A stretch of 64,000 bases of DNA. It comes from Candidatus Omnitrophota bacterium (GTDB lineage: Bacteria > Omnitrophota > Gorgyraeia > B26-G9). The position numbers and the translations under genes were made by a program. Location of the stretch: positions 8,127 to 72,126 of the forward strand of contig JAZDHZ010000021.1 of assembly GCA_043805415.1 (NCBI GenBank). The letters run 5' to 3'. Below, piece by piece: positions 1-64,000 of this stretch. How positions within the stretch are numbered: the first letter of the stretch is position 1; the number at the start of each line of letters is the position of its first letter. The notes beneath the pieces were generated by a model. That model was not told the DNA's origin, ran no database searches, and was given only the letters and a program-made list of their open reading frames with translations.

Positions 1-8
1 CATGGACA

Positions 9-2972
9 GTGCCGGATACTGCGACTGCAATGGCACGGATCAGAGTGCTAGATGTGTCTGATGCTACGGTTTATGATGATTCAGATGCTAATTTCAGAAT
101 GCAGGGATTCTTTACTTTGAATCTGCCAAATGGCGGAGAATACTGGGTTGTCGGTACAGCGCATAATATTAATTGGACATGGGGCGGAACATTACCAAGC
201 GCGAAACTTTCTTATTCAACAGACAGCGGTATAACTTATCCTAATCTGATTAACGCGGCAGCTCCTAATGGCGTGGGCAGCGGCGGAACATTTAATTATT
301 CCTGGACCTTGCCGGATAATATTTCAACAAAAGTAAGAGTAAAAGTCGAAGATCCGAATGATAATACGGTATTTGATGTATCCAACGCGGATTTAACTAT
401 TGCCGGACAGATTATTGTTACCAGTCCAAATGGCGGAGAACGCTGGATAACCCGAGAATCTCACGCGATTACCTGGACAACATCCGGCACAATCCCAACT
501 GTTGATATCAAGTATTCTAAAGATAATTTCGTATCAAACATTAATACAGTTGTCACCGGCGCGGTTAATTCTAATTCATATGCCTGGAGCGTGCCGGATG
601 ATAGATCAGCTACAGTAAGAGTCAGAGTAATTGATCCGCGTGATCCAAGTAATACTTATGATGATTCAAACGCGAATTTTAGAATTGATTACTATACGAT
701 TTCGTTTGAAATCCGCGACTTGATTACTAATGAAGAATTATCAACTTTAACCGTGGATGCTTCATCTAATTTAGGTGATATCTGGGCAACAGCAACAATG
801 CCGGGTAATGCAGCCGCGCCTTTAGGTTCTCCAGTTACTGTTGACTTGCCGGCTGGTTTATGGACAGCAGTATGGTCAAAAGTCAGTTTTGGGGATAAAC
901 AGGCAAGCTTTGAAGTGAACGCGGATAAAGCAATAGACACTCTATATATGGAAACTACTGTAATCCATATCTGGCGCGCTTATTCTGAAGTTACTTATGA
1001 GGCAACAAATGATGTTCTAAAAGTAGCTTCCTGGTTAGAACGAGATGGATATGCTGTATCTGGCGCGGAAACAGTGTCGATTGATGTATATGATGATGAT
1101 GGTGTTTTGGTGCACAATATGTTTTCCAATACTCCTAATGCCGCGGGATTTTTCAACTTAAAATGGAATGCTCCCACAGGATTGCTGCCTTCAGTAGTGT
1201 ACACTTTGGTGACAAAAATCACCAATGCTTCAGGAGCTGAATTTAGGACTCCTGCTTCCTTCAATATTACGGAAACTCAGCAATTAGTCGCTACACAACT
1301 AGCAATGGAAAACATGCGTGATGTTACTTTGCCGGCTTTTCAGTCTGGGGTTGAAACAACGATTAATAACGGCATTGCTGAACAAAAAACACTGATTGAT
1401 ACTAAGATGACAGAGCAGACAAATATTATTGATACAAAAACAACGGAAATGAAAGAGTCAGTTGATGCGAGTATGACTGCTTTTGAAACAAGATCTCAGG
1501 TAGCAATTGATCAATTGCAGGAAGGTGCTGATCAGGCAACCGCGGCAGGTACAGAGCTTGAAACCATTGCCAAACGTCAATCCGGGGAACTTATTCTACC
1601 CACAAGCGTACTAACCGGGGGAACAGTTAATATCCGTTTTCGTATCGCTTCCGGGCTGATGCCGCTAATGGATGTAATTAGTTTTGACGGAACAATGCTT
1701 CGAAGCCAACAACCGCTTATTGAATCAAACAGTGTTGCCGGTTTGTATGGTTATGACCTATATATTGATGGTTCTCAGTTTAAGCCAGGTAAAGCGTTTA
1801 CAGTTGTTGTTACTGAAAATACAACCGGAAACCTGCAGGCTGGTTCAGTAATGGTTGAATCAACATCCTTAACCTCTATTGAAGGTTTGGCTTCTTCGAT
1901 TCCTCAGGTTAAATCTATCGCGGATTCGACTCTAGCAGCGGTTAACGCGTTGCAGAGCACATTGGCAACAGGCGGAGATGTCGGAAAGGCGCTTACTACT
2001 TTGCAGGATGCGGTGGATGAATTGCCATCATTGCTTGCCACAGAAGGACCAAGCGCGAAAATGGCTGAGGATATTAATGCTTTGATGGAGCGCTTAAAAG
2101 CTTTTGCCGGAGAAGAAGGATATGATATCTCGGCTATGGTTGAGGACGCATTGAGCAATTCTCCAACAATGAAGGAGATTAAGCTAAGAACAGAAAGCAT
2201 TAAGAGTGTGGTTAACTTCTTGCAGCAGTTATTTGAACATAAATTTGGAGGAATGGAAGAAGAACCAATGGTTTCAACATCGCTGTCAACTGGTAGTTTA
2301 ATTGTCAACGTGGTCGCGGCTAATCCATCCAGTACTGTATCTCAGGTAACGCAGGTAAAAGTTTATTTGCCCAAAGAAGTTACTCCCAATGATATTATGG
2401 ATACAGGCGGACTTGATGTTGAGTTTGACGCTAATCAATCAATATACTATGTCTACAAAGATAGAATTGAACTCGGGCCTAAAGAAGTTCGGGTATTCAA
2501 AGTTGAAATTGAGGATATCTGGATTATTCCGCAGACAGGTTTGGATGTAATGAAACTGCGGGCAACAAAACTCGCGAGCGCGTTAGAATCAACAGAATAT
2601 GCTCAAGATGGTGGAAAACTAGTTGACAAGGTTTATGCTGCTGTTGATGAAGTAATTGCTAAACAGAATGATATTACGCTAAGTCGCGAACAGCATATTG
2701 GTACTTATCGGGCGAACATCCTGATGATTGATAAATTAAAAACCGAGCTTAATGATATGGAAAAACTAATGATTGTTAATCCTGAAGAAACCGGCGCATT
2801 GTCAACGGCAATGACTTGGAAGATTATTATTATGGTGATCTTGTTTATCGGATTACTCGCGGTAGTATTCTTCTTTACCTGGTATCGCAAATCAGGGTTA
2901 ACTCAGGATGTTATTTCAAAAGCAAAACAGTTTTCTTTTCCCGAAGATGGAAAGGATCATAAAGAAAAATGA
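9..2972 (+). CDS. Large surface/cell-envelope protein, 5'-truncated at window edge. At least three tandem ~95-aa beta-sandwich repeats (PNGGExW...W.W/T..G...VRVRV.D), a long coiled-coil region, and a C-terminal TM anchor
   Basis: The repeat motif 'PNGGE(Y/R)W' plus 'SNA(D/N)F' recurs three times and the first copy is already partial at nt 9, so the gene continues upstream. Residues ~430-700 are heptad-like and Q/E/A/T-rich. The C-terminus has the hydrophobic stretch IIIMVILFIGLLAVVFFFTWY followed by basic residues. Confidence 0.6.
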   Translation: MPDTATAMARIRVLDVSDATVYDDSDANFRMQGFFTLNLPNGGEYWVVGTAHNINWTWGGTLPSAKLSYSTDSGITYPNLINAAAPNGVGSGGTFNYSWTLPDNISTKVRVKVEDPNDNTVFDVSNADLTIAGQIIVTSPNGGERWITRESHAITWTTSGTIPTVDIKYSKDNFVSNINTVVTGAVNSNSYAWSVPDDRSATVRVRVIDPRDPSNTYDDSNANFRIDYYTISFEIRDLITNEELSTLTVDASSNLGDIWATATMPGNAAAPLGSPVTVDLPAGLWTAVWSKVSFGDKQASFEVNADKAIDTLYMETTVIHIWRAYSEVTYEATNDVLKVASWLERDGYAVSGAETVSIDVYDDDGVLVHNMFSNTPNAAGFFNLKWNAPTGLLPSVVYTLVTKITNASGAEFRTPASFNITETQQLVATQLAMENMRDVTLPAFQSGVETTINNGIAEQKTLIDTKMTEQTNIIDTKTTEMKESVDASMTAFETRSQVAIDQLQEGADQATAAGTELETIAKRQSGELILPTSVLTGGTVNIRFRIASGLMPLMDVISFDGTMLRSQQPLIESNSVAGLYGYDLYIDGSQFKPGKAFTVVVTENTTGNLQAGSVMVESTSLTSIEGLASSIPQVKSIADSTLAAVNALQSTLATGGDVGKALTTLQDAVDELPSLLATEGPSAKMAEDINALMERLKAFAGEEGYDISAMVEDALSNSPTMKEIKLRTESIKSVVNFLQQLFEHKFGGMEEEPMVSTSLSTGSLIVNVVAANPSSTVSQVTQVKVYLPKEVTPNDIMDTGGLDVEFDANQSIYYVYKDRIELGPKEVRVFKVEIEDIWIIPQTGLDVMKLRATKLASALESTEYAQDGGKLVDKVYAAVDEVIAKQNDITLSREQHIGTYRANILMIDKLKTELNDMEKLMIVNPEETGALSTAMTWKIIIMVILFIGLLAVVFFFTWYRKSGLTQDVISKAKQFSFPEDGKDHKEK

Positions 2973-3100
2973 TTCCGAAAGTGCCTGCTTGGCCGCAGTC
3001 ATTTCGGACTAAATCCCCGCCAAAAAACGGCGGGATAAATCGCGCAGCAGGCTGACTTGACGTCACAAAAAACGTTCCGTAAGTCAGGCGCTCATTTAAG
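2971..3100 (+). ncRNA. Conserved structured 5'-UTR element, copy A (~130 nt), upstream of the F-type ATPase operon. Two stem-loops plus a ~30-nt inserted GC hairpin (ccccgcc...ggcggg)
   Basis: Near-identical to 39431-39530: gattCCGAAAgtgcCTGCttggccGCAGtcaTTTCGGactaaat, then gCTGACTTga..taAGTCAGgcgctcatttaa. The inner helix covaries between copies (ACG/CGT here, ATG/CAT in copy B). Lies between the ORF1 stop and atpC. Confidence 0.5.
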
Positions 3101-3119
3101 AAATAATAATGATTCCCGC

Positions 3120-3142
3120 AGGTGAAATCGAAAATCACCTGT
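3120..3142 (+). promoter_or_regulatory. Perfect 7-bp hairpin CAGGTGA-aatcgaaaa-TCACCTG followed by a G-rich RBS, immediately upstream of the atpC start
   Basis: Seen directly. Its loop (aaTCGAAaa) is shared with the hairpin at 39364-39385 that precedes copy B. Confidence 0.4.
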
Positions 3143-3157
3143 GGGGGGTAATATAGC

Positions 3158-3427
3158 ATGGAGGCTGGGGCGAGTATGGGGGAAAAGTTATTAGAGGTAA
3201 CAGTTTTAAACCCGGAGAAGATCGTTTTTCAGGGCAAGGCAGAACGCTTGATTCTGCCTGGGGAAAGTGGGGTATTTGAAATCCTGCCATTTCATAAACA
3301 GCTTTTAAGCCGTTTACTTACAGGAACTATAATCATCGATGATCAAATGATTCCGATTTACCGGGGAGTTGTTCAGGTGGGGGGCAATTCGGTAACTGTT
3401 ATTATCGAAGAAAAAAGAAGTTCATAG
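3158..3427 (+). CDS. atpC: F-type ATP synthase epsilon subunit, short form containing the N-terminal beta-sandwich only
   Basis: LLEVTVLNPEKIVFQGKAERLILPGESGVFEILPFHKQLL matches the epsilon N-domain pattern (L.V.V..PE...F.G....V.LPG.EGE.GILP.H.PL). At 89 aa it lacks the C-terminal helical hairpin. Confidence 0.75.
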   Translation: MEAGASMGEKLLEVTVLNPEKIVFQGKAERLILPGESGVFEILPFHKQLLSRLLTGTIIIDDQMIPIYRGVVQVGGNSVTVIIEEKRSS

Positions 3428-3452
3428 GATTGATAAGGAAGGTTAATCTATT

Positions 3453-3671
3453 ATGGCTAGACAAATAATATTGTTTCTGGTTTTTGCTTTATGTATTTTG
3501 GGACCAAGCGGAGTTATGGCAGCAGCAGCTTTTGCCAGCATAAATGCTTTAGGTCGGAATCCATCGGCCGCGCCAAAAATTTTCACAGCCATGACAATCA
3601 CTTTAATTTTTGCTGAAGCATTGGCGATTATTGCCATGTTAATAATATTCCAATTATTTCAAGCAGGATAA
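3453..3671 (+). CDS. atpE: F-type ATP synthase subunit c (proteolipid)
   Basis: 72 aa with two TM helices, a GRNP loop motif and the conserved carboxylate in AEALAIIAM. Confidence 0.85.
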   Translation: MARQIILFLVFALCILGPSGVMAAAAFASINALGRNPSAAPKIFTAMTITLIFAEALAIIAMLIIFQLFQAG

Positions 3672-3801
3672 AAGCTGTAAACCAGAAAATAAATTTAGAT
3701 TTAAGTATGGGGGATCATTGCGATCAAATAATGACTTATGAATGATTTTTCGGTATAATAAAATTATTGATAAACTAATTGGATAACCATAGAGGTGCTA
3801 A

Positions 3802-4536
3802 ATGTTTATAGTAAGTCTTATACTTTTGCAGATTTTTATTTTCGGAGGGCTCGCCTTTTTTCTGAAGCATTTGCTTACCCGCAATGTAACCAGCGCTACT
3901 TCTCATTTGCAAGGCATGATCAAAGAAAACACAGATAAAAAAGAAGAAATGCAGAAAAAGATCGAACAAGCAGAAAAAGAGTACGCGGTAAAAATAAAAA
4001 AAGCAAAAGAAGAAGCTGAACAGATCGAAAAGCAATGCCGCAAGGAAATAGAACAGGAAAGAGATAAAATCATCAGTCAAGCCCATGAGCAAAGTGAAGA
4101 ATTAATGTCTCGCGCGAATAAAACATGTGAGACTATTTTAGCTGACCTTGATAAAAATGTTAATGAGAAGGCAGTAGCTAGAGCTGGGGAATTAATCTGT
4201 AAAGTTTTACCGGAAAAAAATTGCCGGGATATTCATCAAGAATGGGTAAAGGCATTAATTAATGAAGGCTTAAATAGTTTAGATCGTTTGCGCATACCGG
4301 ATGATATTACCCGGATTGAAGTTATTACGGCATTTGCTTTAACTGAGCAGGAAAAAGCTGAACTGCATGAGCAGCTACAGGACCATTTAGATTTAAATTT
4401 AGTCATAGAGGAAACAGTTAAGAAAGATATTGTGGCGGGCATAATAATCAATATCGGCACATTAGTTCTGAATGGTAGTTTTGTTAACAAGATCAGGGAG
4501 GTAATCCATGAGTCCTACTCAAGAACAAACGAATGA
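3802..4536 (+). CDS. atpF: F-type ATP synthase b subunit fused to a delta (OSCP)-like C-terminal domain
   Basis: N-terminal TM helix followed by a K/E-rich coiled coil, as in the b subunit. The C-terminal ~100 aa (…VAGIIINIGTLVLNGSFVNKIREV) resemble the delta C-terminus. The RBS is GAGG. Confidence 0.65.
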   Translation: MFIVSLILLQIFIFGGLAFFLKHLLTRNVTSATSHLQGMIKENTDKKEEMQKKIEQAEKEYAVKIKKAKEEAEQIEKQCRKEIEQERDKIISQAHEQSEELMSRANKTCETILADLDKNVNEKAVARAGELICKVLPEKNCRDIHQEWVKALINEGLNSLDRLRIPDDITRIEVITAFALTEQEKAELHEQLQDHLDLNLVIEETVKKDIVAGIIINIGTLVLNGSFVNKIREVIHESYSRTNE

Positions 4537-6001
4537 AACTCATGCGATAAAATTTGATGTAAAGGAAGTCGGCTGTGTTAAAGCAGTGCGGGAATTCATT
4601 GTTTTAGCGGAAAACATGCCTTCATGCGTCAATGGTCAGATTGTTGAATTTGATGCTGGTTTACGCGGAATTGTTATGGGATTTACTCAAGATGAAGTGC
4701 AAATTCTTATGCTCGGGCCAAAGGCAAAAATCCGCGCTGGCGATAAGGTATATAGTCAAGCAAAATCATTGTATTTACCTGTGGGCGATGGCTTTGTCGG
4801 TAGGGTTGTTAATGCTTTATGTGAGCCGGTAGATAGTCAGGGTGAAATAAAAACTGATGATATGTTCCCGGTATTTAAAGAAGCTCCGGGGATTATGGCT
4901 CGTGATGCTGTTGAACGGACTTTAGAGTCAGGAACAAGAATTATTGACGCGATTATGCCGCTGGCTTTAGGTCAGCGGCAGCTTTTAGTCGGAGATAGAC
5001 AAACCGGAAAAACCTCGGTAACAACGGACGCGATCATAAATCAAAAAGGAAAAGATGTTATTTGTATATATTGTGTGATTGGAAAAACTTATTCCGGTTT
5101 ATTAAAAACAATTGAATTGTTTAAAGAACATAATGTTTTTGATTACACGCTGATTGTCAGCGGAATTGCTTCTACCTCTGTCGGCGAACAGTATTTAGCG
5201 CCGTATACAGCGGCAATGATCGGTGAATATTATATGCAGCAGGGTAAAGATGTTTTGGTTATATTTGATGATTTAACCCGGCATGCCTGGATTTATCGGC
5301 AGATTTCTTTGCTGCTGAAACGTGCTCCGGGCCGGGAAGCTTATCCCGGTGATATTTTTTATATTCATTCGCAGCTTATGGAAAGAGCCGGGCAGATGAG
5401 TAAAGCTTTAGGCGGCGGATCAATGACCTTTCTGCCAATAGTTGAAACGCTGCAAGGTGATGTTGCCGGCTTTATTCCTACTAACCTTGTATCAATGACT
5501 GACGGCCAGATTTATTTCAGCTCAGCTTTATTTAACAAAGGATTCCGTCCGGCGATTGATGTCGGGCTTTCAGTATCCCGAATCGGAAATAGAGCGCAAT
5601 GGCCGGCGGTTAAAGGCCCGAGCCGAAGTCTGCGGCTTGAGTTTTTGCAGTATAAAGAACTGGTGGCCATGACCCAGTTAAGAACCACTGAGCTGTCGAA
5701 AGAAGCGGAAAAAAAATTGCGGCGGGGTGAGGCAATTACTGAATTGCTTATCCAGGATAAAAATAAGCCGGTAGCAATGGAACATCAGGTAGTGGATATG
5801 TACGCGCTTAATCGAGAGGTGTTAGATGAACTATCAGTGGATGAGATTAGAAAATTCAAAATTGATTTTTACGATAAAATAGCGGAATGGTTTCCGAATT
5901 TACCCAAGCAATTAAGAGACACTAAGATTATTGTTGATGAAAGTATTGCTAATCTTGAAGAAGCAATTTATTATTACTTTAACCAGGAACCGAAAACTTA
6001 G
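4508..6001 (+). CDS. atpA: F-type ATP synthase alpha subunit
   Basis: Walker A GDRQTGKTS, plus the alpha-specific region DDLTRHAWIYRQISLLLKRAPGREAYPGDIFYIHSQLMERA. Confidence 0.95.
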   Translation: MSPTQEQTNETHAIKFDVKEVGCVKAVREFIVLAENMPSCVNGQIVEFDAGLRGIVMGFTQDEVQILMLGPKAKIRAGDKVYSQAKSLYLPVGDGFVGRVVNALCEPVDSQGEIKTDDMFPVFKEAPGIMARDAVERTLESGTRIIDAIMPLALGQRQLLVGDRQTGKTSVTTDAIINQKGKDVICIYCVIGKTYSGLLKTIELFKEHNVFDYTLIVSGIASTSVGEQYLAPYTAAMIGEYYMQQGKDVLVIFDDLTRHAWIYRQISLLLKRAPGREAYPGDIFYIHSQLMERAGQMSKALGGGSMTFLPIVETLQGDVAGFIPTNLVSMTDGQIYFSSALFNKGFRPAIDVGLSVSRIGNRAQWPAVKGPSRSLRLEFLQYKELVAMTQLRTTELSKEAEKKLRRGEAITELLIQDKNKPVAMEHQVVDMYALNREVLDELSVDEIRKFKIDFYDKIAEWFPNLPKQLRDTKIIVDESIANLEEAIYYYFNQEPKT

Positions 6002-6177
6002 AAACAATTTCTAATTACTAATTAATAATTTCTAATGGAGTTACTAAAAAGAAAAAAGATGCGAAAAATAATAGGCAAATAAGGAGTGTTTTGCTTTTGA
6101 ATTTTTTGATCAGGGATTTTTTAGGATTTAGAAATTAGATATTAGGAATTCTGGATGAGCAGGGGGGTGGCTTAGCG

Positions 6178-7020
6178 ATGATTCCAATAGCACAATTAAA
6201 AGGGGATATGGAATTTTACAGATCACTTGGTGGTTTGATTGAGGTTTTAAAGCTTGTGGCTGCTGCCCAGTATCAAATCCTGGAAAAAAAAATCAAAACT
6301 TATGGATTATATCTGGACGCTTTAAGCAATGTGTTCAGCTGGCTGGATATGCAACAAGTAAGACATCCTTTTGTTAGTGCCAGTGATAAGCCGACAGCGA
6401 TTGTGGCGATAACTACTGATGCCGGTCTATTGGGCGGGCTTAATTCTCTGGTTATGAATAAAGCGCTTGAGCAGGTTTCAAAAGACGATTGCCGGATGGT
6501 TATTGTCGGCAATCGCGGACAATTGTATGTTGAAAAACGGGAAATGATTTATGCTAATTTCCCTGGTGTTGATGATAATAAACGATTACAGCAGGCTTTA
6601 AAATTAAGAGATTATATTATTGAAAATGTTTTAAAAGGAAAATTCGGCAAGGTTATAATTGTTTTTCCGCGGGCTTTATCTTTTACTGTACAGCGGATAG
6701 AGGTGCTGCGGGTTTTTCCATTTGTTTGCGAAACAAAAAACCGTCTTACGAATTTACAGCTTTCTGATATTATCTTAGAATCAAAATTCGGAGATATCGT
6801 GGAACATTTGATTTATTTGTGGCTGGGACAGAAAATTTTTGAAATTTTCGGGATGGCAAGATTAGCGGAGCAGGCAGCAAGATTTATGCATCTTGAGAAA
6901 TGTACTGACCGGATTCAGGATCTGGATAAACAATTACGTTATAAATATTTTCGGGCAAAACATGAAATCATTGACCAAAACATGAGAGAGTTATTCGCGG
7001 CGAGGTTATTAAATGGCTAA
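6178..7020 (+). CDS. atpG: F-type ATP synthase gamma subunit
   Basis: Size (280 aa), position between alpha and beta, and gamma-like N- and C-terminal helices (LVAAAQYQ ... RELFAARLLNG). Confidence 0.75.
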   Translation: MIPIAQLKGDMEFYRSLGGLIEVLKLVAAAQYQILEKKIKTYGLYLDALSNVFSWLDMQQVRHPFVSASDKPTAIVAITTDAGLLGGLNSLVMNKALEQVSKDDCRMVIVGNRGQLYVEKREMIYANFPGVDDNKRLQQALKLRDYIIENVLKGKFGKVIIVFPRALSFTVQRIEVLRVFPFVCETKNRLTNLQLSDIILESKFGDIVEHLIYLWLGQKIFEIFGMARLAEQAARFMHLEKCTDRIQDLDKQLRYKYFRAKHEIIDQNMRELFAARLLNG

Positions 7021-8419
7021 TAATGCTTTAAGAAAAAACATAGTCGGCAGTGTTGTCGCCGTGCAGGGGCCGGTTGTTGATGTGCAGTTTAATAATCAGG
7101 CTGATGTGCCTAATGTTTTTGATGTTATTCATACTTTTACAATTGATGGACTGAGGGTAACTTTGGAAGTCGCGGAACATTCACCAGGCAATATTGCCCG
7201 GTGTATTTCGATTAATTCTACCCAGAATTTACAGCGTAATGCTCAGGCTTTTCCCACTGGGGGGGGCATTGAAATACCAGTTGGCGATGAAACCTATACC
7301 CGGTTGATGAATGTTATGGGTGAGCCGATAGACCAAAAAGGGCCGATAAAAGCTACAGAGACAAAACCAATACGGCTGGCGGCAAAGGGAACGCAGGTTA
7401 GTTTGAAAAAAGGCAGTAAAACAAGTTTTGAAATAATGGAAACAGGAATTAAAATTTTAGACCTGTTATTTCCCTTAGTAACCGGCAGTAAAAATGGTAT
7501 TCTCGGCGGCGCGGCTATGGGAAAAAGCGTGCTTACTCTGGAAATTATTCAGCATATTGTTAAAAGACATAAAGGTACTTGTGTGTTTACTGGTGCCGGA
7601 GAGCGTGTGCGTGAGGGAAATGAATTATATCATGAGCTTGCTCGCCATGATATTTTAGAAAAAATGAAAATTGTGTTTGGCCAGATGAATGAACCTCCGG
7701 GAGCGAGATATGAAGTGGCGATGACCGGGATTACTTTGGCTGAGAGCATTCAGCGTCAGAATAAAGATGTGCTTTTGTTTATCGATAATATCTTCCGATT
7801 CTTACAGGCTGGTCAAGAAATATCCACACTTTTAGGCCGAGTTCCGTCGGAAACCGGATATCAGCCGACCTTGATCTCAGAAGCCGCGGAATTCCATGAA
7901 CGCATTCGAACTTCTGAAGGAACCGGAGGTTCAATTACCTCTATCGAAGCAGTATATGTTCCGGCTGATGACTTGACAGATCCAGCGGTAGTCGCGATTT
8001 TTAGTTTTCTTGATTCAGTTATTGTACTTTCTCGTGAAAAAGTACAGCTCGGTCTTTACCCGGCAATTGACCCGCTGCTTTCATCTTGCGCGAATTTAGA
8101 CCCGGATATAGTGGGACAAAGACATTATAATGTTTCACAACAGGTATTGCAGTTATTTCAGCGATACGAAGAATTGCGTAAAATAGTTTTAGTTATTGGA
8201 ATTGACGAATTATCATCTCAGGACCGAACAATGTATGAACGTGCTCGTAAAATGCAGTTTTTTCTTACCCAGCCGTTTTCAGTGGCAGAAGCTTATACTG
8301 GCAGGCATGGAGAATATGTTGTATTGGAAGACACATTATCCAGCTGTGAGCGGATTATGAGCGGGGAATTTGACCAAAAACGAGAAGACTTATTTTATAT
8401 GATCGGCGCCCTTCATTAA
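7013..8419 (+). CDS. atpD: F-type ATP synthase beta subunit (divergent)
   Basis: P-loop GGAAMGKSV, DNIFRF.QAGQEIS..LGR.PS..GYQPTL, VPADDLTDPA and LYPAIDPL. Overlaps the gamma stop by 8 nt. Confidence 0.9.
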   Translation: MANNALRKNIVGSVVAVQGPVVDVQFNNQADVPNVFDVIHTFTIDGLRVTLEVAEHSPGNIARCISINSTQNLQRNAQAFPTGGGIEIPVGDETYTRLMNVMGEPIDQKGPIKATETKPIRLAAKGTQVSLKKGSKTSFEIMETGIKILDLLFPLVTGSKNGILGGAAMGKSVLTLEIIQHIVKRHKGTCVFTGAGERVREGNELYHELARHDILEKMKIVFGQMNEPPGARYEVAMTGITLAESIQRQNKDVLLFIDNIFRFLQAGQEISTLLGRVPSETGYQPTLISEAAEFHERIRTSEGTGGSITSIEAVYVPADDLTDPAVVAIFSFLDSVIVLSREKVQLGLYPAIDPLLSSCANLDPDIVGQRHYNVSQQVLQLFQRYEELRKIVLVIGIDELSSQDRTMYERARKMQFFLTQPFSVAEAYTGRHGEYVVLEDTLSSCERIMSGEFDQKREDLFYMIGALH

Positions 8420-8446
8420 AACAAACAGATATCCATGCCTTTTGAT

Positions 8447-8476
8447 TGACAAAATCACTGATCAATGTAATAATAA
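8447..8476 (+). promoter_or_regulatory. Putative sigma70-type promoter (TTGACA-N16/17-TAATAA) upstream of the gspE-like gene
   Basis: ttgatTGACAaaatcactgatcaatgTAATAAtaaat lies in the 126-nt gap after atpD. Confidence 0.35.
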
Positions 8477-8545
8477 ATCAGTTGCAAGTAAGATTATCTA
8501 ACTACGTTGGTTGCTTTTAGTTAAGCTTGACGCGCTAAGCAATAA

Positions 8546-10774
8546 ATGACTGCTATTGATATTATCGGAGCTGGAAAATTAATTATGGATAGAAAAATTG
8601 ATGCCCGGGTAATACGCCTGCTTAAAGAAAAAAAGAATTTAGATGAGGAAGATCTCAAAAATTGTTTTATTAAAGCGGAAAAAAAACAAAATTCTCCTAT
8701 TCCTGAAATAGCTGCTAGCACTCAAATCTCAGAAGTTGAATTGCTGGAAATAATTGCTGAGGATTTCCGCACCGAATATGTGGATTTACGCAATAGTTTA
8801 ATCGAGAAATCCTTGATCAAAAAAGTGCCGGTTAAAATCGCTGCCTATTATAAATTTGCTCCTTTAAGTATTGAAAATAGACTTTTGACAATTGCCCGGG
8901 CTTATCCGCTTGATATTAAAATACTTGATGAGATAAGAACGCATCTTGGTTATAGCGTAAAAGTAGTTTTAAGCACTGAGCAGGATGTTAATGAAATGCT
9001 TAAAAAATACTATGGTTTGGGAGCTTCGACTGTAGAAAAGATTATTGCCCAAAAGGCTTATGAGCATGTTACCAGCAAAAAAACCGATGATTTAGTTGAT
9101 GATCTTGAAGAAATCGGGGAGTCAACCTCTGTTATCCAGCTTGTTAACCAGATAATCCTTGAAGCTTACACAAAACGGGCAACAGATATTCATATCGAGC
9201 CGTATCGGAATAAACTGCGGCTGCGTTATCGGATTGATGGGATTCTTTATGATGCCAATGTATCTCCAGAGATAAATAATTTCCTTATTCCGATATTATC
9301 CCGGATCAAGCTCATGTCTAATTTGAATATTGTGGAAAAGCGTGTTCCCCAGGATGGCAGAGCGATTGTTCAAGTTCAAGGACAGACTGTTGATCTGCGC
9401 GTATCTTTTATTCCGACTCCTCATGGAGAGAGTGTGGTAATTAGAATATTGCCGACAGTTATGTTATTTGGCTTGGATAGATTAGGCTTAACCCCGGAAG
9501 AACTTGATTTTTTTAAAGAATTAATCAATAAGCCGCATGGAATTATTTTTGTTACCGGCCCTACGGGTAGTGGAAAAACAACAACGCTTTACGCGTGCTT
9601 ATCAAATATAAATACTAATGAGCGTAAAATAATAACCATTGAAGACCCGATTGAGTATGAGCTGGAAGGCATAACCCAAATCCAAATAACTCCGGAAGTG
9701 GGACTTGATTTTTCTCGGGGCCTTAGGAGCATGCTGCGTCATGATCCGGATGTTATGATGGTCGGAGAAGTAAGAGATTTGGAAACAGCGGAAATCGCGA
9801 TAAGAGTCGCGCTTACCGGTCATCTTGTTTTCTCAACATTACATACTAATGATGCTGCCAGCGGGATAACTCGGTTGATTGATATTGGGCTTGAACCTTA
9901 CCTGGTTGCCTCAAGTGTCGATGCTTTTATTGCCCAGCGTTTGCTCAGACTTAATTGTCCGCATTGTAAGGCTGAAGATACTCAGGTTGTGCCTGGGATA
10001 AAGGAACTGATATTAAGGGAACTTGGCAGAATCAATATTGAGGATATTAAGATCTATCGCAGTAAGGGTTGTCAGGCTTGTAATTTTACGGGTTTTTATG
10101 GAAGAACAGCAATTCATGAGATATTAGTGTTAAATGAGAAATTAAAAGCGCTTACATCGTCTAAAGCTTCAAGTGATGAAATTAAAAAATGCGCTGTATC
10201 AGATGGGATGAAGACATTACGTCAAAGCGGATGGCTAAAAGTGCTTGAAGGTGTGACAACCACTGATGAGGTTCTTAGAGTTACTCAGGCTGACGCGGTG
10301 CCAGATTATATGCGAGTATCCGAAGAGAAGGGATATGATTCAAGAACTGATGAAAAGCCATCTAAAATGCTTAGATTAGAGATTCCGAAACAGCCGGATA
10401 AAGCGGCTAAGCAAACTGATCAGCGGATTCATGAACGGATTGAAGATCAGTTATATGTTCACTATAAAATGTTTAAAACAAAGATAAAAGATTCTGGGGA
10501 AATAGAATACGAGCCAGAGCTTATTGGGGTTACTAAAAATATTAGCGCGGGCGGAGTATTATTAAATTCCGCGGAACAAATTTCTAAAGGAGTAATTCTT
10601 GATGTAAATATGGAAATGCCTCATGACGAAAGAAAAATAGAATGTCTGGCAAGGGTTATCCGCTGTACTGAGATTATTCCGAATAAGAATTATGAAATAG
10701 CGATTTGTTTTCTGGACTTAGCTAGTTCGGAAAGAAGCAGGCTTAATCGCTATATCAATAGAGTGAGCGCGTAA
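8546..10774 (+). CDS. GspE/PilB-family secretion ATPase with a C-terminal PilZ (c-di-GMP-binding type) domain
   Basis: N-terminal T2SE N-domain. Walker [14 protein letters not shown], Asp/His boxes, and tetracysteine motif CPHCK...CQACNFTG. The C-terminal ~110 aa carry RIHERIED (RxxxR) and NISAGGV ((D/N)xSxGG), which are the PilZ signatures. The start may instead be the ATG at 8585. Confidence 0.85.
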   Translation: MTAIDIIGAGKLIMDRKIDARVIRLLKEKKNLDEEDLKNCFIKAEKKQNSPIPEIAASTQISEVELLEIIAEDFRTEYVDLRNSLIEKSLIKKVPVKIAAYYKFAPLSIENRLLTIARAYPLDIKILDEIRTHLGYSVKVVLSTEQDVNEMLKKYYGLGASTVEKIIAQKAYEHVTSKKTDDLVDDLEEIGESTSVIQLVNQIILEAYTKRATDIHIEPYRNKLRLRYRIDGILYDANVSPEINNFLIPILSRIKLMSNLNIVEKRVPQDGRAIVQVQGQTVDLRVSFIPTPHGESVVIRILPTVMLFGLDRLGLTPEELDFFKELINKPHGIIFVTGPTGSGKTTTLYACLSNINTNERKIITIEDPIEYELEGITQIQITPEVGLDFSRGLRSMLRHDPDVMMVGEVRDLETAEIAIRVALTGHLVFSTLHTNDAASGITRLIDIGLEPYLVASSVDAFIAQRLLRLNCPHCKAEDTQVVPGIKELILRELGRINIEDIKIYRSKGCQACNFTGFYGRTAIHEILVLNEKLKALTSSKASSDEIKKCAVSDGMKTLRQSGWLKVLEGVTTTDEVLRVTQADAVPDYMRVSEEKGYDSRTDEKPSKMLRLEIPKQPDKAAKQTDQRIHERIEDQLYVHYKMFKTKIKDSGEIEYEPELIGVTKNISAGGVLLNSAEQISKGVILDVNMEMPHDERKIECLARVIRCTEIIPNKNYEIAICFLDLASSERSRLNRYINRVSA

Positions 10775-10783
10775 CTCAATTTT

Positions 10784-11686
10784 ATGTTAGAAAAGCGTGA
10801 GGCTTATAAATACAGAGCATTAAAACAAGATGGAGAGCTTATAGAAGGCATTGTTTATGCTCTTAATCAGCAAGAGGCTTTTGCTAAAATACTTGAGCAG
10901 GGATATACCCCTGAAATAATTGAAAAAACAGAGTTAGCAGATCAGCGGGCTTATGAACGCAAGCAAATAGAACTCGATTTTTTTTACAGTTTATTTGGCC
11001 AAAGAGCTAAAATAAAGCTGGCAGCAGTCAGCGTAGATAGTCCGGTTTTTAAAGCAAACTTTTTTGGAATTACCCAGAATATTAGTGCCGGAGGGTTGTT
11101 ATTTAATACTCCGCGGCAGTTGAATATCGGAACGATTATTAATGTAACTCTGGAACTGCCGGATGAAGATGCGAAAATTTATGCGCAATGCCGGGTTATC
11201 CGCTGTTATGAAATTGAACAAGATATTAAATATGAAATAGCGGTTTGTTTTTCTGAATTGCCGGAGCAAGGGAAAAAAATACTTAATTCAAAAATAAGAA
11301 AAATCAGCCGGCATTTTGACCGGCGGGCTTACGAACGGTTTAATCAAGAAACAAAATTATACTTTGATTTTCATAAGCTGGAGCAAGTTGAAGAAAAACC
11401 GCAGATTGTGGAAAAAGAAAATAAGTTTGCGGGAAAAACAATTGATCTCAGCGCCGGGGGTATGTTTTTCAGCGGTGCTCTAGAGCTTAAAAAAGATCAG
11501 GTTATTGAACTTGAAATCAGGTTTGAAACGGAAAAAAAAACAATTCAGACTTTGGGCAAGGTGGTGCGTTCCATTGAAGTGCCGAACAGCAATAAAATGT
11601 TATTTCATACTGCTGTTTTTTTTCTTAATATTTCTAATTCCGATAAGAATTGGCTTAATAGGTATGTAATGGATTACAATGGATAG
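10784..11686 (+). CDS. PilC/GspF N-terminal-domain-like module fused to two tandem PilZ domains
   Basis: The N-terminus YKYRALKQDGELIEGIVYALNQQEAFAKILEQGYTPEIIEK parallels the N-termini of both PilC proteins in this window. Two PilZ signatures follow: RAYERKQIE/NISAGG and RRAYERFNQE/DLSAGG. No TM segments. Confidence 0.7.
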   Translation: MLEKREAYKYRALKQDGELIEGIVYALNQQEAFAKILEQGYTPEIIEKTELADQRAYERKQIELDFFYSLFGQRAKIKLAAVSVDSPVFKANFFGITQNISAGGLLFNTPRQLNIGTIINVTLELPDEDAKIYAQCRVIRCYEIEQDIKYEIAVCFSELPEQGKKILNSKIRKISRHFDRRAYERFNQETKLYFDFHKLEQVEEKPQIVEKENKFAGKTIDLSAGGMFFSGALELKKDQVIELEIRFETEKKTIQTLGKVVRSIEVPNSNKMLFHTAVFFLNISNSDKNWLNRYVMDYNG

Positions 11687-11697
11687 GATGTAACTCT

Positions 11698-12186
11698 ATG
11701 GGTGTTTATAAATATAAGGCAACAAAGAGTACTACCGGGGGAACAATTGAATCCATAATCTACGCGGATAGCGCTGAGGAAGCTTTTGAAAAAATAATGG
11801 AAATGGGCTATGCTCCTGAAAAAATAGAGGAAATCAATGCGCCTGATCGTCGGGTAAATGAACGCTTGGAAATAGGACTGAAAATTATTTATAGCCGGTT
11901 TAAGCCTGGCCAGGAGCCGCGGAAAACAAGAGAAGGTTCAACGAGTAATCTCAGCTCAGGAGGGCTGCTTTTTAAAGCTGAACAATCTTATGACAAAGGA
12001 ACAATTTTGGACCTTGAATTGGAATTGCCCGAAGGTATCGAGAATATCAAGTGTTTGGCAAGAGTTATTCGCTGTGATAAAATAGGGCAAGAAGAGCGTC
12101 AGTATAATGTTGCTGCATGTTTTTTAGATCTGCCTAATTCAGAACGTTCAAGAATTAATGATTATATAAACCAACAAAAAAGATAG
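11698..12186 (+). CDS. PilC/GspF N-terminal-domain-like module fused to one PilZ domain
   Basis: YKYKATKSTTGGTIESIIYADSAEEAFEKIMEMGYAPEKIEE, then RRVNERLE/NLSSGG. The C-terminal box CLARVIRC...SERSRINDYIN is nearly identical to the PilZ tail of the 8546 ATPase. Confidence 0.7.
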   Translation: MGVYKYKATKSTTGGTIESIIYADSAEEAFEKIMEMGYAPEKIEEINAPDRRVNERLEIGLKIIYSRFKPGQEPRKTREGSTSNLSSGGLLFKAEQSYDKGTILDLELELPEGIENIKCLARVIRCDKIGQEERQYNVAACFLDLPNSERSRINDYINQQKR

Positions 12187-12195
12187 ACAAGAAAA

Positions 12196-13419
12196 ATGAG
12201 CTTATATAAATACAAAGCTAAAAAAGGTCCAAATAAGATTATTAACTCTGTTATTAATGCTGTATCTCGCCAAGAAGCAATTGAGAAGATAAGCGAGATG
12301 GGATATCTTCCGATGTCGATAGAAGAAGTTCGCGAGGGGGAATCAGCCGCTTTTTCCAGCAAAAAGCTAATCCGCGTGAAACTAAGGTCAAAGCAAATAA
12401 CTGTTTTTACCAGACAGCTGGCAATATTGCTGCGTTCCGGGGTGCCGATTCTTAAAGGACTATTAATCTTAGCAGACCAAGCGCTTAATCCTGATTTTAA
12501 AGCGATATTAAACACAATTAATGCTCAGATAAAAGACGGAAATTCTCTATCCGCAGCCTTGGCGGCTTTCCCGAATATTTTTTCAGCGCTTTATGTGTCT
12601 TTGGTTTGCGCTGGCGAAGACAGCGGCACTTTAGAAACTTCTTTGCTGAGGATTGCTGAATACAGACAAAAACAAGAACAAATTTTTATGAATATTAAAA
12701 CCGCGCTTACATACCCGATTTTAATGGCTTTAGTGGGCATGGGAACAATTATATTTATGCTTACTTTTGTTATGCCCAGGCTGTTAGGAATTTTTGCCAG
12801 ACTAGGTCAAGAATTACCGCTGCCCACAAAAATACTTATTAGTATCAGTAACTTTCTAACTCAGGGATGGGTTTGGGTGATTATTGTGTGTATTGGTTTA
12901 AGCTTAGTGCTCTATTTCAAAAACAATACTCCATCAAGGAGAAGAAAATTATTTATTAGCCGGCTAAAATTAAAACTTCCTATTTTCGGAGAGGTTTTTT
13001 TAAAAGCCGAACTGGCCAGATTTAGCCGGACGCTTGAGCTTTTATTAAAGAGCGGAGTTCATGTTCTCGCTGCCTTGCAAAGAAGCATTCCGATAATTGA
13101 AAACGAAATAATGCAGGATGAGTTAAAGAAAGCTTATCTGGCGATTGAACAAGGAGAATCTTTTGGAGCAACGCTTGACCAATCGGCTGTTTTTCCCAAA
13201 TTCATGGTTAACCTTATTAGCGTGGGTGAAGAATCGGGTAATTTAGAAGAAGCGCTTAAGGAATTGGCGCTTACTTATGAAAATGAAACTGATGAAGCCG
13301 TAAAATTCATGACAAACCTTTTAGAGCCGATGATGATTTTAGTTATGGGCATTGTTGTTGGTTTTATAATTATCTCAATGCTCTTACCTGTATTTCAATT
13401 AAATGTAATGGTTAATTAA
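12196..13419 (+). CDS. Type II secretion / type IV pilus platform protein (GspF/PilC)
   Basis: 407 aa with two T2SF repeats, three TM segments, and the N-terminal YKYKAKKG...GYLPMSIEE domain. Confidence 0.9.
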   Translation: MSLYKYKAKKGPNKIINSVINAVSRQEAIEKISEMGYLPMSIEEVREGESAAFSSKKLIRVKLRSKQITVFTRQLAILLRSGVPILKGLLILADQALNPDFKAILNTINAQIKDGNSLSAALAAFPNIFSALYVSLVCAGEDSGTLETSLLRIAEYRQKQEQIFMNIKTALTYPILMALVGMGTIIFMLTFVMPRLLGIFARLGQELPLPTKILISISNFLTQGWVWVIIVCIGLSLVLYFKNNTPSRRRKLFISRLKLKLPIFGEVFLKAELARFSRTLELLLKSGVHVLAALQRSIPIIENEIMQDELKKAYLAIEQGESFGATLDQSAVFPKFMVNLISVGEESGNLEEALKELALTYENETDEAVKFMTNLLEPMMILVMGIVVGFIIISMLLPVFQLNVMVN

Positions 13420-13420
13420 A

Positions 13421-14284
13421 TTGAAAATTAAAAAAATAGTAATGTTTATTTCTTTTTTTGGGCTGATAGCTGTTTCCGCTTTGACTTTTGCCAAACAAGA
13501 TTGGGCGCAAGTAAGTTCAGATCATTTTGTGGTTTATTATAATGAGATATATGAAAATTTCGCCAGCGATGTATCAAGAAAAGCAGAAGAATATTATAAC
13601 TCTATAGCGGATGATTTAGGCTATGTTCGCTATTCTAATTTCTGGAAATGGGATAAAAGAGTAAAAATATATATATATCCAGATCATATTTCTTATCTTA
13701 GCGCAACCGATCAGCAGAGTTGGTCGCATGGGATTGCTGATTATTACAAGAAGGAAATAATTAGTTATGCTTGGGGTAAAGATTTCTTAAAATCTCTTTT
13801 ACCGCATGAAATGGCGCATCTAATATTCAGGGATTTTGTGGGATTTAAATCCGAGATCCCTTTATGGCTTGATGAAGGGGTTGCTCAATGGGAAGAAACG
13901 GATTTAAAAGCGCAAAGACTTTCGATGATAAAACAGCAAGCCAGACAAAATATTCTTTTACCGATAGAGACAATGATCGACCTGGACATAAGAACAATAA
14001 AAACTGATCAGAAGATAAGCATTAAAGCCATGGCTATTGATGATGCTCAGACTCCATTGCTTGAAATGGATGGCAATGCTCTGGTCAATATTTACTATCT
14101 GCAATCTTTTTCTCTGGTTGGATTTTTGATGGAAAGATATGGATCGGATAGCTTTGTTGTTTTTAGCCGCCAGTTGCGTGATGGTAAGCCGATCAGTGAT
14201 GCTCTGAAATTTGCTTATCCGCAGCAATTGCGGAGTATTGAGGAGCTGGAAAAACAATGGAAACAATATTTATTAAGTAATTGA
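13421..14284 (+). CDS. Secreted zinc metallopeptidase-like protein (HEXXH...E, peptidase MA-like)
   Basis: Signal peptide MKIKKIVMFISFFGLIAVSALTFA. HEMAH with a downstream E in WLDEGVAQWEE. TTG start 1 nt after the pilC stop (coupled). Confidence 0.55.
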   Translation: MKIKKIVMFISFFGLIAVSALTFAKQDWAQVSSDHFVVYYNEIYENFASDVSRKAEEYYNSIADDLGYVRYSNFWKWDKRVKIYIYPDHISYLSATDQQSWSHGIADYYKKEIISYAWGKDFLKSLLPHEMAHLIFRDFVGFKSEIPLWLDEGVAQWEETDLKAQRLSMIKQQARQNILLPIETMIDLDIRTIKTDQKISIKAMAIDDAQTPLLEMDGNALVNIYYLQSFSLVGFLMERYGSDSFVVFSRQLRDGKPISDALKFAYPQQLRSIEELEKQWKQYLLSN

Positions 14285-14312
14285 ATAATTTAATATAAAT
14301 GGGGGATATTAT

Positions 14313-14717
14313 ATGAAAAAAAAACAAGGTTTTACACTAATAGAATTAATGCTGGTTGTAATTATAATAAGCGCATTGGCCGCTATGGTGCTGCCGCGGC
14401 TTGCTGGTCGTTCTGAACAAGCAAGAACTGCTGCCGCCAATGCTGATATTAACGCGAATATCGCGACAGGTTTAAAACTCTATGAGCTGGATAATGGTCA
14501 GTTTCCTACAACAGCAGAAGGATTACAGGCACTTTTGAGTAAGCCGGCTACTGCCAATAACTGGAATGGGCCTTATATTGAAAAAGATCCGATTGACCCA
14601 TGGGGAAGAAAATACGAGTACAAATCTCCGGGACAGAATCGGCCGCAAGATTATGATCTTTTTTCTTTAGGTAGAGATGCTCAGCCTAGCGAAGATGATG
14701 TGAATAATTGGAAATAA
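14313..14717 (+). CDS. Major pseudopilin GspG-like (type IV pilin-fold)
   Basis: Prepilin N-terminus KKKQGFTLIELMLVV. The GspG-like tail DPWGRKYEYKSPGQNRPQDYDLFSLGRDAQP corresponds to the GspG 'DPWGNPYQY...YDL.SLG.DG' block. Confidence 0.85.
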   Translation: MKKKQGFTLIELMLVVIIISALAAMVLPRLAGRSEQARTAAANADINANIATGLKLYELDNGQFPTTAEGLQALLSKPATANNWNGPYIEKDPIDPWGRKYEYKSPGQNRPQDYDLFSLGRDAQPSEDDVNNWK

Positions 14718-14718
14718 T

Positions 14719-15201
14719 ATGTTATTTATCCCGGATTTTAGGTTTAAAAAATTATTTAGGGTTAAATCAGTAAACATAAACTCTGCCAATAAGAAAGCTT
14801 TTACACTGGTTGAGGTGCTTGTTTCATCAGTTATTCTCTCAGTAGGATTGGTAATAATTTTTGAAGTATTTCTTTCTTCGCTTGATATTGTGAATTTAGT
14901 GAATAATCGGTTAAATGCCCAGTTGTTTATAAATGAAAAAATCTGGCAGTTGCAAAGTAATTTAGACCGGCAAAGCGGTATGTTTATTCCAATGAAACAG
15001 TCTGGTTCGGTTATGCTGGGAAACAAGGAATTTAAATGGCAGTTAGATATGGAATTAGTGGATATTTCTCAGGAGCTGTATAAAGTTAGCGGGCAAATGA
15101 ATTGGTTGTCTGGCAGTAAACAAAAAATGATTAAACGCCAAGTAATGGTAAAAAGTTGTTTTAGTAATGCCAATCCTTGGAAAGATCATAATAGATTATG
15201 A
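14719..15201 (+). CDS. Minor pseudopilin (GspH/GspI-like)
   Basis: Prepilin-type N-terminus KAFTLVEVLVSSVILSVGLVII, small size, and position after gspG. Confidence 0.6.
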   Translation: MLFIPDFRFKKLFRVKSVNINSANKKAFTLVEVLVSSVILSVGLVIIFEVFLSSLDIVNLVNNRLNAQLFINEKIWQLQSNLDRQSGMFIPMKQSGSVMLGNKEFKWQLDMELVDISQELYKVSGQMNWLSGSKQKMIKRQVMVKSCFSNANPWKDHNRL

Positions 15202-15821
15202 AAAAGAAAAGAAAATGTTCAGCTTTGACATTTATAGAAATGCTTTTAGCCACAGCAATGGTAAGTGTTATAGCTGTTGCTTTATATGGGATGATTTCCA
15301 ATGGATTGAAAGTTTGGCAGATTGTTAACCAAGAGTCTCCGCAGATTAATTCCAACATTTTTTTTGAAAAGATAAACATGGAATTGAAAAATGCGATTGG
15401 TTTCGAAGGCATTGATTTTGTCGGTGATGAAAGCAGTTTTTCTTTTGGCTGTGTTGCCAGAACAGCTGAATCTGACAACGGTTTTAATCAGGGGATTGGG
15501 CGGGTAAAATATTTTTATGATCAGGGGTTAAATTCGTTTTATAGGCAATACGCGGATTATGAGCAATTGTTGTCCCTAGAGCAGCCTCAAGCGCGGAGTT
15601 TGCTTGAAAATGTAAATAATGTTTCATTGAGCTATTATTTTTATGATGATCAAAAAGAAACATTTTTATGGAACAATACTTGGCCGCCAGAATCATTAGC
15701 TAAACTAAATAAGCGAGCTTTGCCTTTGGCTGTTCGTGTGGCAATTGTGTTTACAACAGAAGAAACCATCTCAAAAAGAATAAAAACAATGGATATTCCG
15801 ATTGGCGCTATTGAGTATTAA
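15198..15821 (+). CDS. Minor pseudopilin (GspJ-like)
   Basis: SALTFIEMLLATAMVSVIAVAL prepilin N-terminus, 207 aa, with a 4-nt overlap on the previous gene. Confidence 0.6.
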   Translation: MKKKRKCSALTFIEMLLATAMVSVIAVALYGMISNGLKVWQIVNQESPQINSNIFFEKINMELKNAIGFEGIDFVGDESSFSFGCVARTAESDNGFNQGIGRVKYFYDQGLNSFYRQYADYEQLLSLEQPQARSLLENVNNVSLSYYFYDDQKETFLWNNTWPPESLAKLNKRALPLAVRVAIVFTTEETISKRIKTMDIPIGAIEY

Positions 15822-15849
15822 AATTTAGCGCGCGATAACAACGAACTTT

Positions 15850-16962
15850 ATGGCAAAAAATAAAATAAAAGTAAGTAAAAAAGGAAGTGTTTTAGTGCTA
15901 GTGTTATGGGCGCTTGGACTTTTGACTGTTTTTGCTGTATACTTAGGAGTCGGGGTAAGAGCGCGGATTGATTTTTTAGATAGAATGGAAACTCGGAGTA
16001 AAACGTACAATATAGCTGAAGCTGGAATAAAGCAAGCTATATCCGAAATCGGCAACTTTGAAAAGAAAAGATCCTATCTTGCGCTTAAGGACAAATGTTT
16101 AAATAATATGAAGAAGTTTTTTCTTGCGAGCCTTGATGCCGGGGAGTTTACAGTCGGGTATGAATATCGGGCAGATGATTTTTCTCTAGGACAAGGCAGT
16201 GAGCAGAAAACAATGTATGGGGCTTGTGATGTTCAAGCAATGCTGAATATAAATACCGCGGACCAAAAAGAACTGATTGCTTTATTTATTGAGACAGCTG
16301 AGATTGAGACTGATAATGCGGATGTGATCGCTTCTTCGATTATTGATTGGCGAGATGAAGATAATAACTCTTTGGCTAAAGGAGCCGAAGATCAATATTA
16401 TCGCGGTTTAAAAAACGCGTATAAATGTAAAAATAGCAGCTTTGTTTCTATTGAAGAGTTGCGTTATGTAAAGGGAATGAATTATAATATCTATAAGGAT
16501 ATTGAGCCATATATAACGGTATTTGGGGCAGGAACAGTTAATATAAATACCGCGTCAAGTAAAGTATTAAAGGCTTTAGGCTTAAGTGAGGCTTTAACTA
16601 AGAAAATAATAAATTACCGTTGTGGTCAAGATGAAATAGAAGCAAATGGTGATGATCAAGTATTTGAAAATTTAAGCTCGGTTGTTGCCAAACTGTCTCA
16701 GGTAGAATCACTTTCTGCCAGTGAAGTTGCTCAGTTAAGTAATTTAGTTGCCGCGGGACGGTTGACCATTTTTTCAAATACGTTTTTAATCCAAAGCCGG
16801 GCAAGCTTAAAAAATAAACAAGATATTTGCCGGATTAAGTGTGTTTTTGAAAAAGATTTGGATGAAAATTCTAGGAAAGCGGGTCTGATTTTAAGTTGGC
16901 GAACGGATTATTTTAAATCAGCACAGATTAATCAGTTAGAAGGGGAGTATGAAGTTTGGTAA
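15850..16962 (+). CDS. Minor pseudopilin GspK-like
   Basis: KKGSVLVLVLWALGLLTVFAVYLG resembles the GspK N-terminus (…ALLIVLWVL…). ~370 aa with two helix-hairpin-like regions. Confidence 0.55.
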   Translation: MAKNKIKVSKKGSVLVLVLWALGLLTVFAVYLGVGVRARIDFLDRMETRSKTYNIAEAGIKQAISEIGNFEKKRSYLALKDKCLNNMKKFFLASLDAGEFTVGYEYRADDFSLGQGSEQKTMYGACDVQAMLNINTADQKELIALFIETAEIETDNADVIASSIIDWRDEDNNSLAKGAEDQYYRGLKNAYKCKNSSFVSIEELRYVKGMNYNIYKDIEPYITVFGAGTVNINTASSKVLKALGLSEALTKKIINYRCGQDEIEANGDDQVFENLSSVVAKLSQVESLSASEVAQLSNLVAAGRLTIFSNTFLIQSRASLKNKQDICRIKCVFEKDLDENSRKAGLILSWRTDYFKSAQINQLEGEYEVW

Positions 16963-18388
16963 ACACAAAGATATAATTGGCATAGATTTCTCAGCGGATC
17001 AGCTTACTATTTCTCAGCTGAAAATTTCAAGCAAGGATAGATCGTTTATTAATCTGGCTCAATATCCTATTGCTGGAGCTAACGAAGATGAAATAGCGCA
17101 AATGATTATTAAGGCTTTTAAGGATTTAAATATTAAAAATCCTTATGTTATTAATGTTATTCCCTTGCATTTGACAATAACAAAAAATCTTGAAATCCCA
17201 TCTCTAGACGTAAAAGAAATAAAGGAAATTATTGATCTCCAGTCTGGACGGCAGACGCCTTATGCCCGGGAAGAGATTATAGTCGATTATATAAATATTG
17301 GAACATACCGCCAGAGCTATACAAAAATTCTGCTGGTAATTGTAACCCGCACGGCGATTAAAAAACAATTCGATGTAATGGAAAAAGCGGGTTTGAAAAT
17401 TGAAAAGATAGTTTTTGCTCCAGAAGGAGTAAGCAGGGCATGTTATAGCCAGATTAAAAAAGAAGTAAAAGATTTACCGGTTGTTATGGTTCATATTGAT
17501 TCAGATTTTACGGACTTTATCGTTGCGCTGAAAGGTGTGCCGATTTTTACAAGAAATATTCCAATAGGAGTTAAACATCTCGCTAATGACCAGACTAAAT
17601 CTGAAACTAAGTTTATTGAGGAATTAAAAAACTCGCTAGAGACCTATCAATCTGAAGACATTGATAAATCTCCGCAGTTATTAGTATTAACCGGAGCAAC
17701 CGAAAAGATTGAACAATTAGAAAAACTGCTTATTACCGAACTGCACATACCAATACAAATAATTCCTTATTTTAATGTTATTCCTTTGGCTACTGATTTA
17801 GCAAGCATGCCGACACTTACAAGAAGCGTGTCTTTTTTTAATATCACCGCGGCTTGCTTATTTTCAAAACTGATGAAAGTAAGTCTTATTCCTGAGGAAA
17901 TAAAATTAAAGCGGGCTTTTGAAGAGCGGGCTCAAGAACTAATTAAAATGAGCATCTATATAATATGTTTAATGCTTATTGCCGGAAGTTTTTTTGTAAG
18001 CGAACTTTACTTTAAAGGCCAATATCTTAAAACGCTTAAAAAGAAAAACGCAATCACTAATCAAGAGGCTCAAATTCTGGAAAAAGCTATGGAAAAAATG
18101 CGGATCGTTAAGCATTACCTGGCAAACAGAGGATATGGCTTAGAAGTGGTCGCGGCAATTTATGATATATTGCCAAAAGAGGTTATGCTTACAAATATAA
18201 AAATGGATACAGAGAGAAAACTGCATTTAAAAGGAACCGCGCGGGCGATGTCAAATGTATTTTCATTTGTCAGCGCATTAGAAGCGTCGGATTATTTCAG
18301 CAATGTAAAGACTAATTATACTACTTCCCGTAAAAAGGATGACGAGGATTGGGCGGATTTCGGGATTTCTTGTGTTTTGGAAAAATAG
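16949..18388 (+). CDS. GspL-like / PilM-PilN fusion (cytoplasmic actin-like domain, TM helix, periplasmic domain)
   Basis: IIGIDFSADQLTISQL is an actin-like N-terminal motif. A mid-protein TM follows (MSIYIICLMLIAGSFFV), with SLIPEE (PilN-like INLLP) just before it. Confidence 0.65.
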   Translation: MKFGKHKDIIGIDFSADQLTISQLKISSKDRSFINLAQYPIAGANEDEIAQMIIKAFKDLNIKNPYVINVIPLHLTITKNLEIPSLDVKEIKEIIDLQSGRQTPYAREEIIVDYINIGTYRQSYTKILLVIVTRTAIKKQFDVMEKAGLKIEKIVFAPEGVSRACYSQIKKEVKDLPVVMVHIDSDFTDFIVALKGVPIFTRNIPIGVKHLANDQTKSETKFIEELKNSLETYQSEDIDKSPQLLVLTGATEKIEQLEKLLITELHIPIQIIPYFNVIPLATDLASMPTLTRSVSFFNITAACLFSKLMKVSLIPEEIKLKRAFEERAQELIKMSIYIICLMLIAGSFFVSELYFKGQYLKTLKKKNAITNQEAQILEKAMEKMRIVKHYLANRGYGLEVVAAIYDILPKEVMLTNIKMDTERKLHLKGTARAMSNVFSFVSALEASDYFSNVKTNYTTSRKKDDEDWADFGISCVLEK

Positions 18389-18418
18389 GACTAAAAATAA
18401 TATATTCAGGGACTAAAT

Positions 18419-18958
18419 ATGCTACAGTTTATTAGTAAGCTTTCGAAAAGAGAAAAACTAGTTTTATCAATATCAATAATTTTTGTTTTATTGGCGCTTC
18501 TCGATAGAGCTATATTGCACCCGATTATTGATAAAATGAAAAGCTTTGAACAGGAAATAAAAACTACTGAATATGAAATGACGAAAAATATAAAAATTCT
18601 CAATCAGAGCGCTCGGATTGAAAAAGAAGAGAAAAAATACGCGTCATATATGAAGGAATCTGGTTCGGAAGAAGAAGAAACCGCCGGATTATTACGGATT
18701 GTGGAAAACCTAGCGAGTACAACAAATGTCTATTTAGTTGATTTAAAGCCGGGAGGAGTAGAAGTATCCGGCAATTTAAAAAAATTTATTATTAATGTTA
18801 GTTGTGAAGCGCAAATGCAGCAAATTCTGAGTTTTATGTATGCGATTGAAAGCTCAGAGGTTCTTATGCATATTGCGGCATTTAGCATGAATCCTAAAGC
18901 CAAGGATTCAGATATTAATCGATGCGAGTTTCTATTAAATAAAATAGTTATCCAATAA
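18419..18958 (+). CDS. GspM/PilO-like bitopic inner-membrane assembly protein
   Basis: 179 aa, N-terminal TM LVLSISIIFVLLALL, coiled coil, and position after the L-like gene. Confidence 0.5.
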   Translation: MLQFISKLSKREKLVLSISIIFVLLALLDRAILHPIIDKMKSFEQEIKTTEYEMTKNIKILNQSARIEKEEKKYASYMKESGSEEEETAGLLRIVENLASTTNVYLVDLKPGGVEVSGNLKKFIINVSCEAQMQQILSFMYAIESSEVLMHIAAFSMNPKAKDSDINRCEFLLNKIVIQ

Positions 18959-19080
18959 CGCCATTAAGTTCATAAAACAAGACACAGGACACAAGTTAGT
19001 AGAAAAGTAAAAATTAAAAACTAAAAACTAAAAAGTAAACGCTAATCGCTATCCGCTATCCGCTGTTTTAAATCGTCTGG

Positions 19081-19109
19081 TTGCAATATAATACGCTAAA
19101 TGATATAAT
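19081..19109 (+). promoter_or_regulatory. Promoter TTGCAA-N17-TATAAT for pgk
   Basis: ttgcaa tataatacgctaaatga tataat, 36 nt upstream of the GGGAGG RBS. Confidence 0.5.
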
Positions 19110-19145
19110 AAATCTCTTAAATATTGAACAAGGGAGGGATAAACA

Positions 19146-20330
19146 ATGAATAAAATGACAGTTAAAGACCTTGATTTAAACAATAAAAAAGTCCTGATGA
19201 GAGTTGATTTTAATGTTCCTTTGGACGCGAATCGCGATATTACAGATGATTTAAGGATTGTATCGGCTTTGCCGACGATAAAATACTGCATAGAACAGGG
19301 CGCGGCAAAAATTATTCTTATCAGCCATTTGGGTCGGCCTAAGGGACAGGTTGTAGATAAAATGAGCTTAAAGCCCGCGGCAAAAAGCCTAGAAAAATTG
19401 CTGGGAATGCCGGTTAAAATGCTCGATGATTGTGTGGGCGAAAAAGTTAACAAAGCAGTAGCCCAGGCAAGTGAAAAAATCATATTACTGGAAAATTTAC
19501 GTTTTCACGCGGAGGAAACAAAAAATGACCCTGTTTTTGCCAAACAATTAGCTGAATTGGGTGAAGTGTTTGTTAATGATGCTTTTGGCACAGCGCATCG
19601 CGCGCACGCGTCTACCGAAGGCGTTACCCATTATTTACCAGCAGTGGCGGGATTTCTTTTGGAAAAAGAAATGGCTTATTTGGGTAAAGTAGTGGAAAAT
19701 CCGGAAAGACCGTTAGTAACAATTTTAGGCGGGGCTAAGGTTTCTGATAAAATTAAAATGATCGAGAATATGATGGATAAGGTCGATTGTTTTTTAATCG
19801 GCGGAGGCATGGCATATACTTTCTTAAAAGCTCAAGGCAAACAGATTGGAGCCTCTAAGTTAGAAGAAGATAAAATTGATTTAGCGAAAACAATTCTCCA
19901 AAAAGCAAAAGAAAAGAAGGTTGCCTTTATTTTACCGATTGATCATAAAGTAGCAGATAAGTTTGATGCTCAAGCCGCGGTACAATATGTTGGCGATGAA
20001 ATCCCGGAAGGTTGGATGGGCTTAGACATTGGACCGAAAACTATAGAACTGTTTAAACAAAAACTTAAAACAGCGAAAACAATTGTCTGGAATGGGCCTG
20101 TAGGTGTTTTTGAAATGCCGGCTTTTTCCAAAGGGACTGAGGCGCTTGCCCAGTATATCGCGACTTTATCCGCAACCAGTATTATTGGTGGAGGCGATAC
20201 TGCCAGCGCGGTAAGGCAGTTTAAGGTTGTGGATAAAATGAGTCATGTTTCAACCGGTGGAGGCGCGAGTTTGGAGCTTCTGGAAGGACTAGAATTACCA
20301 GGGATCGCGGCTTTAAAAAATAAGGAATAA
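19146..20330 (+). CDS. pgk: Phosphoglycerate kinase
   Basis: LMRVDFNVPLD, ISHLGRPKG, GGGASLELLEG. Confidence 0.97.
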   Translation: MNKMTVKDLDLNNKKVLMRVDFNVPLDANRDITDDLRIVSALPTIKYCIEQGAAKIILISHLGRPKGQVVDKMSLKPAAKSLEKLLGMPVKMLDDCVGEKVNKAVAQASEKIILLENLRFHAEETKNDPVFAKQLAELGEVFVNDAFGTAHRAHASTEGVTHYLPAVAGFLLEKEMAYLGKVVENPERPLVTILGGAKVSDKIKMIENMMDKVDCFLIGGGMAYTFLKAQGKQIGASKLEEDKIDLAKTILQKAKEKKVAFILPIDHKVADKFDAQAAVQYVGDEIPEGWMGLDIGPKTIELFKQKLKTAKTIVWNGPVGVFEMPAFSKGTEALAQYIATLSATSIIGGGDTASAVRQFKVVDKMSHVSTGGGASLELLEGLELPGIAALKNKE

Positions 20331-20340
20331 AATTTTATTC
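20322..20340 (+). terminator. Perfect AT-rich palindrome GGAATAAAATTTTATTCC overlapping the pgk stop
   Basis: Seen directly. A 9-bp stem with no loop, so at most a weak or partial terminator. Confidence 0.3.
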
Positions 20341-20353
20341 CAGGGTATTAAAT

Positions 20354-20803
20354 TTGAAAATGAAAAAAATAGACTGTTTTGGTTTTACCTTAATGGAAGT
20401 GCTGGCAGTATTAGCAATAATTTCTTTTTTAATGGGCATGATTTTAAGCGGCGGCAATCAAGCTAATAAAAGAGCGCGGATATATAAAACCAAAGCAATG
20501 ATTGCTTCACTGGATACGGCTTTGGCTTTGTACCATACAGATTTCGGGTTCTATCCTGCCTCAGGGAATCAGAATATGGTAAATTCTTTGGCAGGGCCGG
20601 CATATGCCTCTGAGGATGACTGGCATGGGCCGTATATGTCTTTTAAAGCAGAAGATTTGAGCGGGGTTATGCCTAATGCCACGGTAATTGATCCCTGGGG
20701 AACAGATTATTCATATGCTTTAGGAACTGTTCCGGCTTATGAAATTAAGTCCTGGGGGCCAGACAAAGCAAATAATACTAGTGATGATATAAGCAGTTTG
20801 TAA
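20354..20803 (+). CDS. Second GspG-like pseudopilin, inserted between pgk and tpiA
   Basis: CFGFTLMEVLAVLAIISFL prepilin N-terminus, and IDPWGTDYSY matches the GspG signature. Confidence 0.8.
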   Translation: MKMKKIDCFGFTLMEVLAVLAIISFLMGMILSGGNQANKRARIYKTKAMIASLDTALALYHTDFGFYPASGNQNMVNSLAGPAYASEDDWHGPYMSFKAEDLSGVMPNATVIDPWGTDYSYALGTVPAYEIKSWGPDKANNTSDDISSL

Positions 20804-20910
20804 GTAAGATAAGTTTTTAATTAGGGTTGTTAACAAAAAGACCTCTCACCTATGTTTCTAGGTTCGAGGTCGTTTCGCCCTAAAAAAAGGGCTCAACGAG
20901 GAGAATTTGT

Positions 20911-21675
20911 ATGCGTAAACCGATTATCGCAGGCAACTGGAAGATGAATAAAACAATAACCGAGGCTTTAGATCTTGTGCGCCAGCTTACTATGGAGCTT
21001 AAGGATATTAAAGATGTGGACATTCTGGTTTGTCCGGTTTTCACCGCATTGCATAGTGTTAGTCAGGCGGTTGATGGCTCTAATATAAAAATGGGAGCTC
21101 AAAATTTATTGTGGGAAGAAAAAGGGGCATTTACCGGAGAAGTATCGGCTCTGATGTTAAAAGATACACATTGTGAATATGTTATCCTCGGACACTCGGA
21201 AAGACGGAGCATTTTTAAAGAAACCAATGAAAATGTAAATAAAAAAATCAAAGCCGCATTAAAAGCTGATTTATTACCGATCCTATGTGTCGGCGAAAGA
21301 CTTCAAGAACGCGAAGATAACAAAACATATGAGGTTATCGCCGATCAACTGAAAGGTTCATTAGCAGATATTAGCGCGGATGATCTTAAGAAAATAATTA
21401 TTGCCTATGAGCCTGTTTGGGCAATTGGTACAGGCAAGGTTGCGACTCCCGCGCAAGCCCAGGCTGCGCATGCTTTTATTAGAAAGCTTATATCGGAAAA
21501 TTTCGGCTCAGATACGGCTGAGAGCTTGAGAATTCAATACGGGGGAAGCGTAAACCCGGAGAATATTAAAGACTTGATTGGTCAGCCGGATATTGACGGG
21601 GCATTAGTTGGCGGAGCAAGTTTAAAAGCCGAGGATTTTATTCAATTAGTCCAAGCTTGTACAATCGAAAATTAG
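20911..21675 (+). CDS. tpiA: Triosephosphate isomerase
   Basis: IIAGNWKMN, AYEPVWAIGTGKVATP, QYGGSV. Confidence 0.97.
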   Translation: MRKPIIAGNWKMNKTITEALDLVRQLTMELKDIKDVDILVCPVFTALHSVSQAVDGSNIKMGAQNLLWEEKGAFTGEVSALMLKDTHCEYVILGHSERRSIFKETNENVNKKIKAALKADLLPILCVGERLQEREDNKTYEVIADQLKGSLADISADDLKKIIIAYEPVWAIGTGKVATPAQAQAAHAFIRKLISENFGSDTAESLRIQYGGSVNPENIKDLIGQPDIDGALVGGASLKAEDFIQLVQACTIEN

Positions 21676-21755
21676 CTTGATTAGCCGGGTAATAAGTTAG
21701 CAAGGGATTAAACCGATTGCTAATGATAAATGGTTAAGATTATGATTAAAAATCA

Positions 21756-23432
21756 GTGATTTTCTCTGCTGGGGTAAAAATGCTGAATAAACAAAAAATG
21801 TTAAGCGAATTTCTTGAGGCCAAAGGAATCGCTAGTTATAATCAACTTGAGCAAGCTAAGCTAATTCAACAGCGTTTGCAAAAGAGTATTGGTCATATTC
21901 TTAATGATTTAGGCGTTGTTTATGATGATAATTTATCGCAGTTAATAATAGAAGAACTCGGCCTTACTTATGTTGATAGATTAAATTACTCTTTTGAAAA
22001 AAAAGTAATGGAATTAATCAATCCTTTCTTTGCTAAACGTTTCAGAATAATCCCCCTTAAATTAGAGGCGGATAACCTCCTGGTTGCTTTAGACGAACCG
22101 ATGAATTTTTTATCTTTAGAATATTTTTCTGATACTTTAAATATTAGGGTTGAAGCAGAACTAATAACAAAAAATCAGATGGATGATTTGCTCAATACCT
22201 ATTACCAGGCTGAGGAAGATACAACTATCGCGGAAAATTATCTGCCGCCTTCGGATAATACATATAAAGAAGACGATGCTCCGGTTATTCAGTTAGTCAG
22301 TATGCTGATTTCAGATGCTTATCAAAAAAGAGCAAGTGATATACATATTGAGCCCATGTATGATTCTCTAAGAATTCGTTATCGAATTGACGGAGTGCTA
22401 AGACAAGTTCAATCCCCGGATAAAAATTTACAATCTCCAATCATTAGCAGAATAAAGTTAATGGCCGGGCTGAATATAGCTGAGAAAAGGTTGCCACAAG
22501 ATGGCAGAATTAGAACCACAGTAAATAATAAGGAATTTGATTTGAGAATTTCAACTCTTCCGGCGCATTATGGAGAGAGTGTTGTATTGCGCATACTGGA
22601 CAGAAGAGTTATTACAATTGAAGAAATGGGCTTTTCGCCAGCGCAGATACAAAGTTTTAAAAATATTGTTAAAATGCCGAATGGGATAATTCTGGTAACC
22701 GGGCCTACCGGAAGCGGGAAAAGCACAACTCTTTATGGGGTGTTAAACAGTATAAATAGATCAAAGAAAAAGATATTAACGGTTGAAGATCCGGTGGAAT
22801 ATCAGATAAACGGCATAAATCAGGTTCAGGTGAAAACGAAAATTGGATTAAGTTTTGCCCTGGTTTTAAGATCAATGCTAAGACAAGCTCCAGACATTAT
22901 CATGGTCGGAGAAATAAGAGATCTGGAAACAGCGAGAATCGCTGTGCAATCAGCGCTAACCGGGCATCTGATTTTTAGTACCCTGCATACAAATGACGCG
23001 CCAAGTGCCGTAGCGAGAATTGTGGATATGGGAATTAAGCCGTACCTTGTAGGAGCTACTTTACAAGCTGTCTTAGCTCAGAGATTGATCAGACTGCTTT
23101 GTCCGGATTGTAAACAATCGTACAAACCGCCAAAAGATGAAATTAGAATTCTGGAGATTGATCCAGACAGTGATCTTAGTATTTTTAAAGCAAAAGGATG
23201 CAATCTTTGCGCCCATACGGGTTATCTCGGACGTACTGGAATTTTTGAGCTTTTAATGGTAGATGAAAAAATTAGGCGTTTAGCTGGTGAGAATGTTTCG
23301 AGCAGTGTGATTAGAGAGCAGGCAAGAGCATCAGGAATGACTACCTTAAAAGAACATGCCAGAGATAAAGTTTTGCAGGGATTGACTACCTTTCAAGAAC
23401 TTGTTAGGGTTACGCAAAGTGATGTTGATTAA
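21756..23432 (+). CDS. PilB/GspE-family assembly ATPase (paralog 2)
   Basis: GPTGSGKSTTLY, CPDCK...CNLCAHTGY. The probable true start is the ATG at 21780 (MLNKQK), preceded by GGGG. Confidence 0.9.
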   Translation: MIFSAGVKMLNKQKMLSEFLEAKGIASYNQLEQAKLIQQRLQKSIGHILNDLGVVYDDNLSQLIIEELGLTYVDRLNYSFEKKVMELINPFFAKRFRIIPLKLEADNLLVALDEPMNFLSLEYFSDTLNIRVEAELITKNQMDDLLNTYYQAEEDTTIAENYLPPSDNTYKEDDAPVIQLVSMLISDAYQKRASDIHIEPMYDSLRIRYRIDGVLRQVQSPDKNLQSPIISRIKLMAGLNIAEKRLPQDGRIRTTVNNKEFDLRISTLPAHYGESVVLRILDRRVITIEEMGFSPAQIQSFKNIVKMPNGIILVTGPTGSGKSTTLYGVLNSINRSKKKILTVEDPVEYQINGINQVQVKTKIGLSFALVLRSMLRQAPDIIMVGEIRDLETARIAVQSALTGHLIFSTLHTNDAPSAVARIVDMGIKPYLVGATLQAVLAQRLIRLLCPDCKQSYKPPKDEIRILEIDPDSDLSIFKAKGCNLCAHTGYLGRTGIFELLMVDEKIRRLAGENVSSSVIREQARASGMTTLKEHARDKVLQGLTTFQELVRVTQSDVD

Positions 23433-23705
23433 AAGCAAGAGAACAGAAAAAAGAAGGTCACAAGGACACAAAGTCACCAGGTCACAAGGATGGAAAGACG
23501 AAAAAGCAGAAAAGCTAAAAGCGCTTGACTGATGGCAAAAATTCTCTTTGAGCGGCGCTTTCGAACGTAATTTTGACAGGGATGTCAAAATAGAGAGAAC
23601 GCGCGGCTGGGCCTGCACGATGCAGGCTCAGGCTTAGCGAAAAGACGTGTTTTTGCCTAATACACACGACGTGCGACGCAATACTTAAAAAAGGGAGGAT
23701 AAATT

Positions 23706-24770
23706 ATGGGAGATATTGGTGAATTATTACAGCTTTGTGTTAAGCATAATGCCTCAGATATGCATTTAACTGTGGGAAAGCCTCCAACGCTGCGTATTGA
23801 CGGAGCATTGATGTCTTTAAATTATGATCCGCTTGGGCATGAAGATACTGAAGCGCTGATGAAGTCAATCACAAGTAATGATAATCAAAGGCGGATTCAG
23901 GAAGTCGGCGGTGTTGATTTTGGTTTTGCTTTTGAGAAAATAGCCAGGTTTCGGGTGTCTGTTTATAAACAAAAAGGCCATTATGGTTTAACTTTGCGCT
24001 TAATCCCAACTCATTTGTTGAGTTTTCAAGAAATTGGAGTTAGTAATGTAGTCAAGCAGTTGCTCTATCGTCCTAGAGGGTTAATTCTCGTTACCGGCCC
24101 TACTGGATCGGGGAAAACCACGACTATGGCGACAATGACTGATTTTATCAATACTGAACGCGACGCGCATATCATTACTATCGAAGATCCAATTGAGTAT
24201 TATCATACGCATAAAAAAGGGATTATTACCCAGCGGGAATTAGGCGTGGATGTTCCGAGTTTTAGTGAAGCGTTGATTAAAGGCTTGCGCCAGAATCCGG
24301 ATGTAATTTTAGTTGGAGAAATGAGAGACTTGGCAACTATTGAAGCGGCAATTTTAGCCGCGGAAACAGGGCATTTGGTTATGGCTACTTTGCATACAAC
24401 CAGCGCGGCAAGAACCGTTGACCGGATAATCGATGTTTTTCCGCCCAATCAACAGGAGCAGATCCGCACCCAATTGTCGACATCAATTTTAGCGGTTATT
24501 TCTCAGCAATTAATTGTTAAAGCTTCAGGCAGGGGAAGAATCGCGGCTTTTGAAATTATGATTAATACCGCCTCAATCCAAAACCTGATAAGAGAGAAGA
24601 AAACATACCGAATAACTTCGGATTTGCAGACTGGAGCAAAGTATGGGATGCGGACATTTGATTCCTCTTTATTTGAATTGTACACAAATGGAATAATCCG
24701 CTCTGAGGACGCGATTGATAAGGCTTTTGATCAGGATGGGATGCGGGCTAAAGTTGAAGGTAAACTCTAA
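23706..24770 (+). CDS. pilT: Twitching-motility retraction ATPase PilT
   Basis: 354 aa, [27 protein letters not shown], and no N-terminal GspII domain. Confidence 0.9.
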
Positions 24771-24789
24771 AAAATATTTATGCTGAGGG

Positions 24790-26517
24790 TTGTTTATTCA
24801 GGAAGAAAATATGAGCAGCGGATTTAAATTTAAAACAATAGGCAATATTTTACAAGAACGCGGATTTATCAGCAAAGCTGATTTAAAAGAAGGCCTAGAG
24901 AGTCAAAAGGTAAGCGGTCTTCCTTTGGGTAAGATTCTGGTTAATCTGGGTTTTATTACAGAAGGACAATTGCTTAATGCCTTAGGCATTCAAGCTAAAC
25001 TGGAAACTGTTGATCTTGAGCAATTTTCTATTCCTTCCGAGGTTTTAGATAAAATCCCGGGTTCGATTGCTCGGCTTTATAATATTCTTCCGCTTAGTTT
25101 TGAATCAGGGGTGCTCTCAATAGCGACTTCTGATCCGTTCAATTTTAGCATAATCGACGATTTGCGTTTCATGTTTAATTATAATATTAAAGCTAAAATT
25201 GCTACGCGGATTAGTATTGCTGACGCAATCAAAAGATACTATGGATCCGATGTGGAAAGTGTTGATGAAATATTTTCTGAGATAAGTAATAATATTCCAG
25301 AGCTTATTGAAGAAGCCGCAAGAGCGGATAATATTGAAGAACTTTCCGCGCAGCTGCCGATTGTAAAATTGATTAATCTGATACTTATCCAAGCAATTAA
25401 AAAGAAAGCTTCGGATATTCATTTTGAACCTTTTCAGGATGAATTTAAAATACGCTATCGCCTAGACGGTGTGCTTTATGATATTGTTTCCCCGCCAAAA
25501 GTTTTGCATGTGGCAATCAGCTCTAGGATTAAAGTTATGGCAAATTTAAACATAGCGGAAACAAGGTTGCCTCAGGACGGAAGGACTTTAGTTAGAATTG
25601 CCGGACGCATGGTCGATATGCGAGTATCAACATTGCCGACTATTTTTGGGGAAAGTGTTGTTATTAGGATATTAGATAAAGCTACTGTTCAATTGTCGCT
25701 GGATGATTTGGGGTTTAAGGAAGATGTTAAAAATAAGATATATTCGCTGATTAAAAAACCTTATGGCATTATCTTAAGCACCGGGCCGACAGGATGCGGA
25801 AAAACAACGACTCAGTATTCAGCTTTGAGTCAGATAAATACAATTGAACAAAAAATAATTACAGTTGAAGATCCGGTGGAATTTGATTTGCCGGGTTTAA
25901 TCCAGGTTTCAGTGCGGCCTAAAATTAATTTTACATTTCCCGTAGCCTTGCGCCATATCCTTAGGCAGGATCCGGATATAATTATGGTCGGAGAAATCCG
26001 CGATACCGAGACCGTGCAAATGGCGATTCATGCTTCTTTAACCGGGCATCTTGTCTTTTCCACATTGCATACTAATGATGCTCCCAGCGCGGTAACCAGG
26101 CTTATTGATATGGGGGTTGAGCCTTTTTTAATCGCTTCCGCGGTGGAGGCAATTTTAGCGCAAAGACTTGTGCGCTGTATTTGTTTAAATTGTAAACAAG
26201 CTTATACTCCGACAAAAAAAGAGCTGGATGAAGCAGGCATTGAGCCGGAAGAAATAGAAAATAAAAAATTCTATAAAGGTATGGGGTGTGGTCAGTGTAA
26301 TAATTCAGGCTATAGAGGCAGATTGGGAGTTTTTGAGTTAATGGTGTTTGATGAGGATTTGCGTTCAATGATTCTTGATCGATCAACGGTTGGGGAATTG
26401 AGAAATCAGGCAATAAAAAATGGAATGCGGACATTAAGGAAAGACGCGTTATTAAAAGTATGCGATGGCTTAACCACCTTAGAAGAGTTGGTTAATATAA
26501 GTTCTAATTATTCATAA
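24790..26517 (+). CDS. PilB/GspE-family assembly ATPase (paralog 3) with N-terminal GspII-type domains
   Basis: GPTGCGKTTTQY, CLNCKQ...CGQCNNSGY. Confidence 0.9.
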   Translation: MFIQEENMSSGFKFKTIGNILQERGFISKADLKEGLESQKVSGLPLGKILVNLGFITEGQLLNALGIQAKLETVDLEQFSIPSEVLDKIPGSIARLYNILPLSFESGVLSIATSDPFNFSIIDDLRFMFNYNIKAKIATRISIADAIKRYYGSDVESVDEIFSEISNNIPELIEEAARADNIEELSAQLPIVKLINLILIQAIKKKASDIHFEPFQDEFKIRYRLDGVLYDIVSPPKVLHVAISSRIKVMANLNIAETRLPQDGRTLVRIAGRMVDMRVSTLPTIFGESVVIRILDKATVQLSLDDLGFKEDVKNKIYSLIKKPYGIILSTGPTGCGKTTTQYSALSQINTIEQKIITVEDPVEFDLPGLIQVSVRPKINFTFPVALRHILRQDPDIIMVGEIRDTETVQMAIHASLTGHLVFSTLHTNDAPSAVTRLIDMGVEPFLIASAVEAILAQRLVRCICLNCKQAYTPTKKELDEAGIEPEEIENKKFYKGMGCGQCNNSGYRGRLGVFELMVFDEDLRSMILDRSTVGELRNQAIKNGMRTLRKDALLKVCDGLTTLEELVNISSNYS

Positions 26518-26551
26518 TAAAACATATAACCAAAAATAGAAAACAATCAAA

Positions 26552-27793
26552 ATGGAAAAATTCAATTATGTGGCTGTAAGCAAAGATGGTGCTGATATTA
26601 AGGGAACGGTTGAAGCCATTAATTTAAATGACGCTTTGACTAAAATCAAGGGAAAGGGATATTTTCCCTCGGAAGTTGTGGCGGCGCACTTAAGCACTAA
26701 AAAATCTTTCTTAGCGGCTCTGATTAAAAAGTTGAGTTTTTTCAGGCTGGCGGACGCGAAAATAAAAGACATTGATCTGGTTATTTTTACCCGCCAGCTT
26801 TCCGTTCTCCTTGATGCCGGGCTATCTTTGGTGCGGGGTCTTCATACATTAAAAAAACAATCACGGTTTAAAGCAATGAATGCGGTTATTGCCGATGTTG
26901 TTGATATGATAGAGTCAGGCCGGGCATTTAGTGATGCTTTGGCGCATTATCCAGATACTTTTTCAAAAGTATATATCAATATTGTTAAAGCTGGAGAAAC
27001 CGGAGGGGCAATGGATCAGGTTCTTCGGCGGTTAGCTGATTTTTTAGAAAGAAATTTAAGATTAAAACAAAGGATTCAGGCAGCATTGATTTATCCCAGT
27101 CTTGTTCTTGCGGTATCACTTACAATTTTAATCCTTATCCTTGTTTTTGTAATTCCGCGATTTATGGAAATGTTTCAAGATACAGGAGTGGCTTTGCCTT
27201 TTTTAACTTTATGTATAATGTCTTTCAGTAATTTTCTATTAACTAAATGGTATGTGTTTTTTGCTGTGATAATTTTGTTTATAGGGTGCTATAAAATGTT
27301 ACTATATAATTCTAAGTTTCGTAATTATATTGATAATTTAAAGTTAAATATTCCGGTTTTAGGAGGATTAACCCAAAAGGTCATTGCGGCGCGATTTTCC
27401 CGGACTCTTTCAACCCTGCTTTCTGGGGGGGTTCCGATATTGAGAGCTTTAGAGTTAACCAAGGAAGTAAGCGGTAATGAGGTTGTCGCAAAAGCCATTG
27501 CTAATGTTGCGGAGCATGTTAAAGAAGGCGGTTTTATTTCCAAGGTACTTGAAAATAACCCGGCTTTTCCCCAGCTAATGATAAATATGATTGCAGTTGG
27601 CGAAGAGAGCGGGGCATTAGATAAGATGCTGGCTAAAGTCGCTGACACCTATGAAGAAGAAGTTGATGTTACGGCTAATACTTTAACATCGCTTTTAGAG
27701 CCTTTTCTTGTTATTGTTATGGGTGGGTTTGTTTTTATAATTGTTTTGGCAATGTTTTTGCCTTTATTGACCTTAATCCAGTCTTTAACTTAA
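26552..27793 (+). CDS. PilC/GspF platform protein (paralog 2)
   Basis: 413 aa with two T2SF repeats and the N-terminus FNYVAVSKDGADIKGTVEAINLNDALTKIKGKGYFP. Confidence 0.9.
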   Translation: MEKFNYVAVSKDGADIKGTVEAINLNDALTKIKGKGYFPSEVVAAHLSTKKSFLAALIKKLSFFRLADAKIKDIDLVIFTRQLSVLLDAGLSLVRGLHTLKKQSRFKAMNAVIADVVDMIESGRAFSDALAHYPDTFSKVYINIVKAGETGGAMDQVLRRLADFLERNLRLKQRIQAALIYPSLVLAVSLTILILILVFVIPRFMEMFQDTGVALPFLTLCIMSFSNFLLTKWYVFFAVIILFIGCYKMLLYNSKFRNYIDNLKLNIPVLGGLTQKVIAARFSRTLSTLLSGGVPILRALELTKEVSGNEVVAKAIANVAEHVKEGGFISKVLENNPAFPQLMINMIAVGEESGALDKMLAKVADTYEEEVDVTANTLTSLLEPFLVIVMGGFVFIIVLAMFLPLLTLIQSLT

Positions 27794-28064
27794 TGCAAAT
27801 AATTGAGTTGCATTATTGTTCGACAAAATTTTAGTCTAATTATGCTGAAATTTGCCGATTGAGTATTGACAAACCTTTATAAATATGATATATATATGAC
27901 ATATATGATAGTTAGAATTGTTTTATAGTCATTTTAAAGACAAACATCTTCCCTTTAAAAAAGCCTTTTCAAAGGAATGAATTGGTGACCTATGGGTATT
28001 GAAAAGATCTTAATATCTTGCCTGGTTAAATCACAAAATGGATGTATAATATTTAGGTTGATTC

Positions 28065-29663
28065 ATGTCTAATGAAAAAAAAATATTTTTAGGTATTGAT
28101 ATTGGTTCAAGCTCCTTGAAAATTGCGCTTTTAAGCAAGGAAAAAGGAGGCAGGATCAAATTGCTTCAAGCAGTTTGTGATGAGTATACAAGTTATCCTG
28201 TAAGTGAAGATAATCAAAATCAAACCGCATTATTAGCCTATTTTTTAAAGAAATTCCTATATAAAGAGAAAATTTCCCGGGATACCAGGATAGGTATTTC
28301 TATTGCCGGACAATCTGCTTTTGTTCGTTTAGTTAAAGTTCCGGTTACTGCGCCCGCAAAATTGCGCCAAATTGTGCTTTATGAGACTCAGCAACAAGTG
28401 CCATTTCCGATAAAAGATGTTGTTTGGGATTTTCAAATATATGGACGGGATAAAAAACAAATCAGTGTGCTTTTAGCCGCTGTAAAAAAAGAGCTTACAT
28501 CTTCGATTTTAGATGTGATCAGTGAATTTTCACTTAATGTTGAGTTTATTGATGTAAGCAATCTGGCTCTTTATAACTGTTTGCATTATTTTTATCGTGA
28601 TCTTAAAGAAACATTAGTTTTAGATATTGGCGCTAAAACAACAAATATTATTATTGTCAACGACGGTAAAATCTGGACGAGAAGCCTGCCGATAGGCGGT
28701 CAGGATATCACGGATGCGATTGCGCTTTCTCTTAAAATAGATAATGCTCAGGCTGAAAAAATAAAAAGAGAAAAAGGCAAAGTGCTGATGCTTTATTATG
28801 GCCAAAAACGCTCGCAAGATACCCAAGAACAAAAAATCGCGGAAGCGATTACTGAGATATTAACAGACTTGACCAATGAAATTGTTAAGACATTGAATTT
28901 TTATAAGTCTCAGCATAAGTCTGATATGAATTTTAAAAAAGTGTTGCTGACCGGGGGTGTTAGCAAAATAGATAATATTGATAAATTTTTTGAGAATAGT
29001 TTGTCTCTTCCTGTGGAGAAATTGGATTATTTGAATTTTCTGGGTTTTCATCATAAAATTGATTTGTCACTCAATGAATTATTAGGACCGGCAATCGGTT
29101 TAGCATTACGCGGTCATGGCCGGTCAGTTTTAAATATTAATTTGCTCTCGCAAGAGCATTTGCAAAAGAAAACCTTTAAAAAGAAAATCCCATTTATAGT
29201 CAGCACCTGCGCGGCTTTTAGTTTATTCTTACTCGGATTGCTTATGCTGATTGCTAGCAAAAATAGCCAACTGGCTAGTTATTTGGAAATATTGAATAAT
29301 ACAATTACTAAATATGAACAAGCGACTAAACAATTAGACGATTTGCAAAAAGAGATCAATACTACGCAAAACAGCCACAAAGCAATGAGTAAAATTGTAT
29401 CGGAGCGCTATGACGCGATAGAAATCCTAAGCCTGCTTACTCAAACAATGCCTGGGGCAGTGTGGATTCGAAGTCTTAATTTAGATTTAGAACTTAACGC
29501 GATTGTTATTGAAGGAAACTGCGGACAGGATTTAAACGCGCTGGATTCTTTTCAAAACCAAATTAAGTCACAGGAAATATTTAAAGATGTGAAAGTGAAT
29601 ACTGTTAATAAAAAAGAAGATGGGACGATAGATTTTTCTTTAAGCATATTTATAAACACATAG
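28065..29663 (+). CDS. PilM-PilN fusion protein
   Basis: IFLGIDIGSSSLKIALL is an actin-like fold motif. LNINLLSQEH precedes a TM helix (IVSTCAAFSLFLLGLLMLIA), followed by a periplasmic tail. Confidence 0.75.
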   Translation: MSNEKKIFLGIDIGSSSLKIALLSKEKGGRIKLLQAVCDEYTSYPVSEDNQNQTALLAYFLKKFLYKEKISRDTRIGISIAGQSAFVRLVKVPVTAPAKLRQIVLYETQQQVPFPIKDVVWDFQIYGRDKKQISVLLAAVKKELTSSILDVISEFSLNVEFIDVSNLALYNCLHYFYRDLKETLVLDIGAKTTNIIIVNDGKIWTRSLPIGGQDITDAIALSLKIDNAQAEKIKREKGKVLMLYYGQKRSQDTQEQKIAEAITEILTDLTNEIVKTLNFYKSQHKSDMNFKKVLLTGGVSKIDNIDKFFENSLSLPVEKLDYLNFLGFHHKIDLSLNELLGPAIGLALRGHGRSVLNINLLSQEHLQKKTFKKKIPFIVSTCAAFSLFLLGLLMLIASKNSQLASYLEILNNTITKYEQATKQLDDLQKEINTTQNSHKAMSKIVSERYDAIEILSLLTQTMPGAVWIRSLNLDLELNAIVIEGNCGQDLNALDSFQNQIKSQEIFKDVKVNTVNKKEDGTIDFSLSIFINT

Positions 29664-29675
29664 AAATCTACGATT

Positions 29676-30416
29676 ATGGAAATATTGTTAATAAAAAAAT
29701 TTAAAAAAACTTTTACCGTTATTGTCATTATCGGGGTAATTTGTGTATGCCTGATAATCGCGATCCTGGCAGCCGGAGTTTTAAATTCGACTTTAAATTT
29801 AAAAGTTTCCGAACTGGAAAAAAAACTTATAGTCTATAAGAAAGCTTTGGGCAGCAATCCGGAGCAAGCGATAGATATCAAAAAATCCTTAAAGCAACAG
29901 TTATTAGCTGAAAATGAACAGATTAATAATCTTTTTATGAAAACAAGGGAAAGTAATCCTGTGACCACTACGCCGCTTTCATTTAAACAATTTTTGTTTA
30001 GTACTCAGGATAGATTAAAATCTAAGGCGCTTAAGAAAAAGATGTCCTTACCTGTTTGGCTGGGATTTGATGAATATAAAATTAATGTTCCTGATGCTGA
30101 TAATGCTGATGTTTTGATTAAAGAGCTTGCTATTGTCGAAGAGATTGTTAACGGAGCATTGGCTAGTGAGGTGAGCTCTATTGAGAGCATTAAATTATCA
30201 CACCAAAGACTTAGCGTAATAGTTGCTGAGCAAAAAATTAAATATTTGCCTATTGCTTTATCAATAAAATCTGATTCCGGGCAGATGAAAGCTTTTTTGA
30301 TGAATATTTCAAAGCTGCAAGGTATTTTTTCGATCAAACAATTAAAAGTAAAGTGCCTTGATGAAAATAAAAATCAATTGTCAGCGGATATAAATCTGAA
30401 GTTTATCGAGATATGA
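29676..30416 (+). CDS. PilO-like inner-membrane pilus assembly protein
   Basis: N-terminal TM VIVIIGVICVCLIIAILAAGVL, coiled coil, and position after pilMN. Confidence 0.5.
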   Translation: MEILLIKKFKKTFTVIVIIGVICVCLIIAILAAGVLNSTLNLKVSELEKKLIVYKKALGSNPEQAIDIKKSLKQQLLAENEQINNLFMKTRESNPVTTTPLSFKQFLFSTQDRLKSKALKKKMSLPVWLGFDEYKINVPDADNADVLIKELAIVEEIVNGALASEVSSIESIKLSHQRLSVIVAEQKIKYLPIALSIKSDSGQMKAFLMNISKLQGIFSIKQLKVKCLDENKNQLSADINLKFIEI

Positions 30417-31123
30417 AAAATATGAATAAGATATATGATAATTTAGAAAAAATAGCCTGTTTTACGATGGTAAGTATTTTGATAATCAGCAGTTATTTTT
30501 TCATTACAAGCAATGCTGAGTATAAAATATTTGTAGAGCAAAAGAAAAGTGAATTAGCAGATATGGATAGGCAATTTGTGGCAAAATCAGCTGAGCCGGG
30601 AACTTTACTATCAAGAATTGATGAAAAAACAAAGATTGATTTACTGAAAGTAAAAAGGAATATTTTTGCTCCGTTTAAGGATGATGATGAGAAAAGACAA
30701 TATTCTAATAATTCCGTGTTGGAGGTATTGGATATTGCCTATAAGCCATTGGCCTTTCAATATCAAGGAAGAATAATTTATCCTAATGGACAGATTGTAG
30801 CGCAGATTAATGCTGATAATAAAAGCTATTTAGTAAAGACTGGTTCAAACTTGGGAAAATACAAGGTTGGGCAATTGGATAAAGATTCAATTAATTTAAA
30901 AACTAAACAAGGTGAAAATGTAACTATTAAATATCTGCAGACAGCGTTTAGTGATGAGTTAATGGCAAAAATAAAAGAAAGTATTTCTGGAGAGATTGAA
31001 ACAGTTTATAAAAACAGTGATATATACGGCTATAAGGTGCTTGACATTGAGGAAGATTGTGTGATATTATCTAAGTCAGGACAGCACCTAAGGTTACAGA
31101 AAGGAATGGTGCAAGCAAAATGA
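30413..31123 (+). CDS. PilP-like protein (N-terminal anchor, beta-rich C-terminus)
   Basis: Position between the pilO-like gene and the secretin. Overlaps both neighbours by 4 nt. Confidence 0.4.
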   Translation: MKNMNKIYDNLEKIACFTMVSILIISSYFFITSNAEYKIFVEQKKSELADMDRQFVAKSAEPGTLLSRIDEKTKIDLLKVKRNIFAPFKDDDEKRQYSNNSVLEVLDIAYKPLAFQYQGRIIYPNGQIVAQINADNKSYLVKTGSNLGKYKVGQLDKDSINLKTKQGENVTIKYLQTAFSDELMAKIKESISGEIETVYKNSDIYGYKVLDIEEDCVILSKSGQHLRLQKGMVQAK

Positions 31124-33057
31124 AACGATTTTTCTTCTTTTTAATTCTAATATCTTTTTTCTTATCTTCTGCTCAAAGCGGGGTTTGCCAAGAAATCGAT
31201 ACGAGTAGTTTTGAGCAAGAGCGGGCTTTAGGGCTTGCTAATCAGATCGCACAGCAAAAATATTCAGTGGCTCAAACAGATACAAAGTACTTAAGTGCCG
31301 ATGTCGCTGATTTAGTCAGCAAAGGATATGATGCTTGGGCAAATCTTGATTTTGAACAGGCAAAGTTATTTTTTAATAGCGCGCTGAATCTTGAACCGAG
31401 TAATTCTGATCTCTCGGAGCTTATTTATGGGGTTGAAAAAGCGCGATTAGAATATGAGCGTGATAAGGTGAAAACAGAATTGTCTCTTTTGCAGGAAAAA
31501 AAAGTGCTTGATTCAGAGAAAGCATGGCTTATCGATGAACAGCAAACCACAGTTTCTACCGCGAAAATTAAAAAACCAGAGGTAGCTGCTTTAAAACAAA
31601 AAGCAATGCAGAAAAATGTCAGCATAGATTTTACCAACGCGCAGATTAGTAATGTGCTTGAGTTTTTATCAGAAGTCAGCGGAATTAATATTATTATGGA
31701 TGAGACCGCTGTAGCGAGCGCGGGAAATATCGGCATTCATCTGAAAAATGTTAGTTTAGTCCAGGCCTTAGAATCAATATTGCGCTCTAAAGGACTTGGT
31801 TATCGTTTTGAAAATGATTTTATTTGGGTTAGTTCTCAAGCTGATATTGCCAATGAAGGTTTAGTTGTGCGTGTATATCATCTTTCTCAAGGCTTAGCAA
31901 GTTTTACTTATTTTACTACTTTTGACACGGTTACAGTTGAGGGAGTGCGGGCAGATAATAAAATAGTTTTAGGCGATGCTGCTGGTGAAGAAGGCACTGA
32001 TAGCTCTGGGGTGCGGACTTTTGAAGGGATAAAAGTCGGTGGGCCCAGCGGAGTCGCGGGTAAAATAACAATGACAATTGAAGATGTTTTAAAACAAGTC
32101 GTTGATTGGCCGGAAACAAGTAAGATATTCCTGGATAATCGGACAAGTACTCTTATTGTTAGAAATACCCCGAGCAATATTGCGGTTTTAGAAGAAGTTT
32201 TAGCGGCAATTGATGTAAATCCTCCCCAGGTTATGATTGAAGCAAGGTTTGTGGAAATCGGCGCGGATGATTTGTATTCTTTGGGGCTTAAGATGAATGC
32301 TGAGATTTCTGGTCAAGGGGCATCAGCTCCGACATCATTTCCGTTTAATAAAAACAATGATGGAAAATTCGCAGCTGCTTTTCCTAATCCAACAACTGAT
32401 GAATTTAATGTGGGTAAGCTTGATTTTTCACAGTTCCAAGCGGTTATTTCTGCTATAGAAAGAAATACTAATAGCAATACTCTTTCTTCTCCGAAGATCA
32501 CTACAATTAGCGGGCAAGAAGCAGTAATAAAGATAGTAAAAGAATATCGATATCCCACAAAATATGAAATCGAAGTATTAAAGGTGGAAGATGCTAGTGG
32601 TAATACGGTTACCCAGTCTTTTCCCGTTCCGGTTGAATTTACAACCCGCGATATTGGAATAATTTTAAAAGTTACCCCTAATGTTGGTGCTGATGAGAAG
32701 ACAATCAATATGACGGTTATTCCAGAGGTTAGTGAATTTGACACAACCAAAGACTTTTTTAATTATGGGACAGCTGAAAGACCATTTTTACAGCCTTTTT
32801 TCAATACGCGGAACGCGACAGCAAGTATCATCGTTAATAATAATGAAACTGTTGTCATGGGCGGACTGATGCGGGAAGTTGTAGAAAAGGGGGTTGACCG
32901 TATTCCAGTGCTGGGGAGTATTCCGTTGATTGGAAATTTATTTAGCCGCAAAGTTGACAATAAACAAAAAAGAAATTTATTGATTTTTGTTACAGCAAGA
33001 ATAATCAGTCCTACTGGCCAAACAGTAGCAAAAAAATATTTTTTTGAAGAGTTATAA
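31120..33057 (+). CDS. pilQ: Secretin (PilQ/GspD family) outer-membrane channel
   Basis: TLIVRNTPSNIAVLEEVLAAIDVNPPQVMIEARFVEI (N-domain / secretin junction). C-terminal ETVVMGGL...IPVLGSIPLIGNLF...LLIFVTARII. Signal peptide present. Confidence 0.9.
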   Translation: MKRFFFFLILISFFLSSAQSGVCQEIDTSSFEQERALGLANQIAQQKYSVAQTDTKYLSADVADLVSKGYDAWANLDFEQAKLFFNSALNLEPSNSDLSELIYGVEKARLEYERDKVKTELSLLQEKKVLDSEKAWLIDEQQTTVSTAKIKKPEVAALKQKAMQKNVSIDFTNAQISNVLEFLSEVSGINIIMDETAVASAGNIGIHLKNVSLVQALESILRSKGLGYRFENDFIWVSSQADIANEGLVVRVYHLSQGLASFTYFTTFDTVTVEGVRADNKIVLGDAAGEEGTDSSGVRTFEGIKVGGPSGVAGKITMTIEDVLKQVVDWPETSKIFLDNRTSTLIVRNTPSNIAVLEEVLAAIDVNPPQVMIEARFVEIGADDLYSLGLKMNAEISGQGASAPTSFPFNKNNDGKFAAAFPNPTTDEFNVGKLDFSQFQAVISAIERNTNSNTLSSPKITTISGQEAVIKIVKEYRYPTKYEIEVLKVEDASGNTVTQSFPVPVEFTTRDIGIILKVTPNVGADEKTINMTVIPEVSEFDTTKDFFNYGTAERPFLQPFFNTRNATASIIVNNNETVVMGGLMREVVEKGVDRIPVLGSIPLIGNLFSRKVDNKQKRNLLIFVTARIISPTGQTVAKKYFFEEL

Positions 33058-33153
33058 ACACAGTCAAATCTTAATCACTTAAAAGCTGGGTACACGCCGC
33101 ATTGTATAAATCCCGATGATAAGTATGTATAGCGTAAGGCATATCTAAATTCG

Positions 33154-35727
33154 ATGCAAAGAAAAAAACTTTATCTTGTAGATGGAAACTCCTATATTTA
33201 TCGGGCATATTATGCTATCGGGGACTTGACAACATCTACCGGTATTCCGACAGGCGCGGTTTTCGGCTTTGTCACAATGCTAAATAGGCTAAAAGCTGAT
33301 GCTGCTCCAGATTATCTCGCGGTTTGTTTTGATTTAAAGGGACCAACCCTCCGCCATGGAGGTGAAGTTGATTATAAAAAAGATCGCAAGCCTATGCCGG
33401 AAGACCTGGTTATTCAGATGCAGGTAGTTAAGGAAGTTATCGGCGCGTATGGGATACCAATCTTTCAGCTATCAGGCTATGAAGCAGATGATATTATCGC
33501 GACCTTAGCTGTAAAATTTAAAAAAGATGTAGATGTTTACATTGCCAGCAGCGATAAAGATATGTTGCAACTGGTGGATAAATATGTTAAAATTTATAAT
33601 CCGCAAAAAGAAAGTAAGATTGTTGATGAAGCGCAGGTTTTTGCAAGATATAATGTAACTCCCAGTCAAATAACCGACCTTTTAGCTTTAGCTGGTGATA
33701 GTTCAGATAGTATCCCCGGAGTACCAGGGATAGGGCCTAAAACAGCAGCTGAGTTATTATCAATGTTTGAGGATTTAGAAGGTATTTTAAAAAATACTGA
33801 TAAAATTACCCAGAAAAAAAGAAAACAGCTGCTTGAAGAATTTGCCGATCAGGCTAGGCTGAGCAAGAAACTAGCAACGGTAATCACTGACGCGCCGATT
33901 GATGTTTCTTTAGAAAGACTTAAAGGTACTAGCCCGGATGCTCAAACTTTAAGAAATATTTTTCAAAGACTGGAATTTAAGAATTTGTACCGGAATTTAG
34001 CTGATCAAGAACCACAAAATAATAATGCTATAAAATTTGAACAGATTAATACAAAAAAAGAATTGCACGCGTTTTCTCTTGATTTAGAAAAGGAAAAAAC
34101 TCTTTCCTTCTGCGTTCGGACTGATAACGAAAAACTGCATAATATTACCAGTTTAGAAATAAGTTTTAATGAAAATTCTCTAACAACCATAATTATAAAT
34201 AAAAATTTAACAATAGATGATGTTCAACAGCAATTAGCGCAAATTTTTTCTGATCAGAATACGCTTAAAATCGGCTATGATATTAAAAGTTCCTGTATTA
34301 TTTTTGAGAAAAATAATGTAAAACTGGAGGGGCCGTTCTTTGACATAATGGTTGGGGCATATTTACTGGAGCCAGGGGCAAGTAGAAGAACCCTGGGAGA
34401 TATTGCCGGCAACTATATTGGTAGAAATATTGACTCGAAAATACAGGCAGCTGAGCAGATAAATATTAAAAACATGTTAGATGCTGAACTTAAAACAAAA
34501 GAATTGTTATCGCTTTTCAACGACGTAGAAATGCCTTTAATCAGGGTATTAGCTTTAATGGAGAGTGCGGGAATAAAAGTTGATAAAGATTTGCTGTGTT
34601 CAATGGAAAAAAGTATAGAAGGAAAGCTGAATGTGCTTACAGCGCAAATTTATAAGACCGCTGGGTGTGAATTTAATATAAATTCACCAAAACAACTAAG
34701 TGATATTTTGTTTGATAAATTAAAATTACCTATGGGGAAAAAGGGGAAAAGCGGGCCTTCGACAAATGGGGAAGTGCTTAAGCAGTTAGCTTTGGAACAT
34801 GCCTTGCCGGCAATGATTCTTGAATATCGTGAGCTGGCTAAGCTAAGGTCAACCTATATTTTGGGCTTGCTTGATTTAATCGATCCGATAACTTCCCGGA
34901 TACACACATCTTTTAATCAAACTATTACCGCAACCGGAAGACTTAGTTCCAGTACGCCTAATTTGCAAAATATACCAGTAAGAACGGATATTGGCAGAAA
35001 GATCCGGGCTGCTTTTATAAGTAAGGCATCGGATTGGAGTCTTTTATCGGCTGATTATTCGCAAATAGAATTAAGAGTTTTAGCGCATATGTCGGAAGAT
35101 GAGCAGCTTATCCGGGCTTTTAAGCAGGATTTAGATATTCACGCGTTTACGGCTGCTTTAATTTTCGATATTGCTGAAGATCAAGTAGATACAAAAATGC
35201 GTAATTTGGCAAAAAGAGTTAATTTTGGCATAATTTATGGAATGGGAGCCTATGGCTTAGCCCGAGATATTGAAGTATCCCATGTTGAAGCGAATAAATT
35301 TATCGATGAGTATTTCAAACGATATCCATTGGTGAAAAAATATTTACAATCCCAGATTGATCAGGCCAGGGAAACCGGTTATGTGACGACTCTGCTTAAT
35401 CGCCGCCGTTATATTCCGCAAATAAATACTAAAAATGCCATGCAGCGAAGTTTTGCTGAACGCACAGCGATGAATACGCCGATTCAAGGGACAGCGGCTG
35501 ATTTAATTAAGTTAGCAATGATTAATGTTTTCAATGAACTAAAACAAAAGCAGTTTGAAGCAGTTATGGTTTTGCAGGTACATGATGAATTGGTTTTTGA
35601 AGTTTTGGATAAAGAGCTTGAGCAGGTGAAAAAAACAGTTAAACAGTGTATGGAAAATGTGTTTAAACTTAATGTGCCTATTCGGGTTGATTTAAAATCG
35701 GGAAAAAACTGGAGAGATATGCAGTAA
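33154..35727 (+). CDS. polA: DNA polymerase I
   Basis: 5'-3' exonuclease N-terminus (LYLVDGNSYIYRAYYA). Polymerase motifs DYSQIELRVLAH, RR..K..NFG..YG, QVHDELVFE. The 3'-5' exo motifs look degenerate. Confidence 0.95.
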   Translation: MQRKKLYLVDGNSYIYRAYYAIGDLTTSTGIPTGAVFGFVTMLNRLKADAAPDYLAVCFDLKGPTLRHGGEVDYKKDRKPMPEDLVIQMQVVKEVIGAYGIPIFQLSGYEADDIIATLAVKFKKDVDVYIASSDKDMLQLVDKYVKIYNPQKESKIVDEAQVFARYNVTPSQITDLLALAGDSSDSIPGVPGIGPKTAAELLSMFEDLEGILKNTDKITQKKRKQLLEEFADQARLSKKLATVITDAPIDVSLERLKGTSPDAQTLRNIFQRLEFKNLYRNLADQEPQNNNAIKFEQINTKKELHAFSLDLEKEKTLSFCVRTDNEKLHNITSLEISFNENSLTTIIINKNLTIDDVQQQLAQIFSDQNTLKIGYDIKSSCIIFEKNNVKLEGPFFDIMVGAYLLEPGASRRTLGDIAGNYIGRNIDSKIQAAEQINIKNMLDAELKTKELLSLFNDVEMPLIRVLALMESAGIKVDKDLLCSMEKSIEGKLNVLTAQIYKTAGCEFNINSPKQLSDILFDKLKLPMGKKGKSGPSTNGEVLKQLALEHALPAMILEYRELAKLRSTYILGLLDLIDPITSRIHTSFNQTITATGRLSSSTPNLQNIPVRTDIGRKIRAAFISKASDWSLLSADYSQIELRVLAHMSEDEQLIRAFKQDLDIHAFTAALIFDIAEDQVDTKMRNLAKRVNFGIIYGMGAYGLARDIEVSHVEANKFIDEYFKRYPLVKKYLQSQIDQARETGYVTTLLNRRRYIPQINTKNAMQRSFAERTAMNTPIQGTAADLIKLAMINVFNELKQKQFEAVMVLQVHDELVFEVLDKELEQVKKTVKQCMENVFKLNVPIRVDLKSGKNWRDMQ

Positions 35728-35769
35728 GGCATTTATAAAAATGGGGGGCAATGGTAATCATGGTTCAAT

Positions 35770-37194
35770 ATGGGGGGAATTGTGAAAGTATTATTTTGTA
35801 GTTCTGAAGTAGTTCCTTTTGCGAAAACCGGCGGATTAGCTGATGTTGCCGGAACCCTGCCTCTTGAACTTGCCAAACTGGGGATAAATATAAAAATAGT
35901 TTTACCATATTATAAAACTATTGATCCAAAAAAATTTAAATTAAAAAGATTAGATGAAGATACCTTAATGGCTATTCTTCAAGATAAGGTAACAGTTTAT
36001 TTTTTAGAAAATAAAAAATATTTTGATCGATCAAGTCTTTATCAGTATTACGGAGTAGATTATAAAGATAATCTCGAAAGATTCACATATTATTGCCAGC
36101 AAACACTTAAATTAGCAAAAAAAATTAAATTTAAGCCGGATATTATTCATTGTAATGATTGGCAAAGCGCTTTGATCCCGGTTTATTTAAAAACTTTGTA
36201 CAAAAAAGATGCTTTTTTTAAGAAAACAAAGACTGTGTTTACAATCCATAATCTTGGCTATCAGGGACTTTTTCCCAAAGAGGATTTACCTTTAACCGGA
36301 CTGAGTGATGATGTTTTTTCAATAGATGGTTTAGAATTCTATGGAAGAATAAATCTGCTTAAAGGCGGATTATTATTTTCCGATAAAATTACAACAGTAA
36401 GTTCTACATATGCTGATGAGATTCAAACCCCGCAATTCGGCTGCGGCTTAGAAGGGGTGCTGCGGAAAAGAAAAAAAGATTTATCGGGTATCTTAAACGG
36501 CATAAATTGCCATGATTGGGACCCGCAGCAAAATAAAACTTTGATAAAAAATTATGGACCTGATTCGGTTGAAGGAAAATACAGCAATAAAACTGATCTG
36601 CAGAAACTTTGCAAACTAAAAGTTAATAAGAGTATCCCCGTATTCGGCATAATAACTAGATTAGCAGATCAAAAAGGGCTGGATATATTAGCAGAAGTGA
36701 TTGATAAAATAGTTCAGATGCCGATTCAGTTTGTTTTGCTGGGTACTGGTGACCAGAAATACCATAAATTGTTTGAGGAGATAAAAAGGAAATATAAAAA
36801 CGCGTCAATTCATCTTACTTTTGATGCGTCTTTAGCATATAAAATTTATGCTAGTTCAGATATATTTCTAATGCCTTCTTATTATGAACCCTGCGGCTTA
36901 GGGCAGTTAATAAGTCTTAATTTCGGCACAATCCCTTTGGTTCGTAATACTGGCGGCTTAGCGGATACGGTTATAGATTATGATCCGTTTACAAAACAAG
37001 GCAATGGCTTTGTTTTTGATGCTTATCAGTCCGGGGCTTTATTGGAAGCAATTAAAAGAGCATTATGCGTTTATCATGACACTGATACTTGGAAAAAACT
37101 TGTTGTGGGCGCAATGAAATGTAATTTTTCTTGGGAAATATCGGCAAAAGAATATAGTAATCTTTATAAAAACCTATCAAGCGCGAAAAAGTAA
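35770..37194 (+). CDS. glgA: Glycogen synthase (ADP-glucose type)
   Basis: KTGGLADVAGTLP, and the GT-B C-terminal half. Confidence 0.9.
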   Translation: MGGIVKVLFCSSEVVPFAKTGGLADVAGTLPLELAKLGINIKIVLPYYKTIDPKKFKLKRLDEDTLMAILQDKVTVYFLENKKYFDRSSLYQYYGVDYKDNLERFTYYCQQTLKLAKKIKFKPDIIHCNDWQSALIPVYLKTLYKKDAFFKKTKTVFTIHNLGYQGLFPKEDLPLTGLSDDVFSIDGLEFYGRINLLKGGLLFSDKITTVSSTYADEIQTPQFGCGLEGVLRKRKKDLSGILNGINCHDWDPQQNKTLIKNYGPDSVEGKYSNKTDLQKLCKLKVNKSIPVFGIITRLADQKGLDILAEVIDKIVQMPIQFVLLGTGDQKYHKLFEEIKRKYKNASIHLTFDASLAYKIYASSDIFLMPSYYEPCGLGQLISLNFGTIPLVRNTGGLADTVIDYDPFTKQGNGFVFDAYQSGALLEAIKRALCVYHDTDTWKKLVVGAMKCNFSWEISAKEYSNLYKNLSSAKK

Positions 37195-37211
37195 AATCAG
37201 AACTTTATTTT

Positions 37212-37823
37212 ATGATTAATAAATTAATGGTAATCGGATTAACTGGCGGTTTAGCCAGCGGAAAAACGACAGTGGCAAAACTGTTTGCTGGGTTTGGGGC
37301 AGCGGTTTTAGACGCGGATAAAATTAGTCACAGAGCGCTTTTTAAAAATTCGCGTTGTTATAATAAAATAGTAAAGCGATTTGGGCGCAAGATTCTAAAT
37401 GATAATGGTAAGATAAACAGAAAAAAATTAGCTGAGCTTGCCTTTAAAAATAAAACAGAGCAAGCAGCGCTTTGCGCGATAATCCATCCCTGGGTTTTTG
37501 AATATATTGACAAGAAAATAAAACTCTATAAAAAAAATAAAGAGTTAAAACTGCTTATGGTGGAGGCAGTATTACTTATTGAGTCAGGACTGTATAAGAA
37601 GATGGATAAGATTGTTGTGGTAAAAGCAAGCCCAAGCCAACAGCTCTTAAGAGCAAAACTTAACCGAAATATGGATGAGGAATCGGCAAAACAAAGAATG
37701 CGGTATCAATTAAAACTTGCTCGGAAAATTAAGTACGCTGATTATTTGATCGATAATCAGGGGGCTTTTAAAAATACAGAATTTCAAGTTAAAAAAATAG
37801 TAGTTCAATTATTGAAAGGTTAA
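37212..37823 (+). CDS. coaE: Dephospho-CoA kinase
   Basis: IGLTGGLASGKTTVAK, LDADKISH. Confidence 0.9.
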   Translation: MINKLMVIGLTGGLASGKTTVAKLFAGFGAAVLDADKISHRALFKNSRCYNKIVKRFGRKILNDNGKINRKKLAELAFKNKTEQAALCAIIHPWVFEYIDKKIKLYKKNKELKLLMVEAVLLIESGLYKKMDKIVVVKASPSQQLLRAKLNRNMDEESAKQRMRYQLKLARKIKYADYLIDNQGAFKNTEFQVKKIVVQLLKG

Positions 37824-37863
37824 CAAAATATGTTTAGGTAACTAAAAAGTCCTAAACAAAAAA

Positions 37864-39285
37864 GTGAGGGAGTCTATGAAGCCACAAAAAACAGAAAGAC
37901 CAGAAAGACCAGAAAGACCAAAGCCAACTAGAGCAGATAGCAATTCGCGTTATCCGACACATAACTCTAGACCAAAGCAACTGATACAACCTGAGCGCCG
38001 CCCAGTTGAAAAACACCAGACTGATGGAGGGATCTATATTGGTGAACTTAAAAAAATGAGTGGTTCAGGGTTGATAAAAATAGCAAAAGATTTGAAAATT
38101 GCCGGAATAAGCGGAGTTCGCAAACAAGATCTTATTTTTAAAATTTTGCAAGCTCAGGCTGAAAAAGCCGGGAATATGTTTGGTGAAGGAATATTGGAAA
38201 TACTTCCCGATGGATTTGGTTTTTTAAGATCACCGAACTATAATTATTTGCCTTGTCCGGATGATATTTACATTTCTCCTAGTCAAATAAGAAAATTCAA
38301 TTTAAAAACCGGGGATACGGTCAGCGGTCAGATTCGTCCTCCCAAAGAAGGCGAGCGCTATTTTGCCTTATTAAAGGTTGAAGCGGTTAATTTTGAAGCC
38401 CCGGAAAAAGTAAAAGACAAAATCCTGTTTGATAACTTAACTCCGCTTTATCCTGAAGAGCGCTTAATTCTGGAAACAGATTCAGAAGATGTATCAACGA
38501 GAATTATGGATTTATTAACTCCGATTGGAAAAGGACAGCGAGGTTTGATTGTTGCGCCGCCTTATAGCGGAAAGACTGTTTTACTGCAGAAAATAGCAAA
38601 CAGTATTATTACGAATAATGAGGATGTGGTGCTTATTGTTCTTTTAATTGATGAGCGTCCGGAAGAAGTTACTGACATGCAGCGTTCAGTTAAGGCAGAA
38701 GTTATCAGCTCTACTTTCGATGAACCGCCGGAAAGGCATGTGCAGGTCGCGGAAATTGTTTTAGAAAAAGCAAAACGATTGGTTGAATGCGGCAGAGATG
38801 TAGTTATATTATTAGATAGTATAACCCGTTTGGCTCGGGCCCATAATACGGTTGTTCCTCATTCCGGGAAAATCTTATCCGGCGGTGTGGATTCCACTGC
38901 TTTGCAAAAACCAAAGCGGTTTTTCGGCGCTGCCCGCAATATTGAAGAAGGCGGGTCATTGACAATCCTCGCTACAGCATTGATTGATACCGGAAGCCGG
39001 ATGGATGAAGTTATATTCGAAGAGTTTAAGGGTACTGGAAATATGGAATTGCAGCTTGATCGTAATTTGTTTCAAAGAAGGATTTATCCAGCAATTGATA
39101 TTAAACGTTCTAATACGCGTAAAGAGGAATTATTGGTTGATCCGGAAGAATTAAAACTTATTTGGATTTTGCGCAAAGCTTTGAATGAGCTAAGCAGCGT
39201 GGAGGCAATGGAACTGCTTAGTACTAAACTTAAGAAAGTGGCAACAAACGCGGAATTCTTGCTTTCATTGGCTAAAAATAGATAA
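37864..39285 (+). CDS. rho: Transcription termination factor Rho with a ~60-aa low-complexity N-terminal extension
   Basis: [16 protein letters not shown]; the C-terminus matches the Rho tail pattern. The N-terminus contains a (PER)x3 tandem 9-nt repeat at 37895-37921. Confidence 0.95.
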
Positions 39286-39326
39286 AAAGTTCTAGTACTG
39301 GATTATGCTGAATTCAGCAACAATAG

Positions 39327-39355
39327 TTGACGAAAAGCCTATTTTCTGGTAGAAT
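39327..39355 (+). promoter_or_regulatory. Promoter TTGACG-N17-(TGg)TAGAAT driving the element-rpmE-prfA transcript
   Basis: ttgacg aaaagcctattttctgg tagaat, with an extended -10 TG. Confidence 0.5.
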
Positions 39356-39363
39356 TTCTAGTT

Positions 39364-39385
39364 CACAATCGAAGATGTGAACAAG
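39364..39385 (+). promoter_or_regulatory. Hairpin GTTCACA-atcgaaga-TGTGAAC in the 5' leader
   Basis: 7-bp stem. The loop matches that of the 3120-3142 hairpin. Confidence 0.35.
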
Positions 39386-39430
39386 CGTAAGATGTGTAGC
39401 AATACAAGACATTTATGATGTAAATAATAA

Positions 39431-39530
39431 TGATTCCGAAAGTGCCTGCTAGGCCGCAGCCATTTCGGACTAAATTCGCGTGGCTGACTTGATGTCGCAC
39501 AAATGCTCCATAAGTCAGACGCTCATTTAA
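39431..39530 (+). ncRNA. Conserved structured 5'-UTR element, copy B (~100 nt), immediately upstream of the rpmE RBS
   Basis: Collinear with 2971-3100 minus the inserted hairpin. Stems CCGAAAgtg/caTTTCGG, CTGC/GCAG and CTGACTT/AAGTCAG are retained. The inner helix ATG/CAT differs compensatorily from copy A's ACG/CGT. Confidence 0.5.
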
Positions 39531-39742
39531 AGGGAGGGAAAATGAAGAATAAAATACATCCAGAATACAAACAAAGCACAATAACTTGTGCCTGTGGTGA
39601 GGTAATGAATACAAGCAGTACCAAACAAGATATCCGTGTGGAAATATGCAGCAGCTGCCATCCTTTTTATACTGGCAAACAAAAATTACTTGATACCGCT
39701 GGAAGAGTGGAACGATTCAAGAAAAGATATGCTAAACAATAG
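39503..39742 (+). CDS. rpmE: Ribosomal protein L31 (C-x-x-C zinc-ribbon type)
   Basis: [10 protein letters not shown]...CACGEV...[13 protein letters not shown]. Confidence 0.9.
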
Positions 39743-40817
39743 TCTTTTATTTAGTAAGCTCAAAGAATTTGAAGATCGTTTCAAGTTATTGGAAAATCAA
39801 ATGAGTGATCCAGCGGTGATAAAAGACATTTCTGGATATCGAAAAATAGCAATTGAAAGATCCGAGCTTTCTGATAAAATTGCTTTGTTTACAAATTATA
39901 AAAATAATTATGAAGAAATTTCCCGTTTAGAAATGATTCTTCAAGAATCAAGTGAAGAACAAGAGTTCCTTGATCTGGTGGATGAAGAATTGAAAGTTTT
40001 AAAACAAAAACATACTAAGTTTATTGAAAGAATTGAAGAATTTTTAATCGAGCCTGATCCGAATGATGATAAGAATATTATTATTGAGATTCGGGCGGGA
40101 ACAGGCGGTGAAGAAGCAGCGCTTTTTGCCGCGGATCTTTACCGGATGTATGCTTATTATGCTGATAAGTGCGGGTTTAAAGTTGAAGTAATAAACTCAA
40201 GCCCAACGCCAATTGGCGGTTTTAAAGAAATAATTTTTTCTTTAGAAGGGATTAAAGCTTATAAGCGGTTTAAATTTGAATCCGGAATTCATCGGGTGCA
40301 AAGGGTTCCGAGTACTGAGACCTCAGGCAGAATACACACCTCAGCCGTAAGCGTAGCAGTATTGCCTGAAGCAGAAGAGAAGGATATAATAATAAATCCG
40401 CAGGATTTAAAAGTGGATGTGTACCGTTCTTCAGGTGCTGGCGGCCAAAGTGTAAATACAACAGATTCAGCTGTACGGATTACCCATTTGCCTACCGGAG
40501 TAGTTGTAACCTGTCAGGATGAGCGTTCGCAGATTAAAAATCGAGCTAAAGCTTTAAAGGTATTAAGAGCCAGACTGCTTGATCATGCCCAATTAGAACA
40601 GGCTTCGAAAATAAGCCAAGATCGAAAGAAGCAGGTTGGCTCAGGAGATAGAAGTGAAAAGATAAGGACTTATAATTTCCCCGATAGAAGGGTTACGGAC
40701 CATAGAATTTCTTTAACATTATATAAGATTGAACAAATTTTGGCAGGAGATTTAGATGAACTTGTTTCTGGATTGCAGAATGCGGAAAAAGAGCTTAAAC
40801 TTCAGCAAGAAAAATAG
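39729..40817 (+). CDS. prfA: Peptide chain release factor 1
   Basis: GGQ motif ([23 protein letters not shown]), PST tripeptide, HRVQRVP. I prefer the start at ATG 39729 (MLNNSLLF), which gives 362 aa; the track ORF from 39636 would read through the rpmE 3' end. Confidence 0.9.
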
Positions 40818-40858
40818 AATAGCAGCGATATAGGATAGATACTGATAAGTCAAAAAAC

Positions 40859-41332
40859 ATGATTACTTATTGCACCAAGGGGTGCGATTTTTTTATAAAA
40901 TATTACATGAGGCTGAAAGTGAAATTTACTAAATATGGGTTTTTAATAATCCTAGGTTTATTTTTCATGTTGGTATTAGCCAATAAAGGGCTCACTGAGA
41001 ATATGAATAATTCTGGCTCAGATAGAGTTATTTTTGAACAGCCCATCTCTTATGACGATGTTCTGAAAATGAAAGAAAAAGTCGAACAACTCGAAAAAGA
41101 ACAAAAAGAGAAGAATCCTGGAGCAATCGATCCTATGGGTAATAGTAATAGCTCTGATGAAAACTCTAAAATGCTTATAATGCTTAAAGCATTACTCAGT
41201 GCAATGGGCATAGATGCACCGGAAGATATGCCATTACCGGAAACAGACAATGCCCAAAGTAAAGATACAAATAACTTTAAACAGTGGGGAGCCCAGCACA
41301 ACTGGAAGGGTTTAAGCATTGAGCAAAGATAA
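40859..41332 (+). CDS. Small exported/anchored hypothetical protein inserted between prfA and prmC
   Basis: Hydrophobic segment YGFLIILGLFFMLVLA (likely start at M 40907), followed by a low-complexity acidic tail. Confidence 0.4.
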   Translation: MITYCTKGCDFFIKYYMRLKVKFTKYGFLIILGLFFMLVLANKGLTENMNNSGSDRVIFEQPISYDDVLKMKEKVEQLEKEQKEKNPGAIDPMGNSNSSDENSKMLIMLKALLSAMGIDAPEDMPLPETDNAQSKDTNNFKQWGAQHNWKGLSIEQR

Positions 41333-41350
41333 TCTAGGCGTATGCTCTAA

Positions 41351-42265
41351 ATGCAGGATATGATGAATGAGTTTGCTAATAATCCTAAGATCGGTCAAGC
41401 TTTAATCACAGCAGAAATGCGGTTTTTAGAAGCGGGTATTGATTCAGCAAAAAAAGAAGCGGAAATTTTACTAGGGTTTTTTTTGAATTTTAAGCGCATT
41501 GAACTTTATGCCAAAAGAAATCAAATCATCGAAGACAATATTCTTAATAAGTTTCAAAATGCGGTTAAAAAAAGATGTCTGGCTGTTCCCCTGCAGTATA
41601 TTACTGGAGAGACTTATTTTTATGGGTTAAGGCTTCTTGTTTCTGAGGGGGTTTTTATTCCCAGACCGGAAACGGAAGTACTGGTCGAAAAATTAATCAG
41701 ACTGGCTAAGGCTAGTTTTCCAAATAGATTGAAAATATTGGAGTTATGTACGGGTTCAGGTAATATTTCAGTTTCATTGACAAAAAACTTACAATATTGT
41801 ACAATTATTAGTTCAGATATAAACATAAAGGCTTTAGAATTAGCCAGGCAGAATTTTCAGCTGCATGGGCTGAGTAGCCAAATAGAATTTATCCAAAGTG
41901 ATTTATTTAAGGCTTTGGATAAGAATGAAGCTTATAAACAAGAAAGCAATCGCTTTGATATAATCGTGTCTAATCCTCCGTATGTTAGTGGTGAACAAAT
42001 GAGTCAATTGCCCGCGGATGTGCTTAATGAGCCAAAAGAGGCGCTTTATGGAGGCTGGGATGGGCTTGATTTCTATCGGAAAATTATTAGTCAATCATGC
42101 GGTTATTTAAAAAAGGGCGGTTATCTGGCTTTTGAATTCGGAGATTGTCAAGCCCCGAGTATTGAAAAAATTATAAAAGCAACTGAGATTTTTGAGCCGG
42201 CGGAGTTTTTCGCGGATTTAAACGGAATATACCGATTTGTAATCACTAGGCGTATTAATGGATAA
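41351..42265 (+). CDS. prmC: Release-factor glutamine N5-methyltransferase
   Basis: PRPETE, LELCTGSG, IVSNPPYV. Confidence 0.9.
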   Translation: MQDMMNEFANNPKIGQALITAEMRFLEAGIDSAKKEAEILLGFFLNFKRIELYAKRNQIIEDNILNKFQNAVKKRCLAVPLQYITGETYFYGLRLLVSEGVFIPRPETEVLVEKLIRLAKASFPNRLKILELCTGSGNISVSLTKNLQYCTIISSDINIKALELARQNFQLHGLSSQIEFIQSDLFKALDKNEAYKQESNRFDIIVSNPPYVSGEQMSQLPADVLNEPKEALYGGWDGLDFYRKIISQSCGYLKKGGYLAFEFGDCQAPSIEKIIKATEIFEPAEFFADLNGIYRFVITRRING

Positions 42266-43523
42266 AATTATTATTGAAGGCGGAGTTCCTTTAAAAGGCA
42301 ATATTGTAGTTAGTGGTGCTAAAAACGCGGCATTGCCGATTCTTGCCGCTACTTTGCTGACTGAAGAAAAATGTATTATTAAAAACGTGCCTGTGCTCAG
42401 GGATGTTCTGACTATGCTTAGAATCCTGCGCAGTTTGGGAGTTAAAACCCAAATGCAAGGCAATAAAGTAATTATCGAGCCAAAAAAATGCAAAAGCTAT
42501 GTTGCTGACTATAAATTAGTCAGTACTATGCGTGCTTCAATTTGTGTTTTAGGTCCTTTGTTAGCTAAGCAAAAACAGGCAAAAGTATCAATGCCGGGCG
42601 GATGTATTATTGGCCAAAGACCAGTTGATTTGCATATAAAAGGTTTACGCGCGCTTGGGGCAAAAATTAAGATTGAGCATGGTTATATTGAAGCGCGGGC
42701 TAAACAATTGCGCGGGGCTAATATTTTCCTGGGCGGGGCATATGGTTCTTCAGTGCTGGCGACATCTAATGTGCTTATGAGCGCGGTTTTAGCTAAAGGA
42801 ACAACCTTAATTGAAAACGCGGCTTGTGAGCCGGAGATTGTTGATCTGGCAAATTTTTTAATTAAGATGGGCGCGAAGATAAAAGGTCAGGGAACTCCGC
42901 TGCTTAGTATTGATGGGGTTAAGCGGTTAAATGGTGCTACTCATACAGTTATCCCGGATCGTATCGAAGCTGGAACTTTTATCCTGGCGGCGGTAATTAC
43001 CGGAGGCGACCTGATTATTGAAAAAGCCCGGGCTGATCATTTGTCAGCGCTGTTTGATAAATTAAAGCAGATTGGGGTTTCAATTACTGTCCGCGGCGAC
43101 TGTATTCATGTTAAAAGAAAAACAGCGCTATTAAAGCCTGTGGACATAACTACCTTACCTTATCCGGGTTTTCCTACGGATATGCAGGCACAAATGATGG
43201 CAGTAGCAGCGGTTAGTGACGGAATTAGTGTGTTGACGGAAAAGATATTCCCAGACAGGTTTATGCATGTTAGCGAATTGAATCGTATGGGAGCAGGAAT
43301 TTTTTTAGAAGGAGCAAGCGCGATTGTCAAAGGCGTAAAACGTTTAAGCGGCGCGCCGGTTATGGCTTCTGATCTAAGAGCTTCCGCGGCGCTGATTTTA
43401 GCAGGCTTGGTTGCTAAAGGGAAAACCGAAGTTTCTCGGATTTATCATTTAGATCGAGGGTATGATAAAATTGAAGAAAAATTGCAGAAAGTCGGAGCAA
43501 AGATTAAAAGAGTAAAAGAATAA
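42258..43523 (+). CDS. murA: UDP-N-acetylglucosamine 1-carboxyvinyltransferase
   Basis: MDKIIIEGG.PLKG...SGAKNAALPILAA, and the EPSP-synthase fold length. Confidence 0.95.
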   Translation: MDKIIIEGGVPLKGNIVVSGAKNAALPILAATLLTEEKCIIKNVPVLRDVLTMLRILRSLGVKTQMQGNKVIIEPKKCKSYVADYKLVSTMRASICVLGPLLAKQKQAKVSMPGGCIIGQRPVDLHIKGLRALGAKIKIEHGYIEARAKQLRGANIFLGGAYGSSVLATSNVLMSAVLAKGTTLIENAACEPEIVDLANFLIKMGAKIKGQGTPLLSIDGVKRLNGATHTVIPDRIEAGTFILAAVITGGDLIIEKARADHLSALFDKLKQIGVSITVRGDCIHVKRKTALLKPVDITTLPYPGFPTDMQAQMMAVAAVSDGISVLTEKIFPDRFMHVSELNRMGAGIFLEGASAIVKGVKRLSGAPVMASDLRASAALILAGLVAKGKTEVSRIYHLDRGYDKIEEKLQKVGAKIKRVKE

Positions 43524-43545
43524 ATTTAAAAAGGGAGGTGAAATA

Positions 43546-43812
43546 GTGGCAGTTATTATTCGTTTATCAAGATTAGGGACAAAAGGAAAACCGCATCATA
43601 AAATTGTTGTTATAGAACAGCATAGACCAAGAGACGGTCGATTTATTGAAGAAATTGGTTATTACAATGCTTCACTTAAGCCAGCAATGGTTGAAATTAA
43701 AGAAGAGCGTGCTTTATATTGGATTAGCGTTGGGGCAAAACCAACAGGAACTGTAAAAAGAATCTTAAAAAATAAAATTATCTCTTTGCAAGGTAAAAAG
43801 GAGACAAAATAG
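43546..43812 (+). CDS. rpsP: Ribosomal protein S16
   Basis: MAVIIRLSRLGTKGKPHHKIVV. Confidence 0.9.
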   Translation: MAVIIRLSRLGTKGKPHHKIVVIEQHRPRDGRFIEEIGYYNASLKPAMVEIKEERALYWISVGAKPTGTVKRILKNKIISLQGKKETK

Positions 43813-44117
43813 TGAAACGTGCTATTTTATTTATTTTGGCTGGCTTGATGGTTTTTTCTGTTTCGGGATGTAAAACTCTAAATGAGTTTATTAAACCCGA
43901 GGGAGAAGAGGCATCAATAAAGGCTGATGAGTTAAACCTTGATAATGACCAAGCATATCTCTTGCGCAGCTGGTATCATAATGCGGTTTTATCAGAAGAT
44001 GTGGGGGATTATAATACAGCAATTATGTACTATTCAAAGATTGTTGAGTATTTTCCGGAAACTAAAAAAGCGGCTATGGCCAAAAAACGGCTTAAGGTGC
44101 TAAATAAAGCGCATTAA
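43812..44117 (+). CDS. Small lipoprotein (TPR-like helix pair) occupying the usual rimM position
   Basis: Lipobox FSVSGC. Not RimM-like (no PRC barrel, only 101 aa). Confidence 0.5.
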   Translation: MKRAILFILAGLMVFSVSGCKTLNEFIKPEGEEASIKADELNLDNDQAYLLRSWYHNAVLSEDVGDYNTAIMYYSKIVEYFPETKKAAMAKKRLKVLNKAH

Positions 44118-44159
44118 TGTAGATATGTTTGTTAAGGCGAAAACAATAATTTTCAAAAT

Positions 44160-44855
44160 ATGCAGATAGACGTGTTGACATTGTTCCCGGAGATGTTTCC
44201 CGGAATTTTAAATGAATCTATTTTAAAAAGAGCTCAGGAAAATAAAAAAGCGCGAATTTCTGTTTATAATATGCGCGATTGGACACATGACGCGCGGAAA
44301 ACTGTAGATGATAAGCCGTATGGCGGCGGTCCGGGAATGGTGATTAAACCAGAACCGGTATATGAAGCTTGCGATGATCTTTGTAAAAAAAATTCACATG
44401 TAATTTTACTTACTCCTCAGGGAGAAAGATTTAATCAATCAATTGCTAAGGAACTTTCAAACCAAAAGCGAATATTACTGATCTGCGGTCATTATGAAGG
44501 TTTTGATGAGCGGATCAGAAAAATAGCAGATCGGGAAATTTCGATTGGAGATTATGTGCTTACCGGCGGGGAAATACCGGCGATGGTAGTTATTGATGCC
44601 GTAATCCGGCTTATTCCCGGGGTTTTAGGAGAAGAAGCTTCTTTAGATGATGAATCATTTAATGATGGCTTGCTTGAATACCCGCATTACACGCGGCCCA
44701 GAGTATATAGAAATATAAAAGTGCCGCAAGTGCTTTTATCCGGAGACCATAAAAAAATAGCAAAGTGGCGTTGTGAACAATCATTAAAAAGAACACAAGA
44801 AAAAAGAAAAGATTTACTAAGGGAGGAACTAAACAATGGTAAAGAAAAAAAATGA
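44160..44855 (+). CDS. trmD: tRNA (guanine37-N1)-methyltransferase
   Basis: [21 protein letters not shown]. Confidence 0.95.
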
Positions 44856-45186
44856 TCAGCCGAATATTGTTGACTTTGGACCTGGCGATACAATTAAAGT
44901 TTATGTAAAAATTCAGGAAGAAGAAGGAAAAGTTCGTATTCAGAGTTTTGAAGGAGTTGTTCTGCGTAAGCGTGGCGGAGGAGTGAGTGAGACTTTTACT
45001 GTGCGCCGAGTTTCTTATGGAGAGGGCGTGGAAAGAATTTTTCCTTTACACTCGCCGATTATCGACAGAATTGAAATTATTAAACAAGGAAAAGTGCGTC
45101 GAGCAAGACTATATTATTTGCGCGATAGAAAAGGTAAGAGAGCAAAAATCGAAGAAAAAAAGAAAACAGTTAAAGCTGAGGCTTAA
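44836..45186 (+). CDS. rplS: Ribosomal protein L19
   Basis: [26 protein letters not shown]. Confidence 0.9.
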
Positions 45187-45192
45187 CAAAGC

Positions 45193-45795
45193 GTGTGGCA
45201 AATAGAGCAATCTGTTTTTGACAGAGGGATTGAACTTATAGCGGGAGTGGATGAGGCGGGACGCGGCCCTTTGGCAGGGCCAGTAGTTGCTGCCGCGGTT
45301 ATTGTTCCTAAAGCGTATATATTTGAATCCAAAGTAACTGACTCAAAGAAATTGTCTGCTATTCAAAGGCAAAAAGCATATAAAGAGATAACTGCTAAAT
45401 GTGTTTTTGCTTTTGCTGTAGTTAGTGAAAAACAAATTGATGAATATAATATTCTTCAGGCTAGTCTTTTGGCCATGGCTAATGCCGTTAATAAGCTTAG
45501 CAAAAAACCTGAGTGGGTTTTAGTTGATGGCACGCATAAACCTAATATAATATTTCCCAGCCAAACAATAATCCAAGGGGATGCAAAAAGTATTTCCATT
45601 GCTGCCGCTTCAATTGTGGCAAAGGTTGTAAGAGATAATCTGATGCGTCAAATGGATAATCAGTACCCGCAATACGGCTTTGCAATTCATAAAGGCTATG
45701 GAACAAAATCCCATCTGCAAGCGATATCCCAGTATGGGCCTTGCCCGATCCACCGTAAATCATTCCAACCGATAAAAGACCTTATTAGTAATTAG
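45193..45795 (+). CDS. rnhB: Ribonuclease HII
   Basis: [21 protein letters not shown]. Confidence 0.95.
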
Positions 45796-45958
45796 TTTTC
45801 TCTTGTATTTTGAATAATTCTCTTAAAATAAAATCTTATCAAAAATTGGCATAAAAAGTTAAAAAATGGTAAACTTTACTAATTTTTAATTAAATTAAAA
45901 TTAACTTAACCTTATGCGATCAAATGATAAATAGAATTTACGCTTTTACGGGGAAGAT

Positions 45959-48900
45959 ATGATTACCGGTAAAAAACTTCAAATATTTAAAAAAACACTG
46001 GCCTTGGTTTGCGGGTGGAGTTTCCTTTGCCTAAATAATGCGCTGGCTTTTAGCTGTCTTGATTATGCTCAGCAGGATAATTGTTTGAGTCCGCAGGTGA
46101 ACATTGCTAGTACGTTTTTTGTCGATAATTTTCAGAAAATCACAAGAACTCCGCGTTGGCTTAGACCGGATATTGTTGGTTTCTTTGGCGGTACAGGAGG
46201 CAATATTGCCGGCAATGTTTTAAGTTTCAGCGATTTAAATCAGTTCTTAACGGAAAAATTATTTGTCAGTTTTATTATCTCACCGCATGATGATGGCGGT
46301 TCTTCTGTTATTCTGCAGAGAGTTTTATCGGAATATCTTGGGTATACTCTTTCTCCAGGGGACACAAATAATATATTCTCCGGACTGACCACCAGTTATT
46401 TTAAAAAGCGGGTTCTGAGAACGCGTTTTGAAGAGAATATCTCCGGAACACTTTTACGCGATAAGCTGGAAAAAATTATCACCGCTACTGAAGATTTGGC
46501 CAGGTCCAGGCCTTTATTTTTAGATGAACAAAAAGAAAAAACAGTTAGCAAAATAACGATTGAAGGTATTGATTATCCAGTCAGTTTTGACTCACAGAAT
46601 AAGCGGTTTATATTTAATCAGGGTAAAGAAGCGGGGATTAATCAGAAGCTAATATTTGAAAAAGAGCAATTTATCATTAAACAATATGAGGGGAAAACAA
46701 TATTGTGTTTCATCCCTGATGAAAATAATTCAGAAGCCTTAACTTATGACTTGAAAACTAATTCTAATTGGGCACAGTTTAAACAGCAAATTCTAGAACT
46801 TGCCCAAAGTTTTGATCAGGAGTTTATAAACCCGAAAACTAAAACTTTGCCGGGAAAAATTGTTGATATCTCTTCCGGAAGCATGGGGAATTTTTTAATT
46901 GCCGCTAAGATGATTCAAACAGGGGTTTATGATCCTAAAAGAAAAGATTTAATTGATCAGGTTAAATACCACCAGGGTATTCAGGAGCTGTGTGATTTGC
47001 TGGATATTGATAATGGCTTTGTCAGTTGTTCAACTTTTGATCCGGCGATTTTGTATGTAAAACTTGCTTCAATTGCTATTGAAAAAGACAATAAAGCTTT
47101 ATTGCTGGATGGGAATAATGAACAGACTTTAAAGGCCAGCGGAATACTGATTGATAAAATAGACCGCGGCCGCGGAGTATTTGATATTAATTGCGAGGGT
47201 TCGGAAAATTCTCGGCGCACAAAGTTTGGTTTAAAAATCCGGGAATATATTGAAGGTTATGTATACAGGAATAAACCGGGCCGGGAAGACAGTTATTCAG
47301 AAGTGAGTTTGCCTTTAGATGTACTGGCGCAATATCCGGTTACGCTTAGCTATAATGGGCTTGAACTGAGTCTAAAAATCGCGAATCAGAAAATAGTTAG
47401 TCTGGACTATGAAAAAGATGGGAAAGATGAAAAAGTTAAAAAAGTTGGCAAAATTACTCAAGCGCAATTAGCAAAGCTTGAATCAGAAGGGCGGATTATT
47501 TTTGCTTTGCCGGAAACGGTTGCGTCGGCTTCAGCTACGGAGATGCGAAGCTTGCCGCGATTTTATATTGACGCAAAGTCAGGAAACTTGCAGATAGTTC
47601 TGGATACTAAGGGAATAGGCGTTGGGCTTTCAATAAATGGAGTGCAGTTAAAAATAAAAAGCCGTCTGGTTATTGAGCAGACAAATATAACCGAGGGGCT
47701 GCATCACTGCGGAATAATTGATTTTGGTTTTTTAAATAATGTTAAGCCGCGGGTTAACAAACATAGCCTTTTAGCGATGGAGAATGCTCCTTTGTTAATT
47801 ATGGGGCCAGGCAGTCAGTATACAAGCTTAATGTCGCTTTTACTTATTCCGGAAATCGTCGAAGCTTTGAAGCAAAGGGTTGCCAGCGGTAAAGAAAATC
47901 TGTTTATTTTTAATCCCTTAAGAGATAATGAAACTGTTGATAGTCAAAGTGTAAGGGATATTATTAGTGATATTGAGCGGATTACAGGAGTTGAGTTTGG
48001 GGAAATATTTAATAATGCGGTAGTTAATGATAGTCAAGCATTTCTGGAAGATTTTTCTAAAGCTGAAGACGATTTTAGGGCATTGGGAGAATCATCTCCT
48101 GATTATTTCGCGGCAAAACAATTATATGAAAAATATTTTAAAATGAACAGCTTAATGAATGAGATGAAAGATAAAAAAACATCAAAGACAAGAAAAGCAT
48201 CGAGTTTTTCCAAGCTGGCAAAATATTCAAGAGGTAGAATTAGTTTTGACGAAAATGATTTAAACGCGCTGATAGGCCAGGGTGTGGAAGTTTATAAAAC
48301 AAGAGTTATCTTGAGCTCCCGGGAAGTTCGCGAAAAAGGAAAGGCGCTGAAGGAGGAATCGATAAGATATGATAATGCTCAGATCGCGAATATTATTGAT
48401 CAAATACTTTGGAAGCGGGGAGCGGTATTTAAGCAGGATGAAAAATTAGGCAGACTCAGGCAGCAGCTTATTGACGAATATTTTGACGGAGATGCCGCTG
48501 AATTTGACAAAGCAAGCGAACGGATAAGAAATGAAGGGATCTTGAAATCAAGGAGTCCGGCCGCTACAGCAAGGTATATATTTGAGCGTTTGGTAAAAGA
48601 GGATTTTGTTTTTTCTGATAAGCAGCAGAAAGCTCTTTTGGGAAAGAAGGTAATAATTACTAATCTTAAGCATACGCTTTGTATGAAAAACGGGATTACG
48701 CCAAAAATAAAAAAAGAGCTAGAGGTGTTTTTAAAGAACAATGGTAAATTAATCGTTATTAGCGGTTTTGAAGTTGGAGAGATGAAGCGAAGGCTGCTTG
48801 ATTTTGTGGATAAAAGTTTATGGAGTTCAATTGTTTTAGTGGCTAATTACGGAACAGAGGCATGGTACTGGGATCAGCAGCAAGCAAAGCTAATGAGCTT

Positions 48901-49630
48901 ATTTACTTCTTTTTATGAAGAAGCCGGTATTACTGATGAGCAAAGAGCCAGATGGCAGCAAATAGTGGATAATACTGTGTTAGAGTATGGTCTGGATAAA
49001 CCGCTGAGAACTAAGTCCGTAAGTATGGATAAAACCATCGCGGAAGTTGAAGATCGGGGAACAATGATTGCTTTACGCTTGGGATCGCGGCTTTATCTGC
49101 ACAGCTTAAACCTGATTACCCTGGCAAATAGGCGCTTGAACGAACAGTATTTACCGTTGATTGGGGCTGATGGTGTTTTGCGTACTCCGATGCTTGAGCG
49201 TTTGAATAATATGTTTGCCAAATATGATCTGCCGATAAGCGCTGTTTTGGGCGGAACAGGCACGATTAATACCATGGTTAAAAAAGCAGCGGATAAAGGC
49301 GATGTTATTCAGCGGGTATTATGGGCAGCTAAAGATAAGGGATTGCTGCCCAGGGAAAACCTTGAGCAGCAGCTGCTGATTATGGGTAAGGGCAATTATG
49401 AAATAGCCAAAAAACTGGAATCTGATCAGGTGCCTTGGCTGGTGTTTCGGCTGCCGCGTCAATCTACTAAATATATGATTGAATTTAAGAAAAAGTATGG
49501 GGTCCAGGCTGCTGAGGTGTTTTTAGAACAGCTGAATCTTATCAAAAGCTCTCTTGAAGCAGCTAAAATATTGATTAAAGTATATGATTCTGTTCCTGGT
49601 AATTTAGATTCAATCGGTCAGGCGATATAG
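45959..49630 (+). CDS. Giant (1223 aa) exported YvcK/CofD-family (UPF0052 'gluconeogenesis factor'/LPPG-transferase fold) protein with a ~450-aa insertion and a ~500-aa C-terminal extension
   Basis: Signal peptide TLALVCGWSFLCLNNALA|FS. The family N-terminal half is IVGFFGGTGGNIAG...FIISPHDDGGSSVILQRV...LSPGDTNN. The family C-terminal half appears ~450 aa later (LLIMGPGSQYTSLMSLLLIPEIVEALK ... NAVVND). Confidence 0.55.
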   Translation: MITGKKLQIFKKTLALVCGWSFLCLNNALAFSCLDYAQQDNCLSPQVNIASTFFVDNFQKITRTPRWLRPDIVGFFGGTGGNIAGNVLSFSDLNQFLTEKLFVSFIISPHDDGGSSVILQRVLSEYLGYTLSPGDTNNIFSGLTTSYFKKRVLRTRFEENISGTLLRDKLEKIITATEDLARSRPLFLDEQKEKTVSKITIEGIDYPVSFDSQNKRFIFNQGKEAGINQKLIFEKEQFIIKQYEGKTILCFIPDENNSEALTYDLKTNSNWAQFKQQILELAQSFDQEFINPKTKTLPGKIVDISSGSMGNFLIAAKMIQTGVYDPKRKDLIDQVKYHQGIQELCDLLDIDNGFVSCSTFDPAILYVKLASIAIEKDNKALLLDGNNEQTLKASGILIDKIDRGRGVFDINCEGSENSRRTKFGLKIREYIEGYVYRNKPGREDSYSEVSLPLDVLAQYPVTLSYNGLELSLKIANQKIVSLDYEKDGKDEKVKKVGKITQAQLAKLESEGRIIFALPETVASASATEMRSLPRFYIDAKSGNLQIVLDTKGIGVGLSINGVQLKIKSRLVIEQTNITEGLHHCGIIDFGFLNNVKPRVNKHSLLAMENAPLLIMGPGSQYTSLMSLLLIPEIVEALKQRVASGKENLFIFNPLRDNETVDSQSVRDIISDIERITGVEFGEIFNNAVVNDSQAFLEDFSKAEDDFRALGESSPDYFAAKQLYEKYFKMNSLMNEMKDKKTSKTRKASSFSKLAKYSRGRISFDENDLNALIGQGVEVYKTRVILSSREVREKGKALKEESIRYDNAQIANIIDQILWKRGAVFKQDEKLGRLRQQLIDEYFDGDAAEFDKASERIRNEGILKSRSPAATARYIFERLVKEDFVFSDKQQKALLGKKVIITNLKHTLCMKNGITPKIKKELEVFLKNNGKLIVISGFEVGEMKRRLLDFVDKSLWSSIVLVANYGTEAWYWDQQQAKLMSLFTSFYEEAGITDEQRARWQQIVDNTVLEYGLDKPLRTKSVSMDKTIAEVEDRGTMIALRLGSRLYLHSLNLITLANRRLNEQYLPLIGADGVLRTPMLERLNNMFAKYDLPISAVLGGTGTINTMVKKAADKGDVIQRVLWAAKDKGLLPRENLEQQLLIMGKGNYEIAKKLESDQVPWLVFRLPRQSTKYMIEFKKKYGVQAAEVFLEQLNLIKSSLEAAKILIKVYDSVPGNLDSIGQAI

Positions 49631-49711
49631 CCAAAATAAGCTTGATCCCGCAATTTGTTCTCATGAAATATCTAAAAGTTGTAACTCATTCACTGTCAAT
49701 ATATTACATTC

Positions 49712-49740
49712 TTGCAATAAGACATAAAATATGGTATAAT
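49712..49740 (+). promoter_or_regulatory. Near-consensus promoter TTGCAA-N17-(TGg)TATAAT for the RSH-like gene
   Basis: cttgcaa taagacataaaatatgg tataat. Confidence 0.55.
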
Positions 49741-49774
49741 TTATAACATTTCAAAAAGGCTTAAAAAGTGAGAT

Positions 49775-52741
49775 ATGTTTATGTCGCAAATTCAAAAAAA
49801 CATTAATCGTAACTTTTCCTATCTACTGATATTTCTGCTTATTCAGGGCATGATTATTAGTCCTGCTTTGGCATTAAATAATCCTGTTTTGCCCGAACAT
49901 TTAAGCCCGCGGATAAATATTAACTATACCGCATTTTCGGATTTGATCAAAACCTCCTATTCTGATGCTTCCAAAGCTCTTGCTGAGCTTCCGGAAACAA
50001 ATGAACTGAATTTACTAGATATCAGCTATCAAAAAAAACAGAGAGCTATTTTGCAAGATGAAATTATTGATCGCTTTAAGCAGAATTATCCGGATAGTCT
50101 AGAGCAGTTAGAGATGATTAAAGTTTTTTTTGGAATAGCACTAGAGCATTATGAAGAGCAACAGTTTGAATCAGGAGAGTTCTACTATAACCATTGTCTA
50201 GAAGTAGCTGCAATTGCCGCGAAAAATAAAGCGGGATTTATCGAAATCCTGGCAGCTATTTTTCATCGCATGCCAACCAATAAGATTAATCCAGTGATTG
50301 CGTCTTTGGCTAAAACCGCAGGAATTGGAAAAAATAAGAGTGAATCATTCCGCAAATATGAATTAGTTGAAATTAATGGACTAATTAAGAAATTTTCCAA
50401 AATAGCTGATCTTAAATACTATGCGCATTCGCAGGGAGCAAATTCTATTGAAAATTTTATGGGTGCTGTACTTAATATGATGGAGGGGGATCCTAGGATC
50501 AGGCGTCTTGTTTTTGCGGACAAAGAGGCCTCAATTGCTCATGCGTCTGAGACTGAAAAAGCGGATATTGTTAAAGAAATCCAAAGTATTTATGGGCCTT
50601 TTGCCGGACGTTTTGGCTTGTTTGAAATTAAAAAAGAATTAGAAAATTCTATTTTTAAAATTCATAATCCAAAAGGTTATGAGCTGGTAATGAAAAAAGT
50701 ACGCAATACTTATGGTGTGGATTATAAAGATCTTAATGATTCCTTGGATAAAACTAAAGCGCTTATTCAGAAAATTGCTGATGATAATCAAATTGATGCG
50801 ATTATATTGTCGCGGGTAAAGGCTCCTTACCGAATTTATGTGAAAGAAAAAATCGCGGGAAAAGGTAAAGGGCAAAAAGATACTTTATACGGAGTTGATA
50901 CGATTGGGATTAAGGTTATTTGTAAGACTGAGGATTGTTTTTATCAAATGACCACTCGGATCCGACAGGCTTTAAATGATAAAAAGCTGGGGAATTGGAA
51001 AATAGGGAAAATTAAGGCCATAGCATCAGGTATAACTTATATTAATTTGGTGGAAATTGAAGGATTGGGTAATTTAGAAGTGCAGTTTCTTACCAAAGAG
51101 GCTGATGATTTGCGAGAAATAAATTTTGCCCATTGGTCGTATGAGATAGCTAGACAAACGAATCGCAAACAGAAATTTGACAAAGTAGAGGATTTTGGTT
51201 TTTACCAATTGCGTGAAATGTATCAAAACGCGATAGATGATCCTGAGCGTAAAGATGTGGATATTAATACTGTGACAGAGGAGTATTTTAAAAGTGTTTA
51301 TGACCATAACAAAAAATGGGTTTATATTTTTGAAAAGTCTTCAGAAATTATTGATGGACGAGAAGTTGATGTTGTTAAACCAAAAAGATTGGCAAAAGGC
51401 GCGAATGGCCCTGTGTTTGCCGCTCAAACAGGAGTTGATTTATTTGATAAGAATTATGATGGCTTAGTTTTTTATGAATGGCGCGGTTCAAAACTTGTTC
51501 CAAAAAGAAGACAATATAATGATCTTAATCAGCTTAAAGACGGTGATATTGTAGCTGTAAAAACAACTGCGGATGGTTTGCTTGATAAATTAGAGAAAGA
51601 TAAAGGCTACGAAGCTAATCTGTTTAGCAGCATAAGAGGGTTTTTGCGTTCAACAATACTGCTCGCGCAAGTAGGTTTGTCGGAAAGTGACAAGGTCCGA
51701 TATTATAAAAATGCGCAGTCTTTTCTTAATAAATCTTTTAGTCAAAAAGGAATTGTTTGGGGTAAAAGTGTCCAGAGCAAATTTCCGCAAAACGCGAAAT
51801 ACATGCAAAATTTCCTCAATGAATTTGCGGTCTCAAAAAAACTTAAAAATTCTGATGAGCTTTTAATGGGTTTAGCTTTAAAGCTTATTAATAGTTCAGA
51901 GGTTGTTGATTGGGCTAAAGAACGCGGAGCGGATCTTTTGAATACAATACAGGTTGATGACCCAGGGATTAAGGCGCAGGTTGAAAATATCTATGGTTCA
52001 TTAGATAAACTATTTATTGAAGTCGGGATTGGTGAAATCAGCGTAGAAAAGGTAATTAAAAAACTGAGAGATCAGCAAAACGTTAATGTAAGTATGATGC
52101 CTACAATATCCGGAGATTATTCAGGAAGATTTGAGTACAGTATTGAAGTCAGAGAGCCTGATAAAAAAGCAATTTCAGCAAGAACCCGAGAAATTAAAGC
52201 GCGGATAAAAGAAATATTAAAAACTCAGGGGATCGAGCTTGGTGAGCAGTCTTTTAATGATAAGAAAAGCCGAAAAATTAAAGGTGGCTTTCTGGTTAAC
52301 TTTGAAATTCCAGTAAGATATGAGCAGCTTCCTAATATAAGAACAGCTTTGCTTTCAGGTTTAGAAACAAGTATCAAAGTAAAGACCAAAAGGGAGAAAA
52401 AAGACAAAGAAAAGGCTTTGACGTCTATTGGTCTTATTATTAATGTGAAAAACAAAAAGGCAGTTAGTTCAATAATTAAAAGATCAGTTAATATCGGGAT
52501 CAATGCGCTCAAGAATTATGATTTTGATGAAAAAAATGAGCAGCTGTCTTGTGTCATTGAATATGACCAGATGAGTTATGATTTAACGTCGATTCTTAAG
52601 GTTCTTAATGTTTCGCTTAAAAACGTTACGCTTGCTGATGAAAACCAAGGTTTTATTGAAGCCGCGGAATTGCAAAAAAAGTTAAAAAGAAAACAAGCGC
52701 AACCACTTGAAAACGCTAGTTTAATTGAATCGGCGATATAA
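49775..52741 (+). CDS. RelA/SpoT-homolog (RSH)-like large protein with an N-terminal Sec-type signal / TM anchor and a degenerate hydrolase motif
   Basis: N-terminus FSYLLIFLLIQGMIISPALA|LN. HCLEVAAIAA...AAIFHRMP resembles the HD-domain region, but HD is replaced by HR. IYGPFAGRFGLFEIKKELENSIF corresponds to Rel 'LYAPLAHRLGI..IKWELEDL'. Synthetase-like block RVKAPYRIYVKEK...DTIGIKVIC...EVQFLT...AHWSYE. Confidence 0.55.
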   Translation: MFMSQIQKNINRNFSYLLIFLLIQGMIISPALALNNPVLPEHLSPRININYTAFSDLIKTSYSDASKALAELPETNELNLLDISYQKKQRAILQDEIIDRFKQNYPDSLEQLEMIKVFFGIALEHYEEQQFESGEFYYNHCLEVAAIAAKNKAGFIEILAAIFHRMPTNKINPVIASLAKTAGIGKNKSESFRKYELVEINGLIKKFSKIADLKYYAHSQGANSIENFMGAVLNMMEGDPRIRRLVFADKEASIAHASETEKADIVKEIQSIYGPFAGRFGLFEIKKELENSIFKIHNPKGYELVMKKVRNTYGVDYKDLNDSLDKTKALIQKIADDNQIDAIILSRVKAPYRIYVKEKIAGKGKGQKDTLYGVDTIGIKVICKTEDCFYQMTTRIRQALNDKKLGNWKIGKIKAIASGITYINLVEIEGLGNLEVQFLTKEADDLREINFAHWSYEIARQTNRKQKFDKVEDFGFYQLREMYQNAIDDPERKDVDINTVTEEYFKSVYDHNKKWVYIFEKSSEIIDGREVDVVKPKRLAKGANGPVFAAQTGVDLFDKNYDGLVFYEWRGSKLVPKRRQYNDLNQLKDGDIVAVKTTADGLLDKLEKDKGYEANLFSSIRGFLRSTILLAQVGLSESDKVRYYKNAQSFLNKSFSQKGIVWGKSVQSKFPQNAKYMQNFLNEFAVSKKLKNSDELLMGLALKLINSSEVVDWAKERGADLLNTIQVDDPGIKAQVENIYGSLDKLFIEVGIGEISVEKVIKKLRDQQNVNVSMMPTISGDYSGRFEYSIEVREPDKKAISARTREIKARIKEILKTQGIELGEQSFNDKKSRKIKGGFLVNFEIPVRYEQLPNIRTALLSGLETSIKVKTKREKKDKEKALTSIGLIINVKNKKAVSSIIKRSVNIGINALKNYDFDEKNEQLSCVIEYDQMSYDLTSILKVLNVSLKNVTLADENQGFIEAAELQKKLKRKQAQPLENASLIESAI

Positions 52742-52784
52742 AACATTGTTTTTAACACTATATTTACTTTTTTTATCATTATGC

Positions 52785-52800
52785 TATAATATTATTCATG
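52785..52800 (+). promoter_or_regulatory. Extended -10 (TGcTATAAT) ending 7 nt before the ATG, implying a leaderless mRNA for the 52798 gene
   Basis: atgctataat attattc ATG. Confidence 0.35.
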
Positions 52801-53202
52801 AAAGATTCTAAAATTCCTTGGTCTAAAGAAAAAGCCAGCAAACATCACAAAATAGCCTCAGGACTGATTATCTTAAGCGGGGTTTATGGCTTATACTTGA
52901 GTATTGATGATATTATTATTTTGGGTAATCGCTTAAGTACTTTTGTCCTGCCTTATTTATTTAATTACTTTGGGTTTTTTCTGTCAATGTTTCAGATTTA
53001 TACGGCAATTTGTTTTTTAAATAAACAAAAATGGGCAATAAATGTTATTTTATGGATTTTTCTGATCAGGTTGATTCTAGGGTGTTTTGATATAATCGAG
53101 GCTGTTCCAGCAATCTTTTTATTACCATATGTATTGTTTCTTATTTCTAATAAAAGAGCGGGTAGTATTTTTTCAGATACTAATTCGGAACTTAACCCTT
53201 AA
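52798..53202 (+). CDS. Small polytopic membrane protein (3-4 TM), hypothetical
   Basis: Hydrophobic segments IILSGVYGLYLSI, LPYLFNYFGFFLSMF and VILWIFLIRLILGCF. Confidence 0.45.
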   Translation: MKDSKIPWSKEKASKHHKIASGLIILSGVYGLYLSIDDIIILGNRLSTFVLPYLFNYFGFFLSMFQIYTAICFLNKQKWAINVILWIFLIRLILGCFDIIEAVPAIFLLPYVLFLISNKRAGSIFSDTNSELNP

Positions 53203-53260
53203 ATTTGCAATGTTTTATCTAAAATTTAGGGCTTATAAACATAAAAATACAAACAATTGC

Positions 53261-53306
53261 AAGCCTGCAGGCTTTGCTTGACATTCAAATTGGTTTGGGG
53301 TACAAT
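53261..53306 (+). promoter_or_regulatory. Perfect 14-nt palindrome AAGCCTGCAGGCTT abutting promoter TTGACA-N17-TACAAT, with -10 to ATG spacing implying a leaderless MTHFS transcript
   Basis: aagcctgcaggctt tgc TTGACA ttcaaattggtttgggg TACAAT ttaaa ATG. Confidence 0.45.
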
Positions 53307-53311
53307 TTAAA

Positions 53312-53866
53312 ATGAGTAAAACAGTAATTAGAGAACGGATTCTGAGAATATTAAAAGAGCAAAGAGAGGAGCTAAAACTTAAAAAAAGCTTAAAAATTAA
53401 AAAACAATTATTTTCACAACATCTGTTTCTGCAAGCAGATAGAGTAATGTTTTATATAGCGAAAGATGATGAAGTTGATACAAAAGATATGATTAAAGAT
53501 GCGCTTAAAATGGGAAAAAAGGTGGTTGTTCCAGTGACATTGGTAAAAGAAAAAAAGATTATTCCTTCTCAGTTAAAAGATTTTGATAAAGAACTGAGCA
53601 AGGGTCCCTATGGGATCTATCAGCCAAAGAAACAGTTCATAAGAAGGGTTGTATTAAAAACCATTGATTTGATTATTGTTCCGGGTGTTGCTTTTGACCG
53701 TCTAGGTAATCGACTTGGACGTGGAGGCGGCTATTTTGATAGATTCTTGGCTAAACTTAAAAAATATGATATACCAATGTTGGGTTTGGCATTTAAATGC
53801 CAAATTGTGAATAAACTTCCTGTTTTATCTCATGACATTCCTGTCACAAAGCTCATTTTTGCCTAA
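53312..53866 (+). CDS. 5-formyltetrahydrofolate cyclo-ligase
   Basis: VVPGVAFDRLGNRLGRGGGYFDRFL. Confidence 0.85.
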   Translation: MSKTVIRERILRILKEQREELKLKKSLKIKKQLFSQHLFLQADRVMFYIAKDDEVDTKDMIKDALKMGKKVVVPVTLVKEKKIIPSQLKDFDKELSKGPYGIYQPKKQFIRRVVLKTIDLIIVPGVAFDRLGNRLGRGGGYFDRFLAKLKKYDIPMLGLAFKCQIVNKLPVLSHDIPVTKLIFA

Positions 53867-53968
53867 ATCTTAAACTCATCTTCTAGGCGCTAAGTTTTTA
53901 TTTTAATTAAAACTTAATCGTTGTTATAACACTGAGATAGTACATCTTAAGGAGGTGAAGATCAAACT

Positions 53969-55528
53969 ATGAGCACTTTAAATATTATAATCGGAGTATC
54001 AAGTGGGATTGTCTTCTTTTTGACTGGGTATCTTTTTCGCCGCTATGGAGCGGAGAAAAAAGTGCAAAGTGCTGAAGACAAGGCAAAACTTATTTTAGAA
54101 GATGCCGATAGACAAGTTGAAGCGAAAAAGAAAGAAGCAAGTTTAGAAGCAAAAGATCTTCTGTATAAAACCAGAATAGAATTTGAAAAAGAATCAAAAG
54201 GAAGACGCCAGGAATTACTTACTATTGAAAGACGTTTAATCAGTCGGGAAGAAAATCTGGATAGAAAAGTTGATCTTTTGGAGAAAAAAGAGCGGGAATT
54301 AAGTAGTAAATCTAAAACACTTGAGACAAAAGAACAAGAGAATCAAGATAAAGAAGATGAACTTAAAAGACTGATTTTAGAAGAAAAAGAGCGTTTGCAA
54401 AAGGTTTCCGGATTAAGTAGTGAAGAAGCAAAAAAAATCCTACTTAAGCACATGGAAGGCGAAATTCGATACGATGCTAATTTGATGATCAAAAGGATTG
54501 AAGATGAATCCAAAGACATTGCGGCCAAGAAAGCAAAGCAGATTATTAGCTTAGCGATTCAGCGTTGTGCTGCTGAGCATACAGTTGAGTCAACAGTTAG
54601 CGTTGTAAGCTTGCCGAGTGATGATATGAAAGGCAGAATTATCGGTCGGGAAGGGCGTAATATTAGGTCTTTAGAAGTTGCTACGGGCATTGATGTTATT
54701 ATTGACGATACTCCGGAAGCTGTGACATTATCGGGATTTGATCCGATTCGCCGAGAAATAGCGCGTTTATCGCTTGAGCGGCTAATTGCCAATGGCCGGA
54801 TTCATCCAGCGAGAATTGAGGAAGTAGTAGAAAAAGTAAAAAAAGAAATGGATGTTAGTATTAAAGAAGAAGGGGAAAAAGCCTCTTTTGATGTAGGGAT
54901 TCAAAGATTACATCCTGAAATCGTACGGTTACTCGGCCGCTTAAAATACAGAACTAGTTATGGGCAAAATGTATTACAGCATTCAAAAGAAGTTGCTTAC
55001 ATCATGGGCCTGCTTGCTGGACAGCTTGATCTTGATATAACATTGGCTAAGAGAATAGGCTTATTGCATGATATCGGCAAAGCTGTAGACCATGACCAGG
55101 AAGGAACTCATGCTGGGCTGGGAGCAGACTTGGCAAGAAAATTTGGAGAAAATCAGGAAGTAGTAAACGCGATTGCCGCGCATCATGATGATACTGAATC
55201 TAATTCCGTGTACGGGATTTTAGTTCAAGCGGCTGACGCGATTAGTGCTACTCGGCCGGGAGCACGCCGGGAGACACTGGAAATCTATATTAAGCGCTTA
55301 GAAAAACTGGAAGCGATCGCGGATTCTTTTAAAGGTGTTGACCGAGCATTCGCGATTCAAGCTGGAAGAGAAATCAGAGTTATTGTTCACCCGGATAAGG
55401 TGGGAGATGCTGAATCAGCAATAATGGCGCGGGATATAACTAAAAGAATGGAAAATGAATTAGAATATCCTGGACAGGTGAAAGTAACGGTTATTCGGGA
55501 AAAACGGGTTGTGGAATACGCCAAGTAG
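53969..55528 (+). CDS. rny: Ribonuclease Y
   Basis: N-terminal TM, coiled coil, KH domain (GRIIGREGRNIRSLE) and HD domain (LLHDIGKA...HH). Confidence 0.95.
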   Translation: MSTLNIIIGVSSGIVFFLTGYLFRRYGAEKKVQSAEDKAKLILEDADRQVEAKKKEASLEAKDLLYKTRIEFEKESKGRRQELLTIERRLISREENLDRKVDLLEKKERELSSKSKTLETKEQENQDKEDELKRLILEEKERLQKVSGLSSEEAKKILLKHMEGEIRYDANLMIKRIEDESKDIAAKKAKQIISLAIQRCAAEHTVESTVSVVSLPSDDMKGRIIGREGRNIRSLEVATGIDVIIDDTPEAVTLSGFDPIRREIARLSLERLIANGRIHPARIEEVVEKVKKEMDVSIKEEGEKASFDVGIQRLHPEIVRLLGRLKYRTSYGQNVLQHSKEVAYIMGLLAGQLDLDITLAKRIGLLHDIGKAVDHDQEGTHAGLGADLARKFGENQEVVNAIAAHHDDTESNSVYGILVQAADAISATRPGARRETLEIYIKRLEKLEAIADSFKGVDRAFAIQAGREIRVIVHPDKVGDAESAIMARDITKRMENELEYPGQVKVTVIREKRVVEYAK

Positions 55529-55665
55529 AACAAACAACTAATGACAAATGCCAAATTACAAATGACAAATAAAAAGAACAGAGAACAGAATGAGGGTTTT
55601 ATTTTATTTTTTGCAATCTGACTTCTGTTTTCCGCATTCTGTCTTCTGTCAAACAAAGGGTTAAT

Positions 55666-56466
55666 GTGAAGATTTTGATGATCGGGGATATTGTAGGAGA
55701 TCCTGGCAGGCAGGTTGTACGCCAAAGCATTCCTATTTTAAAACAGCGTGAAGGCATTGATTTTGTTATTGCTAATGGCGAGAATTCTGCCGGCGGCTCG
55801 GGGATAACTACCAGGATCTATACTGAATTGCTTAAAGCCGGAGTGGATGTTTTAACCTCAGGCGATCATATTTTTAAGAAAAAAGAGATCCTTGAGTTTA
55901 TTGATTTTCAAGAGCGCTTATTAAGACCAGCGAATTATCCGCCGGGAGTTGCCGGACGTGGGTTTACGATTATTAAGGCGAATAATGGGCTGAAAATAGG
56001 AGTGATTAATTTAAACGGCAGGGTTTTTATGGAGCCTTTGGATTGCCCTTTTCGCTGTGCTTCTGAGATTGCGCAAGAAATAAAAAAACAAACTAATATT
56101 ATTTTTGTGGATATCCATGCCGAAGCTACCAGTGAAAAAGTAGCTATGGGCTGGTATTTAAACGGAAAAGTAAGTGCTGTTTTAGGAACGCATACCCATA
56201 TTCAGACCGCGGATCAGCGTATCCTGCCGGAGTTCGAGCATACAGCTTATATAACTGATGTGGGAATGACCGGGTCGGTTGATTCAGTCATCGGCAGAAA
56301 AGTAGAGCAGGTTTTACATCGGTTTTTAACCCATACTCCCACCCGTTTTGAAGTAGAAGATAAAAATGTTCAGCTTCAAGGTGTAATTGTGGAAATTGAT
56401 CCTGACACCGGCAAAGCATTATCAATAAAACGTGTTTGTGAAAAACTTATTGAAGATCCAAAGTAA
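55666..56466 (+). CDS. ymdB: YmdB-family 2',3'-cyclic-nucleotide phosphodiesterase (calcineurin-like)
   Basis: MKILMIGDIVG..GR, GENSAGG, HTH motif; the usual rny partner. Confidence 0.9.
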   Translation: MKILMIGDIVGDPGRQVVRQSIPILKQREGIDFVIANGENSAGGSGITTRIYTELLKAGVDVLTSGDHIFKKKEILEFIDFQERLLRPANYPPGVAGRGFTIIKANNGLKIGVINLNGRVFMEPLDCPFRCASEIAQEIKKQTNIIFVDIHAEATSEKVAMGWYLNGKVSAVLGTHTHIQTADQRILPEFEHTAYITDVGMTGSVDSVIGRKVEQVLHRFLTHTPTRFEVEDKNVQLQGVIVEIDPDTGKALSIKRVCEKLIEDPK

Positions 56467-56490
56467 ATAAGAGAAATCGCAAAAATGTAT

Positions 56491-56544
56491 AATGTAAAAT
56501 TAGCAATTTAAGCTTTAAATAATTGCTAATTTTACATTTTTTCA
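56491..56544 (+). terminator. Rho-independent terminator: 18-bp perfect inverted repeat (aatgtaaaattagcaatt ... aattgctaattttacatt) followed by TTTTTT
   Basis: Seen directly, 25 nt after the ymdB stop. Confidence 0.7.
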
Positions 56545-56550
56545 CAAAAG

Positions 56551-56661
56551 GTGATTTGTATTGCTGGCGGAGATATCGTGACCGGCGCGGCAACAGTTAT
56601 TCAGGCAATGGGCGCGGGCAAAAAAGCCGCGCAATCTATTGGGCTGTACCTAAATGGGTGA
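56551..56661 (+). pseudogene. C-terminal remnant (~36 codons) of a gltD-like / pyridine-nucleotide-disulfide oxidoreductase small-subunit gene
   Basis: Translates as VICIAGGDIVTGAATVIQAMGAGKKAAQSIGLYLNG*, the conserved C-terminus (GD..xG..T.. A.. GR.AA..I) of glutamate-synthase-beta-like flavoproteins. GC-rich island. No upstream remainder of the gene. Confidence 0.5.
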
Positions 56662-56734
56662 ATTGTTAATCCTTATTTTTGCGATTATTTAGTTGCCAAA
56701 TATTTAATAATACTTTATTGACAATAAGCGCGAT

Positions 56735-56763
56735 TCTTGATAAACAATATATATTGTGCTAAA
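56735..56763 (+). promoter_or_regulatory. Candidate promoter TTGATA-N17-(TGc)TAAACT for the V-type ATPase operon
   Basis: ttgata aacaatatatattgtgc taaact. Several other AT-rich candidates exist in the 520-nt gap. Confidence 0.3.
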
Positions 56764-56992
56764 CTAAATACTTACAATTATATCAAAATAATTACCAGAG
56801 TTTTTTGATAAATCCTCAATAATTATTAACAGAATAAATCAAGCGGACAAGAGTGCTGAAAAATATTTTTATTGACCGTTGTTTTTGTCCCAATTTTATT
56901 TATTAAACTACAGCCATCTGCCATATGAAAAACAAGAGACTTTAATTGTTAAGAGCTATATTATAAAAAAGCAAAAACAAAAGAGGTGAGAC

Positions 56993-57622
56993 ATGACTGA
57001 CAAGTTAGAGAAACTGACTAAACAGATTTATGATGAAGGTATCGCAAAAGCTGACCAGCAGGCAGAAAAAATAATTAAGGCGGCAGAAGAGGAAAAGAGA
57101 AAAATCCTGCGCGCGGCGCGAAAAGAATCAGAAGATATTATTTCAGTCGCGCATAAAGAATCAGAAGAATTAAAGCATATGGTCAATTCTGAGCTGCGGA
57201 TGGCAACCCAACAGTCCTTGGCCCTGCTTAGACAAAAAATCACAGAATTAATTTCCGTGAAAGTTACCACCGGCGCAGTGGAAGGGTTTTTTGATGACTC
57301 GGATTTTTTAAAGAAAATCCTGGAGATTGTGATGAAGGAATGGCTTGGCTCTGGCTGTCATCAAGGACAAGAGTTTTATTTAAAATTACCCAAAAAGGTT
57401 CAAGCAGAGATACAAGATCATTTCTTTATCGCTGGCAAGCAAGAACTGAATAAAGGCTTAAAAATAGAGTTTGATGAAAAGATAAAAAGCGGTTTTATAA
57501 TCACGCCCAAAGACGGCAGCTATAGAATTGGGTTTACAGAAGATGATTTTAAAGCACTGATTCAGTATTTTCTCCGGCCGAGGATGACCAGATTTCTTTT
57601 TGGAGAAAAGGCAAATGAGTAA
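56993..57622 (+). CDS. V/A-type ATPase subunit E
   Basis: ~200 aa with an N-terminal K/E/A coiled coil (IYDEGIAKADQQAEKIIKAAEEEKRKIL), and first position in the operon. Confidence 0.7.
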   Translation: MTDKLEKLTKQIYDEGIAKADQQAEKIIKAAEEEKRKILRAARKESEDIISVAHKESEELKHMVNSELRMATQQSLALLRQKITELISVKVTTGAVEGFFDDSDFLKKILEIVMKEWLGSGCHQGQEFYLKLPKKVQAEIQDHFFIAGKQELNKGLKIEFDEKIKSGFIITPKDGSYRIGFTEDDFKALIQYFLRPRMTRFLFGEKANE

Positions 57623-58454
57623 TTATTATTATTTAATTTCTTCATTGCCTGAATTGCGTTTAGATGATTATAAAGAGCCGTATCGGGTTAATGAGTTTAT
57701 TGACGAACTTTATGCTAATCTTGAATCTGAGCACGCGGAATATGTTCAGGACATACTATGCATGAATGACAATCCGAATATAGTCGATATTGTTTCCGGC
57801 AGCGGTAATACTTGGCTTGACGCAAGGGGCAATTGGACTTTTGAAGAACTGAAATCTTTTTTTGATAATCCGGAAGCTTTGGATGAAAAAGAACACGCGT
57901 ATATTCTGGGTTTTATAAACTCCTTGGCTGGATTTAAAAAAGAGGAACAAAAAATAAACCGCTATAAAGCTGAGGAATTACTTTTGGGCGGGTTTTACGC
58001 GAAAATGATGCGGCATAAAAATTCTTTTATCCGTGATTATTTCAGTTTTGATTTTAAGCTGAGAAATGTTTTAATGGCGATAAATAAAAGAAAATTCAAT
58101 CTCGATAAAATTCCCTTATTAGAAGTGGGTGAACATGAAGTTGTAAGAAAACTGCAAACATCCACGGCCAATGATTTCGGCTTGTCCCTGAGCCTTGATT
58201 ATATGCAATCCTTATTAGCTGCTTTTGAAAAAGATGATATTGTTTATCGCGAAAAGTTTATTGATCAGCTGCGCTGGGAGAAAATAGATCAAATTAATAC
58301 TTTTTCTTATTTTAAAGTTGATGTTTTACTGGGATATTTAATTAAATTAATGATGGTAGAGCGATGGATTGCTATGGGAGCAAGCCGCGGACATGAAGCC
58401 TTGGCTAAGATATCAAAAGTAGATCCAGGGATTTTAAATAAAAAATTTAATTAA
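57600..58454 (+). CDS. V-ATPase operon protein between E and A (DUF2764-like / putative C-subunit analog)
   Basis: Positional call only. Bacteroidetes/Chlamydiae V-operons carry an uncharacterised gene at this slot. Confidence 0.4.
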   Translation: MEKRQMSNYYYLISSLPELRLDDYKEPYRVNEFIDELYANLESEHAEYVQDILCMNDNPNIVDIVSGSGNTWLDARGNWTFEELKSFFDNPEALDEKEHAYILGFINSLAGFKKEEQKINRYKAEELLLGGFYAKMMRHKNSFIRDYFSFDFKLRNVLMAINKRKFNLDKIPLLEVGEHEVVRKLQTSTANDFGLSLSLDYMQSLLAAFEKDDIVYREKFIDQLRWEKIDQINTFSYFKVDVLLGYLIKLMMVERWIAMGASRGHEALAKISKVDPGILNKKFN

Positions 58455-58516
58455 TTTTAAAAAAATCGAATAAGGGTTTTAGCTTTAAAAATAAAAGAAA
58501 TAAATTCGGAGGAAAA

Positions 58517-60274
58517 ATGCGAACAAAAGGACAGGTTGTCGGGATAGTATCAAATCTGATTACTATAGAAGTTGATGGACCGGTTAGTCAGAATGAAATA
58601 TGTTATATCATGCTTGACGAAACCAAATTAAAAGCTGAGGTTATTAAAATAAATGGAAAGAACGCCTTTGCTCAGGTGTTTGAAAGTACCCGCGGCTTAA
58701 AAGTAGGCAGCCTGGTTGAGTTTACTGATCATTTGCTGGAAGTTGAACTCGGACCTGGGCTGTTATCACAAAAATATGACGGTTTGCAAAATGATTTAGA
58801 AGCAATGACCGGAGTTTTTTTAAAACGCGGAGAAATGACCACTCCTTTTTCCTATGAAAAAAAGTGGGAATTTATCGCTTTAGCAAAAAAATCAGACAAA
58901 GTGCAAGCTGGAGACTGGTTGGGAGAAGTTAAGGAAAATTTTATTAGCCATAAGATAATGGTACCGCTAAAGCTCGAAGGGATTTGGCAAATAGATTCTA
59001 TCGCGTCTAAAGGTGAATATACCGTAAAAGATACTATTGTTGTGTTAAGAAATTCTCAGAAAGAAACTGTTGATGTTACCATGACCCAGCGCTGGCCAGT
59101 TAAAGTGCCGATTCGGGCTTATGCCAATAAACCGATCGCGTTTAAAACTTTGCAGACAGGGGTTCGGCTGATTGATACAATCAATCCGATTGTTGAGGGA
59201 GGAACTGGCTTTATTCCCGGACCATTTGGCTGCGGAAAAACAGTTTTACAGCATATTATTGCTGCTAATGCCCAGGTTGATATGGTAATTATCTGTGCTT
59301 GTGGTGAACGGGCTAATGAAGTGGTCGAGATATTTAAAGAATTTCCTGAGCTTGATGATCCGAATACTGGCCGCAAATTAATGGAAAGAACCATTATTAT
59401 TTGCAATACATCCAATATGCCGGTTGCCGCCCGTGAGGCTTCGGTGTACACGGCCATGACCATTGCTGAATATTACAGACAGATGGGAATAAAAATATTG
59501 TTATTAGCTGATTCGACATCACGTTGGGCTCAAGCATTAAGGGAAATGTCAAATCGCATGGAAGAACTTCCTGGCCCAGACGCTTTTCCCATGGACCTTA
59601 CCGCGATAGTAGCAAATTTTTATGCCAGGGCAGGAATGGTGGAATTAAATAATGGCCAGACCGGATCAGTAACTTTTCTTGGCACAGTGAGCCCTGCCGG
59701 AGGAAATATGAAAGAACCTGTGACTGAATCAACTAAGAAGGTGGCAAGATGTTTTTATGCTTTATCCCAGCAGAGAGCGGATAGCAAGCGATATCCTTCA
59801 ATTGATACCATAGAAAGTTATTCTAAATATCTGGAGTATAAAGAAGTGCAGGAATATTTAGAAGAGCACTTTGAACCGCATTGGATTGAGAAAATTGCTT
59901 ATATCAAAGATATATTACTCCGCGGTAAAGAAGCCTATGATCAGATAAATATTTTAGGTGATGATAGCGTGCCGATTGAATATCATCAGCGTTTTTGGAA
60001 ATCAGAATTAGTTGATTTCGGGTTTTTACAGCAAGATGCTTTTGATCCTGTTGATAAAGCTACTTCTTTAGAAAGACAACGTTATATGCTGGATATTATT
60101 TATAATATTTGTGACGCGGAATTCAAATTTGACGGGTTTACAGAAGTGTCGGCTTATTTTAAGAAAATAATTAACATTATAAGGCAGATTAATTTTTCAG
60201 AATTTCAAAAGGAAGAGTTTAAAAATTTTGAAGATGAATTGCAAAGCACTTTAATGGAAAGGAAACTATCATGA
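58517..60274 (+). CDS. V/A-type ATPase catalytic subunit A
   Basis: GPFGCGKTVLQH P-loop, the non-homologous insert region, and 585 aa. Confidence 0.95.
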   Translation: MRTKGQVVGIVSNLITIEVDGPVSQNEICYIMLDETKLKAEVIKINGKNAFAQVFESTRGLKVGSLVEFTDHLLEVELGPGLLSQKYDGLQNDLEAMTGVFLKRGEMTTPFSYEKKWEFIALAKKSDKVQAGDWLGEVKENFISHKIMVPLKLEGIWQIDSIASKGEYTVKDTIVVLRNSQKETVDVTMTQRWPVKVPIRAYANKPIAFKTLQTGVRLIDTINPIVEGGTGFIPGPFGCGKTVLQHIIAANAQVDMVIICACGERANEVVEIFKEFPELDDPNTGRKLMERTIIICNTSNMPVAAREASVYTAMTIAEYYRQMGIKILLLADSTSRWAQALREMSNRMEELPGPDAFPMDLTAIVANFYARAGMVELNNGQTGSVTFLGTVSPAGGNMKEPVTESTKKVARCFYALSQQRADSKRYPSIDTIESYSKYLEYKEVQEYLEEHFEPHWIEKIAYIKDILLRGKEAYDQINILGDDSVPIEYHQRFWKSELVDFGFLQQDAFDPVDKATSLERQRYMLDIIYNICDAEFKFDGFTEVSAYFKKIINIIRQINFSEFQKEEFKNFEDELQSTLMERKLS

Positions 60275-61620
60275 GCCGCCAACCACCAGCATTTAAAACG
60301 GTCTATACCAAGATCGAGCAGATCACCAAAGCGACCTGCTCATTAAAAGCTAATGGTATCGCTAATGAGGAAATGGCAACAATTGATGGCCGCCCGGCTC
60401 AAGTAGTTAAAATTCAAGGTGATTTAGTTACCTTGCAGGTTTTTTCCGGAACGCAAGGTATTGGTACAGATGTGGATGTTATTTTTATGGGAGAGCCGCC
60501 GACATTAAGAGTAGGCGATGATTTATCCGGGAGATTTCTTAATGCCTATGGCCAGCCAATTGATGGCGGCCCTGATCTGGAAGGAAAAAAAACCCCGATT
60601 GGCGGGCCAAGTGTTAATCCAGTGCGTCGGGAACAGCCGTCAGAATTAATCAGTACCGGGATCGCCGGGATTGACTTAAACAATACCCTGGTTACCGGAC
60701 AAAAAATACCTTTTTTTGCTGATCCTGACCAGCCTTATAATCAGGTGATGGCCGATGTTGCCCTGCGGGCTAAAGCTGATAGAATTATCCTTGGCGGTAT
60801 GGGACTTTCCAATGATGATTATCTTTATTACCGCAGAGTTTTTGAAGATGCCGGTGTTTTAGAAAAAATCACTTGTTTTATTAATACCAATGATGATCCT
60901 CCGGTAGAAAGATTATTAGTTCCCGACATGGTGCTAGCCGCGGCTGAATATTTTGCGGTTGAAAAAAAGGAAAAAGTATTGGTTTTACTTACTGATATGA
61001 CATTATTTTGTGACGCATTGAGTATTGTTTCAAACCGAATGGATCAAATTCCCAGTAAGGACAGTATGCCGGGATCGCTGTATAGTGATTTGGCTAAAAT
61101 ATATGAAAAAGCAGTACAATTTAAAGAAGGCTCAATCACGATTATTGCTGTAACTACACTTAGCGGTGGAGATATTACTCATGCTATTCCGGATAATACG
61201 GGTTATATTACAGAAGGCCAGTTATTTTTGCGGCGGAATACCGATATATCTAAAGTTATTATTGATCCGTTTAGAAGTCTTTCCAGACTTAAACAATTAG
61301 TTATTGGTAAAAGAACAAGAGAAGATCATCCTCAGGTTATGAATGCCGGGGTTAGGCTTTATTCTGACGCGGCAAATGCTAAGACAAAAAAAGAAAATGG
61401 TTTTGATCTGACTGATTATGATGAACGGGCATTAAAATTCGCTTATGATTATGCTCAGGAATTATTGGCCATAGATATTAATATTGATGTGGATAAGATG
61501 TTAGATACAGCCTGGAGATTATTTGCTCAATATTTTCAAAAGGATGAAATTGCCATAAAAGAAGAAATAATGAGCAAATACTGGCCGAAAAATATCGAAG
61601 GCGTAAAAAGCAGCGTATAG
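60271..61620 (+). CDS. V/A-type ATPase subunit B
   Basis: 449 aa. Homologous to A/beta but without a P-loop. 4-nt overlap with A. Confidence 0.9.
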   Translation: MSRQPPAFKTVYTKIEQITKATCSLKANGIANEEMATIDGRPAQVVKIQGDLVTLQVFSGTQGIGTDVDVIFMGEPPTLRVGDDLSGRFLNAYGQPIDGGPDLEGKKTPIGGPSVNPVRREQPSELISTGIAGIDLNNTLVTGQKIPFFADPDQPYNQVMADVALRAKADRIILGGMGLSNDDYLYYRRVFEDAGVLEKITCFINTNDDPPVERLLVPDMVLAAAEYFAVEKKEKVLVLLTDMTLFCDALSIVSNRMDQIPSKDSMPGSLYSDLAKIYEKAVQFKEGSITIIAVTTLSGGDITHAIPDNTGYITEGQLFLRRNTDISKVIIDPFRSLSRLKQLVIGKRTREDHPQVMNAGVRLYSDAANAKTKKENGFDLTDYDERALKFAYDYAQELLAIDINIDVDKMLDTAWRLFAQYFQKDEIAIKEEIMSKYWPKNIEGVKSSV

Positions 61621-61763
61621 CGGACAGCGTTTAGCGAATAGAAAAAGCAGGAAAAAGTTATCGAGTTAACGCGTTTACGTGTTTGCGGGTTAAAAAATAA
61701 AATCAGTTAGTTTTTTACGCAATACGCGATACGCACGACGCAATACGAAACAGAGGATCAATC

Positions 61764-62354
61764 GTGGCACAGATACAATATAATAAAACTGCTCTGCTTA
61801 AGATCAATAAAGACTTGTCAATGCGTCAAAACGCATTGCCTGTATTACGCAGCAAAGAATCAGCCTTAAGAGCAGAAACAAGAAAAATCAGAGCTAAGAT
61901 CAAAGGCTTAGAGCTAAGCCTTGAACAGTTGAAAGCAACGCTTGAGCCGATGGAGCGATTATGGGTAGAATTTCCGGATATTGTTAAAATTGAGAAGATT
62001 AACTTTGTGCAGAAAAAAGTAGCGAGTATTGCTGTGTTTAATATTGAGGGAATTGATTTCAACACAGAAGATATAAGTTTTTTTGCTTATCCCTCATGGG
62101 TATCGCAGGGAATAGAAATTATTAAAAACCTTTTATTTTTACAAATGGAATTGATTAACGAAAAAAATATTCTGGATAGTGTTGAATATGCCCGCCGTAA
62201 AACTACCCAGAAAGTCAATCTCTATGAAAAAGTACAGATACCATTTTTCGAGGAATCAATTCGCAGGATTAAACGGTTTTTAGAAGATCAGGATAACCTG
62301 TCTAAATCTTCACAGAAAGTAATTAAAAACCGGATGGAGGCAGCCTTGATATGA
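61764..62354 (+). CDS. V/A-type ATPase subunit D (central stalk)
   Basis: MAQIQYNKTALLKINKDLSMRQNALPVLRSKESAL corresponds to the D-subunit N-terminal helix. 196 aa. Confidence 0.8.
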   Translation: MAQIQYNKTALLKINKDLSMRQNALPVLRSKESALRAETRKIRAKIKGLELSLEQLKATLEPMERLWVEFPDIVKIEKINFVQKKVASIAVFNIEGIDFNTEDISFFAYPSWVSQGIEIIKNLLFLQMELINEKNILDSVEYARRKTTQKVNLYEKVQIPFFEESIRRIKRFLEDQDNLSKSSQKVIKNRMEAALI

Positions 62355-64000
62355 TTGCTCCAATGGAAAAAGTTACAATTCTAATTTTTCATAAGATCAA
62401 GGATGATTTTTTAAGCGCTCTGCAAACGCTGGGACTTTTGCATGTATCGCAGGAGAAAAAAGACGCGGATCAGCATTTAAAGCTGATGCAGTCAGAAATA
62501 ATGCGTTGTGAAGCATTTTTAAAAACAGTTAAAAAAACAAAAGATATCGCGGCTGAGGATGAAATAGCTGCTGAGTTTAAACCTAAACAGGGATTTGAGT
62601 TTGTGGAGCTGTTAGAAATGTTAGACTCGGAGTTAAGCGGCTTAACCGATAATTTAGAAAAGACAGAAAAAGAAATCCGGAATCTTGCTCCTTGGGGAGA
62701 ATTTGACCGCAAAGCAATTGAGCGATTAAATCTTTCCGGGGTGAAGCTGCGTTTTTTTATTAGTCCGCTTAAAAAATTCAGCGAATGTAATATTGATCAG
62801 AGTATTTGTGCGCATGAGATTTCACGGGATAAAACCTATGTTTACTTTGTGGTGTTTGAAAAAGATCAGGAAATAGAGCTTGATTGCGATGAGTTTTTTT
62901 ATCCGGCTGTTGATCTGCAGACCTTGGAGAAAGAAGCGGTATCCCTTAGAAAGCAAATCGCGGAAAAAAACAGATCGCGGTTAACCGCGCTCGCAGCGTA
63001 TAACCAGGTGCAGGATTATTCTAACCAACAGAAGACTCAGCTGAATTATTTATTGGTTAGTAATAGTCTGACTCATGCTGCCCAAGAAAAAGTAATTATT
63101 ATTAATGGTTGGCTGCCGAGACAGCAAAAGCCTGATGTGGAAGAATTTTTAGACGCTCAGGAAGTTTATTTTTATTTTAGCCAACCTGAACTAGGCGAAG
63201 ATGTCCCGGTTTTACTTAAAAATAATTGGTTTAGCAGTTTATTTGAGCCGATAACAAAGATGTTTGCTTTACCTCAATATACGGAGATGGATTTAACTGC
63301 TTTTTTTGCTCCATTTTTCACCTTATTTTTCGGGTTTTGTTTAGGGGACGCGGGTTATGGCTTAATAATTCTTTTATTATGCGCGGGATTTTGGAGAAAA
63401 GTCTCTTTAGAACAGCGCCCGTTTTTAACATTAGGCGCGGTTTTTGGTTTATCAACATTTATATTTGGCCTTATTTCCGGGAATTTGTTTGGAATCGAAC
63501 TAGTAAAAATAGAGTTTATTAGAAAATTAGTTTTACTTAATCAAGATCAGCTGTTTTATCTTTCACTTAAAATCGGGATCGTGCAGATATTTTTCGGCTT
63601 ATTTTTAAAGGCAATCAACAAAACCCGTCAATTTGGTTTTATGTCCAGCTTGTCAACCTGGGGCTGGATGTTAATGCTTACCGGTGTGCTGCCTTTGGTT
63701 TTAGCGTTTTTAGCAAATAGCATAGCCCCGATCTGGGCTGATTATTCTGCTTTAGCTGGGCTTGTTTTGATTTTACTGTTTAATGACCTTAAAGCTAATC
63801 TATTTGTGCGTCTAGGCAAAGGTCTTTGGGAATTATATGGCGGACTTACTGGATTTTTGGGTGATGTTTTAAGTTATGTCCGCTTGTTTGCTTTGGGTAT
63901 TTCCGGAGCAATTTTAGGACTGGTGGTAAATGAGATTGGGATGCAGTTTAGAACCATACCCTATATCGGCTATTTTCTTACTTTTGCTTTTTTAATTGTG
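62351..64000 (+). CDS. V/A-type ATPase subunit I (a-type membrane subunit), 3'-truncated by the window end
   Basis: Open frame of 550 codons from ATG 62351 (ATGA overlap with D) to 64000 with no stop. Soluble N-domain, then TM region with FAPFFTLFFGFCLGDAGYGL and LSYVRLFALGISGAIL. Confidence 0.85.
   Translation, partial: MIAPMEKVTILIFHKIKDDFLSALQTLGLLHVSQEKKDADQHLKLMQSEIMRCEAFLKTVKKTKDIAAEDEIAAEFKPKQGFEFVELLEMLDSELSGLTDNLEKTEKEIRNLAPWGEFDRKAIERLNLSGVKLRFFISPLKKFSECNIDQSICAHEISRDKTYVYFVVFEKDQEIELDCDEFFYPAVDLQTLEKEAVSLRKQIAEKNRSRLTALAAYNQVQDYSNQQKTQLNYLLVSNSLTHAAQEKVIIINGWLPRQQKPDVEEFLDAQEVYFYFSQPELGEDVPVLLKNNWFSSLFEPITKMFALPQYTEMDLTAFFAPFFTLFFGFCLGDAGYGLIILLLCAGFWRKVSLEQRPFLTLGAVFGLSTFIFGLISGNLFGIELVKIEFIRKLVLLNQDQLFYLSLKIGIVQIFFGLFLKAINKTRQFGFMSSLSTWGWMLMLTGVLPLVLAFLANSIAPIWADYSALAGLVLILLFNDLKANLFVRLGKGLWELYGGLTGFLGDVLSYVRLFALGISGAILGLVVNEIGMQFRTIPYIGYFLTFAFLIV

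Follow-up and report, generated by a model that had tools for sequence, protein, structure and literature searches.

In our best reading, the element that precedes both the rpmE-prfA-prmC operon and the ATP synthase genes of a Candidatus Omnitrophota genome belongs to a hitherto undescribed, interspersed family of modular hairpin repeats, found in one clade of that phylum. We consider it probable that this is a new repeat of BOX/BIME/RPE type, co-transcribed with its neighbors and acting, if it acts at all, as a generic structural module and not as a sensor of a ligand. The genome was assembled from a metagenome (MAG), and "the window" refers to the whole stretch of 64,000 nucleotides that was analysed. 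Full-text searching of the literature on intergenic or palindromic repeats of Omnitrophota/Omnitrophica brought up nothing relevant.

Results

The rpmE leader

Promoter, small hairpin, repeat element, Shine-Dalgarno (SD) sequence and rpmE follow one another in this order:

39327-39355, + strand: sigma-70-type promoter of rpmE-prfA-prmC; -35 TTGACG, 17-nt spacer, extended -10 TGgTAGAAT
39361-39382, + strand: 7-bp hairpin GTTCACA / TGTGAAC with 8-nt loop, read from the sequence and contained in the MFE fold
39423-39530, + strand: copy B, one complete repeat unit; covariance model (CM) match of 127.6 bits, E ~1e-28
39532-39538, + strand: SD GGGAGGG of rpmE, read from the sequence, directly 3´ of the TTTAA tail of the element
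39542-39742, + strand: rpmE, ribosomal protein L31, 66 aa, start codon ATG at 39542; Pfam PF01197
39747-40817, + strand: prfA, 3´ of rpmE; Pfam PF03462 and PF00472

The identities of L31, PrfA and PrmC are backed by Pfam. The promoter, hairpin, element and ribosome-binding site that the initial annotation had described are all present, displaced by one base at most. The -35 box occupies positions 39327-39332 and the extended -10 box positions 39347-39355; the promoter agrees with consensus at 10 of 12 positions and has the TG in addition, in a promoter scan that is non-significant by itself (2 sites vs 1.8 expected). Rho-rpmE loci of relatives were collected through homologues of Rho; the L31 protein of the window has no exact database record. 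In the orthologous rho-rpmE spacers of loci L001 and L065 the promoter is identical base for base. At the same position L003, which has no element, carries the promoter TTGACG-16-TGgTATAAT, and L002 keeps an equivalent promoter while the element is missing.

The 7-bp hairpin (arms 39361-39367 and 39376-39382) is kept in L001 and L065, lies outside the repeat family and is predicted to form the very 5´ end of the transcript. Copy B itself has orthologues in L001 (94% identical) and in L065. It is predicted to be a part of the rpmE-prfA-prmC leader, where the initial annotation had placed it, since it lies between a conserved sigma-70-type promoter and the SD of L31; a unit in this position should therefore be co-transcribed. 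The + strand of the leader contains no intrinsic terminator. An internal promoter starting from a TTGACG in the second hairpin of the element was rejected, because no usable -10 box lies 16-18 nt away and the site is absent from the list of the promoter scan.

Architecture and RNA structure of the unit

A repeat unit of ~100 nt consists of an A/U-rich head AATAATAATGA, a first hairpin (HP1), a linker ACTAAATTCG, an optional GC hairpin, a second hairpin (HP2) and a tail CTCATTTAA. In copy B, the head, HP1, linker, extended HP2 and tail succeed each other in this order, and the two hairpins are located as follows:

39435-39469, + strand: HP1 of copy B, TCCGAAA-G-TG-C-CTGC / loop TAGGCC / GCAG-C-CA-TTTCGGA
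39471-39529, + strand: extended HP2 of copy B, the near-invariant core of the family, recovered independently by MAFFT and RNAalifold

Across the family the stem of HP1 varies around a conserved apex, GCTAGGYCGC, which RNAalifold recovered independently; all 13 of its 13 pairs show changes on both sides. The 5´ side of HP2 reads TAAAT, a TC loop, GCGT, a GG bulge, CTGACTT, a bulged G, ATG, a TC loop and GC; the 3´ side reads GC, TC, CAT, AAGTCAG, ACGC, TC and ATTTA. Its near-invariant core is GGCTGACTTGACGTC...TCCGTAAGTCAGG. In helices 2-5 of HP2, 94-98% of alignment cells are paired, with double changes in 18 of 21 pairs. For the whole family structure 95.7% of cells are paired (slid controls 21-40%, shuffles 81.5%), double changes occur in 31 of 34 pairs, and an independent RNAalifold consensus agrees. 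The stems covary strongly and the structure is real. HP1 and HP2 share one layout (7-bp stem, bulged G, short stem, internal loop, apical stem), and the sense strand holds 70 G-U against 38 A-C mismatches.

MITEs, the non-autonomous derivatives of DDE transposons, carry terminal inverted repeats and a target-site duplication. The ends of the present element are complementary over 5-6 bp only (AAATGA/TCATTT), and in 3 of 12 seed copies this match is lost with no compensatory change. A closing stem AAUGA/UCAUU between head and tail was rejected, as L004, L009 and L011 disrupt the pairing and do not restore it. The tail pairs with TAAAT of the linker instead, with covariation in L034 and L071.

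At gathering threshold, Rfam 15 matched nothing anywhere in the window; when both copies and divergent GC-rich variants were scanned by E-value, the matches were unrelated and at chance level only. No curated covariance model of a described RNA family, leaders of ribosomal protein L31 included, matches the element. Nor is there a conserved alternative pairing that would sequester the SD; the SD of rpmE follows the tail and lies outside every conserved helix.

Copies, arrays and separable modules

The second copy in the window, copy A, is followed closely by part of another unit:

2962-3099, + strand: copy A, complete unit with an extra GC hairpin between HP1 and HP2; CM match of 74.5 bits
3102-3145, + strand: second, partial unit 3´ of copy A; head AATAATAATGATTCC, variant hairpin CCCGCAGGTGA / TCACCTGTGGG

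The GC hairpin of copy A is made of CCCGCC (3016-3021) and GGCGGG (3029-3034), and the TGA stop (2970-2972) of an upstream 987-aa ORF falls within its head AATGATTCC. Copies A and B are 90% identical over a 60-nt core, a likeness far beyond chance. The partial unit has an exactly matching head motif and a weak CM match at 3102-3195; it is followed by the SD GGAGG (3160-3164) and by atpC (3176-3427). The genes 3´ of copy A encode ATP synthase epsilon, c, b/delta, alpha, gamma and beta.

The covariance model gave 112 matches in 569 kb of related DNA, which fall into 93 distinct contexts and 80 distinct arrays; the window holds 2 arrays per 64 kb. The exact HP1 pattern has 11 matches in 2 Omnitrophota MAGs, and the HP2 pattern occurs in 62 metagenome stretches. 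The copies are thus many, dispersed and mostly intergenic, and their hairpin units form mosaics and tandem arrays, as is characteristic of interspersed repeats. Tandem arrays reach 3 units, whose internal members have no tail. The modules also occur by themselves: HP2 between atpA and atpG in L046 and at a stop codon in L044, HP1 together with the GC hairpin in L005. HP1 can be replaced by unrelated hairpins and its stems are interchangeable. Even at a single site the composition varies, for the rho-rpmE spacer of L065 differs in its modules from those of the window and of L001.

Filled sites, empty sites and an in-frame insertion

Two spacers of the window are empty counterparts of sites that are occupied in relatives:

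43516-43545, + strand: murA-rpsP spacer without element; the orthologous spacer has 2 units in L006 and 1 unit in L065
20804-20910, + strand: spacer 5´ of tpiA with unrelated hairpins; the orthologous spacer of L007 has a full unit

The genes downstream of these sites were confirmed as S16 and TIM, respectively. Both the tpiA and the rpsP site, empty in the window, are filled in a genome with a 97% identical Rho. In the rho-rpmE spacer, near relatives keep the promoter and have no element. Altogether, close relatives differ between filled and empty states at rho-rpmE, murA-rpsP, tpiA, atpA-atpG and the site compared between L044 and L009, where the junction is clean. Further, in L063 and L020 an element lies in frame within an ORF of more than 1045 aa. 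Eight homologues align straight across this position without the extra 40-45 residues. The in-frame insertion represents one site, seen in 4 contigs, and resembles those of Rickettsia palindromic elements. These comparisons show that units were inserted, duplicated and recombined as DNA and have spread in this way into short spacers between co-directional genes, where they are tolerated.

The in-frame copy also bears on the question whether the element encodes a peptide. The ATG in AATGATTCC starts a short ORF (MIPKVPARPQPFRTKF...) in both copies of the window, its translation might control the downstream gene, and the in-ORF insertion is read through in the same frame. Against this, the ATG is AGG, ACG or TTG in several copies and has no SD 5´ of it. 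The ends of the ORF vary: a 1-nt indel breaks the ORF of copy B, and many copies have stops in the HP2 loop. Both differences between A and B in the shared part alter an amino acid, and substitutions follow base-pairing, not codons. We consider a leader peptide or small-peptide gene exceedingly improbable and rejected it on the substitution pattern, the missing SD and the variable start codon and ORF ends.

Placement within operons and the question of a global signal

Typically, a copy fills the spacer from the stop codon of the upstream gene to the SD of the next one, almost always in sense orientation. The element shares its strand with 60 of 65 neighbors on the downstream side and with 61 of 68 on the upstream side. 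No more than 25 nt separate the array from an ORF start in 33 of 60 cases, and from the preceding stop codon in 28 of 61. In most terminal units CTCATTTAA is followed by GGAGG. Some copies are situated at 3´ ends of genes, few are antisense, and one stands directly 5´ of a tRNA-Ser gene. A small divergent gene found beside stand-alone-looking copies in L034 and L071 has no Pfam family. Near-universal sense orientation, the tail adjoining the SD and the excess of G-U over A-C are points that weigh against our main reading.

The genes downstream of the element belong to at least 25 unrelated Pfam families. Among them are L31, S16, L9, ATP synthase epsilon and gamma, GroEL, TIM, FabZ, AccA and PlsX; SAICAR synthase (PurC), IMPDH, KARI, lumazine synthase, AdoHcyase, P-II and AmtB; and an epimerase, a LolA-like protein, Fer4, nucleases, secreted proteins and proteins of unknown function.

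From the pairing of the ATP synthase and rpmE operons the initial annotation had proposed that the element responds to a global signal. This proposal does not hold against the range of downstream genes, the copy before a tRNA and the copy inside an ORF, and the tandem arrays, isolated modules and empty sites in near relatives count against it as well, as does the lack of any terminator or SD-sequestering structure associated with the element. In our reading, the element precedes both operons because it belongs to a spreading repeat family of high copy number, and not because the two are regulated together.

In its most specific form, the global-signal idea would make the element a riboswitch-like aptamer for a small molecule or ion (such as Mg2+, Na+, ppGpp or ATP/ADP) that co-regulates genes related to growth, those for ATP synthase and ribosomal proteins included. 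Two hairpins with covarying stems and conserved unpaired nucleotides would suit an aptamer, and growth-related genes (ribosomal proteins, fatty-acid and purine synthesis, ATP synthase) are numerous downstream. Many and sometimes tandem copies before diverse genes are no obstacle either, as the c-di-GMP-I (GEMM) riboswitch was known in just such a distribution before its ligand. The aptamer would, however, have to be divisible, given the HP2-only and HP1-only copies and the replaceable HP1, and the tail is missing from units inside tandem arrays. An expression platform is absent: no terminator is present, and the SD is unpaired beside the tail. Copies are found inside an ORF, where the reading frame is kept, as well as ahead of a tRNA gene, the same genes of near relatives have no element, and no Rfam riboswitch matches. 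Of the features that define riboswitches the family thus has the covarying structure, but neither an indivisible aptamer with a coherent gene set nor an expression platform, and we regard this explanation as very improbable.

Constraint on individual copies

The nearest relative of an orthologous copy is its orthologue. Conservation amounts to 90-100% between such copies and to 76-92% in their 300-nt flanks, with the copies ahead in 8 of 9 pairs, and the differences between orthologues are located in loops or are compensatory. Because orthologues exceed their flanks in conservation and differ in this manner, the comparison indicates purifying selection on individual copies, which would be unexpected for a purely passive passenger. 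Moreover, the HP2 core is almost invariant across lineages in copies that range from 37 to 61% GC, which suggests sequence-specific recognition by some factor. Judging from these patterns, a domesticated RNA role of the repeat is possible.

How far might such a role extend? HP1-HP2, and above all the HP2 core, could be an RNA operator on which some factor acts in trans, either a protein that binds RNA globally or, for instance, a ribonuclease of the kind of RNase III that cuts there. The copies would then constitute a true post-transcriptional regulon or processing system, setting dozens of housekeeping cistrons including rpmE and atp. Such an operator would account for the greater constraint on orthologous copies than on flanks, for the near-invariance of HP2 across GC contents with its conserved bulged G and UC/UC internal loops, and for the identical layout of HP1 and HP2. 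Strict sense orientation with a tail directly beside the SD, and the surplus of G-U over A-C on the sense strand, point in the same direction. On the other hand, no candidate partner protein was found; copies also lie in an ORF, before a tRNA and at 3´ ends of genes, with few in antisense; close relatives differ in filled and empty sites while the gene is unchanged; and module composition varies at a single site. We hold this reading to be rather unlikely.

Equally doubtful in our eyes is the proposal that the repeat is a mobile cis-regulatory module domesticated by its host, with the HP2 core as the putative site of one trans-acting protein or ribonuclease; a small molecule as partner of HP2 would be less likely still. 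If it were true, one factor would co-ordinate translation or mRNA processing of ribosomal, ATP synthase, chaperonin, lipid and nucleotide genes across the clade, and the regulon would have been assembled through transposition-like spread of its operator. A broad post-transcriptional role of the element is possible, whereas nothing points to ligand sensing.

Relation to transposases

The repeat might alternatively be a REP or a non-autonomous element of IS200/IS605 type, whose hairpins a Y1 (HUH) transposase, for example RAYT, would recognise in single-stranded DNA. Strand-specific insertion at a TTAA-like site would explain the bias in orientation as well as the right junction ...CTCAT|TTAA; here TTAA or TAA invariably comes after ...CTCAT, and left flanks vary. 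Subterminal hairpins are present at both ends, and there are neither consistent target duplications nor long inverted repeats, as would fit a transposase of this kind; comparisons of filled and empty sites likewise gave no consistent target-site duplication. A search by tblastn, with transposase sequences as queries, found an ORF for a Y1_Tnp/REP-associated tyrosine transposase on L036, a contig with four copies of the element.

This RAYT-like ORF, however, is not flanked by an element, and 11 loci around homologues of the L036 transposase contain no copy; no cognate RAYT flanked by repeats was found in L036 and these 11 loci. The window and the other loci showed no Y1 transposase. The TTTAA tail covaries with the internal TAAAT in L034 and L071 and so is part of the element and not a target site. 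HP2-only copies exist, and strong conservation of old orthologous copies is unexpected for inert non-autonomous elements. Mobilization of this kind is, in our estimate, improbable. A phage origin was rejected, since the HP2 pattern has no match in viral contigs.

Discussion

We suggest the following course of events for the rpmE leader. A common ancestor of the window genome and two relatives probably acquired the unit between a pre-existing rpmE promoter and the SD. As RNA, the unit would fold, according to the structural model, into two stable hairpins and leave the SD free. Its hairpins might then protect mRNA ends or be sites of processing, or the unit might insulate the ribosome-binding site. 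Neither a specific nor a global ligand would be sensed by it.

This interpretation removes a tempting false lead, as a leader shared by ATP synthase and L31 genes resembles a global-signal riboswitch. A repeat family of an uncultivated and little-studied phylum is described, and a covariance model with a well-supported structure is supplied. Sense bias, occupancy from stop codon to SD, a core that stays near-invariant in lineages of very different GC content and purifying selection at orthologous sites are unusual for interspersed repeats. The family therefore offers a good test case of how selfish repeats join operon mRNAs and of whether recruitment for mRNA processing or translation control takes place. 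There is a practical side as well, since repeats of this kind cause metagenome assemblies to break and, in comparative screens, may pass for regulatory motifs.

Among known systems, BOX elements of Streptococcus pneumoniae consist of boxA-boxB(n)-boxC, with a middle module in variable tandem number. They are intergenic, numerous in each genome, co-transcribed with their neighbors and devoid of a transposase of their own. The Omnitrophota element shares with them a modular head, middle and tail, a length of ~100-200 nt, a stable predicted fold and scattered intergenic copies. As the phyla differ, likeness of sequence is not expected and the two were compared by description only. The Omnitrophota element differs in that it is almost always in sense orientation, spans the spacer from stop codon to SD and has orthologues that are better conserved than flanking genes.

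REP and BIME sequences of enterobacteria and pseudomonads are transcribed intergenic mosaics of palindromes that stabilise mRNAs within operons, and for REPINs long-term vertical persistence has been proposed. Imperfect palindromes arranged in mosaics with linker motifs in intergenic positions are common to both. REPs, in contrast, measure just 20-40 nt, are found mostly 3´ of genes and frequently form inverted pairs; they typically flank a cognate RAYT gene, whereas here a link to RAYT was looked for and not found.

Rickettsia palindromic elements (RPE) measure ~100-150 bp and occupy both intergenic positions and in-frame positions in genes, where they add a peptide segment. Palindromic structure, intergenic location and the in-frame insertion of L063 and L020 recall this family. 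Here, though, a single in-frame site is involved, most copies are intercistronic and in sense orientation, and there is no relationship in sequence.

Correia elements (Neisseria) and ERIC/IRU sequences (enterobacteria) are co-transcribed long hairpins of ~100-150 nt that RNase III may cut or that may alter the stability and expression of neighbors. Our element is similar in length, in co-transcription and in the ability to form hairpins. Those elements, however, have clear terminal inverted repeats, with a TA duplication in the case of Correia, and insert in both orientations, while the 5-6 bp match AAATGA/TCATTT of the Omnitrophota element does not covary and no consistent duplication accompanies it.

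Finally, the c-di-GMP-I (GEMM) riboswitch is alike in its two adjacent covarying hairpins, its many or tandem copies and its diverse downstream genes. Riboswitch aptamers are nevertheless indivisible and coupled to an expression platform, whereas the Omnitrophota modules are separable, with a replaceable HP1 and no such platform.

Organization of the repeat unit

The element that precedes both rpmE (copy B) and the ATP synthase genes (copy A) represents a new family of modular hairpin repeats that are interspersed in Omnitrophota DNA. Its unit starts with an A/U-rich head AATAATAATGA, in which the upstream gene often has its stop codon. Next comes a first hairpin (HP1), the stem of which varies freely between lineages and the apex of which, GCTAGGYCGC, is often kept. 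A linker ACTAAATTCG and an optional GC hairpin (CCCGCC...GGCGGG) lead to a second, long hairpin (HP2), whose core GGCTGACTTGACGTC...TCCGTAAGTCAGG is near-invariant even in copies of GC-rich lineages, and the unit closes with the tail YRCTCATTTAA. Arrays are built head-to-tail from up to three units. Among the fetched loci, L046 has HP2 with the tail alone between atpA and atpG, and L044 has this pair of modules at a stop codon; in L005, HP1 with the GC hairpin alone precedes a P-II gene, and L065 carries a different HP1 variant plus GC hairpin at the rho-rpmE site. BOX and BIME are interspersed repeats of a mosaic, head-(unit)n-tail design; the element shares this design, which is not that of an aptamer. 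Copy A and its surroundings consist of:

2962-3099, + strand, copy A, 90% identical to copy B over the 60-nt core
3102-3145, + strand, second, partial unit after copy A

Copy A has an extra GC hairpin between its two conserved hairpins, and the TGA stop of the upstream 987-aa ORF is the TGA within AATGATTCC. Pfam identifies the genes that follow as ATP synthase epsilon, c, b/delta fusion, alpha, gamma and beta. This F-type cluster (3176-8419) is unusual in its order, and its b/delta fusion joins an OSCP domain to B; it has no a-subunit (atpB) gene, and the 130 nt that separate c from b (3672-3801) are non-coding.

Secondary structure

In an alignment fitted to the covariance model, standard pairs occupy 95.7% of cells; column shuffling lowers this share to 81.5% and sliding of partners to 21-40%. 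Of the 34 pairs, 31 change on both sides (330 cells in all). Because such an alignment leans towards the model, 38 diverse copies were also aligned by plain MAFFT and analysed with RNAalifold. This second test independently recovered the entire extended HP2 together with the HP1 apex, with compensatory changes in 14 of 24 pairs. The HP2 helices are TAAAT/ATTTA, GCGC/GCGC, CTGACTT/AAGTCAG, ACG/CGT and GC/GC; in the first of them the tail pairs with the linker. A closing pairing between head and tail, suspected at first, is broken in three seed copies without compensation. Covariation thus indicates that the structure of the element is real. Mismatches read on the sense strand are more often G-U (70) than A-C (38), a slight indication that folding takes place on the sense strand. 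Two copies on GC-rich contigs (L034 2263-2395; L071 415-552, - strand) have the internal UC/UC loop of lower HP2 replaced by Watson-Crick pairs.

Distribution and mobility

The exact HP1 pattern, searched in one genome per species, gave 11 matches, all in two Omnitrophota MAGs, where they are spread over many contigs. A degenerate HP2 pattern had 62 matching stretches among metagenome contigs. From ten copies a covariance model was built, which in 569 kb of fetched DNA returned 112 matches, representing 93 distinct contexts, 90 distinct sequences and 80 distinct arrays. The 64-kb window itself has only two arrays and a weak partial unit. No copies were found in viral contigs.

Orthologous sites may be filled or empty. 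The rho-rpmE spacer contains the element in the related locus L001 (Rho 97% identical); the spacers of L002 (94%) and L003 (91%) have none, yet they retain promoter and Shine-Dalgarno (SD) sequence. Conversely, the genome with 97%-identical Rho has two units upstream of rpsP and one upstream of tpiA, and in the window both of these sites are empty. Comparison of L044 with L009 reveals a clean insertion, GG[CTGAC...GCTCAT]TTAA, which supplies a new stop codon. In four loci (L063, L020, L042, L070) the element lies inside an ORF of more than 1045 aa, in its sole stop-free reading frame. Eight homologues from other Omnitrophota align unbroken across this site, and the extra 40-45 residues are present only in L063 and L020. 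Rickettsia palindromic elements (RPE) are likewise inserted in frame within protein-coding genes. Further, those tandem units that are near-identical point to recent duplication. In-ORF insertion, filled and empty orthologous sites and tandem duplication are evidence for a spread of the element at the DNA level.

Filled and empty sites revealed no consistent target duplication, and terminal complementarity is just 5-6 bp. One REP-associated tyrosine transposase (RAYT) gene of Y1 type occurs on an element-bearing contig (L036) and is not flanked by the element; eleven loci of its homologues contain no copies. These Omnitrophota genes (~196 aa) lie beside an rve-family integrase gene in L036 (10936-12841) and beside giant RHS/Tc-toxin-like genes (SpvB, TcdB_toxin_midN, RHS_repeat) in L075-L079, and are unconnected to the hairpin element.

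Genomic context

Among the 80 arrays, the downstream neighbour is co-directional with the element in 60 of 65 cases and the upstream neighbour in 61 of 68. In the window, essentially all long ORFs of 1-64000 are on the + strand, so that from the window alone orientation relative to genes is not separable from orientation relative to replication. When ORFs of 90 aa or more are considered, the array end and the next ORF start are at most 25 nt apart for 33 of 60 arrays, a count that rises if small genes such as L31 and S16 are included; on the other side, 28 of 61 arrays start no more than 25 nt from the upstream stop. The usual layout is stop codon, element(s), CTCATTTAA, GGAGG and start codon.

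Downstream genes identified by Pfam encode L31, S16, L9, ATP synthase epsilon and gamma, GroEL, triosephosphate isomerase, FabZ, AccA, PlsX, SAICAR synthase, IMPDH/GMP reductase, ketol-acid reductoisomerase, lumazine synthase, AdoHcy hydrolase, two P-II paralogues, an epimerase, an ammonium transporter, a nuclease, a LolA-like protein, ferredoxin-domain and flavin-reductase proteins, and several proteins without a family. No coherent pathway emerges from these identities. The initial annotation had taken the ATP synthase and rpmE copies to suggest one global signal (energy charge, an ion or an alarmone); that idea finds no support, as the element is a dispersed repeat before many unrelated genes and the pairing is simply two draws from a long list.

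Some copies stand directly before a tRNA-Ser gene and others before other repeated palindromes. The tRNA-Ser is complete in L018 (2603 onward) and L048; in L014 (~440-457, - strand) only its first 15 nt (GGAGAGGTCGCATAG) follow the element, then unrelated DNA, which could be the scar of an integration at a tRNA gene. Next to the L034 and L071 copies, at a distance of 18 nt, a divergent conserved gene of 70 aa without Pfam family starts, and the copies are followed by a strong intrinsic terminator; they could represent a small RNA that stands alone, or else an insertion antisense to the leader of that gene.

Several repeat families are stacked in the intergenic regions of L012, L072, L031 and L016. 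The perfect palindrome TTGTTCCACGTGGAACAA directly follows the tail in the three related loci L012 (~2700-2718, - strand), L072 and L031, and further repeats of GAAGGACG type follow in L012 and L016. The window has a second intergenic repeat rich in ACGCAATAC / CGACGCAATAC motifs (23650-23694 and 61712-61756, 71% identical), just upstream of genes starting at 23706 and 61764; short repeats of a similar kind, GCGATTAGCG/TATAGCG-type, come after the hairpin element in L019 and L072. Repeat families D1-D3 of the window are accounted for by four paralogous T2SSE/PilB/PilT-type secretion ATPases within 18 kb (8546-10774, 21756-23432, 23706-24770, 24790-26517). MshEN domains are present in three of them, and a PilZ (c-di-GMP-binding) domain forms the C-terminus of the first.

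The rpmE leader

The spacer in front of rpmE is laid out as follows:

39285, + strand, 3' end of rho
39327-39332 and 39347-39355, + strand, sigma-70-type promoter, TTGACG, 17-nt spacer, TGgTAGAAT (10/12 positions plus TG)
39361-39382, + strand, perfect 7-bp hairpin GTTCACA/TGTGAAC
between this hairpin and copy B, + strand, variable 40-nt linker
39423-39530, + strand, copy B
39532-39538, + strand, SD sequence GGGAGGG
39542, + strand, ATG of rpmE

Pfam confirms Rho, L31, PrfA, PrmC and MurA around copy B, and the order coaE-rho-rpmE-prfA-prmC-murA is common to the window and its relatives. Rho is 100% identical over 417 residues to a Candidatus Omnitrophota MAG protein, and its nearest relatives are all Omnitrophota. 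The longest Rho ORF (37864-39285, 473 aa, GTG start) extends ~56 residues beyond the N-terminus of its annotated counterparts in related MAGs, which have 417 aa; translation probably begins at an internal codon. Between prfA and prmC lies a 157-aa ORF without Pfam family (40859-41332); L001 and L002 have an ORF of 143-155 aa, likewise without family, at the equivalent position, and in L003 prfA abuts prmC.

A promoter scan alone is at chance level (2 sites against 1.8 expected). Nevertheless, two relatives have kept promoter and 7-bp hairpin almost base for base in their orthologous spacers, which confirms the order noted initially, and L003, without the element, still has an equivalent promoter. 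Sequence comparison shows that the window genome and L001 inherited copy B from an ancestor common to both.

Transcription would start near 39360-39362, so that the mRNA would begin with the 7-bp hairpin and carry the element in its leader. There the element, with its two covarying hairpins, sits between conserved promoter and SD, and the SD lies outside the conserved helices. The initial observation is correct, and its interpretation was right on position and wrong on meaning: control of rpmE and ATP synthase by a signal does not follow. That the element senses a ligand is very improbable. Its modules are also found apart from each other, and other hairpins can take the place of HP1; the tail is missing from internal units of tandem arrays; copies are found within an ORF, before tRNA and at gene ends; and sister species have the same operons without it. 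Neither a terminator nor a conserved SD-sequestering alternative was found, and no Rfam riboswitch or L31-leader model matches. A short ORF from the ATG of the head is not conserved as coding sequence. We suggest that the element is an autonomously folding, generic structural module that transduces no signal; it might serve to protect mRNA ends or to define them, or it might shield the ribosome-binding site from upstream context.

Constraint and comparison with known repeats

Set against 62 others, orthologous copies usually match each other best. Identity within the element is 90-100% in 8 of 9 orthologous pairs, compared with 76-92% for the 300-nt flanks, which are mostly coding. The rpmE copies of the window and L001 differ at 7 positions; one compensatory pair (U-A vs C-G) is among the differences, and the rest fall in loops, a bulge and a mismatch position. 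This conservation, the near-invariant HP2 core and the strict sense orientation argue that single copies matter to the host or to a recognising factor, and are the main argument against a purely passive passenger. Because the copies are constrained, a domesticated RNA operator or processing site is kept as a serious, if rather unlikely, alternative to the generic module. The interest of the family would rise considerably if the HP2 core proved to be the target of a trans-acting factor. Taken together, the Omnitrophota element is most like BOX, BIME and RPE, and its own features are unusually strict placement and conservation.

Follow-up and report, generated by a model that had tools for sequence, protein, structure and literature searches.

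A YvcK/CofD-fold protein of Omnitrophota with a predicted signal peptide and a degenerate HAD-IIB domain

Members of the YvcK/GlmR family (UPF0052; TIGR01826; structures 2ppv, 2hzb and 2o2z) are proteins of about 320 aa with the motifs GGxTG, DDGGS (containing GlmR D40/D41), PGD, GxSxGN and GPGSxYTS, whose genes are found in a rapZ/whiA operon context. CofD/FbiA, the LPPG:Fo 2-phospho-L-lactate transferase of F420 biosynthesis, belongs to Pfam family PF01933, and its reaction is an attack on an NDP-linked phosphodiester donor. HAD-IIB enzymes, i.e. the phosphomannomutase type (4bnd, 6i5x, 2amy) and the Cof-type sugar phosphatases (PfHAD1, 4qjb), share a core-plus-cap fold. Giant multi-enzyme proteins, most of them with a signal or membrane segments, that puzzlingly combine signal peptides with cytoplasm-type sugar-metabolism domains have been reported for Omnitrophota (West-Roberts et al. 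2023 preprint, 10.1101/2023.11.21.568195; 2026 preprint, 10.64898/2026.06.07.730766), and a role in the surface coat or in adhesion has been proposed for them. Sec-exported RelA/SpoT alarmone synthetases, which come from a normally cytoplasmic nucleotide-handling family, have been shown by experiment to act on extracellular nucleotides (Ahmad et al. 2025, PMC12691689).

The protein described here is encoded within a window of 64,000 nt of Candidatus Omnitrophota bacterium DNA (GCA_043805415.1, contig JAZDHZ010000021.1, positions 8,127-72,126 of the forward strand); all features given below lie on the + strand of this window. The ORF (45959-49630), from an uncultured Omnitrophota bacterium, codes for 1223 aa, and no earlier start codon lies between its ATG and an in-frame stop ending at 45934. 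The protein, called giant in an earlier note, is nearly four times the usual YvcK/CofD size and 10-100 times smaller than the Omnitrophota giants.

Three orthologues with 56-78% identity were found at three further loci, one of them from an NCBI Omnitrophota MAG, so that all orthologue comparisons concern four sequences. As the length is atypical for the family and the sequence is metagenomic, the ORF might be suspected of being an assembly or gene-calling artefact, i.e. two or three genes fused via a frameshift, or a chimeric contig. The same uninterrupted end-to-end architecture recurs, however, in the orthologues, which come from separate source collections (NCBI/JGI/Logan, ENA and JGI), and this effectively refutes such an origin; the GC content of the gene also equals that of the remaining window. 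The probability of an artefact is, in our opinion, negligible.

The YvcK/CofD fold and its insertions

Residues 66-829 contain the whole YvcK/CofD fold. All 327 YvcK positions are covered by a global hhalign alignment (99.9%, E 6.8e-36, 324 columns), and in a Foldseek comparison the AF2 model (pLDDT 78.5, pTM 0.75) matched YvcK 2ppv with a TM of 0.81 (normalised to 2ppv) over 753 columns; the two halves of the fold are thus predicted to reassemble. Each half is also significant on its own, in agreement with the family assignment proposed earlier. The N-lobe (residues 66-185, 46154..46513) contains GGTGG (77-81), DDGGSS (111-116) and PGD (133-135), all invariant in the orthologues, and residues 62-185 align with canonical YvcK positions 3-99 (hhalign 96.5%, E 7.5e-10). 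The C-lobe (residues 570-700, 47666..48058) carries RLVIEQTNITE, GPGSQYTS (616-623), NPLRDNET and NAVVND (685-691). It aligns with canonical YvcK at E 1.8e-21, is matched by the PDB YvcK chains 2hzb and 2o2z (E 4e-7), and includes the Pfam CofD match (PF01933, residues 571-694, 52.8 bits with the cut-off at 30). All motifs cited earlier were found at their claimed sites.

The single insertion of about 450 aa that the earlier note had placed between the two halves dissolved into three separate ones (about 100, 190 and 57 aa, together about 350 aa), with a true piece of the fold between the first two. Insertion 1 (residues 186-284, 46514..46810), which has no YvcK counterpart, is a small beta-rich unit of seven strands in the AF2 model followed by a long helix; its beta part is absent from most giant-protein cassette copies (see below), and no match to a PDB fold was obtained. 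The intervening middle segment (residues 285-378, 46811..47092), with GSMGN at 307-311, aligns with YvcK 84-138 (hhalign 93.3%, E 2.7e-7). Insertion 2 (residues 379-569, 47093..47665) is large, mainly composed of strands in the AF2 model, and takes the place of a short YvcK hairpin, aligning to only about 7 YvcK positions; searched alone, it showed neither profile similarity nor, at E<0.03, a related fold in the PDB. The helical insertion 3 (residues 701-757, 48059..48229; AF2) again lacks a YvcK counterpart. It is followed by the C-terminal strands and helix of the fold (residues 758-829, 48230..48445; IRYDN at 802-806), which fall on YvcK 265-327 in the global alignment and are weak but in register when searched alone (E 0.02). 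The roughly 500 residues described earlier as following the motifs do exist, but about 130 of them still belong to the YvcK fold, the remainder being a helical linker and a HAD-IIB domain.

These similarities raise the question of whether the protein is simply the housekeeping GlmR/YvcK orthologue of its lineage, which would function on the cytoplasmic face, possibly tethered to the membrane through its hydrophobic N-terminus, sense or make UDP-GlcNAc and coordinate cell-wall synthesis, with the extra domains as regulatory add-ons. The best NCBIfam match is indeed TIGR01826 (YvcK), the orthologue P0001 is named 'YvcK family protein' by NCBI, and D111 and D112 correspond to the catalytic D40 and D41 of GlmR. 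However, the TIGR01826 score of 51.8 bits is far under the 196-bit cut-off and the equivalent of GlmR N198 is a leucine (L627), a position that is presumably hydrophobic in CofD as well. NPxRDNET also stands where YvcK has N(V/I)MTQPGE. Moreover, the nearest relatives of the protein are cassettes within giant proteins, many with signal-like N-termini, and not the 320-aa YvcK proteins. We regard orthology with GlmR as unlikely. The sequence is nearer to YvcK than to CofD, and CofD-specific NCBIfam models gave no match at E<=1; the CofD reaction type offers a plausible model for the chemistry.

The HAD-IIB-like domain and the cassette in giant proteins

A helical linker (residues 830-892, 48446..48634), modelled by AF2 at a lower pLDDT of about 60, leads to a phosphomannomutase-like HAD-IIB domain (residues 893-1206, 48635..49576) recognised by both Foldseek and hhalign. 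It has the core-plus-cap fold of these enzymes, with Foldseek matches to alpha-phosphoglucomutase 4bnd (E 1.2e-10, TM 0.68) and to phosphomannomutases, and free-standing HAD-IIB relatives align over 294 columns (hhalign 99.6%, E 7e-25). The latter match PDB sugar phosphatases and phosphomannomutases and retain DxDxT and GD, whereas in our protein motif I reads ITNLKHT (N902, K904; N-x-K-x-T) and motif IV IMGKGN (1141-1146), with G-K-G in place of GD; motif II is SG (935-936). As these replacements remove the catalytic aspartates, the aspartyl-phosphate mechanism is not open to the domain, and neither phosphatase nor mutase activity is expected of it.

The combination of a CofD-like fold and a dead HAD domain recurs as a cassette within proteins of 1500 to >5000 aa, the named ones being from Omnitrophota, which NCBI labels 'CofD family protein'. 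There it is paired with ARMT1-like, HAD-IIB/PMM/S6PP, PGM_PMM, TreT_GT1 and LbH domains. Our protein, in contrast, holds one cassette and no transmembrane helices, and is encoded in a housekeeping locus under its own promoter. A literature search turned up no account of a protein of this kind, and by term counts the cassette is unmentioned in the main text of both reports on Omnitrophota giants (10.1101/2023.11.21.568195; 10.64898/2026.06.07.730766). The earlier suggestion that an exported giant derivative of this fold is undescribed agrees with the outcome of this search, but the protein is not a one-off, as the cassette already recurs in the databases under the CofD label.

An Asn occupies the nucleophile position (N-x-x-x-T) in all cassette copies examined, and all three catalytic HAD aspartates are gone in every copy. 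This would suit a protein that is exported yet wholly non-catalytic, both folds being pseudoenzymes that serve as binding or building modules of an Omnitrophota surface or attachment apparatus, and so would the decoration of the fold by three beta-rich or helical insertions and the coat or adhesion role already proposed for the giants. On the CofD side, however, GGTGG, DDGGSS, PGD and GPGSxxTS are invariant among orthologues at only 56% identity and are largely retained in distant giants. Conservation this tight is usual for a functional ligand or active site, although binding without catalysis would explain it too. We give a purely non-catalytic protein a low probability.

N-terminus, promoter and predicted export

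Residues 1-30 (45959..46048) form a putative Sec signal peptide with predicted cleavage at ALA|FS, as the earlier note had it. The n-region contains K5, K6, K11 and K12 (KK..KK), the h-region is TLALVCGWSFLCL with a core of 12-13 aa, and the c-region is NNALA. All three regions persist in the four orthologues although the signal sequence itself diverges, codon changes relative to L001 showing a third-position bias (11 synonymous and 11 conservative). Small residues are kept at -3 (A or S) and -1 (A) in 4/4 sequences, P0003 being counted with an A/S-x-A site only after restarting at the GTG at L005:2447.

In the Kyte-Doolittle profile of the whole protein this signal is the strongest hydrophobic stretch, and no second hydrophobic segment was found, all other 19-aa windows being <=1.33. 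No segment is thus left that could return the chain to the cytoplasmic side. From its sequence features, read by hand and with a crude heuristic, the protein is predicted to be exported via Sec; the heuristic picks out some 30% of all ORFs in the window as well. The same features speak against a membrane-held GlmR orthologue: with four Lys ahead of its hydrophobic core, the N-terminus is predicted to be oriented N-in, with the rest of the protein outside, and the core is just 12-13 residues long and precedes the conserved A-x-A site.

Two further elements have counterparts in signal-bearing giants. The motif LSPQVNIASTFF (residues 43-54, 46085..46120; L43, S44, P45 and Q46 invariant in orthologues) has LSP counterparts after the signal-like N-terminus of several giants and in the non-homologous neighbour protein (LSPRININYTAF). 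The extreme C-terminus, SIGQAI-COOH (49610..49627; I1219, A1222 and I1223 invariant), resembles tails (xESAI, xQQAA, xxSA) that close the neighbour protein and many of these giants. Signal-like N-termini were seen in 18 of 32 long Met-starting family members (about half of the long cassette proteins), as opposed to 2 of the 24 short relatives of the YvcK or HAD type.

A consensus scan detected a sigma-70-type promoter (45846..45875) with the arrangement TTGGCA-(17 to 18 nt)-TAAACT and an upstream TG forming an extended -10 (TGGTAAACT). In the intergenic regions of the four orthologous loci the -35 hexamer and a TGGTA.A.T block are invariant amid diverging flanks, in agreement with the earlier claim that the gene has its own promoter. 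A weak RBS-like purine-rich GGGGAAG (45950..45956) can be read 2 nt 5' of the ATG.

Genomic setting and possible function

The gene is preceded by rpsP-trmD-rplS-rnhB and followed by rny-ymdB; nearby upstream is an EPSP_synthase-family gene that is either murA or aroA. The position after rnhB is conserved among orthologous loci, and at L004 an EPSP_synthase-family gene, mreBCD, a PBP2-type transpeptidase gene and rodA lie downstream. Such surroundings would fit a cytoplasmic regulator of cell-wall precursors and count in favour of a GlmR orthologue; on the other hand, neither yvcJ/rapZ nor whiA was seen among the ORFs scanned around the gene or in related loci. F420 genes were likewise absent among the window ORFs scanned.

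The neighbouring gene (49775..52741) encodes a divergent 988-aa RelA/SpoT-like protein (HD_4 E 1e-10, a weak RelA_SpoT match; 88.6 bits for TIGR00691, whose cut-off is 499). This protein likewise starts with a signal-like N-terminus, carries an LSP motif and ends in ...LIESAI, and its gene adjoins the target gene in 3/4 orthologous loci. Through this neighbour the locus resembles the exported alarmone synthetases (see above), although the enzyme family differs and that case does not cover CofD/YvcK proteins. Its catalytic motifs are degenerate, lacking both the HD dyad and the synthetase QxRT, so the enzyme folds of this class of proteins may be non-catalytic, which again favours the pseudoenzyme interpretation.

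To our knowledge, the periplasm is not expected to contain nucleotide sugars or NTPs, and an exported YvcK-like domain therefore has no obvious substrate there. Our preferred interpretation, in which we place moderate confidence, is nonetheless that the protein is an exported, free-standing copy of the cassette which, once outside the cytoplasm, binds nucleotide-linked sugar phosphates or acts on them. Transcribed from its own sigma-70-type promoter, it would be cut by signal peptidase I after Ala-Leu-Ala30 and freed into the periplasm as a soluble protein of about 1190 residues with no membrane segment. A secretin and T2SS E/F genes are present in the window, and the T2SS/type IV pilus-like machinery whose genes lie 13-37 kb upstream might provide onward passage.

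The mature protein would consist of two obligately coupled modules. As the phosphate- and nucleotide-binding motifs (GGTGG, DDGGSS, PGD, GSxGN and GPGSxxTS) are kept, the YvcK/CofD module with its three lineage-specific insertions is expected to bind an NDP-linked ligand, e.g. a UDP-sugar, on which it may catalyse phosphoryl or nucleotidyl transfer. The HAD-IIB module, with the nucleophile Asp replaced by Asn and the other catalytic Asp residues by Lys, could form no aspartyl-phosphate intermediate; its most plausible role is that of a structural or sugar-phosphate-binding partner without catalysis. The site of action would most likely be the cell surface, or prey or host material, with sugar-phosphate or nucleotide-sugar compounds as targets.

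The protein may represent the minimal form of a cassette that is otherwise embedded beside sugar-phosphate enzymes in giant multi-enzyme proteins of Omnitrophota, of which many bear signals. Since the same cassette occurs in the giant secreted proteins of the phylum, this small copy offers a practical handle for their study.

Fold and domain organization of the 1223-residue protein

The reading frame at 45959-49630 (+) runs through 1223 codons without interruption, and its GC content (0.38) is the same as that of the surrounding window. Its protein product (the target) had no exact match in the assembly collection when an exact-sequence look-up was performed. Pfam assigned residues 571-694 to the CofD family (PF01933; 52.8 bits versus a cut-off of 30, E 4.3e-14), and YvcK chains of the PDB matched the target at about E 4e-7, with an additional weak collinear match in the N-terminal stretch. 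The sequence motifs listed in the earlier note were all located, i.e. GGTGG (residues 77-81), DDGGSS (111-116), PGD (133-135), GPGSQYTS (616-623) and NAVVND (685-691). The first two, corresponding to the GGxTG loop and the DDGGS motif, are invariant across the four orthologues.

An alignment (A3) combining the target with its orthologues and with the regions homologous to it in larger relatives was compared by hhalign with a profile of eight canonical YvcK-type sequences of ~320 aa. The global alignment covered 324 of the 327 YvcK positions over residues 66-829 (probability 99.9%, E 6.8e-36). Each piece also matched on its own: the N-lobe (residues 62-185) to YvcK 3-99 with E 7.5e-10, a middle piece carrying GSMGN (285-378) to YvcK 84-138 with E 2.7e-7, and the C-lobe (570-700) to YvcK 144-255 with E 1.8e-21, so that the proposal of a split fold gains profile support for both halves. 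The end of the fold lies at residues 758-829. The stretches in between (186-284, 379-569 and 701-757) did not match the YvcK profile, which means that the fold is interrupted three times rather than once; the single ~450-aa insertion originally proposed must be rejected, since that region includes the true fold segment 285-378.

An AlphaFold2 model of residues 60-1223, built on an 11-sequence alignment (pLDDT 78.5, pTM 0.75), brings the separate pieces together as one YvcK fold. Its Foldseek alignment to YvcK 2ppv spans 753 query columns, with a TM score of 0.81 normalised to 2ppv. In this model insertions 1 and 2 consist chiefly of beta strands and insertion 3 is helical. Residues 175-575, modelled separately (AlphaFold2, pLDDT 74.5), matched no PDB structure at better than E 0.03, and the TM scores were very low. 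Pfam searches with three separate parts of the target (the first 191 aa, the 429-aa 'insert' and the last 538 aa) returned nothing usable. The target belongs to the PF01933 superfamily and has a complete, collinear fold.

A helical linker (residues 830-892) leads from this fold to a HAD-IIB domain of the phosphomannomutase type (893-1206), identified by fold and profile matches. The top Foldseek matches for the whole target model were the atypical alpha-phosphoglucomutase 4bnd (E 1.2e-10, TM 0.68) and several phosphomannomutases. A PDB profile search using the C-terminal alignment found no match, and the HAD assignment was reached via intermediate sequences and the predicted fold: the domain aligns over 294 columns with a free-standing family of ~325-aa proteins (hhalign probability 99.6%, E 7e-25), which have weak matches to Pfam Hydrolase_3 and NCBIfam HAD-IIB and match sugar phosphatases and phosphomannomutases in the PDB. 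The architecture of the target is thus an enlarged YvcK/CofD-like fold followed by a HAD-IIB domain.

In HAD enzymes the nucleophile Asp is required for the phospho-aspartyl intermediate, and the acidic residues of motif IV hold Mg2+. The target shares with the HAD-IIB (PMM/Cof type) proteins the fold, i.e. a Rossmannoid core with a type-IIB cap, and the motif II serine (S935-G936, invariant), but not motifs I and IV. Motif I (DxDxT) supplies the nucleophile and the acid/base Asp. Where the free-standing relatives have D-V-D-D/E-T, the target has T901-N902-L-K904-H-T906, and its IMGKGN (1141-1146) is aligned to the IWGD (W-G-D) of active relatives, the acidic residues of GDxxxD being absent. 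T-N-L-K-H-T and M-G-K-G-N are invariant among the target orthologues. Because the nucleophile Asp is missing, we read the domain as catalytically dead; it may have retained the binding of phosphate esters.

Gene start, N-terminus and genomic setting

An in-frame stop ends at 45934, and the ATG of the target is the first start codon possible after it; a purine-rich GGGGAAG lies just 5' of this ATG. The 163-bp spacer upstream of the gene contains TTGGCA-17-TGGTAAACT. This block is identical in all four loci while the sequence flanking it has diverged, which supports an independent promoter for the target, as had been suggested from the single sequence. No intrinsic terminator was detected around the gene.

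The signal-like N-terminus proposed in the earlier note was likewise borne out by comparison. Residues 1-30, MITGKKLQIFKKTLALVCGWSFLCLNNALA, contain four lysines, 13 uncharged, mostly hydrophobic residues and a polar stretch up to A-L-A. This is the Sec/signal peptidase I layout, with a charged n-region (K5, K6, K11, K12), a hydrophobic core (TLALVCGWSFLCL) and A28-L-A30/F (the slash marks the putative cleavage site), and it is common to the four orthologues. P0001 and P0002 have the same N-terminal layout as the target; the third orthologue, P0003, has it too if translation is started at an upstream GTG (L005:2447) instead of the internal Met of the gene call. The sequence of the hydrophobic core varies among the orthologues, with hydrophobicity and the small residues at -3/-1 retained. 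Over codons 1-34, the differences between the target and one orthologous locus (L001) fall mostly in third positions; 11 changes are synonymous and 11 conservative. Signal-like status was assigned by hand reading and a crude heuristic, which also flags about 30% of the window ORFs. The N-terminal segment is the strongest hydrophobic stretch of the target, the next-best 19-residue window (1.33, Kyte-Doolittle) being under the membrane-helix level, and no transmembrane segment was found beyond the signal. Two other export signals were rejected: AFSC33 is a poor lipobox for signal peptidase II, and C33 is replaced by Leu or Gln in the orthologues; a twin-arginine motif is absent, which excludes a Tat signal. 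Taken from these sequence features, export of the target is a well-motivated prediction.

The order of genes upstream is constant at the target loci: rpsP-(small ORF)-trmD-rplS-rnhB. Downstream, three of the four loci carry a RelA/SpoT-like gene (930-1006 aa), a 123-134-aa ORF without any family match, 5-FTHF cyclo-ligase, rny and ymdB. In the window, the neighbour at 49775-52741 (+) encodes a divergent RelA/SpoT-like protein of 988 aa (HD_4, E 1e-10; TIGR00691, 88.6 bits versus a cut-off of 499) with a signal-like N-terminus (…IISPALA/LN). Its motifs are degenerate, with HR in place of the HD dyad of the hydrolase and QFLT in place of the QxRT of the synthetase, and the protein may thus be a pseudoenzyme. 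This degenerate neighbour and the putatively dead HAD domain would both suit an exported scaffold without any catalysis, an explanation of the target that we consider unlikely, given the strict retention of the CofD motifs.

Several other features of the window were recorded. Two type II secretion/type IV pilus-like gene sets occupy 8546-33057 (+), with a secretin at 31120-33057; they contain four T2SS-E ATPases (one a PilZ fusion), a separate PilZ protein, two T2SS-F proteins, PilM and pilin-like ORFs. The 101-aa ORF between rpsP and trmD (43812-44117, +), whose position is kept in the relatives' loci L001-L003, has a good lipoprotein signal (…FSVSG/C) and no family match. V/A-type ATPase genes (DUF2764, A and B subunits, D subunit) lie at 56993-62354 (+), and the 987-aa ORF at the left edge (9-2972, +) had no Pfam match at E<=1e-5. 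All long ORFs of the 64-kb window are on the + strand, and each 2-kb bin shows positive GC skew. Both features would be expected of a window on the leading strand of a single replichore in which genes are very strongly biased towards one strand. Membership in a defence system was ruled out, as the PADLOC anti-phage defence models matched neither the target nor its two downstream neighbours.

Relation to known families and to giant proteins

The YvcK/GlmR model (TIGR01826) gave the target 51.8 bits, below the NCBIfam curated cut-off of 196. The catalytic residues proposed for Listeria GlmR are D40, D41 and N198 (10.1101/2021.10.27.466214). D40/D41 correspond to D111/D112 of the target, whereas the N198 position is occupied by L627, and by V/I/E/H/L across the family of proteins that bear the cassette (the enlarged CofD/YvcK-like fold plus the HAD-IIB domain). 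UDP-sugars are bound in B. subtilis GlmR by Y265 and R301 (PMC7525490). Y265 lies in a region that coincides with insertion 3, where the alignment is poor. R803 of the target (IRYDN) aligns to the Arg of the YvcK '(I/V)RH(D/N)' motif, which we take to be R301, assuming B. subtilis numbering. Canonical YvcK proteins are single-domain proteins of ~320 aa without a signal peptide, unlike the 1223-aa target with its signal-like N-terminus and additional HAD-like domain. Their operon context is yvcJ(rapZ)-yvcK-whiA (PMC7525490), whereas the target is flanked by rnhB and the RelA/SpoT-like gene, and no rapZ or whiA family was found among the scanned window ORFs or related loci. Thus, by score, N198 position, operon and size, the target falls outside the YvcK/GlmR subfamily. 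That it is nevertheless a cytoplasm-facing housekeeping GlmR orthologue, as its locus position and the cell-wall genes nearby might suggest, seems improbable in view of the topology signals, the absent operon partners and the identity of the nearest relatives. No model specific to CofD proper/FbiA matched the target, only the YvcK and GAK-CofD-like (20 bits) models, and F420 pathway genes were not found among the window ORFs scanned.

Only three full-length orthologues, sharing 77-78%, 58-59% and 56-57% identity with the target, were identified among 5.8 billion clustered proteins; one of them belongs to an NCBI 'Candidatus Omnitrophica' MAG. The word-indexed search with the target, repeated with an 11-sequence profile, returned the same three only, and a full HMMER scan (1.84 billion representatives, 69 relatives) was needed to reach larger proteins. 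The best relatives after the orthologue are 1500-3750 aa long and contain the segments of the target in unchanged order; all four for which a source organism is named come from Omnitrophota MAGs and are labelled 'CofD family protein'. A scan of species-representative genomes yielded seven loci. In five of these the cassette frame is open past both ends of the fetched 6-15 kb, which implies proteins of >2154, >3416, >5022, >5057 and >5148 aa.

The HAD nucleophile position is Asn in every cassette copy (NLKHT, NLAHT, NVNYT, NFAYT, NMAYT, NAAYT, NFAGT, NFANT, NFKHT, NGAHT, NVAFT), whereas free-standing HADs, and the HAD copies at other places in these giants, retain DxDxT. The CofD-like part belongs to a branch of its own, marked by RLVIEQTNITE and NPxRDNET. 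Other domains of the giants are an ARMT1-like phosphatase, active HAD-IIB/PMM/S6PP, PGM_PMM, the TreT glycosyltransferase N-domain, LbH and metallo-beta-lactamase; their common theme is sugar-phosphate and nucleotide-sugar chemistry. Signal-like N-termini were seen in 18 of 32 long Met-starting family members versus 2 of 24 short relatives. The Omnitrophota giant proteins of the class of at least 10,000 aa run to tens of thousands of residues and are rich in domains, with transmembrane helices as well; the target shares only the cassette with them.

In one locus, L007, the entire cassette with its insertions forms a single alignment block (664.6 bits), followed by a second CofD-like copy. This locus (JAIWAR010000003.1, 1-15172) holds the closest non-orthologue of the target (33% identity), an ORF of >5057 aa that also has a PGM_PMM domain. 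The contig has been placed in a 'Methanosarcinales archaeon' MAG, and the GC content of the fetched locus (37.6%) is near that of the window; the contig may be mis-binned Omnitrophota. If so, this would be of interest, since some Omnitrophota have been proposed to attack Methanosarcinales cell walls (10.1101/2023.11.21.568195). Three further cassette contigs (L008, L011 and L012; GC 0.38-0.54) are labelled as Elusimicrobiota and Planctomycetia/Planctomycetales MAGs; these labels may reflect a wider distribution, gene transfer or a binning/classification error.

The suggestion that such a derivative is undescribed agrees with the literature searched: full-text searches yielded no paper linking CofD/YvcK with a signal peptide or with Omnitrophota, and term counts found no mention of the cassette in the main text of two Omnitrophota giant-gene preprints (10.1101/2023.11.21.568195 and 10.64898/2026.06.07.730766). 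In the databases, relatives have entries under generic names.

Terminal motifs and a possible role outside the cytoplasm

The target and its neighbour resemble each other at both ends. Their post-signal motifs are LSPQVNIASTFF (46085-46120) and LSPRININYTAF (49901-49936), and their C-terminal ends are ...SIGQAI (49610-49627) and ...LIESAI (52721-52738), respectively. The motif 'LSPxhxI' lies 10-25 residues past the putative cleavage site in the target family, the neighbour, P0006, P0010, P0012, P0023 and P0037, and the giants that share it have otherwise unrelated N-terminal regions. Another block, 'hIHIQDAHxNxxAQ', occurs at residues ~60-100, soon after the signal, in the giants P0016, P0023, P0026, P0037, P0044, P0047 and P0068 of the family and had no Pfam match in our scans. 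The tail h-x-[EQ]-[QSA]-A-[IA]-COOH (e.g. IGQAI, LIESAI, FVESAI, LIQQAA, LVEASA, IAQSA) is common to non-homologous proteins, carried besides the target and the neighbour by P0012, P0016, P0026, P0022, P0044, P0007, P0034, P0023, P0025, P0019 and P0006; most carriers with a complete N-terminus are signal-like there as well. An [AS][AILV]$ ending was found in 19 of 40 long family members versus 3 of 49 other window ORFs and 1 of 27 short relatives. We found no published description of this tail; it might serve in sorting, as a ligand of PDZ domains or tail-specific proteases, or as a degron.

The shared terminal motifs may indicate one sorting or processing route for the target, the neighbour and the giants. 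Many unrelated giants have these terminal features in common with the target and its neighbour. A bolder idea, to which we give only a slim chance, is that the cassette marks Omnitrophota cargo proteins that perform nucleotide-sugar/sugar-phosphate chemistry outside the cytoplasm, at or inside prey, and are routed by an unrecognised two-ended sorting code (Sec signal, 'LSPxhxI' and C-terminal h-x-[EQ]-[QSA]-A-[IA]-COOH).

What we consider its most likely mode of action, in which export, ligand and catalysis are inferred, is as follows. The target would be transcribed from its own promoter and exported by Sec, with cleavage after Ala30, and would then act in soluble form, either in the periplasm or after secretion. 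The enlarged YvcK-like module would bind a nucleoside-diphosphate-linked sugar-type ligand and, by analogy with CofD and Listeria GlmR, may transfer a phosphoryl or nucleotidyl group. CofD uses an NDP-linked donor and releases NMP; the Listeria GlmR reaction is that of UTP and GlcNAc-1-P (10.1101/2021.10.27.466214). The putatively dead phosphomannomutase-like module would hold a sugar phosphate, or merely buttress the YvcK-like module, and the target would represent the minimal free-standing form of the cassette used in the giants of the phylum. The main difficulty for this proposal is that, to our knowledge, nucleotide-sugar-type ligands are not expected in the periplasm. A precedent is offered by Sec-exported RelA/SpoT enzymes, which act on extracellular nucleotides (PMC12691689). 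A lifestyle on other cells or at their expense is assumed for Omnitrophota, and these cells could be a source of such compounds for the exported target.

We know of YvcK/GlmR and CofD only as small cytoplasmic proteins, and an exported version with three insertions and an inactivated phosphomannomutase-like domain would broaden the known uses of this fold. Published work is divided on whether the cytoplasm-type sugar-metabolism domains of the giants are truly extracellular or mis-assigned. The giants are too large for direct testing; the target has one cassette, one putative signal peptide and no transmembrane helix, and owing to this small size and single cassette, the question could be approached with standard export fusions, ligand screening and structural work. 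The main value of the target is that of a small, testable representative of a puzzling class of proteins.

Follow-up and report, generated by a model that had tools for sequence, protein, structure and literature searches.

The stretch of DNA analysed here (the window, 64,000 nucleotides from a metagenome-assembled genome of Candidatus Omnitrophota) carries a gene for a long RelA/SpoT-homologue (RSH)-like protein, whose slot among housekeeping genes (rnhB ... rny-ymdB) is fixed. On its 5' side, this gene is flanked by rnhB or by a CofD-like gene, the latter occupying the slot only in the window, L004 and L006 among the loci compared. On its 3' side lie the genes for a small membrane protein and for 5-FTHF cyclo-ligase. 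The features around the RSH-like gene are the following:

45959..49630, plus strand: CofD/YvcK-like protein of 1223 aa, 5' of the RSH-like gene (Pfam CofD, E 4e-14), with a signal, LSPQVNI at residue 43 and the tail SIGQAI
49712..49740, plus strand: sigma-70-type promoter found by pattern scan, with -35 TTGCAA (49712-49717), a 17-nt spacer and extended -10 TGG-TATAAT (49732-49740)
49741..49774, plus strand: 5' leader, in which a multi-locus alignment shows an A-rich conserved motif (TTTATAA...AAAAAGnCTTAAAAAG); weak Shine-Dalgarno GTGAGA
49775..52741, plus strand: RSH-like coding sequence, 988 aa, stop codon included (ORF call and RSH homology searches)
52798..53202, plus strand: hydrophobic (multi-span, by hydropathy) protein of 134 aa, always adjoining the RSH-like gene by synteny

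The 134-aa protein matched no family in Pfam, NCBIfam or PADLOC. Neither an antitoxin or immunity gene nor a PAAR, Rhs, LXG or MuF delivery domain was found among the neighbours with Pfam, and PADLOC returned nothing.

The sigma-70 promoter with an extended -10 element described in the initial annotation is present. Promoter-like patterns occur at chance level in the window (26 versus 24.9 in shuffles, i.e. no enrichment), but this one is supported as real because its -35 and extended -10 pair is kept 5' of the RSH-like gene in six loci of Omnitrophota. In L001, L004, L005, L006 and L007, the pair preceding the ortholog reads TTGCw / TGGTATAnT around a non-conserved 17-nt spacer. The RSH-like gene would be transcribed from this promoter of its own. 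The 5' leader (49741..49774) matched no Rfam family.

The 988-aa ORF genuinely encodes a long RSH, though a very divergent one; the RSH superfamily has been surveyed previously (PMC3153485). The product of the ORF is labelled by NCBI as 'HD domain-containing protein [Candidatus Omnitrophota bacterium]' (P0001, 100% identity). Pfam HD_4 (PF13328) matches it with 42 bits (E 9.9e-11), exceeding the cut-off of 27.2, and TIGR00691 spoT_relA aligns over aa 120-504 (E 3.2e-25), the scores remaining under the curated NCBIfam cut-offs for TIGR00691 (88.6 versus 499.2 bits), PRK11092 (66.9 versus 947) and PRK10872 (37.1 versus 728). Searches with phmmer against PDB Rel/RelA (E 1e-10), hhalign against Rel (probability 99.5) and Foldseek against full-length SpoT, RelA and Rel (E ~1e-14) also place homology far above chance, at an identity to Rel of ~20-25%. 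The membership of the RSH family proposed from motifs is hence borne out, and the quoted motifs were all located: IYGPFAGRFGLF at aa 271-282, SRVKAPYRIYVKE at 346-358, DTIGIKVI at 375-382, EVQFLT at 435-440 and AHWSY at 452-456. The protein is organized as follows:

49775..49873, plus strand: signal-peptide-like leader, aa 1-33 (n-region with K8 and R12, core ~aa 13-29, c-region SPALA)
49901..49921, plus strand: LSPRINI motif, aa 43-49, within a disordered linker, aa 34-89 (leader alignment)
50042..50779, plus strand: pseudo-hydrolase (HD) domain, aa 90-335 (Pfam HD_4; residue map against PDB Rel)
50792..51169, plus strand: synthetase (SYNTH) domain, aa 340-465 (residue map against PDB Rel, family invariance, fold match)
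51311..51574, plus strand: TGS-like beta domain with insertions, aa 513-600 (hhalign; strands 515-597 in both AlphaFold2 models)
51575..52084, plus strand: all-helical region, aa 601-770, the first part of which aligns to the Rel alpha-helical domain (ELxxALG..G motif)
52085..52609, plus strand: two ferredoxin-like (ACT/RRM-like) modules, aa 771-865 and 880-945 (secondary structure in both models; Foldseek)
52721..52738, plus strand: C-terminal tail LIESAI-COOH (ortholog alignment)

The HD domain is matched by HD_4 in 10/10 RSH-like family members, and its fold matches Rel N-terminal domains in Foldseek. H140, H164 and D249 (H53, H77 and D144 in RelSeq) are retained, and RelSeq residues D78, E81, D82 and N148 are replaced family-wide, by R165, T168, N169 and S253 in the window protein. 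The change from HD to HR seen initially is real (H164-R165), and the ED pair is gone too, its replacement by T168-N169 being invariant in orthologs. With Mn and catalytic residues lost, as in RelA, the hydrolase is predicted to be dead.

The SYNTH domain shares with Rel, RelA and SpoT the donor-site signatures RxKx7K, DxxGx[RK], ExQ and AHW. Thus, R347, K349, K357, D375, G378, E435, Q437, H453 and W454 are kept, and the corresponding RelSeq positions (R241, K243, K251, D264, G267, E323, Q325, H342 and W343) are invariant in ~18 family members of 22-66% identity. The initial annotation had named a pure pseudo-enzyme devoid of the synthetase catalytic residues as a case that would speak against it; this case does not apply, donor-site and catalytic residues being present. 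The fold matches the N-terminal domains of RelSeq, Rel Tt and Rel Mtb (TMt ~0.6-0.66 in Foldseek), and RelA_SpoT (PF04607) is matched at E<=0.01 by eight of ten family members, with a best E of 7e-10. The changes concern R269, which is K380 in the window clade, R327 of the EIQIRT motif, which is L439, the G-loop, where NGYQSLH becomes SGITYIN (family consensus GxIYx[DN]L, with the Tyr two positions later), and the acceptor site, where RelSeq R295, K304, N306, Y308 and H312 are N407, I416, S418, I420 and N424. As the acceptor (G-loop) residues are not conserved, synthesis of (p)ppGpp is not to be assumed, and the replacement of R295, K304, N306, Y308, H312 and R327, together with R269 to K in the window clade, means that catalysis could be lost or redirected. 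The replaced acceptor-site residues and R327, as well as a RelA_SpoT score of the window protein under the gathering cut-off (18.7 bits versus 27), count against an exported enzyme.

The C-terminal ~450 aa had been described as bearing no TGS or ACT signature, which holds for single-sequence Pfam searches but not for hhalign, which recovers the TGS, nor for AlphaFold2 and Foldseek, which recover ACT-like folds. When aligned alone, the C-terminal half matches the Rel TGS and the start of the helical domain (hhalign probability 93.4, E 2.5e-7). The AlphaFold2 model of aa 497-988 (pLDDT 82) has the B. subtilis Rel C-terminal region as top match (6htq_x, E 1.8e-4), followed by tandem ACT domains such as the regulatory subunits of aspartate kinase (E 5e-3). 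Both modules are modelled as beta-alpha-beta-beta-alpha(-beta), a structure-based assignment for which no match was found at the sequence level. By profile alignment and modelling, the C-terminal half is a divergent Rel-like region made of TGS, helical and double ACT-like parts. The tRNA-CCA-sensing His of the RelA/Rel TGS aligns to the invariant G553, and the Rel-invariant C614, H635 and C639 columns of the zinc finger (ZFD/RIS) have no counterpart, this region being helical or ACT-like in the models. The TGS, helical and ACT-like domains have known roles in the cytoplasm (ribosome, tRNA and metabolite sensing), and their being kept counts against export.

As read from its sequence, the N-terminal segment shows all the features typical of a Sec/SPase I signal peptide. 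The basic n-region, core and SPALA|LN junction pointed out initially are real and kept in every ortholog and distant family member; orthologs were thus found to retain the signal without exception. Hydropathy reveals a single hydrophobic segment, at the N-terminus, with a KD19 of 2.2 and 28 uncharged residues in a row, and cleavage is predicted after A31 or A33. In 26 leader-bearing related proteins, the n-region has a charge of +1 to +5 almost without acidic residues, a small-x-A site preceded by Pro or Gly is kept near residue 30-32, and the net charge over the 15 aa after the core is ~0 or negative. This distribution of charges (26/26 proteins) predicts an N-in orientation with the protein bulk outside the cytoplasm. 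In AlphaFold2, the leader forms a helix (2-33) followed by disorder, pLDDT being <50 at aa 25-78. A signal-like N-terminus was detected in 22/163 hits, none of which (0/22) retains LHDxxED, a motif kept by 94/141 hits lacking such an N-terminus. Classical sequence rules therefore predict export, which would apparently make the protein the first case of export among multi-domain members of the normally cytoplasmic RSH family. On this basis, the gene may code for a Sec-exported, RelA-like (hydrolase-dead) long RSH of an Omnitrophota-specific family, a reading to which we give about an even chance.

Past the signal-like segment, L43, S44, P45 and F54 are invariant across the leaders of RSH-like and CofD-like proteins. 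An LSP-type motif is also found in the distant members P0018-P0024, P0047, P0033 and P0083, and leaders combining a signal with this motif occur too on larger proteins with RSH modules. At the other end, I988 is invariant, the RSH-like family ending in -SAI, -SSI, -TAI, -RSI, -TSI or -FSI and the CofD-like neighbours in -QAI or -PAI; no other plus-strand ORF of at least 100 aa in the window ends in AI. Hence LSPxhxh at ~residue 43 and an -[SA]I tail are common to the RSH-like protein and to an unrelated CofD/YvcK-like protein. The CofD match of the latter is partial, and its C-terminal 540 aa show no family recognisable with Pfam.

The hydrophobic segment could otherwise be an uncleaved anchor holding the RSH body in the cytoplasm, where the protein would act as a membrane-tethered stringent factor, the lineage's own monofunctional (p)ppGpp synthetase. 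The fairly long core (KD19 2.2, 28 consecutive uncharged residues), a long-RSH domain order that is complete down to TGS and ACT-like parts, the housekeeping slot fixed in all lineages and the conserved promoter of its own are in line with this idea, as is the prediction of a TM anchor and a cytoplasmic body for many of the long proteins of Omnitrophota (10.64898/2026.06.07.730766). However, the positive-inside rule gives the opposite orientation in all 26 leaders, the small-x-A site with its preceding Pro or Gly is conserved, and the hydrophobicity of the CofD-like leader (max KD19 1.58) is too low for a TM anchor. Moreover, a hydrolase-dead synthetase would require a separate hydrolase, the tRNA-sensing His and ZFD are missing, and the protein evolves far faster than any neighbouring housekeeping gene, so that such a tethered factor seems unlikely.

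The RSH-like family comprises ~12 clusters at 50% identity, all of whose members combine a signal-like N-terminus with a dead hydrolase, and homolog searches found it in Omnitrophota only. Between genomes, the RSH-like proteins of the slot are 60, 49, 44, 27 and 27% identical, whereas the corresponding figures in those genomes are 91-96% for RNase Y, 92-94% for MurA and 83-90% for 5-FTHF cyclo-ligase. The gene is by far the fastest-evolving of the slot (27-60% versus 75-96% for neighbours). Within the protein, HD, SYNTH and TGS are best conserved and the ACT-like modules evolve fastest. Fast divergence in a fixed housekeeping slot is what one would expect of a protein that is extracytoplasmic or engaged in interactions. 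That the gene belongs to the core locus, is inherited vertically, lacks an immunity-like partner and is not a mobile toxin cassette counts against export. The same divergence, the many lost canonical residues and the reduced genomes of the phylum (PMC10066038) might also be taken as those of a decaying remnant, an ancestral rel of a host-dependent lineage drifting under relaxed selection, with an incidental hydrophobic stretch. Nevertheless, the ORF is intact (~900-1,020 aa) in every lineage, the promoter is conserved, an invariant subset persists (leader L43/P45, donor-site residues, G553 and terminal I988), and leader and tail motifs are common to another protein family. Decay is therefore already disfavoured and appears very improbable.

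A more serious competitor is an exported pseudo-enzyme, in which the RSH scaffold would be re-used without catalysis as a ligand-binding, structural or docking module of the envelope or surface. Such a role would agree with the dead hydrolase, the loss of the G-loop, R295, K304, H312 and R327, the missing TGS His and zinc finger, the scarcity of ATP outside the cytoplasm and the partial, half-familyless character of the CofD-like neighbour. It would also cover the RSH-NTD-like modules found inside Omnitrophota proteins of 1,100-8,000 aa, which are further degenerate (HK; E-[MI]-M for E-Q-R). Nonetheless, the invariance of R241, K243, K251, D264, E323 and Q325 over 22-66% identity is hard to explain without nucleotide or Mg2+ binding, SYNTH is among the best-conserved domains, and exported small alarmone synthetases (SAS) are active at low substrate concentrations (PMC12691689). 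A non-catalytic role is accordingly considered possible, though clearly less probable than an exported, hydrolase-dead long RSH.

If the latter is correct, the pre-protein would cross the membrane via Sec by its N-terminal signal peptide, probably with cleavage around residue 31-33, which would bare a disordered N-terminal arm carrying the short strand-like motif LSPxhxh. This motif and the small-hydrophobic C-terminal tail, which the CofD-like neighbour and other RSH-module proteins also carry, are probably sorting, docking or processing signals. The mature protein would consist of a folded pseudo-hydrolase acting as scaffold and of a SYNTH domain with an intact ATP-binding/Mg2+ centre, most likely retaining pyrophosphate transfer from ATP. 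Since changes affect the acceptor pocket as well as the zinc finger and the tRNA-sensing His of the TGS, acceptor nucleotide and regulation would be unlike those of ribosome-dependent RelA. The protein would be active beyond the cytoplasm of the producer, whether in the periplasm, at the surface or on or inside a host cell. In favour of this reading, the window also encodes two T2SS/T4P machineries, including a secretin, and the family is confined to a phylum for which a predatory or parasitic life has been proposed. That ATP is normally absent from the periplasm counts against export.

Long-RSH alarmone enzymes are cytoplasmic, ribosome-coupled stress sensors. With Rel, RelA and SpoT, the RSH-like protein shares the domain order (HD, SYNTH, TGS, helical region and C-terminal ferredoxin-like domain) and the fold, the Foldseek alignments with full-length SpoT (7qpr) and ribosome-bound RelA (5kpv) extending over 900 columns. 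It differs from them by its predicted signal peptide, disordered LSPxhxh arm and -[SA]I tail, its remodelled G-loop, the invariant Gly replacing the TGS His, two ACT-like modules in place of ZFD and RRM, its fast evolution and its restriction to Omnitrophota. Some long RSHs are known to carry N-terminal targeting peptides, namely the plant and algal chloroplast RSH1-3 and CRSH, some with one dead catalytic domain. The RSH-like protein resembles them in this peptide on a long RSH and in transfer across membranes to another compartment, as predicted here. Nevertheless, their eukaryotic transit peptide leads to a compartment with ATP, GTP and ribosomes, whereas the bacterial Sec-type signal would lead outside the cytoplasm.

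An extracytoplasmic alarmone synthetase-like enzyme had been called unusual, which stands for a long RSH but no longer for small ones, since ~600 exported small alarmone synthetases (EAS, including SaEAS, VpEAS and AaEAS) were described in 2025, the existence of such enzymes with Sec signals being experimentally established (Ahmad et al., mBio 2025; PMC12691689). That survey deliberately left out 'large, multidomain RSH proteins' (PMC12691689). The RSH synthetase fold, a Sec-type signal peptide (predicted here) and the lack of an adjacent immunity gene and of a Tat motif are common to both, and the EAS structure 8vx3 is among the fold matches, weakly (Foldseek E 5e-3). EAS belong to the small single-domain SAS and are relatives of Apk1/Tas1, whereas the RSH-like protein has 988 aa with pseudo-HD, TGS and ACT-like parts, a core-locus gene, a non-canonical acceptor site and a putative activity. 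The T6SS effector Tas1/Apk1, the toxSAS FaRel2 and CapRel also possess a divergent SYNTH domain, which in their case serves outside normal stringent control, and the acceptor specificity of toxin RSHs is known to be altered, towards (p)ppApp or the tRNA CCA end (see also PMC7229694). These toxins are single-domain proteins with PAAR/Rhs, LXG or antitoxin partners, which the RSH-like locus lacks, encoding instead a full long-RSH architecture. The best reading is that of a long version of exported small alarmone synthetases, a putative RelA-like pyrophosphokinase with a remodelled acceptor site.

If true, exported alarmone chemistry would reach the multidomain RSH class, export of small single-domain relatives having been known since 2025, and would do so through a phylum-wide family in an uncultured phylum of tiny bacteria for which predation or parasitism has been proposed (PMC10066038). 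The N- and C-terminal motifs, occurring as they do on enzyme-like proteins of unrelated families, would provide a searchable signature, which could lead to the set of effectors that Omnitrophota export or to a novel sorting pathway. As a bolder and rather doubtful extension, a dedicated Omnitrophota sorting route (Sec signal, LSPxhxh or FALRPxAxxLS arm and -[SA][IVA] tail) might export long RSH, CofD/YvcK-like and multi-kilo-residue RSH-module proteins, the long RSH being a core, rapidly co-evolving effector delivered to the host or into it, where a constitutively hydrolase-free pyrophosphokinase, by making an alarmone-type nucleotide or by modifying another acceptor, would arrest growth.

The RSH-like ORF (49775..52741) codes for 988 aa. 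Its product is identical to an NCBI entry whose start is placed two codons further on, named 'MAG: HD domain-containing protein [Candidatus Omnitrophota bacterium]'. Pfam HD_4 (RSH-type) is matched at aa 122-282 with 42 bits, which exceeds the cut-off, and RelA_SpoT at aa 346-457 with 18.7 bits, under the cut-off of 27. NCBIfam TIGR00691 spoT_relA covers aa 120-504 (E 3e-25) far under the trusted score, phmmer against PDB sequences matches Rel and RelA (E 1e-10 to 1e-8), and a profile of five orthologs spans aa 90-710 against the Rel profile with a probability of 99.5. The motifs quoted in the initial annotation are all found at their positions, and the case for RSH homology is strong.

The C-terminal ~450 aa had been described as bearing no obvious TGS/ACT-type signature, which is explained by single-sequence scans showing nothing there. 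Indeed, the C-terminal half has no meaningful match in Pfam and NCBIfam single-sequence scans or by profile against PDB sequences. The description holds for such scans but not for profile-profile and fold comparison, the only approaches that recovered the TGS, helical and ACT-like domains. When the entire protein is modelled with AlphaFold2 (pLDDT 75), the alignments to full-length SpoT (7qpr) and to RelA on the ribosome (5kpv) exceed 900 columns, with E ~1e-14, and the C-terminal half alone matches the Rel TGS and the start of the helical domain (hhalign, probability 93.4, E 2.5e-7). With aa 497-988 modelled on their own (pLDDT 82), the top match is the C-terminal region of B. subtilis Rel (6htq_x, E 1.8e-4), followed by regulatory subunits of aspartate kinase with their tandem ACT domains. 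The architecture is thus composed of a signal, a disordered arm, a pseudo-HD domain, SYNTH, TGS, a helical region, two ACT-like modules and a tail. In RelA and Rel, deacylated tRNA is sensed at its CCA end by the TGS His, as established from the RelA H432 and Rel H420 mutants. This position aligns to an invariant Gly (G553) in the RSH-like protein, and the zinc-finger Cys/His are not present, so that two canonical sensor features, the TGS His and the zinc finger, are missing.

Catalytic residues were mapped from PDB alignments (RelSeq numbering first, RSH-like protein second).

Hydrolase site, kept: H53=H140, H77=H164, D144=D249
Hydrolase site, changed: D78->R165, E81->T168, D82->N169, N148->S253
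Synthetase donor side, kept: R241=R347, K243=K349, K251=K357, D264=D375, E323=E435, Q325=Q437, AHW
Synthetase donor side, changed: R269->K380, R327->L439
Synthetase acceptor side, none kept: R295->N407, K304->I416, N306->S418, Y308->I420, H312->N424

The degeneration of the hydrolase HD dyad to HR (H164-R165) is borne out by these alignments, and further hydrolase residues are also changed. Because D78, E81, D82 and N148 are replaced, the hydrolase site is dead, like that of RelA. In the acceptor site, the family has a conserved Tyr shifted two positions later (GxIYx[DN]L). Given the loss of so many canonical residues, a scaffold that is exported but does not catalyse is a plausible alternative to an enzyme. 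A general absence of synthetase catalytic residues, taken by the initial annotation as the mark of a pure pseudo-enzyme, is nevertheless not what was found: the donor-side set is kept, and it is invariant across ~18 aligned relatives at 22-66% identity, all of which lack the hydrolase Asp, Glu and Asn. Such a distribution favours retention of the ATP/Mg2+ site in the family, and it speaks against hydrolase activity as well as against a GDP/GTP pocket of canonical type. In the best-supported reading, the pyrophosphate-donor site is strongly constrained, and the acceptor pocket and regulatory sensors have been remodelled.

The protein contains one hydrophobic segment (aa 13-36). The suspected signal peptide (PALA then LN) is confirmed as a tripartite segment by hydropathy and sequence, with an n-region carrying K8 and R12, a hydrophobic core, and a c-region SPALA followed by LN. 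Orthologs retain it: the tripartite leader is present in all five close orthologs, in farther RSH-like members found by exhaustive profile search, and in the CofD-like neighbours. Over 26 leaders, the n-region has a charge of +1 to +5 with acidic residues nearly absent, a small-x-A site lies near residue 30-32, and the 15 residues after it are neutral or acidic. These leaders resemble Sec/SPase I substrates, and by the positive-inside rule the protein body is predicted to lie outside the cytoplasm. A signal-like N-terminus occurs in 22 of the 163 retrieved RSH relatives, none of which keeps LHDxxED, and 94 of the 141 relatives without such an N-terminus keep it. From these sequences we infer export, and likewise cleavage, catalysis, substrate and site of action. 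In the best-supported reading, the protein would be a long RSH that is exported and hydrolase-dead. The rival, a stringent factor in the cytoplasm tethered to the membrane by the same segment, is disfavoured by the charge distribution of the leader and the conservation of a cleavage-type site, and also because the sensors for tRNA and ribosome are missing and the hydrolase is dead.

The CofD-like and RSH-like proteins share no homology, yet both their ends are alike. The CofD-like protein has a signal-like leader, then LSPQVNI at exactly residue 43, and its C-terminal end SIGQAI compares with LIESAI in the RSH-like protein. Both end features are kept by orthologs in both families, with tails -SAI, -SSI, -TAI, -RSI, -TSI and -FSI in the RSH-like family and -QAI and -PAI in the CofD-like one. 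All other ORFs within the window lack the LSP leader and the -AI tail. The wider occurrence of the motif was drawn from proteins retrieved by the RSH domain and from ~190 kb of Omnitrophota loci, in which it is restricted to RSH-like and CofD-like ORFs. A profile of nine RSH-like and CofD-like leaders had no match at E<=10 among 5.8 billion proteins. In the RSH-like protein, the motif sits in a stretch disordered by AlphaFold2 (pLDDT <50, aa 25-78). Several larger proteins with RSH-NTD-like modules have a signal and TLSP at the start and -SV, -SA or -AA at the end. We read the shared ends as putative common sorting, docking or processing signals.

The CofD match covers aa 571-694 alone of the 1223-aa CofD-like protein (45959-49630, +), whose leader takes the form of a signal plus LSPxxNI and whose tail is -QAI. 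Near aa 77 there is a GGTGG motif, with an insertion of ~490 aa between it and the CofD match, and no family is matched by the last 540 aa.

The RSH-like gene occupies the same slot in all six loci, behind trmD-rplS-rnhB and, in three of them, the CofD-like gene. Where the contig extends, it is followed by genes for a 134-aa membrane protein and 5-FTHF cyclo-ligase, then rny and ymdB. The sigma70 promoter with an extended -10 box proposed upstream is upheld in part: the pattern is not enriched over shuffles, but TTGCw, 17 nt and TGGTATAnT are kept in 6/6 loci with a variable spacer sequence. The promoter is accepted because of this cross-locus conservation, as pattern statistics are not significant in AT-rich DNA; the phylogenetic footprint indicates that the gene has its own promoter. 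A leader motif follows, which might be regulatory; no Rfam family matched anywhere in the window, this leader included.

49741-49774, between the -10 box and the RSH-like start codon: conserved A-rich 5'-leader motif (TTTATAA..TTTnAAAAAGnCTTAAAAAG), also in the Omnitrophota loci L001, L004, L005 and L006

Identity to the window protein between genomes was compared for five genes.

RNase Y: 91-96%
MurA: 92-94%
5-FTHF cyclo-ligase: 83-90%
CofD-like protein: 57-77%
RSH-like protein: 60, 49, 44, 27 and 27%

Because of this comparison, the RSH-like gene is considered a vertically kept core-locus gene evolving far faster than all surrounding genes. Within it, constraint is strongest in HD, SYNTH and TGS and weakest in the ACT-like modules and tail. 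Such divergence might be ascribed to a decaying remnant, but the length is intact, the family has invariant residues, the promoter is conserved and the end motifs are shared with the CofD-like protein, all of which disfavour decay. A mobile toxin cassette was ruled out by the synteny of the locus across all lineages, and a defence system was rejected, with 0 PADLOC matches for the RSH-like, CofD-like and 134-aa proteins.

52798-53202, +: strongly hydrophobic multi-span protein of 134 aa, directly 3' of the RSH-like gene wherever the contig reaches (that of locus L007 stops short)

A promoter-like site of its own, including TG, precedes the gene of this protein at 52763-52790. The protein shows 51-63% identity across genomes and has no Pfam, NCBIfam or PADLOC match.

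When 1.84 billion cluster representatives were searched exhaustively, only 12 clusters reached E<=1e-30, and all taxon-assignable members of the family are Candidatus Omnitrophota. Among them is a second subfamily, found in Ca. Orphnella occulta, with a leader FALRPxAxxLS and a tail C-x-x-A-A. RSH-NTD-like modules, with HK replacing HD and E-[MI]-M replacing E-Q-R, are also found within very long retrieved relatives (P0025, P0036, P0031, P0033, P0037, P0083 and P0104). P0025 has 5805 aa and bears the annotation 'phosphoglycerate kinase, partial [Candidatus Omnitrophota]', and P0036 has 7967 aa and a cluster mate named phosphoglycerate mutase. Another relative with the module, P0040, comes from Candidatus Saganbacteria; the module is thus not strictly confined to Omnitrophota.

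Export of small alarmone synthetases was shown experimentally in 2025, in a survey of exported alarmone synthetases (EAS) that explicitly ended short of multidomain RSHs (PMC12691689). If exported, the RSH-like protein would be in effect their multidomain counterpart, although it is not small and single-domain as EAS are. It clearly has fold and architecture in common with canonical Rel/RelA/SpoT but scores under their curated cut-offs and departs from them in the hydrolase residues, G-loop and ZFD. RSH classification papers (PMC3153485, PMC7229694) mention no signal peptides or TM segments for long RSHs, RelA, SpoT and ppGpp are absent from the Omnitrophota genome papers, and a signal-bearing long RSH is described in neither; among the papers searched, none joined Omnitrophota with ppGpp. 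The phylum has been proposed to be predatory or parasitic (PMC10066038). This lifestyle, the very fast evolution and the T2SS/T4P genes and secretin of the window fit the export reading but do not prove it.

8546-18958, +: first T2SS/T4P-type cluster, with a T2SSE ATPase carrying MshEN and a C-terminal PilZ, T2SSF and pseudopilin-like ORFs
13421-14284, +: MA-type peptidase with a signal peptide, within the first cluster
21756-33057, +: second T2SS/T4P-type cluster, with two Pfam-supported T2SSE ATPases, T2SSF and a secretin
31120-33057, +: secretin with an STN domain, in the second cluster
40859-41332, +: protein of 157 aa, hydrophobic at its N-terminus, without a family match
9-2972, +: ORF of 987 aa next to the edge of the window, without a Pfam match at E<=0.001

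One T2SSE ATPase of the second cluster is PilB-like with MshEN, and the other is shorter and PilT-like. The 157-aa protein has 41-43% identity between genomes, whereas its neighbours have 67-94%. The boundary of the window may have removed the 5' part of the 987-aa ORF. The window is gene-dense, with ~37% G+C, and its gene-like ORFs, counted from 150 aa upwards, all lie on the + strand. Each 2-kb bin of 1-64000 has a positive GC skew, and the cumulative skew climbs monotonically. Together, the all-plus ORFs and this skew fit a single replichore with transcription strictly co-oriented with replication. F-type ATP synthase genes lie at 3802-8419 (+; alpha/beta subunit 4508-6001) and V/A-type ATPase genes at 56993-62354 (+; A and B subunits 58517-61620, D 61764-62354), and both types appear to be present within the same 64 kb.
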